A DNA stretch of 20,000 nucleotides from an uncultured virus (IMG/VR IMGVR_UViG_3300013131_000038) (IMGVR_UViG_3300013131_000038:56482-76481), one strand, 5' to 3'. Positions 1 through 20,000 are shown, counted from the first letter of the stretch. Notes: generated by a model from the sequence alone, not told the origin. Made by a program: numbers and translations.

Positions 1-624
1 GAAAAGTTCGACAAAACAAAGTTCTCGCAAGGTATTCTCCCTATTGATACTTACTGCAAGAACATCGATGAGTTCGTAACCGAAAAACTTCATTGCGATT
101 GGGAATCGCTGCGCAAAGACATCAAGCAGCACGGTATGCGCCACAGCACGCTCACTGCGATCATGCCCGTAGAGTCGAGTTCCGTTATTCAGTCATCGAC
201 AAACGGCATCGAGCCACCACGCTCGCTGATTTCGCAGAAGCGTTCAAAAGCTGGCATTATCCCAGTTGTCGTTCCTAATATCCGTTCGAAGAAGAACGAC
301 TACACGCTCGCATTTGAAATGCCAAATAACCACGGCTATCTTAAGGTTGTCGCGGCGCTTCAGAAGTTCACCGACATGAGCATCTCGACCAACTTGTACT
401 ATAACGTTAATCGTTATCCGAACAAGATTCCGAATCAAACGGAACTGCTCGGAGACATTATGATCGCTTACAAGTACGGAATTAAGAACCTTTATTACAC
501 AAATACATTTGACGGCGACACACAAACCGTCTTAGATTCAACTCCTAACCCAACCAAAGAACCCGCAAAGCAGCCAGAAACCGAAGAGGCCGATGGCTGC
601 GCTGGTGGGGCTTGCACGCTGTAA
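1..624 (+). CDS. nrdA: Ribonucleotide reductase class Ia alpha subunit, C-terminal part (5'-truncated by window)
   Basis: Frame is open from base 1 (EKFDKTKFSQGILPIDTY...DWESLRKDIKQHGMRHSTLTAIMPVESSS...TNGIEP). It contains the GIKNLYY tyrosine pair and the C-terminal redox pair CAGGAC, closely paralleling E. coli/T4-type NrdA. Confidence 0.97.
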   Translation, partial: EKFDKTKFSQGILPIDTYCKNIDEFVTEKLHCDWESLRKDIKQHGMRHSTLTAIMPVESSSVIQSSTNGIEPPRSLISQKRSKAGIIPVVVPNIRSKKNDYTLAFEMPNNHGYLKVVAALQKFTDMSISTNLYYNVNRYPNKIPNQTELLGDIMIAYKYGIKNLYYTNTFDGDTQTVLDSTPNPTKEPAKQPETEEADGCAGGACTL

Positions 625-628
625 TAAA

Positions 629-1684
629 ATGAAAACTGTACTCAACACAATTAATCTCGACTCGTTAAAGCAGCCGCTTTTCCTTGGAGAAGACTTGGCT
701 ATTCAACGGTACGACCGTTTGAAGTACCCGAAGTTTTACGAGCTTTACGACCAGCAGATCAACTTCTTTTGGCGACCCCAAGAGATCAATCTCACAAAAG
801 ATGCCGCCGATTACAAGACTCTCTCACCAGAAGAGCGTTTTGTTTTCGATAGCAATCTTCGCTTCCAGACGATGACCGACTCGATGCTTAGTCGCAGCAT
901 CAACTCGCTGTCCGATTATGTTTCGAACCCAGAGCTAGAAATCTGCATGAACGTTTGGTCGTTCTTCGAGACTGTACATAGCAATAGCTATACATACATT
1001 CTCCAGAATGTTCACCCCGACGCGACCAAGTTCTTCGACTCGATTCTCGAAGACAAGGAGATCGTGAAGCGTGCTCAAGCCATCTCTAGCCGCTACGATG
1101 CTTTGCTTAACACGCGAAGCACCGATCCTAAGCAGCAGATTCTCGATGCCCTTATCGCTACACAAATTACCGAAGGCTTAACGTTCTACGTTTCGTTCGC
1201 GTGCTCGTTCTACTTTGGCTATCGCGGAAAGATGGAAGGCAACGCAAAAATTATTAATTTAATTTCTCGCGACGAGAACCTTCACGTTGCTATCACGCAA
1301 AATATCATTAAGATCTTGCGCGATCACCCGAGCGAAGGCTTCCAAGAGCTTCTCAAGAAGAACGAAGATCGAATCTACGAGGCTTACAGAATGGCAGTGG
1401 ACGCAGAAAAGGAATGGGCCGATTATCTGTTCTCTAAGGGAAGCTTGATCGGTTTGACTGCCGACTCGTTGAAGCAATACGTTGAGTGGCTCGCGGATAA
1501 CCGCTTGACATCAATGGGTTACAATAAAATTTATAACGCTAAGTCCAACCCACTCTCTGGCTGGCTTAATAGCTTCTACGACTCCAAGAAGGTTCAGGTT
1601 GCCCCGCAAGAAACGGAAATCTCGTCCTACGTTAAAGGCGTAGATAACAAGATTGACGAATCCGTCTTCGATATTAAGTTTTAA
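629..1684 (+). CDS. nrdB: Ribonucleotide reductase class Ia beta subunit
   Basis: FFWRPQE, di-iron ligands (MTDS, ETVH, TEG, DENLH), radical tyrosine in HSNSY and C-terminal VAPQETEISSY. ATG 629, 4 nt after the nrdA stop, is preferred over 593. Confidence 0.97.
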   Translation: MKTVLNTINLDSLKQPLFLGEDLAIQRYDRLKYPKFYELYDQQINFFWRPQEINLTKDAADYKTLSPEERFVFDSNLRFQTMTDSMLSRSINSLSDYVSNPELEICMNVWSFFETVHSNSYTYILQNVHPDATKFFDSILEDKEIVKRAQAISSRYDALLNTRSTDPKQQILDALIATQITEGLTFYVSFACSFYFGYRGKMEGNAKIINLISRDENLHVAITQNIIKILRDHPSEGFQELLKKNEDRIYEAYRMAVDAEKEWADYLFSKGSLIGLTADSLKQYVEWLADNRLTSMGYNKIYNAKSNPLSGWLNSFYDSKKVQVAPQETEISSYVKGVDNKIDESVFDIKF

Positions 1685-4600
1685 GTGTCGAGGTAGAGAG
1701 TATCGGCGTTCAGATCGACCCAACCTTTCGGCGTAAACTCAAGAACTACTTGTTCATTTGGTTTTACGACCGTTAAGGTTGGGGATTCTGCCGCTTCGCC
1801 ACCGTCTCTATAAACAACGTAAACATCAGCAGCCTTACCGAACGCTGGCTTGTTTACGAACGTTACAGTATAACCAATTGGCGGATTCGATGGAATTTCA
1901 ACCGTTGAATCGCTGATTGGCGTAACAATCTTAGTGTCATTCAGATCGTCTGGAGATAGCGTCAAATCAATCGTGCTTTCTAGCACAACGTAGCCTCCGC
2001 TGCCAGTTATTGTTTGACCGTTGTAAACGAACACAACGCCAGCTAGTCCAGACTTTGCGCCGATAGTCGTCCAGTTAACGGTTCCTTGAACCGTGATCTT
2101 GTAGCTCCTATTAACCATCAAGTTCGAGCCTGTGGCTTCGATTTGTGGTCTTTCTGCTGCATTTACTGGTGCAGGAGGACGCTTGCCATCAAGAATGTAT
2201 TCGGTATAGGTAACTGCTGGTGGCTCGTCGGCTCTATCTTCCAGATAGCCGCTAACAACTGGGGACATTACGCCAGTGCCAAAGTCGTCTCTCGGCAGGA
2301 ACTTGAAGTAGTACCATTGCTCGCGTTGAATCGTTGGCCCGCCAAGCTCAATAAGGTTCAAGTAAGAGCGGCTTGGGATAGGATAGATAGCGTGCAAGTT
2401 ACTTCTCGTATCTGTGTCTGGAGTAAATGCTTCAGAACTACCAGTATAAATGTCTACCGAAAGAACGTCTTTGTTCGAAGATGCTGAGTAACAATAGAAT
2501 TTAATCGCATTATAAGACACGCGATCTTGAACGACGGAAACTGCAACGCCCGAGAAGCCAGTTTGGTTTGCGTTAGTGATGTCGGCAAAATCGGCAGTAC
2601 CCAAAATATTACCCTTTGTTCTTGGAAGAGTTCTCGCCTCTTCATAACCGTAAGTTTCCCAATGCTCTCTTCCCCAAGCGTCTTTTGTCTTTGTGCCGCC
2701 TTGCAATACTTCCGACTCATAAGCGTTCAGCAAATCGGGCCACTCGTTGACATAAGCTTCGTAGCTAGGATCGCCAAGACCAGAGTAGTTAATGTCGATA
2801 CCATTTAGAGTAGCAACGCCAGCAGAGCTTAATCCTGTTGCAGACTTGAATGCTCCAGAGATATCTCTGAACGTGATTTCACGATCAGCATTCTCGCTTC
2901 TTAACAGATCTCCAGCACTTGCGCCAGCAGACCAATCTCTAATACCCGAGCCGCTAACGATATTGTTTTCCCCACTATTCCAAACTGCGACTCTTGTGAA
3001 CGAAGAGTTCCCGTAGTAGCCCGAGAAAACATAATAGGGCGAGAACTGATAAGAGTCTACTACGTCAATTTGAGAGTATGCTGGAGCAACATTGTAAGCG
3101 TCGAAAGTTCCTGTAAATGGATTATTATTTACGTCTCTTACGACGACTCTTAGTCTATAGTTTCTTTGCGCAGGAGAATCGGTAGTCTTGATGTCTGCCG
3201 TTGTGCCGCGCATCGAGTATTCTTGATTTTTCTCTTTTGTTAGCGTATACGAGAAGCCTTGATAGCCAGTATTGGATTCTAGTAAAGTTCCACCATCAGA
3301 GTATAGTTGAACAACGATATTCGGAGCGTCTGGGAAGAACGGATTGTTTCTGAGAGAATCTGGTGAATTGATTCTGTCGCCAACGGGATCAACGTAAGAC
3401 CAGCGGAACGTCAAATCTTTTGACGTGAAGTTCCCTTGCCCAACTCCCGAGAATGTTGCTCCGTAAGTAATGTTGTATCGCAAGCTTCCAGTATCCGCTG
3501 TATCAAGGTAGAAACCAGTGATCGCGACTCTATCTAACGATGTGCCGCCAATTGTTGCGGTGGACAATGGAAGAGCGACTGCGCTTATTGATGCTGAGTC
3601 TTCGGACAAGAATCGATACGGCGTAGCTCCTTGAGCGTAGATATTGATATCGTACTGTCCCCAGTTTGAGTTAACTGGAATCGTGTAGTCGAGAGAAGAC
3701 GTTGATACGGCTTCAGTAATTGCTCCCGGTACTGAACTTGAGTAGTCTGGGCGGCTAATATAAAGCTTATAAAGTGGCGGCGAACTTGGAGAAGCTCCCC
3801 AGTTAACATAAATGCCAGTTGTGACGTTCGATTCATCTTTACGCAAAGTAGTTGTAACGGGCGTAGTTGGAGCCTGTGGCTTTACTACAAGGTCGTAAGG
3901 AGATTGAACGTAAAGGTTTGGCGAAGTGTCCGAGATGTCATTCTCGATAAAGTTTTCTTTATCTGGATAAAACTCGACGCCAGCTACCGAATAGTTATTC
4001 GCCTCTTCTTCTTTAACTGTTAGAGTCTTGTAAAGCTTTGGCTCAACACCAGAACCGCTCAACAGATAAATCGACCCATCTTCAATAAGATTAATCTTTG
4101 TTGGCAAGGTATCTACAGCTAGCGAATAGAAGCCTTTGCCATAGCCAGTTCCATAAACCAATCCGCTATAGCCAACACCATCAGTTTCGCTGAGAGTTCT
4201 GATATCTGACTGTCCGAGGGTTCCGCCTCCAACATAAACACTCAGCCCAAGCGCAGCAAACGCACCAGAAACGTGTGCGCTTGTTAAACTTGTCGTGATC
4301 GGAATCTTCGTGGAGCCATAGAAATCCTTGGGGAAACCAATGGTTCTGTGGTCGTTAATTGTTCCGGCAATCCAGTACTTTGTCTCATCCGTAGCGAACG
4401 TTGCTGAAGACGTGTGGCCAGCCTTACAGCGGTAAATAACGCCAGAAACATTTACGATCTTATCTATATCATAATAAACGCTCGCTCTCCAGTCGTCATA
4501 CTTAGAATTCGAACTGTTTCCAACATCAACATTTAAGAAAGTATAGTACGGAGTCATCTTGCTTAAAGCTAGAAGATCTCTGTAATTGAATCTAATCTTG

Positions 4601-7386
4601 CCAAAGTCATTGAGCGATTTTGATGCTCGCTCGACAATTCTTCCCGCTCCAGATGAAACTTTAACAAGAGCCGCTAAATAACCGAAAGAAGTTGAAACTG
4701 CCGAGACATCTTTGCCGATCTTCTGAACTTCTGTTGGAGCATAGGCCGCGAGTTCAGAAGGAGTTGCTGCATTATTTGCAACAGCTGCATTGTTAGACAC
4801 AATGATAACAACGTTGCCCGCAGTGCTCGCGGTTATATGCGCAGCCGCAGTAGCTAACGAGGACGACGTTGACGTTTGATTCACAAATGCTCCAGCAGTA
4901 GTTAACTGGATCGCAGTGAAAAATCCATTAGCTGCCGCTGTCCCAACTTGTGACCCATTGACCGTCACGGTTCCGTTCGTGCCGTCAACAGCACAAGACC
5001 AATTTGTTTCGTCGCCGATTAATTGTCCCGTTCCCGCCGAGCCTTGAACGTCAATATCAATTTCATTTTCGAGCAACACACCAGAAACCGCTGCGAAGTT
5101 TAATGTTTCAAAACGAGGATTTCCCGTTACAGTCGTGTTGTCTGGGAAAACATAAACCTCTCCTGTCAAAATAGTATCGCCAGTTGTTACGCCACCACCA
5201 GAAATTCTTCCTTCGATTGGGTACGTTTCAAAGATGCCAGATTTGAGCAAGAACTCGCCAGTGATTGTGATTCTCGATCCGTAAGTGTTACTACCGTCAA
5301 CACCGTCAGCTACCGTATGAATGTTGTATCTCTGTAATTGACGCTGGCGTCTCGCTCTAATATTGTTGAGCGTGCCAGTAAATTGACCAGCAGAACCAGT
5401 TAAGTTATTAAGATCCGATACCGAATAATTCCCAGAAGGGACGTGGATATAAATACCCGAGTCAAGTCCGATAGTCGATGCAGTTCCTTGCTTAAACTCG
5501 CCATCGATAGTGACGACATTAGTCGCTTCGTTAACATCTAAGATGCGCCCAAATGTTCTTGCAGTGTTCTTAACTTCGTCGCTGACCGAGAAGATATCGC
5601 CCGGTTGCAGGAACGCAGCCTCAACGCCGCCAACGAACGACACGATGTCAGACTCGAACATCGAAGAACACAAGACGTAGCGTCCAATTCTGCGAGCCTC
5701 TGAGCGTGAAGTGCAACCAGCAGCGTTGATTTTAAATGGATTTAAGCCGAACTTACGAATGCCGTCAACATCTTCAATATACTCTACCTTGGTTTTGTAA
5801 CCATCATACTTATCGTTATAAACGACTTCTACGGAAGTATATCTGACGTTTCGCGCCGTTTCGCTATACTCGAAAAGACCGTCTCGAACATTTGCATTCG
5901 AGAACTGCATAACAGGATCTTGTGGTCTATCGGCGTAAAAAGAGAAACCTTCCGTGTTCCAGTAAACGATGCCCTTAAATACGGCTGAGACATCGCGCAA
6001 TACATTGTAAGCCTCGTCTTTATTGTAGAAGATGATGTTGTATGTGTAGCGTGGCTCTAAGCCACCTTTGCCGTCTGGAACGCCTCGAAAAATACCCTTA
6101 TCATCTACAGCGTCACAATACCTACCGATATCGTAAAGCGTCCACTTGTCGAGTGACGAAAAGTCGATTTGGTTGCCCAAACCATAATTCGTATTCGTGA
6201 TGATATCGTAAAGAACCCAAGCTGGATTATCGGTCCAGCCTAACTTGAACGTGCCATCCCAATCACCGTAGTAAACCTTGTTGCTATCGTAAAACTTATC
6301 GTCACAGAACTGCTGAAAATCGATATCAGAGTCGTGGAGCATATTGAACGCACCACCATTTACTTTTGCCGAAAGTTCTCGGAATGTTCTAGTTCCAGAA
6401 GACGAAGCGTTGCTGTAGAAATAATAAAGCTGAACGCAGTTTTCAGTCGAGTATCTGAACAGAGCATCGTAAGTCGATTCGGTCATCGACTCTGGACTTG
6501 CTCCTCCGAAGAAAACAACTTTTCTTACCGTGTTCGACCAAAGAGAGTCAACAACAACCGATTCAAGCTCTTTGCCCATTTCGCGATTCGATGCGTAGAG
6601 ATTCTTTCTGATTAAATATGAAACTGCTCCGACTTCACTATAAGCGGCAGAGACGGTGCTTTCTTGCAGTAGCGTATCGAGCTTAGTAAAAAGATTTTGA
6701 TTGTTTTCTCCAGCAGAATCTGGCGAGCGAACAGTTATGAACGATTCCGAATCGTAATATGAGAAGTTCGTTAGCGTTGGGCCATTGATGACGCTATAGC
6801 TGACGCTGCTATCCACTTTCCAAATTGCTGCCCTTACCGCAGTATAACCAGCGGTCATCTTCGCAATCATTTCTTTTAAATTCCGACGAATCAAAGCCTT
6901 ATTCGCAAATGTCATATTCTTGTCTACGACAAAAATAATATCTAGATTATTTGGATTAGCCGGATAGTTTGCGCTTGGGTAAACATAACGACGGTCAAGA
7001 CCGTTTCCGCCCAATGGATAGTAATTGGACGGGATCTTAATCTTCTTCATTCGCACGTCGAATGCGCGTTCTGGAAAATTCGCAAAGGTTCGCGAATCAA
7101 ACTTTACTCCAACGTGAGCTGTTAGCGGATAAGAGAAATTGCGATCAATAACTTCTGTGATACTATCTACATAAACTTCGCGCCTAACGAGCGGAGAAAT
7201 AGTTTCTTCGCTGCGCTTTTCAATCTTGATGTAGCGATCTTTGCCATTTACTGATTCTGGTAAAACGATTTCATCAACTCCTTCAGATACATTCGTTGAA
7301 TCAACTGACTTTTGAAAAGCCGTTTGGTTCGCGTCGATTGGATCTTCCGCTCCTCTTAAGAATCTAAATGGATTTAACATTTTCAT
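1681..7386 (-). CDS. Lambda gpJ-like tip attachment/central tail protein, C-terminal portion (1901 aa) with multiple inserted domains
   Basis: Motifs collinear with lambda J: EVIDRNFSYPLTAHVG..FDS, IPSNY, GDWDGTFKLGWTDNPAWVLYD, RYCD...VPDGKGGLEPR, GCTSRSEARRIGR, LQPGD. FN3-like segments occur further C-terminal. The J N-terminal CEGPIEG region is absent and is found in 7949-8791. Confidence 0.9.
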   Translation of the reverse strand: MKMLNPFRFLRGAEDPIDANQTAFQKSVDSTNVSEGVDEIVLPESVNGKDRYIKIEKRSEETISPLVRREVYVDSITEVIDRNFSYPLTAHVGVKFDSRTFANFPERAFDVRMKKIKIPSNYYPLGGNGLDRRYVYPSANYPANPNNLDIIFVVDKNMTFANKALIRRNLKEMIAKMTAGYTAVRAAIWKVDSSVSYSVINGPTLTNFSYYDSESFITVRSPDSAGENNQNLFTKLDTLLQESTVSAAYSEVGAVSYLIRKNLYASNREMGKELESVVVDSLWSNTVRKVVFFGGASPESMTESTYDALFRYSTENCVQLYYFYSNASSSGTRTFRELSAKVNGGAFNMLHDSDIDFQQFCDDKFYDSNKVYYGDWDGTFKLGWTDNPAWVLYDIITNTNYGLGNQIDFSSLDKWTLYDIGRYCDAVDDKGIFRGVPDGKGGLEPRYTYNIIFYNKDEAYNVLRDVSAVFKGIVYWNTEGFSFYADRPQDPVMQFSNANVRDGLFEYSETARNVRYTSVEVVYNDKYDGYKTKVEYIEDVDGIRKFGLNPFKINAAGCTSRSEARRIGRYVLCSSMFESDIVSFVGGVEAAFLQPGDIFSVSDEVKNTARTFGRILDVNEATNVVTIDGEFKQGTASTIGLDSGIYIHVPSGNYSVSDLNNLTGSAGQFTGTLNNIRARRQRQLQRYNIHTVADGVDGSNTYGSRITITGEFLLKSGIFETYPIEGRISGGGVTTGDTILTGEVYVFPDNTTVTGNPRFETLNFAAVSGVLLENEIDIDVQGSAGTGQLIGDETNWSCAVDGTNGTVTVNGSQVGTAAANGFFTAIQLTTAGAFVNQTSTSSSLATAAAHITASTAGNVVIIVSNNAAVANNAATPSELAAYAPTEVQKIGKDVSAVSTSFGYLAALVKVSSGAGRIVERASKSLNDFGKIRFNYRDLLALSKMTPYYTFLNVDVGNSSNSKYDDWRASVYYDIDKIVNVSGVIYRCKAGHTSSATFATDETKYWIAGTINDHRTIGFPKDFYGSTKIPITTSLTSAHVSGAFAALGLSVYVGGGTLGQSDIRTLSETDGVGYSGLVYGTGYGKGFYSLAVDTLPTKINLIEDGSIYLLSGSGVEPKLYKTLTVKEEEANNYSVAGVEFYPDKENFIENDISDTSPNLYVQSPYDLVVKPQAPTTPVTTTLRKDESNVTTGIYVNWGASPSSPPLYKLYISRPDYSSSVPGAITEAVSTSSLDYTIPVNSNWGQYDINIYAQGATPYRFLSEDSASISAVALPLSTATIGGTSLDRVAITGFYLDTADTGSLRYNITYGATFSGVGQGNFTSKDLTFRWSYVDPVGDRINSPDSLRNNPFFPDAPNIVVQLYSDGGTLLESNTGYQGFSYTLTKEKNQEYSMRGTTADIKTTDSPAQRNYRLRVVVRDVNNNPFTGTFDAYNVAPAYSQIDVVDSYQFSPYYVFSGYYGNSSFTRVAVWNSGENNIVSGSGIRDWSAGASAGDLLRSENADREITFRDISGAFKSATGLSSAGVATLNGIDINYSGLGDPSYEAYVNEWPDLLNAYESEVLQGGTKTKDAWGREHWETYGYEEARTLPRTKGNILGTADFADITNANQTGFSGVAVSVVQDRVSYNAIKFYCYSASSNKDVLSVDIYTGSSEAFTPDTDTRSNLHAIYPIPSRSYLNLIELGGPTIQREQWYYFKFLPRDDFGTGVMSPVVSGYLEDRADEPPAVTYTEYILDGKRPPAPVNAAERPQIEATGSNLMVNRSYKITVQGTVNWTTIGAKSGLAGVVFVYNGQTITGSGGYVVLESTIDLTLSPDDLNDTKIVTPISDSTVEIPSNPPIGYTVTFVNKPAFGKAADVYVVYRDGGEAAESPTLTVVKPNEQVVLEFTPKGWVDLNADTLYLDT

Positions 7387-7388
7387 CT
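7352..7388. repeat. 37-bp imperfect direct repeat, copy 1 (start of the J C-terminal gene)
   Basis: cctcttaagaatctaaatggatttaacattttcatct matches 8757-8793 at 32/37 positions. Confidence 0.9.
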
Positions 7389-7402
7389 ACTAGTAAATAT
7401 TA

Positions 7403-7936
7403 TTATGTAATCGAGAATGTTCTAACCCCATCTGTGCCACCAGTTAACTTTGTTAAGCCCTTTGGCGATTGGGCGTTGATATAAACAGTATGTGTTCCCG
7501 TAGCGAGCTTCGAAGTCACATCGGCTGGGATCGTAAATGAAAACACTCCCGTAGTGGTGTTAATGTCTGTGCCGTTTGCGTAAATGACTTGTGGCGTATT
7601 CCCATTACTAGCTGGACTATCTATATGAGCCGCCAAGGATAATGTTGGAGTAAGAATTGTGGTAGCTCCAAGAGTCCTGTTGAACGTTGCCGTTCCGGTC
7701 AGTGTGATAGTGGCTCCCTTAGCGTAACTTGAACTAGAAAGAGCATCAAAAGTAGCGGCTGTTCCCGCACCCTCTCCAACCAAAGTATAAACATAGTTTT
7801 GTACCGTAGTGTATGGATTTGAAAATGGCGACGTTGAAAGCTTTTTTAAATAATAGATAACCCCCAAAACCGTCGAATAGTTCCGTTTATTGATTTTCGT
7901 CGCCGCTAACTGTTCTGGAGTATATTGAATAGACAT
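7403..7936 (-). CDS. Hypothetical Thr/Ser/Gly-rich protein with probable C-terminal Ig-like beta-sandwich; likely virion-associated
   Basis: 177-aa ORF co-oriented with the tail genes. Pattern TITLTGTA...GVFSFTIP...LATGTHTVYINAQ resembles bacterial Ig-like domains. Confidence 0.65.
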   Translation of the reverse strand: MSIQYTPEQLAATKINKRNYSTVLGVIYYLKKLSTSPFSNPYTTVQNYVYTLVGEGAGTAATFDALSSSSYAKGATITLTGTATFNRTLGATTILTPTLSLAAHIDSPASNGNTPQVIYANGTDINTTTGVFSFTIPADVTSKLATGTHTVYINAQSPKGLTKLTGGTDGVRTFSIT

Positions 7937-7948
7937 TTTTTATGGGAC

Positions 7949-8791
7949 TTAAAAGCCGGGAGGAAGCGTCTTTTTAAAGTCGTCGTTCAAGTCAATTGGT
8001 GGAATATTTACTCTTGTGCTGGCTCCACCAACCGACGAAGCGGGATTGAAATTGGTATTTGTTGCCGCGTAGTAAGCACCATCAGTGGTTTCGCCTTCTG
8101 AAATCGAGTCGTCGCCGATAGTATATGCATACGGGCTTTGAACCAATCCGTAGAAACTAACATCTCTAATTTGTAAATTAGACTCTCCATCCAATCCCCA
8201 GTATAAACGCAAGAGAAGCGTCGATTCTTTGGCTGTTCCAGCTTTTGTTCCCTCATCTACAGTATCCGCCAAAGCTTCAATTAAAAAGTTTACACGAAGC
8301 TTTTTGACATCGCGGTTTCTGATTTGATGAGTAAATATGAATGGGTCTTGTGGTGTCGTCGGCCAACCATCGGTTGAACGCGCCCAGCTTGTAAAGTTTC
8401 TGCCATCTAACTTAACGTCGTCCTGCATCGTGATCGGGCCGAGCAGTTTAAAGCTTGCTGGTTTAGAGATGTAAACGTTTTTAAAGTTGACTAAAGCTTT
8501 TTGTTTCTCTGTACCAAAGTTTACTTCGAGGAGAATGTTTCTGTAATTGTATTCTCCACTAACGTTCATAACTGGAACGCCATTCAAATAAACTCCCTTT
8601 AGCATATCTAGGCCATAAACTTTTTTGCCAAACGGATCGACAATACCTTCGATTGGACCCTCGCAAAGCAAGTCAACGATTTCTGCCACAGAAATAGACT
8701 TCTTGAGTTTCTTGCCCTCGTCTGGCGGCAGAAGTTTAGCCTCGGATGTTCCCATCCCTCTGAAAAATCTTAATGGATTTAGAATTTTCAT
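7949..8791 (-). CDS. Lambda gpJ-like tip attachment protein, N-terminal portion (280 aa)
   Basis: IVDLLCEGPIEG, GVYLNGVPV, GTEKQ and GLVQSPY match the N-terminal region of J-like proteins. The start is placed at ATG 8791 (TAAGATG, 1 nt after the gpI stop), not 8878. Confidence 0.85.
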   Translation of the reverse strand: MKILNPLRFFRGMGTSEAKLLPPDEGKKLKKSISVAEIVDLLCEGPIEGIVDPFGKKVYGLDMLKGVYLNGVPVMNVSGEYNYRNILLEVNFGTEKQKALVNFKNVYISKPASFKLLGPITMQDDVKLDGRNFTSWARSTDGWPTTPQDPFIFTHQIRNRDVKKLRVNFLIEALADTVDEGTKAGTAKESTLLLRLYWGLDGESNLQIRDVSFYGLVQSPYAYTIGDDSISEGETTDGAYYAATNTNFNPASSVGGASTRVNIPPIDLNDDFKKTLPPGF

Positions 8792-8793
8792 CT
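8757..8793. repeat. 37-bp imperfect direct repeat, copy 2 (start of the J N-terminal gene)
   Basis: cctctgaaaaatcttaatggatttagaattttcatct matches 7352-7388 at 32/37 positions. Confidence 0.9.
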
Positions 8794-11759
8794 TAGAATA
8801 TAGATGGGAGTGACTGAATCGGAGGAACGCTTCTCTCGATGCTTTCGTTTTGCGTTGACAAGAAAGTAACGCCAACACGAATTGTCGGAGACAAATACTT
8901 ATTCACTCCCTTTGTAATCTCACACTGCCAGAAAGAAACATACTTAGCGTAGCCTGTGTCTTCACGTTCCGAAGTGAACGTCACTAGTCTTTGGCTGTCT
9001 GCTTGAACTGCCGCAAGATCGATAACTTCAGAAGCGAATGCTCCTGTGCCGGAAAATGCTGTAGAGTTCTTTAAGAACACTGTGCCAACTGTTGCCGACG
9101 TTGCGCCAACACTAGTCCAATTAGCTGCCGTGCCGACAACATTGATTCTGTACTTCTTGCCAGCGACCATTGAAGATGCGGCGATATCTCCGCGTTGTGT
9201 ATAGATCGGAGAATTTGGAGCGATCAAATTAGAATCGGTCTTGCGGTTGAGAAGCTGATTTTCTCCAACCACAGTGAACGAAGCCGCGCCAGTCTTTCTG
9301 TAAGAAATCTTAATCTTGTTTCTGCCGACACCAGTTCTAAGTCTGGCGTAAATTCTATGATATCCGCTCGTTAGCGTAACGGGCGAAACTGTTGGAGACG
9401 AGTCTACGTCGTGACTCGACGCTAAGATTCCGTTAACGTACAAATCGGCAAAAGCGTCGTTTGTTTCGAGACATTCGATCTTAAAGTCGTAAGAATTTAC
9501 TGGCGCGACCTTTCCGTTTCCAGTTGCAGCAGTCGCGTTCTTTGTAAACGTCATGCCAACAACAGGAGGAACCGAGCCAACGCCAATCGTTGACCACTGA
9601 GCGGAAGTGCCAACTTTTGTAATCTCGTAAACAGTGCCGCTATTCGCTGAAATAACGCTAATTTCTCTCACAGCTAGCGGATCGGTCGAGATGATGTCGG
9701 TGTTCTTGTTTAATGGGATATAGAAGTAGCCCAAAAATTCGAGCGTGTAGTTGCCGACATCAGAAGCGTTACTGTTGATCTCTGAAATATTTACTGCCGA
9801 GAAGTCGCCAGTATAGAGGTTTTGATTGATTGGCAACTTGACATAACTCAAATAAGTGTCGAAAGTGCCAGACGCTGTTGGAATAGTTTCCGCTGTCCAG
9901 AAAGAGCTGTCAGTAGGCAACTTGCCCTGAGCATTAGACGTTGCGCGGTAAATTTGCTCTCTGATCGGTGGGATAAATAGTGACCAGAAATTATTCACTC
10001 CGCTAGTAAACAATTTTACAACGGCGCTGATTTTTGTTTGATCTAGGATATCGGCGCTTTCTGCAACTACCGTGTAAGTTTCGGAACCGCTAGGCGATCC
10101 GCTCAACGTATAAGTAAAGGTCGTGTCGCTCGTTGTTGTGATCGTGTACGTTCCGTTAGGATCTACTGCGCCAGTCAAGTTTGCAATCTGCGCCGAAGTT
10201 CCCGTGATTTCCGAAAGAACAATCGGATTGAAAGGAGTGGCCGAGTTTCCAAGAGTGATCGTCACTACCGCATTGCTGCGAGTTGCGCTTGCAATATACG
10301 ACTTAGCGAGTGGAGGGTGCGTGTTTAACACCGCTCTACCAGCGGTTACTGTATAAGTTTCCGTTCCCGTATCCAAAGTAGCTAATGTGTAAGTGAATTG
10401 ATTTGCGGCAGTTACGGTAATATTGTAGTAGCCGTTTGCATCAACATTGCCAGTGCTCAGTCCAGAGATCGTCGCTTTGAAGTTGCTTGCGAAATTATGA
10501 TTCGAAGAAGTCGTAATGGTTACGGTTGCTCCAGATCGACTCGCCGCCGAGATAGTTGCGTCGGCGGGAATACTCGTTGTGCATCTAAAGAAAATGCTAC
10601 TTAACGTAACAATTTCTCCGCTAACGTATCGAGTGTTATTGTCCCAAGCCGATTTTGGCAACGCCTCGAATTGCGATGGCCCCCAAATAACCAAAGAGTT
10701 AGTCGGGTATAAAATCATGTAATTCGAATCGGTGCGGTTTTGCGCAGCGTTCGAAATTAATTGAAACTCTTGCGGGCGAGCGAAACGATAGAGCGCACCT
10801 TCAGAAAACGAGTAAGAATTTTCCTGCTGAATCGCGCTCTTTGTCGAATCTGAAGAAGACAATTGCTTCCATTTGTACGTCAAATCTTCATTGTACGTTG
10901 ACAGATTTGGGTTCGAAATAATCTCACCGTCTTGCTTTACTCGAAGCTCAACGATGTTAGACGAAACTTTTTTAGCGGACTTCGTAACGATATCAATGTA
11001 CGACTGCGAGAGAGAAACATCGACAACTGAAACCGCATCTTCGAATACGGCAGTTTGATTCGAACGATACCCGTCGATTTCAAGTTCATCAATACCTTCG
11101 TAAGCTGGGATAGCGTCAATCGGCCTTGAAGTTGGCGTCATCAAAGCCTTCACATCGTAATTTAAACGATAATTATTGATCGAGGCGCTGATTTGCGAGC
11201 TGCCGATGATTAGTCTGCCATAGCCAACTGGAACGGCTTGACCTTGAGAAGTGTTGCTCGGCTTGCTTCCGAAAAGATAAGACTTGCCGCCCGCAGAAAC
11301 TTCTTGATTAAAGTCAGGTTTGGGCGTTGGGAATAATAATCCCATGACGCCCTGCGTCAATAATGCAGCACCAACAAGTATACCGGCTTTCGCAGCAGTT
11401 CCACTGAGAATTGCTAAACCACCAGCAGCACCGAATCCGCCCGAGATTGTGATAAGCGCAACAGCCGCGACAATCAAAAGAATATTCTTTACGCTATCTC
11501 CAGCGCCCCACACCACAGGAACCAAATGAATTTCTTGTGGCGTTTTAATGATGTCGAGTTCGAGAGGATCTTCGATAACTTGATCATCAACAACGATTCT
11601 GTAAAATACACCTTTCGCCGCCAGCTTCTTTAACGCGGCCAAAAAGCCGCGACGATTTGCATTGATCGCAGTAAACGCTTCTCTTGGTTTCGAAATGTTG
11701 TATCGAAACTCATGACCAAACAAGTTGCGTAGTTCGCCGTATAGATAAATGTTAGTCAT
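8793..11759 (-). CDS. Lambda gpI-like tail assembly protein (ubiquitin-like N-terminus) with ~790-aa multi-domain C-terminal extension
   Basis: N-terminal IYLYGELRNLFG...EIHLVPVVWGAG, then a Gly/Ala hydrophobic stretch, SYLF and QGQAVPVGYGRLIIGS, all typical of gpI. Located between the K-like and J-like genes. Confidence 0.88.
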   Translation of the reverse strand: MTNIYLYGELRNLFGHEFRYNISKPREAFTAINANRRGFLAALKKLAAKGVFYRIVVDDQVIEDPLELDIIKTPQEIHLVPVVWGAGDSVKNILLIVAAVALITISGGFGAAGGLAILSGTAAKAGILVGAALLTQGVMGLLFPTPKPDFNQEVSAGGKSYLFGSKPSNTSQGQAVPVGYGRLIIGSSQISASINNYRLNYDVKALMTPTSRPIDAIPAYEGIDELEIDGYRSNQTAVFEDAVSVVDVSLSQSYIDIVTKSAKKVSSNIVELRVKQDGEIISNPNLSTYNEDLTYKWKQLSSSDSTKSAIQQENSYSFSEGALYRFARPQEFQLISNAAQNRTDSNYMILYPTNSLVIWGPSQFEALPKSAWDNNTRYVSGEIVTLSSIFFRCTTSIPADATISAASRSGATVTITTSSNHNFASNFKATISGLSTGNVDANGYYNITVTAANQFTYTLATLDTGTETYTVTAGRAVLNTHPPLAKSYIASATRSNAVVTITLGNSATPFNPIVLSEITGTSAQIANLTGAVDPNGTYTITTTSDTTFTYTLSGSPSGSETYTVVAESADILDQTKISAVVKLFTSGVNNFWSLFIPPIREQIYRATSNAQGKLPTDSSFWTAETIPTASGTFDTYLSYVKLPINQNLYTGDFSAVNISEINSNASDVGNYTLEFLGYFYIPLNKNTDIISTDPLAVREISVISANSGTVYEITKVGTSAQWSTIGVGSVPPVVGMTFTKNATAATGNGKVAPVNSYDFKIECLETNDAFADLYVNGILASSHDVDSSPTVSPVTLTSGYHRIYARLRTGVGRNKIKISYRKTGAASFTVVGENQLLNRKTDSNLIAPNSPIYTQRGDIAASSMVAGKKYRINVVGTAANWTSVGATSATVGTVFLKNSTAFSGTGAFASEVIDLAAVQADSQRLVTFTSEREDTGYAKYVSFWQCEITKGVNKYLSPTIRVGVTFLSTQNESIERSVPPIQSLPSIF

Positions 11760-12114
11760 AACGTTTCTTTAACATATCAACGTATTCTTTCTTAACGTGC
11801 GATACCTTGGGCATCACCAAGTTGAATTCTTGAGTCTGCTTGCTGTAAATAAGATAAGGAATGCAAGAATTGTCGCAATTGAACTGGTCGAACTTCGACT
11901 CGTCTTCGCCCGTCTTTGGGTGCGAGTGATAGATCGCAACAAGATTACCCGAACGAATCTTCTTCAAGATTTCGAGCGGATGAATCTCAAATATATTATC
12001 GGCGTAAGTGGCAATGTTCTTCGCTGGCTCAGTTTTCAGTTCGCCGTTCTCAACGGTTACGAATCCGCAAACTTCCAAATCGGACGATAAAGCGTGTTCA
12101 ACGATTGTAGTCAT
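11752..12114 (-). CDS. Lambda gpK-like JAB/MPN+ (JAMM) metalloprotease, stand-alone with no NlpC/P60 domain
   Basis: EVCGFV plus HSHPKTGEDESKFD, an intact E...HxH-x7-S-x2-D JAMM motif. Located between L and I. Confidence 0.9.
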   Translation of the reverse strand: MTTIVEHALSSDLEVCGFVTVENGELKTEPAKNIATYADNIFEIHPLEILKKIRSGNLVAIYHSHPKTGEDESKFDQFNCDNSCIPYLIYSKQTQEFNLVMPKVSHVKKEYVDMLKKRYD

Positions 12115-13094
12115 TACTGATTAAAATTGATCGGGTACTCCTCGGTTCCCGGAAACCCACCGAACGGTAATTCTGCATTTTCACCAAAGCGCAGCTTGCA
12201 GCCGCCGATAGACTTTGAGCACTGATCTGCCATCCAGAACTCTTTATTGATAGATGGATTTTTGCCTGCGGTAGCAGTATGAGCCTTAACGCAAATATAG
12301 AACTTTTGAAGCGGTTTCCAGTTTGGGTTCGCGTTGATATTCTCTTCCGAGACTTTTACATTCGTGTTTTCAACGTAAACGTAGTCGGCTATCGAGTAGC
12401 TTGTGCCGGGCGTCCAGCGTCCTTTATTCACTTTGGTTGCTAAAGACGTTGACGTGCCAGCTTCAATATTGATAGCATTCTCGAACAATTGATTATTATC
12501 GTCAGCTACTGGAGGACCATTGAATCCGCATCCGTTGCCGCGATAATGAAACGAACAGTAACGCGACATTACGATACGCTTCGGGAACGTGACGCTATCG
12601 AGTTCAAGAGGCGAAGCGAGTTCAAGCTCAACGATTGCCCGATTTTCGGACGAACGGCGCAGAACGAAAAAGACTTGATCTTCTAGCCCAGCAGTTGCAT
12701 CTGCGGCACCGTATGGATTCTTCGAGTCCGAAAAGTTAACGTTGTCCAAGAACTTAAGGAACGTTCTCTTACGGACAACTTTTGCGCCAATAAGGTTGTT
12801 ATAACGGCGAATAAGGTTCGAAACAAAGAAGTCTTGGTTCGAAATAGTTAGTTTCGGGCGCGGAAGCGAGCCGTCACCCTTGGTCTCGAAGCCTGAGCTT
12901 TGGATCGGAAATGGCAAATACTCCTGACCTTGCCAGTAGATCGAACCGTTTATCCCATTTGTGCCGCCATGAATGTAAAGTTGTTGGTCAGGTTGATTAA
13001 CGTAGTCGTAATAAATAACAAAAAACTCCAAAAGAGCCGTTGGCTCTAGTGAAAAAAGCTCCGCATTGACTTTCTGGTTAGACTCCCTTGACAT
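12114..13094 (-). CDS. Lambda gpL-like minor tail (tail tip) protein
   Basis: IYWQGQEYLPFPIQSSGFE, LPRPKLTISN, GAKVVRKRTFLKFLD, ELELASPLEL, four cysteines (CSFHYRGNGC ... CSKSIGGC; Fe-S ligands in lambda L) and terminal LPFGGFPG. Confidence 0.93.
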   Translation of the reverse strand: MSRESNQKVNAELFSLEPTALLEFFVIYYDYVNQPDQQLYIHGGTNGINGSIYWQGQEYLPFPIQSSGFETKGDGSLPRPKLTISNQDFFVSNLIRRYNNLIGAKVVRKRTFLKFLDNVNFSDSKNPYGAADATAGLEDQVFFVLRRSSENRAIVELELASPLELDSVTFPKRIVMSRYCSFHYRGNGCGFNGPPVADDNNQLFENAINIEAGTSTSLATKVNKGRWTPGTSYSIADYVYVENTNVKVSEENINANPNWKPLQKFYICVKAHTATAGKNPSINKEFWMADQCSKSIGGCKLRFGENAELPFGGFPGTEEYPINFNQ

Positions 13095-13123
13095 TTCCTT
13101 TTACCTTTAGATTATATTACACC
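13095..13123 (-). promoter_or_regulatory. Candidate promoter and RBS for the tail-tip operon within a 30-bp divergent intergenic region
   Basis: Minus strand reads GGTGTAA-TATAAT-CTAAAGGTAAAAGGAA-ATG: a perfect TATAAT (13111-13116), no recognisable -35, and a purine-rich SD-like stretch. Confidence 0.45.
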
Positions 13124-13124
13124 G

Positions 13125-13604
13125 ATGAGCGATAAAAACCAGATAAAAATCGAGGGTTCAGAAGCCGCTCAGATGCGACTCAACGATATTCCCGATGTTT
13201 TGAGGCTGGCGACCAAAGCTCAGGCTCAATTCAAACTTTTCCCGATAGACTCGCCATCAACGATTTTGAGGGAAATATCACTTGTTTTGCAGAAAAACTT
13301 TAGAAATTCCGTCATTTTCCACGCAGAAGACGAAGTTGTCGCTGCGTTCATTTTACGCGCCGAGACGAGCGTTTCGGCAGAACTCGTTTACAGTTTCACG
13401 TCGTCGGAAGAGCTTTTGACAGCAGAAATGGCCGAAAAGTTTAAAAAAACGCTGACAAAACTAGGATTTTTGGTAATAAATGCGAAAATTCAAACTAGCC
13501 GTAGAGACCTTGACTCGCTTTTAACGTTTTTAAAAGATGTTGGTTTCAATGAGATTTCGAGCGAAAACGATGCTTTCGTGTCAATTCGCATCAGAATAGC
13601 TTGA
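13125..13604 (+). CDS. Hypothetical protein, possible GNAT-fold acetyltransferase-like
   Basis: Begins QMRLNDIPDVLRL, has a VVAAFIL strand and ends LTFLKDVGFNE, following the GNAT secondary-structure pattern. No clear acetyl-CoA-binding R/QxxGxG/A motif. Confidence 0.45.
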   Translation: MSDKNQIKIEGSEAAQMRLNDIPDVLRLATKAQAQFKLFPIDSPSTILREISLVLQKNFRNSVIFHAEDEVVAAFILRAETSVSAELVYSFTSSEELLTAEMAEKFKKTLTKLGFLVINAKIQTSRRDLDSLLTFLKDVGFNEISSENDAFVSIRIRIA

Positions 13605-13632
13605 CTTTTCGTTAAAAACGATAAGATTTGCG
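13601..13632 (+). promoter_or_regulatory. Candidate sigma70-like promoter TTGACT-N15-TAAGATTTGCG
   Basis: Intergenic, immediately before ATG 13635. A near-identical motif occurs at 18783-18815. Confidence 0.55.
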
Positions 13633-13634
13633 GA

Positions 13635-14012
13635 ATGAAGTTCGACAGGCTCGTTCAGCTTGCCCGCAATCTTGTTATCTACGATAATATCGATTTGCGC
13701 TGCCGTCATTTCGCTTTTATCCTCGATAAGAAGCGGATCATTGCTATCGGCAAGAACTCAAAAAAGTCTCACCCGATTAACCACAAGTACGGTTACTTCG
13801 ACGGTTCTGGACTGCACGCCGAAGCGTGCGCAGTTATCAAGTCGGGTCACATTGACCACTCGAAACACACGCTCGTCACGTTTCGCATCGACCGAAACGA
13901 TAAGGTCGCGATGGGTAAACCGTGCAAGCATTGCGAAAAACTTCTAAAAGATGTTGAATTTAAGAATATTTTCTATTCTAATGAAGAGGGAGAGTTCGTT
14001 CGCGCCAAATGA
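13635..14012 (+). CDS. Cytidine/dCMP deaminase-superfamily Zn-dependent deaminase
   Basis: RHFAFI..IIAIGKN, LHAE and KPCKHC zinc-binding/catalytic motifs. Confidence 0.88.
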   Translation: MKFDRLVQLARNLVIYDNIDLRCRHFAFILDKKRIIAIGKNSKKSHPINHKYGYFDGSGLHAEACAVIKSGHIDHSKHTLVTFRIDRNDKVAMGKPCKHCEKLLKDVEFKNIFYSNEEGEFVRAK

Positions 14013-14998
14013 ATATTTTAATTATCGAAGCTACTAGCAAACGCAAGCCGCTTGCAGAAGACTACAGCGACACGTCAATCGTTCACTGCCGCAACAGCAT
14101 TATCTTAAAGAACGCTCTAGGAGCCGATCTTCTTGACGGGGAGTACGCACTACCCCAAGTGCTCGAAAAGCAGTATGACGTGATTATATGCGCCTACGCT
14201 TCGCCTTATATGCCGCACGTTCCGTACCGCGAGATCATCAAGAAGAACCCGAAGGCTCGGTACATTTGGCTCGTTAACGATCACGACATCGAAGACAATC
14301 AACTTTTGCGTTGGGGCGTCATTGAAATGGGCCTCAAGTACGACATGATCTGCAACAATCCGCGAAACGGATATCGGCACTGGATCTTGAACAAGAACAT
14401 CGCAAATAAGAAATTGAACGACTTTATTGGCGAGTGGCTCACGGTAAATCTCAACTCGCTGATCATGGACGACTTTGCTCCCGTAGACTTGACTGCCAAG
14501 AGCGGGATCATTTACTACGGTACTTACAGAAAGTGGCGTCAGAATTCTTTCGAGCGTTTTTTGACAAAAGGAGTTACGCTCTCGGCTTCGAACAAAAATT
14601 GGAAAAAATTTCAAGCAATCAATTGCGATTGCAATTACATCCCGAAGCTAGAGTGGACAAAGAACAACGAAGATTTACGCAAATATAAATATTCGATATA
14701 CATGGAAGACGTGCATACTCGCGACAATTATGCCTATCTCGCAAATCGCTTCTACGAAGGATTAATGGCAGACACGGTCGTGTTGTTCGACTCGGAATGC
14801 AAAAACACAATCGAGAAGTGCGGGTACTCGTTGTCCGAGAACGTTATCGTCACGCCAGAAAAATTATCGATTGGCTTGACGAACTACGTTGAAACGCTCA
14901 ACTTTGAAACTGAATTAAACCATCAGCGGTCATTTCTCGTTAAAGCTTACGGCGAAAAGCGAGACACGATCAACCAAATAAAAGATTTTATTAAATGA
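14009..14998 (+). CDS. GT-B glycosyltransferase resembling T4 DNA beta-glucosyltransferase
   Basis: IIYYGTYRKWR...FL and IYMED..TRDNYAYLANRFYEGLMADTVVLFDSE parallel T4 BGT as recalled (VIYGGSFRSGQR..FL; LIIGD..YNDNFITLRVWETMASDAVMLIDEE). Similar length (329 aa); ATGA overlap with the deaminase. Confidence 0.72.
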   Translation: MNILIIEATSKRKPLAEDYSDTSIVHCRNSIILKNALGADLLDGEYALPQVLEKQYDVIICAYASPYMPHVPYREIIKKNPKARYIWLVNDHDIEDNQLLRWGVIEMGLKYDMICNNPRNGYRHWILNKNIANKKLNDFIGEWLTVNLNSLIMDDFAPVDLTAKSGIIYYGTYRKWRQNSFERFLTKGVTLSASNKNWKKFQAINCDCNYIPKLEWTKNNEDLRKYKYSIYMEDVHTRDNYAYLANRFYEGLMADTVVLFDSECKNTIEKCGYSLSENVIVTPEKLSIGLTNYVETLNFETELNHQRSFLVKAYGEKRDTINQIKDFIK

Positions 14999-15294
14999 AA
15001 GCTACTGTTCGTTTCGTTATCTCAAGCGTCTCGGCGTCCGAAATCGGCATTGATTTTCGCGAACTCTACGTCGTCGAACTAAACGATTATCAATTCGAAG
15101 GAGCCGAAGGTGGACAATATGTGACTTGTAAAATCGTTAATACCAATAAATTCGCGCCGTTTCTTCTTGAAATCGCAGAGATTTCTTTCTGCGCCCATTC
15201 TTTAGTGATTCGCGCATGGTTCGTTTACAACTTCGAGAAAGAGAAAGAGTCTCGTTTATTTCGCGGTTCACTAGAAATTCGAGGAATTCACTAA
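14995..15294 (+). CDS. Hypothetical protein
   Basis: 99-aa ORF abutting both neighbours; no motif recognised. Confidence 0.6.
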   Translation: MKATVRFVISSVSASEIGIDFRELYVVELNDYQFEGAEGGQYVTCKIVNTNKFAPFLLEIAEISFCAHSLVIRAWFVYNFEKEKESRLFRGSLEIRGIH

Positions 15295-15295
15295 T

Positions 15296-15514
15296 ATGAA
15301 TCGATACGCTATTCTCAAAGATATTATTGTTCAAGCCGATTGCCCAATCGAAGACAGGTCTAGCGACCGAGTTGTTTTGCCGAGCGGTGAAGAAATTCCG
15401 GTTTACGGAGAAACATTCGACTTGTTCGACGCATCTCTTCGTTACTGGACAACTGGCAGCGGCTGGGTGTTAAAAATCACCGATAACGACTTACCTTACT
15501 TTAAAAAGATTTAA
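15296..15514 (+). CDS. Hypothetical protein
   Basis: 72-aa ORF with 1-nt gaps to both neighbours and GAGGA 10 nt upstream. Confidence 0.6.
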   Translation: MNRYAILKDIIVQADCPIEDRSSDRVVLPSGEEIPVYGETFDLFDASLRYWTTGSGWVLKITDNDLPYFKKI

Positions 15515-15515
15515 T

Positions 15516-16172
15516 ATGATAACAAAAGAAGAAAGCGAGAAAAAAGTTTTTTCCGAATTTTTGCTTGTTAAAAACAGCGCTGAAAAAATTCTTGGCAAAA
15601 CAATCAAAAACGAAGAGTTTAAACGGGCTATTGCCGACGTATCCAAAAAGATTATTGTTTTGGCGCGAAATAAAGAAGATAAAGATAATACGCTAGTCGA
15701 TGACATAAAAGCGTTTATCGAATTTTTTGACAATTGCAAGCATCTTCTCAGGAATACTGTTTGGAACGAGATACAAGAAAAGCATCTTAAAATCGAAATT
15801 TCTTACGAATCGAAAGCTATTTCGAGTTGGAAAATTCCAATCGAAATGATGTTCTCTCATCCAGAGTCGTTCGAGGTCGGTATGCCGACACTAATCGAAA
15901 GCTTCGAAGACGTGTTTCTTTATTCGTGTCTCGACCCGTCTTACCGTCAACGAATCATGCAGGGCGACGATCAAGCGATCAAGATCTTGTACTCTGTATT
16001 CCAAAATAACGGGACAAGCAGTTGCTCCGCGATTCAGCTAATGATCAAAGAAAATTTCCCCGAGTTTTACGATCACATCACGAAAAAACTCGATGTAATG
16101 AAGTTCGAGGAAATTCCCGAGGAATCGAAAGCTAAAAAAGGGAGAAAACGCAAGCAGGTGAAACACAAATAA
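15516..16172 (+). CDS. Hypothetical protein, helical, with basic C-terminal tail
   Basis: 218-aa ORF in operon context, ending KAKKGRKRKQVKHK. Confidence 0.7.
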   Translation: MITKEESEKKVFSEFLLVKNSAEKILGKTIKNEEFKRAIADVSKKIIVLARNKEDKDNTLVDDIKAFIEFFDNCKHLLRNTVWNEIQEKHLKIEISYESKAISSWKIPIEMMFSHPESFEVGMPTLIESFEDVFLYSCLDPSYRQRIMQGDDQAIKILYSVFQNNGTSSCSAIQLMIKENFPEFYDHITKKLDVMKFEEIPEESKAKKGRKRKQVKHK

Positions 16173-16176
16173 TATT

Positions 16177-16827
16177 GTGCCATATCTAAACGCCAATATT
16201 CCCGTTTTCGCGGCCTACGTCAAAAGCGATTTTTTCTACAACAACACCAACACAAAGACAGACTATGTTCTTTGCGAAGTGTTTGGAATCACTAGTTTAA
16301 CGCGACGATGCCTCACGTTTCAAATAATGACCGAGTACGGATCGCGACACGACCGAGTGCCGATTCACTATCTCGTTAACGAGCCTGAGCACAGCAATCT
16401 TCCGTTAGACTGGCTCCAGCTTTGGGACTGTTTCTCTTACAACTTATCGGTTACTCGTTGGGAATATCACAAGAACGCTCAAGTTAAAATTCAATTAAAG
16501 AATCATGAATGGATCAAAGGTAAATACTTATTTACAATCGATTGGCACGACAATCCCGATGCGGCGTATGGCTACAGCGAGATGGCGGGCGGTCACAAGT
16601 GCGGTCACGTCATTTGGGGCGTTTCTGACAAAGACGGGAAGCCAGTTAACCAACTTTTTTGCCAGCCCAACAACCGTGTCGTCTGGTCGGACGGCGGCGC
16701 GTTCATCTCGAAAAAGCTCGAAAAGCCGGATTGGAAAGTCTTCACGCAAGAGTTTTCGTGCGAAGGCGGCACGAAATGGGTAGCCGAAGATAACTGGGAC
16801 CATTTTTACCAGTTCAAAGAAGAATGA
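16177..16827 (+). CDS. Conserved phage protein of unknown function (GTG start)
   Basis: YLNANIP..., LQLWDCFSY, GKYLFTIDW, HKCGH and QPNNRV are motifs I recognise from a family widespread in aquatic phages. Confidence 0.75.
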   Translation: MPYLNANIPVFAAYVKSDFFYNNTNTKTDYVLCEVFGITSLTRRCLTFQIMTEYGSRHDRVPIHYLVNEPEHSNLPLDWLQLWDCFSYNLSVTRWEYHKNAQVKIQLKNHEWIKGKYLFTIDWHDNPDAAYGYSEMAGGHKCGHVIWGVSDKDGKPVNQLFCQPNNRVVWSDGGAFISKKLEKPDWKVFTQEFSCEGGTKWVAEDNWDHFYQFKEE

Positions 16828-17309
16828 TCGAGGTCCAAATAAGTAAAGATATGATCGAAGAGGCTCTGTTCCGAGCCTCGCGAGTTCCCGCTTTGCGCAA
16901 CTCGGACACTCAGAATCACGGCACGAAAATTGCCGCTCTGAGCGACTTGATGGTGCAAAAAACTTGGGGCGGCAGGATCGTATCCGACATGAGTTTCGAC
17001 TTCGACTGGATTTCTCCGAAGCTTTTTTTATTCGAAATTAAAGCGAAAGAGCGAAACGTTGTGCCGCAACCTTGGCACAACTGCGCCGTTAAAGAGTACA
17101 ACACTCAGCAGAAGTGCGATTATTACTTGTTTACGAGCATCTTTGGTGATTACAGCCGAGGCTGGATTCTAGGCTACGTTTCAAAAGAAGCGTTTTTCAA
17201 GCAAGCGAGGTTCTTTGAGAAGGGTCAAATTGACGACGATCCTCGCGGAGACAAGTACGTCTTTCCATCTAATTGCTACAATTTAAAAATCGAAGAATTG
17301 ATCTGTTGA
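16824..17309 (+). CDS. Phage protein with PD-(D/E)XK nuclease-like motif
   Basis: DFD...FEIKAK, followed by QKCDYYLF, WILGY and CYNLKI. ATGA overlap with the upstream gene. Confidence 0.6.
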   Translation: MIEVQISKDMIEEALFRASRVPALRNSDTQNHGTKIAALSDLMVQKTWGGRIVSDMSFDFDWISPKLFLFEIKAKERNVVPQPWHNCAVKEYNTQQKCDYYLFTSIFGDYSRGWILGYVSKEAFFKQARFFEKGQIDDDPRGDKYVFPSNCYNLKIEELIC

Positions 17310-17340
17310 CAAGCGACGAATTGTCCGATCTTCTCAAACC

Positions 17341-18246
17341 ATGAAACTCGCGCTTTGCTGCATCTCTAACATCCTTGCTGAACAAGGTCACAAGTTCCAA
17401 ACTATGACCTACACACGTTTCGTTTCGCAGTCTCGAAACGAAGCTTTGCGCGTTTTATCTGAGCGCATTCTCAACAACTTCATCGTTACCGATTTAACGA
17501 TCAAGCATTGCGCCGATCTCGGCATCGCTGGCTATCGCCTGTCATCGAGTTTGACTCCAGTCATCGATCACCCCAGCGTTGATCTTCAACTCGAACAGTT
17601 GCCCAACTGGTCCGACTTGTCTGCCGCTCTCGACAGCATCAAACGCACCATCGAGCAGACTGGCGTTCGCATCTCTGCTCACCCCTCCGAATATGTTTCG
17701 CTAACTAGCGACTCTCCGACTGTTATCGCGAACAGCACGCGAGATCTTATTTCGCACGCCAATCTTTTTGATCGCATCGGTTTGCCGAGCGATTATCGCT
17801 CACCGCTTAACATTCATTGTCGTCAAGACGGTGACGCGACCGTGATCTCGCAGCAGTTCATTAAAAACTTCAACACGTTACCGAGCAACGTTCGCTCTCG
17901 CTTAACTCTCGAAGTTAACGACAATGTCGGCGGCACTTGGACCGTCGCCAACTTGTTCAAGCACTTCTTCCAGACTAGCGGCATCCCAATTACTTACGAT
18001 TCGCTTCACCGTTCGCTTTGCAACGACGGCAGTTCCGACGAGCAAGACTTTTTCTTGGCTCACAAGACTTGGCCTACTGTGCCGCTCTTTCACTACTCTG
18101 AAGGCATTGACGGCACGCGCAAGCACGCCGATATGCCTACGTCCACGCCTCGTAGCTACGACACCGACGTTTACTTTGACGTAGAACTTAAAAACAAAGA
18201 TTATGCCATCCTTAAAATCATCAACGATTCAAACAAAATTAAATAA
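17341..18246 (+). CDS. uvsE: UV DNA damage endonuclease (UvsE/UVDE)
   Basis: LCCIS, YRLSS, RISAHPSEY, NIH, RLTLEVND, PITYDSLH, PLFHYSE, RKHAD and DVELKNKD. Confidence 0.93.
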   Translation: MKLALCCISNILAEQGHKFQTMTYTRFVSQSRNEALRVLSERILNNFIVTDLTIKHCADLGIAGYRLSSSLTPVIDHPSVDLQLEQLPNWSDLSAALDSIKRTIEQTGVRISAHPSEYVSLTSDSPTVIANSTRDLISHANLFDRIGLPSDYRSPLNIHCRQDGDATVISQQFIKNFNTLPSNVRSRLTLEVNDNVGGTWTVANLFKHFFQTSGIPITYDSLHRSLCNDGSSDEQDFFLAHKTWPTVPLFHYSEGIDGTRKHADMPTSTPRSYDTDVYFDVELKNKDYAILKIINDSNKIK

Positions 18247-18547
18247 TGATAAAAATGCGGTTATCGCCGCCCTAAAAAGAAGAAAGATTCGTTTCGCTAG
18301 TGATCAGTTTGTCTGCGACAGCGAAGACGGAGAAAAGGGGTTTGGTTTTACTGTTGTTACCGAACTCGTTACCTCGGTTATCGTTCCCGACTACAGCAAG
18401 CGGAAAGTTGGATTTTTAATTTATAACCAGCGAATGGCAGATCACCTAGAATCCGAAGGTCTTTCGTCAGAAGAGATCGAAAAGAAGGGTAAAGTCTGGT
18501 GCGTGGTGAAAAGTCGCGCAAATTTCCTTAAGATCTTGGGTTGTTAA
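18203..18547 (+). CDS. Hypothetical protein
   Basis: 114-aa ORF filling the gap after uvsE. The start overlaps uvsE by 44 nt and is uncertain. Confidence 0.55.
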   Translation: MPSLKSSTIQTKLNNDKNAVIAALKRRKIRFASDQFVCDSEDGEKGFGFTVVTELVTSVIVPDYSKRKVGFLIYNQRMADHLESEGLSSEEIEKKGKVWCVVKSRANFLKILGC

Positions 18548-18550
18548 CTT

Positions 18551-18790
18551 ATGCGATCTGCCACCATTTTCTCCTCTCCGAACGTCAACGAAGTTTACGC
18601 TGCGTACAGCGAGCTTTCGGCGGTGTTTTTAAAGCAATTTAAATTCCACGCAGAGTTTGGCATTTCTCACAAGACTACCGAAAAAGACTTTTCCCTGAAC
18701 GCTTACGACTTGAATGCCGTTGAGCAGAAGTTCCTCGAAGAGAAGGCTTTCGAAATTTCTCAAAAAAAGTTGAAGAAACCTGTTGACTGA
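18551..18790 (+). CDS. Hypothetical protein
   Basis: 79-aa ORF starting 3 nt after the previous stop. Confidence 0.55.
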   Translation: MRSATIFSSPNVNEVYAAYSELSAVFLKQFKFHAEFGISHKTTEKDFSLNAYDLNAVEQKFLEEKAFEISQKKLKKPVD

Positions 18791-18815
18791 TCCGAAAACT
18801 GTGGTAAGCTTTGCG
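18783..18815 (+). promoter_or_regulatory. Candidate sigma70-like promoter TTGACT-N16-TAAGCTTTGCG with TGn extended -10
   Basis: Upstream of the rIIA-like ATG 18832; matches the motif at 13601-13632. Confidence 0.6.
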
Positions 18816-18831
18816 TGCAAATCCATTGCTT

Positions 18832-20000
18832 ATGATTATCAAAGAAGTCCAGCGCAAGGTTGCCCAATCAGACAATTTCAAGAGCGAAATTGCCTCTATC
18901 GATCCCGAGGAGATGCGTTACGTTTCCTCGCTGCTTCGCAACAACTACTCGAACCCGATCCTCGCGACGGTTCGCGAACTGATCGCCAATGCTTCCGACG
19001 CGAACGTTGGCGAGCAAAAGATCGAAGTTCACTGCCCTTCGTTTTACGCTCCGACGTTCTCGGTTCGTGACTTTGGTGCAGGCTTGAGCGAAGACGATCT
19101 CTTTGGTCTCTACACGAAGTACGATCGCAGCACGAAGCGCAGCGACAATCTCGCAATTGGCGGTTTTGGCATCGGTCGCTTCGCGCCGCTCTCTTACGCC
19201 GATTCTTTCACGGTCACGTCGCGCCACAACGGTACGAAGACTGTTGTCAATGTTTTCGTTGACGAGCACGGCGACACTCGCTTCACGAAGCTCGCCTCTT
19301 CACCGTCGAACGAAGAGAGCGGTTTGGAAGTTTCTGTTGCGATCAAGGGCGGCGACGAGACTAGCTTCAACGACGCAATCAACGTTTGTGTTGCGTTCTC
19401 CTCGAAGCAATTCAAGATCAGCAACGCGCAGTTGTCTCCAATCAAGTGGTTGATCCGTTCCGAAAACTGGGGTTTTTACGAGCGCAATCCGCATCATACG
19501 GGTTCTTTCGTTGTTATGGGCGGCGTTCCTTATCGCATCGACCCAAAGCAGATTTTACCGCTCGTCTCAACTGAGCGTTCTCCGCTGCTTTTCAAGAAGT
19601 TTAGCGGCAACGAGCTGACCTTTAATTACGCTCTTTGCGAGTCTAATTTTATTCTTTTTATGCCGATTGGCTCGGTTGCGATTCACCACTCGCGTGAGCA
19701 GTTAGAGTATAACGTTACCACGAAGCGAGTTATTCTCGCGGCACTCGAACGCGCCTTTGGCGAGATCGGAAACACTTTTCAAGAGAAGCTTGTCGAAAAC
19801 AAAACGTTCGAAACGTTCGTTGCTAAACTCCACGAAGCGCAACAAAATTCTTCCCCGCTTCTCCGTCGAGCGGCACGGGCCTGCGTTTTCAAGTTCATCG
19901 ACGCCAACAATGTTTCTCATGACGTTGAACTCCACAACGTTGGCAGCGTTGAGTGCGCTTACAAGCGGTCGAGCGTTAGCTCGAACATTCGCTCGGTCAA
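18832..20000 (+). CDS. rIIA: rIIA-like protein with N-terminal GHKL (HATPase) domain, 3'-truncated by window
   Basis: Manual translation: MIIKEVQRKVAQSDNFKSEIASIDPEEMRYVSSLLRNNYSNPILATVRELIANASDA...FSVRDFGAGLS...STKRSDNLAIGGFGIGRFAPLSYADSFTVTS...VVMGGVPY...IGSVAIHHSREQLEYN. Open to the window end, so absent from the ORF track. Confidence 0.88.
   Translation, partial: MIIKEVQRKVAQSDNFKSEIASIDPEEMRYVSSLLRNNYSNPILATVRELIANASDANVGEQKIEVHCPSFYAPTFSVRDFGAGLSEDDLFGLYTKYDRSTKRSDNLAIGGFGIGRFAPLSYADSFTVTSRHNGTKTVVNVFVDEHGDTRFTKLASSPSNEESGLEVSVAIKGGDETSFNDAINVCVAFSSKQFKISNAQLSPIKWLIRSENWGFYERNPHHTGSFVVMGGVPYRIDPKQILPLVSTERSPLLFKKFSGNELTFNYALCESNFILFMPIGSVAIHHSREQLEYNVTTKRVILAALERAFGEIGNTFQEKLVENKTFETFVAKLHEAQQNSSPLLRRAARACVFKFIDANNVSHDVELHNVGSVECAYKRSSVSSNIRSV

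Follow-up and report, generated by a model that had tools for sequence, protein, structure and literature searches.

The window, a stretch of 20,000 nt from the uncultured virus IMGVR_UViG_3300013131_000038, carries on its minus strand genes in the lambda-type order L, K and I, followed by J in pieces, with gene identities assigned from Pfam and PHROG matches. The features of this region are the following:

12114..13094, minus strand: gene L, minor tail protein L, hub domain I (PF05100 Phage_tail_L, E 2e-54; phrog_18)
11752..12114, minus strand: gene K, 120 aa, a JAB/JAMM domain only, without NlpC/P60 (PF14464 Prok-JAB, 28.7 bits against a cut-off of 25)
8793..11759, minus strand: gene I, 988 aa (phrog_32 tail assembly protein over residues 1–195, E 1e-35)
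8756..8791, minus strand: leader 1, MKILNPLRFFRG, the first 12 codons of J-N (degenerate-pattern match, alignment, codon usage)
7949..8791, minus strand: J-N (P0001), 280 aa (phrog_31, phrog_1727; lambda J alignment)
7403..7936, minus strand: small ORF (P0002), 177 aa, retained between J-N and J-rest in relatives (without a match in Pfam or PHROG)
7351..7386, minus strand: leader 2, MKMLNPFRFLRG, the first 12 codons of J-rest (degenerate-pattern match, repeat search)
7273..7350, minus strand: acidic variable linker, J-rest residues 13–38, before the conserved EIVLP...RYIKIEK strand (N-tail listing)
1681..7386, minus strand: J-rest (P0003), 1901 aa (PF13550; phrog_31, E 2e-112)

Gene I joins a TAPI-like N-terminus (a Ubl domain ending in EIHLVPVVWGAG, a Gly-rich hydrophobic stretch and a plug) to an extension of ~800 aa, and the start of J-N lies 1 nt after its stop codon. 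J-N consists of the leader, a linker, the equivalent of lambda J residues 1–~170 (conserved to G226) and a variable Ser/Gly/Thr-rich tail (residues 227–280), while J-rest contains the rest of an FNIII-A-like region, an insertion of ~225 aa (residues 145–372), the hub core (PF13550 Phage-tail_3, residues 457–613, E 4.6e-18, 66 bits against a cut-off of 23) and a long fibre. Both J ORFs, 7949–8791 and 1681–7386 on the minus strand, are present as an earlier note on this DNA had given them.

That note had proposed that the central tail protein J is broken within its conserved region, and alignment to lambda J bears this out. J-N residues 13–183 align with lambda J residues 1–130 (E 3e-11), and J-rest residues 53–148, 370–631 and 1038–1149 correspond to lambda residues 179–272, 254–511 and 473–601, respectively, the similarity of J-rest to lambda J beginning at about lambda residues 172–179. 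An unsplit relative, P0018, runs straight across the break, with a J-N-like part (residues 28–235) and a J-rest-like part (245–651) separated by 10 residues in one chain; a search for P0018 loci returned only more distant unsplit J proteins. Since the coverage of lambda J by the two ORFs is complementary, and P0018 holds both parts contiguously, the ORFs are halves of J rather than paralogues. The N-terminal J block (..D.ISEGPIEG..) is present, but on an ORF apart from the hub core, so that the pieces keep the family role of lambda gpJ but not as a single chain. In lambda gpJ, the FNIII-A Ig-like domain is formed by residues 72–215 (PMC10721106), and by alignment the break falls inside this stretch. 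J-N modelled alone by AF2 reached a mean pLDDT of 42 (~28 for the leader), too poor for a fold search or for placing the leader.

Between the two halves lies the 177-aa ORF (7403–7936), which the earlier note missed; apart from this omission, its claim that J is divided stands. The AF2 model of this protein (pLDDT 85.1) shows two N-terminal helices followed by an Ig/FnIII-like beta-sandwich, for which Foldseek returned generic beta-sandwich matches only (E ~5e-4, TM 0.3–0.57). A search among longer proteins for fused forms found none, in itself weak evidence, and the small ORF is kept in 58/58 loci that reach far enough. Rejoining of the J pieces by read-through, frameshift or an intron or intein was considered and rejected: J-N is followed by two in-frame stops, the spacers between J pieces vary across loci (-29 to +21 nt for one, 10–19 nt for the other, with no common frame), J-rest lies in another frame, and the small ORF encodes an ordinary Ig-like protein. 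In this phage three genes in a row, J-N, that of the small Ig-like protein and J-rest, together encode J, the protein of the hub and central fibre.

The same three genes are found in this order at each of the 61 related viral loci and at 46 metagenome loci, with identities of 46–100%. Contigs from independent sequencing runs bridge every junction without joints or loose ends, one record of the X4 run (record 4) spanning positions 7250–8143, two of X5 (records 12 and 13) spanning 7250–7450 and 7421–8143, and one of X7 (record 27) spanning 8024–8900; the misassembly that the earlier note had named as a possible refutation is not seen. With the layout present in 61/61 viral loci and in independent lake-metagenome contigs, an assembly artefact does not account for the three-gene J; none of the relatives found departs from the arrangement, and the lineage is one of freshwater (lake) phages. 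A single short contig (L062) with a broken J-N of 54 + 193 aa could point to misassembly, to a pseudogene created by a frameshift or to J paralogues instead of halves, but the recurrence of the layout, the clean contigs, the complementary and non-overlapping lambda J coverage, the variable spacings without a common frame and the two in-frame stops between J-N and the small ORF leave such an explanation a negligible chance.

The 37-nt repeat described earlier as heading both ORFs is confirmed. When the window is scanned with a degenerate pattern built from both leaders, it matches at 7351–7386 and 8756–8791 only, against 0 matches expected from 200 shuffles, and a repeat search recovered the same pair as a 37-nt repeat of 86% identity with a spacing of 1405 (family D3). 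Over 12 codons the leaders differ at 6 bases, three of the differences being synonymous (L4 CTA/TTA, F9 TTT/TTC, G12 GGG/GGA) and three being swaps between hydrophobic residues (I/M, L/F, F/L), and similarity ends after Gly12. Codon 3 of leader 2 is Ile (ATC) in related strains, a variant at position 7378 found in three runs. Since Met1 of lambda J aligns with Met13 of J-N, the leader lengthens the N-terminus with respect to lambda J.

The leader heads J-N in 60/60 loci with a J-N start, and across the collection (80 loci read) its pattern occurs at the heads of J-N or J-rest, except in 3 short ORFs and one 206-aa ORF (twice). Eight residues (M1, K2, I3, L4, N5, R8, F9 and G12) are invariant across 22 J-N proteins of only ~50% identity, while their codons vary synonymously: I3 is encoded by ATT 15 times and by ATA 17 times, L4 by 6 codons and G12 by all 4. 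In one locus (L025) the two leaders are identical in peptide with 5 synonymous and 0 non-synonymous base differences. Residues held invariant amid free synonymous change, and copies identical in peptide only, uphold the proposal that the leader is selected as a peptide. Recent gene conversion was rejected on account of these 5 synonymous differences, and also because leader 2 is no nearer to its own leader 1 (26–31/36 nt) than to leader 1 of other genomes. A type IV prepilin-like leader, which would show G|F/M-xxx-E and then a hydrophobic helix of ~20 residues, was likewise set aside: J-N reads G12|MGTSE but continues with no hydrophobic stretch, and J-rest reads G|AEDPI.

The second copy has a far more restricted distribution. 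Leader 2 occurs in 6/28 distinct loci, belonging to three separate clades, and is absent from 42/53 loci with a visible J-rest start, or 22/28 distinct loci, in which J-rest begins with Met and the same type of acidic linker. On midpoint-rooted trees of both J-N and J-rest this pattern requires 3 changes, and a single clade for leader 2 is rejected by the AU test (p 6e-39, for a group named after the tree was seen). The claim that each J piece needs the leader independently, so that split versions always carry it on both parts, is therefore not supported: the second leader is not conserved in homologues, J-rest lacking it in 22/28 distinct loci against its presence on J-N in 60/60. Because most lineages are without leader 2, any function it has on J-rest is dispensable; in the loci that do have it, peptide-level selection maintains it. 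Transfer of a leader-plus-tail cassette between clades was judged unlikely, since the residues that follow leader 2 resemble those of each clade’s leaderless sisters.

A homologous 12–14-mer is present once on unsplit J proteins, as the earlier note had anticipated. Among 149 profile matches, 73 begin with M[KN]H..KK....G[AG]G (MKH-type), and 68 of the 73 are at least 700 aa long. In 43 of the 73 the Gly that ends the motif falls at position 12, and M1, H3 and G12 are invariant in 23 MKH-type proteins. According to their contig context, MKH-type J proteins stand in L-K(JAMM)-I-J operons; a viral-contig search for close loci of one of them, P0040, returned only one distant locus. A distant J begins with MSKTKLIQIRG followed by SGGGKGG. 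The common features of such head peptides are a length of 11–14 residues, an M-[KN] start, a Gly end, a Gly/Lys/Pro-rich linker and the downstream block xLxPP...D(L)(I)(SC)(ED)GPI, and the leader fits them. A related head peptide thus tops the unsplit J of a large group of L-K(JAB)-I-J phages, and the leader, which did not originate for the sake of the split, is the form that this peptide (short, cationic/hydrophobic, with a Gly-rich tether) takes at the native N-terminus of J in the present lineage. Our literature search found no published description of the head peptide.

What the leader does is a matter of several competing readings, one of which ties it to the neighbouring genes K and I. 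The zinc site of K is complete (E14, H63-S-H65-PKTGEDE-S73-KF-D76, matching E...HxHx7Sx2D), its motif is found in 21/21 related loci with K in range, and K is a predicted member of the JAMM/JAB metalloprotease family. Protein I is predicted to be a TAPI with an N-terminal beta-grasp (Ubl) domain, whose tail E[IVM]H[IL][VI]P..WGAG is found in all 22 of the 22 I proteins listed. Iyer et al. (2006), who also recorded fusions of TAPI with J, predicted that the JAB domain of K severs the Ubl from protein I after the final Gly of the Ubl (PMC1779556). The leader could likewise be a pro-peptide that is cut off, a minimal Gly-ended substrate resembling a ubiquitin tail, which the JAB domain of K would remove from each J piece as the tip assembles. 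Besides the intact JAMM motif of K here and in its 21 relatives, this agrees with Ubl-J fusions among the profile matches (P0020, P0039, P0156; junction ...VVPLISGEGGGKGK), with the invariant Gly that ends every leader before a flexible linker, and with lambda J beginning exactly at the leader’s end; moreover, gpI is resolved in lambda virions only from residue 101 (PMC11101478), which by our own count falls just after ...VAGAKSG. Yet the leader is only 12 residues long and has no beta-grasp domain, being the first 12 residues of its ORF with 0–37 in-frame codons upstream before a stop. Its resemblance to a ubiquitin tail, raised in the earlier note, is at chance level when measured against the Ubl tail of the phage’s own I: ungapped BLOSUM62 scores are 0–3, and among 1609 phage 12-mers with a final G, 17–29% do no worse. 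The absence of leader 2 from 22/28 distinct loci implies that it is not needed by each piece, the strong conservation of MKILN (residues 1–5) exceeds what a P-side tail mimic alone requires, and lambda has K, yet its J is without a leader. A co-fold of K with J-N residues 1–60 and Zn, run without controls, scored 0.00 and is evidence neither way. Cleavage by K is accordingly an unlikely role for the leader. A bolder form, in which the leader is a minimal portable pro-sequence belonging to a ubiquitin-like processing system of the phage, K recognises a short Gly-ended peptide without a beta-grasp body and trims each hub fragment as an assembly checkpoint, and the tag was acquired or kept three times on the downstream half, is more doubtful still.

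Alternatively, the 36 nt may act mainly as RNA, an A/U-rich unstructured start giving strong initiation in a host that makes no use of Shine-Dalgarno sites, the copy of which would boost or balance expression of J-rest. The leaders do have a GC content of 22–26%, against 45% for the window, and rank 2nd and 3rd lowest among 56 ORF starts; a Shine-Dalgarno-like motif is found in just 6/56 ORFs, upstream regions being 66% A+T; the leader residues (K, I, L, N, Y, F, and R as AGA) are those with A/T-rich codons; and I and J-N, 1 nt apart or overlapping, are translationally coupled. Composition alone, however, would let K, N, I, F and Y replace one another freely, whereas amino acids are invariant alongside free third-position change (codons of I3, L4 and G12), substitutions are conservative (R/K; Y/F/L/I), the L025 copies differ at synonymous positions only, and H3 and G12 are invariant in the MKH-type, so that an RNA-level role is decidedly unlikely. 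When the lambda tip opens, the first strand of the J domain HDII-ins1 moves towards the membrane, and the lower end of the tip is enveloped by FNIII domains (PMC11101478). This would suit a leader retained as a cationic aromatic tethered peptide on the distal tip face and touching the host envelope (LPS or outer membrane) as the phage adsorbs or the tip opens, with the set on J-rest adding avidity, as would the 2–3 Lys/Arg with Phe/Tyr/Leu followed by Gly/Lys/Pro-rich linkers in both MKILN- and MKH-types, and the extra LamG-like domains that relatives carry on J-N, which suggest an exposed site. The invariance of N5, R8 and F9 nevertheless exceeds the need of a generic amphipathic anchor, and the linker after leader 2 is strongly acidic; envelope contact is improbable.

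The explanation preferred here combines a three-gene J, a native head peptide copied onto J-rest, and a role of this peptide as a docking tag, and as a whole it is probably correct. Its architectural and evolutionary part can be held with considerable assurance, while docking or assembly, the most likely function of the leader, is put forward tentatively as a putative role. Judging by homology, the two J chains would reassemble non-covalently via beta-strand complementation inside the split domain, with the small Ig-like protein as an added component of the tip. The leader would be a portable, tethered recognition peptide acting on whichever chain bears it and bringing that chain into the tail-tip initiator complex, with K, I, L and the end of the tape measure as candidate partners, and it may be removed after assembly.

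Lambda gpJ (PDB 8IYK and related) shares with this system the N-terminal region, the PF13550 hub core and the L-K-I-J context; it differs in that J here is in pieces, with the FNIII-A equivalent broken, an Ig-like gene in between, a 12-aa leader, an insertion of ~225 aa and a much longer fibre (J-rest, 1901 aa). Short conserved N-terminal peptides common to several structural proteins have a parallel in the Prp protease, which cuts short N-terminal leaders of L27 and of phage 80alpha capsid/scaffold; here both motif and spacing differ and no Prp-type protease was seen, so that a Prp/L27-like leader would not fit. The present K shares with other phage K(JAB) proteins an intact JAMM site and a position beside an I whose Ubl ends in a conserved Gly, and Ubl-J fusions exist; here, however, K lacks the NlpC/P60 half, I extends to 988 aa and the leader is a 12-residue peptide rather than a beta-grasp domain. 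The division of hubs into chains is itself variable, with one chain in T5 (pb3), gpL, gpI and gpJ in lambda, and gp13 and gp15 sharing the HDII-insertion domain in RcGTA (PMC10721106). Shared with the present system are a conserved hub fold made up of more than one polypeptide, chain breaks in or near the HDII-insertion region and one domain to which two chains contribute; here J itself has a further break, in the Ig-like FNIII-A insert, and an additional gene occupies that point. A literature search found no published description of such a break inside J.

Phages are known to divide their tail-tip hubs among differing sets of polypeptides, to which this lineage adds a natural break in an Ig-like domain of J. 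The split J would be a case from nature in which two chains make up one domain, and the engineering of J-type receptor-binding proteins could take its break as a candidate split site. The head peptide, in turn, provides a testable handle on the substrate of K and on the entry of J into the initiator complex in lambda-type tail assembly.

The window closes an IMG/VR viral contig of 76.5 kb, making up its final 20 kb, and carries a lambda-type tail-tip operon on its (-) strand, in which protein J is divided among three consecutive reading frames:

12114-13094, (-) strand, gene L (PF05100, E 2e-54)
11752-12114, (-) strand, gene K, a JAB protease gene with the Prok-JAB domain only
8793-11759, (-) strand, gene I, 988 aa, with phrog_32 across residues 1-195
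7949-8791, (-) strand, P0001 or J-N, the N-terminal piece of J, 280 aa
7403-7936, (-) strand, P0002, a small ORF, 177 aa
1681-7386, (-) strand, P0003 or J-rest, the remainder of J, 1901 aa

Compared with lambda J, P0001 aligns over its residues 13-183 to positions 1-130 (E 3e-11) and P0003 to positions 179-272, 254-511 and 473-601; the two ORFs are therefore complementary and not overlapping, as expected of the J halves proposed in an earlier note. The J-N profile also matches solved lambda J chains (8iyk_J, E 9e-4). Since Met13 of P0001 pairs with Met1 of lambda J, the 12-residue leader that opens P0001 is an extension relative to lambda J. In P0018 (1405 aa), which among the unsplit relatives found is the closest, a J-N-like part (28-235) and a J-rest-like part (245-651) share a single chain with a gap of ten residues, lacking both a counterpart of P0002 and the 225-aa insertion of P0003. 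Judging by the domain limits of lambda gpJ in an excerpt of PMC10721106, the break lies inside the Ig-like FNIII-A domain (residues 72-215). The two-chain J of the earlier note is thus well supported by homology and conservation, and its first and third ORFs are as described, but P0002 between them was overlooked and the tip really derives from three ORFs. Hub proteins divided among several chains are already known, and the present split is a variant of that kind. The P0003 insertion (residues 145-372, about 225 aa; window 6271-6954, (-) strand), absent from lambda J and P0018, has a beta-alpha-beta pattern; its protein-atlas neighbours are vWA-domain clusters at 0.81, a lead only, and no DxSxS MIDAS motif was seen in it.

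A search with P0001 returned 61 viral loci (46-100% identity), and [M/V]KILNxxRFxxG opens J-N in all 60 that include its start (J-N of L058 is cut by the contig end, and in L033-36 the start codon is GTG). A small-ORF homologue follows in 58 of the 58 viral loci reaching far enough, and then J-rest wherever the contig is long enough. The same layout recurs in 46 family loci from a metagenome contig scan, many of them identical contigs under different names. With neither joints nor loose ends, 7250-8143, 7421-8143 and 8024-8900 are covered or bridged by Logan contigs from four lake/freshwater runs, none of which is flagged as the possible source; the layout in 61 viral and 46 metagenome loci, together with these bridging contigs, rules out an assembly artefact. 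Throughout this phage lineage the three-gene J layout is fixed. The sole exception, L062:1166-2070 on a 4.4-kb contig, has J-N in two ORFs (54 aa and 193 aa), owing to a sequencing error or to decay of this copy.

The P0002 model (pLDDT 85) shows two N-terminal helices and an Ig/FnIII-like sandwich with only generic structural neighbours, and no Pfam or PHROG family was found for it. J-N homologues P0005 and P0006 (512-518 aa) bear a LamG-like PF13385 domain at the C-terminus, beyond the variable tail. In L025:4938-6367 (also L258) the small ORF is doubled to 350 aa with a second domain, followed in L025 by an extra 129-aa ORF and a J-rest that begins with the very leader peptide of J-N. Extra domains, probably exposed ones, are thus added preferentially at the break region, consistent with the remark, in the available part of PMC13243795, that hypervariability is focused where hub chains are broken.

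On the whole source contig, G000:C1, about 40 kb separate the L-K-I-J operon from the 2191-aa tape-measure gene and the genes around it (10996-24015; L240). The operon runs on the opposite strand, and its flanks (window 1-1684 and 13125-19998) hold ribonucleotide reductase alpha and beta on one side and, on the other, dCMP deaminase, UvdE endonuclease and a GHKL ATPase, so that the tail module is dislocated. Protein I, 988 aa here versus 223 aa in lambda, continues for some 800 aa beyond its TAPI-like residues 1-195, with a pair of segments resembling each other, each about 75 aa long (..VTITTSSNHNF..NGYYNITVTAANQFTYTL.. and ..VTITLGNSATPF..NGTYTITTTSDTTFTYTL..) and weak CBM_5_12 matches, and this extension may be a fibre-like appendage with the plug as its anchor.

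A pattern built from leader 1 (the first 12 codons of J-N) and leader 2 (those of J-rest) has no match in the window besides 7351-7386 and 8756-8791, and 200 shuffles give an expectation of zero. The 37-nt repeat is 86% identical, and the six base differences across the 12 codons comprise three synonymous changes and three hydrophobic swaps, confirming the earlier tally. Positions M1, K2, I3, L4, N5, R8, F9 and G12 are invariant in 22 aligned J-N proteins about 50% identical to that of the window, while the linker that follows varies in length and sequence. Codons vary at these positions (I3, ATT 15 and ATA 17; L4, six codons; G12, all four) in leaders picked by a pattern demanding these residues, so that the tally speaks for codon variety and not for invariance. 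Invariant residues despite varying codons support the proposal that the leader is a selected signal. A collection-wide scan with the back-translated motif found 95 stretches, and in the 80 loci read all matches head a J-N or J-rest ORF, bar three very short ones (10-37 aa) and a 206-aa ORF that occurs twice. The latter (L139:1501-2118, equal to L102), an unrelated ORF starting MKILNPRRFKAG, has no PHROG family, and the gene beside it matches a family of virion structural proteins; it could be a chance match or another carrier of a leader-like head.

That each J piece needs the leader independently is not supported. Leader 2 occurs in 11 of 53 viral loci with a visible J-rest start, and in 6 of 28 distinct loci after removal of 23 duplicates, addition of the window and omission of 11 loci with an unparsable J-N or a J-rest fragment missing or <150 aa (L012, L015, L022, L027, L038, L043, L049, L053, L058, L061, L062). 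These six fall into three clades on both the J-N and the J-rest tree (3 changes each), and constraining them to one clade, a group named after tree inspection, costs 128.6 log-likelihood units (AU p 6e-39). In J-rest proteins that lack a leader the spacing to the small ORF is unchanged, and the start is Met followed by an acidic Asp/Glu/Asn/Gly-rich tail. In the J-rest proteins that have it, leader 2 conforms to M K [IM] L N P x R F x [RK] G, and is no closer to leader 1 of its own genome than to that of others. In L025 the two leader peptides are identical yet differ by 5 synonymous bases, which argues for peptide selection rather than recent conversion. At window 7378 (+), three independent lake/freshwater Logan runs have C>G, changing codon 3 of leader 2 from ATG (Met) to ATC (Ile), the state in L003 and L010. 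On these midpoint-rooted trees leader 2 may have been gained three times, or inherited from a single ancestral copy and lost many times; an ancestral leader 2 would fit an origin of the split through partial tandem duplication.

The likeliest function of the leader, put forward tentatively, is that of a portable, tethered docking or assembly tag, possibly trimmed afterwards. A fair hypothesis is a Gly-terminated pro-peptide that K would cut: the JAMM site of K is intact here and in 21 of 21 relatives, the ubiquitin-like (Ubl) domain of I ends in EIHLVPVVWGAG, and Ubl-J fusions (P0020, P0039, P0156) occur among the best 150 of 502 J-N profile matches. In the portion of Iyer et al. available (PMC1779556), the JAB domain of K is predicted to cut after the last Gly of the Ubl and so free it from I, with I-J fusions also noted; in lambda virions, according to an excerpt of PMC11101478, gpI is visible from residue 101 only, which by our own count comes after ...VAGAKSG. 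The leader, however, lacks a beta-grasp body, and the ubiquitin-tail likeness raised in the earlier note, when scored against the Ubl tail of I, is not above chance: among the 12-mers of this phage with a terminal Gly, 17-29% score as well.

A translation start element is possible, since the leaders rank 2nd and 3rd in A/T-richness among 56 gene starts and Shine-Dalgarno motifs are seldom seen in this phage, but the codon-level pattern points to conservation of the peptide itself. Of 56 ORFs on G000:C1 with a length of 150 aa or more, only 6 have GGAG/GAGG/AGGA upstream, and upstream regions are 66% A+T, which would fit a host of weak Shine-Dalgarno use. Contact with the host envelope would suit the cationic, aromatic composition and flexible tether of the leader, as well as the movement toward the membrane upon opening described for the corresponding part of lambda J in the same excerpt (PMC11101478).

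The leader has counterparts on unsplit J proteins. Among the 502 proteins matching the J-N profile at E <= 1e-3, the best 150 were classified with P0005 left out, giving 7 short proteins with the MKILN-type leader of the split lineage, 73 of 149 with an MKH-type head (e.g., MKHLLKKISIAG then AGGGKKPKP) and 69 with other starts. As 68 of the 73 MKH-type proteins are 700 aa or longer, these are unsplit J. Of the 73 heads, 43 have their closing Gly at position 12 and 25 at position 14, and M1, H3 and G12 are invariant among 23 aligned members. The gene order L, JAMM-motif K, I and MKH-type J stands on three MAG contigs, of which two bear the label Bacteroidota or Flavobacteriaceae. A MAG contig labelled Promethearchaeota (L161:1533-10563), probably a phage contig binned by mistake, has two copies of I in tandem (491 and 482 aa) along with L, JAMM-motif K and MKH-type J. 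A distant unsplit J starts MSKTKLIQIRG, then SGGGKGG; lambda J starts directly at the Gly/Lys-rich part. The expectation that unsplit J would carry a head peptide once is borne out by the MKH-type heads; the leader was thus not invented for the split, and belongs to a conserved, apparently undescribed head peptide of J.
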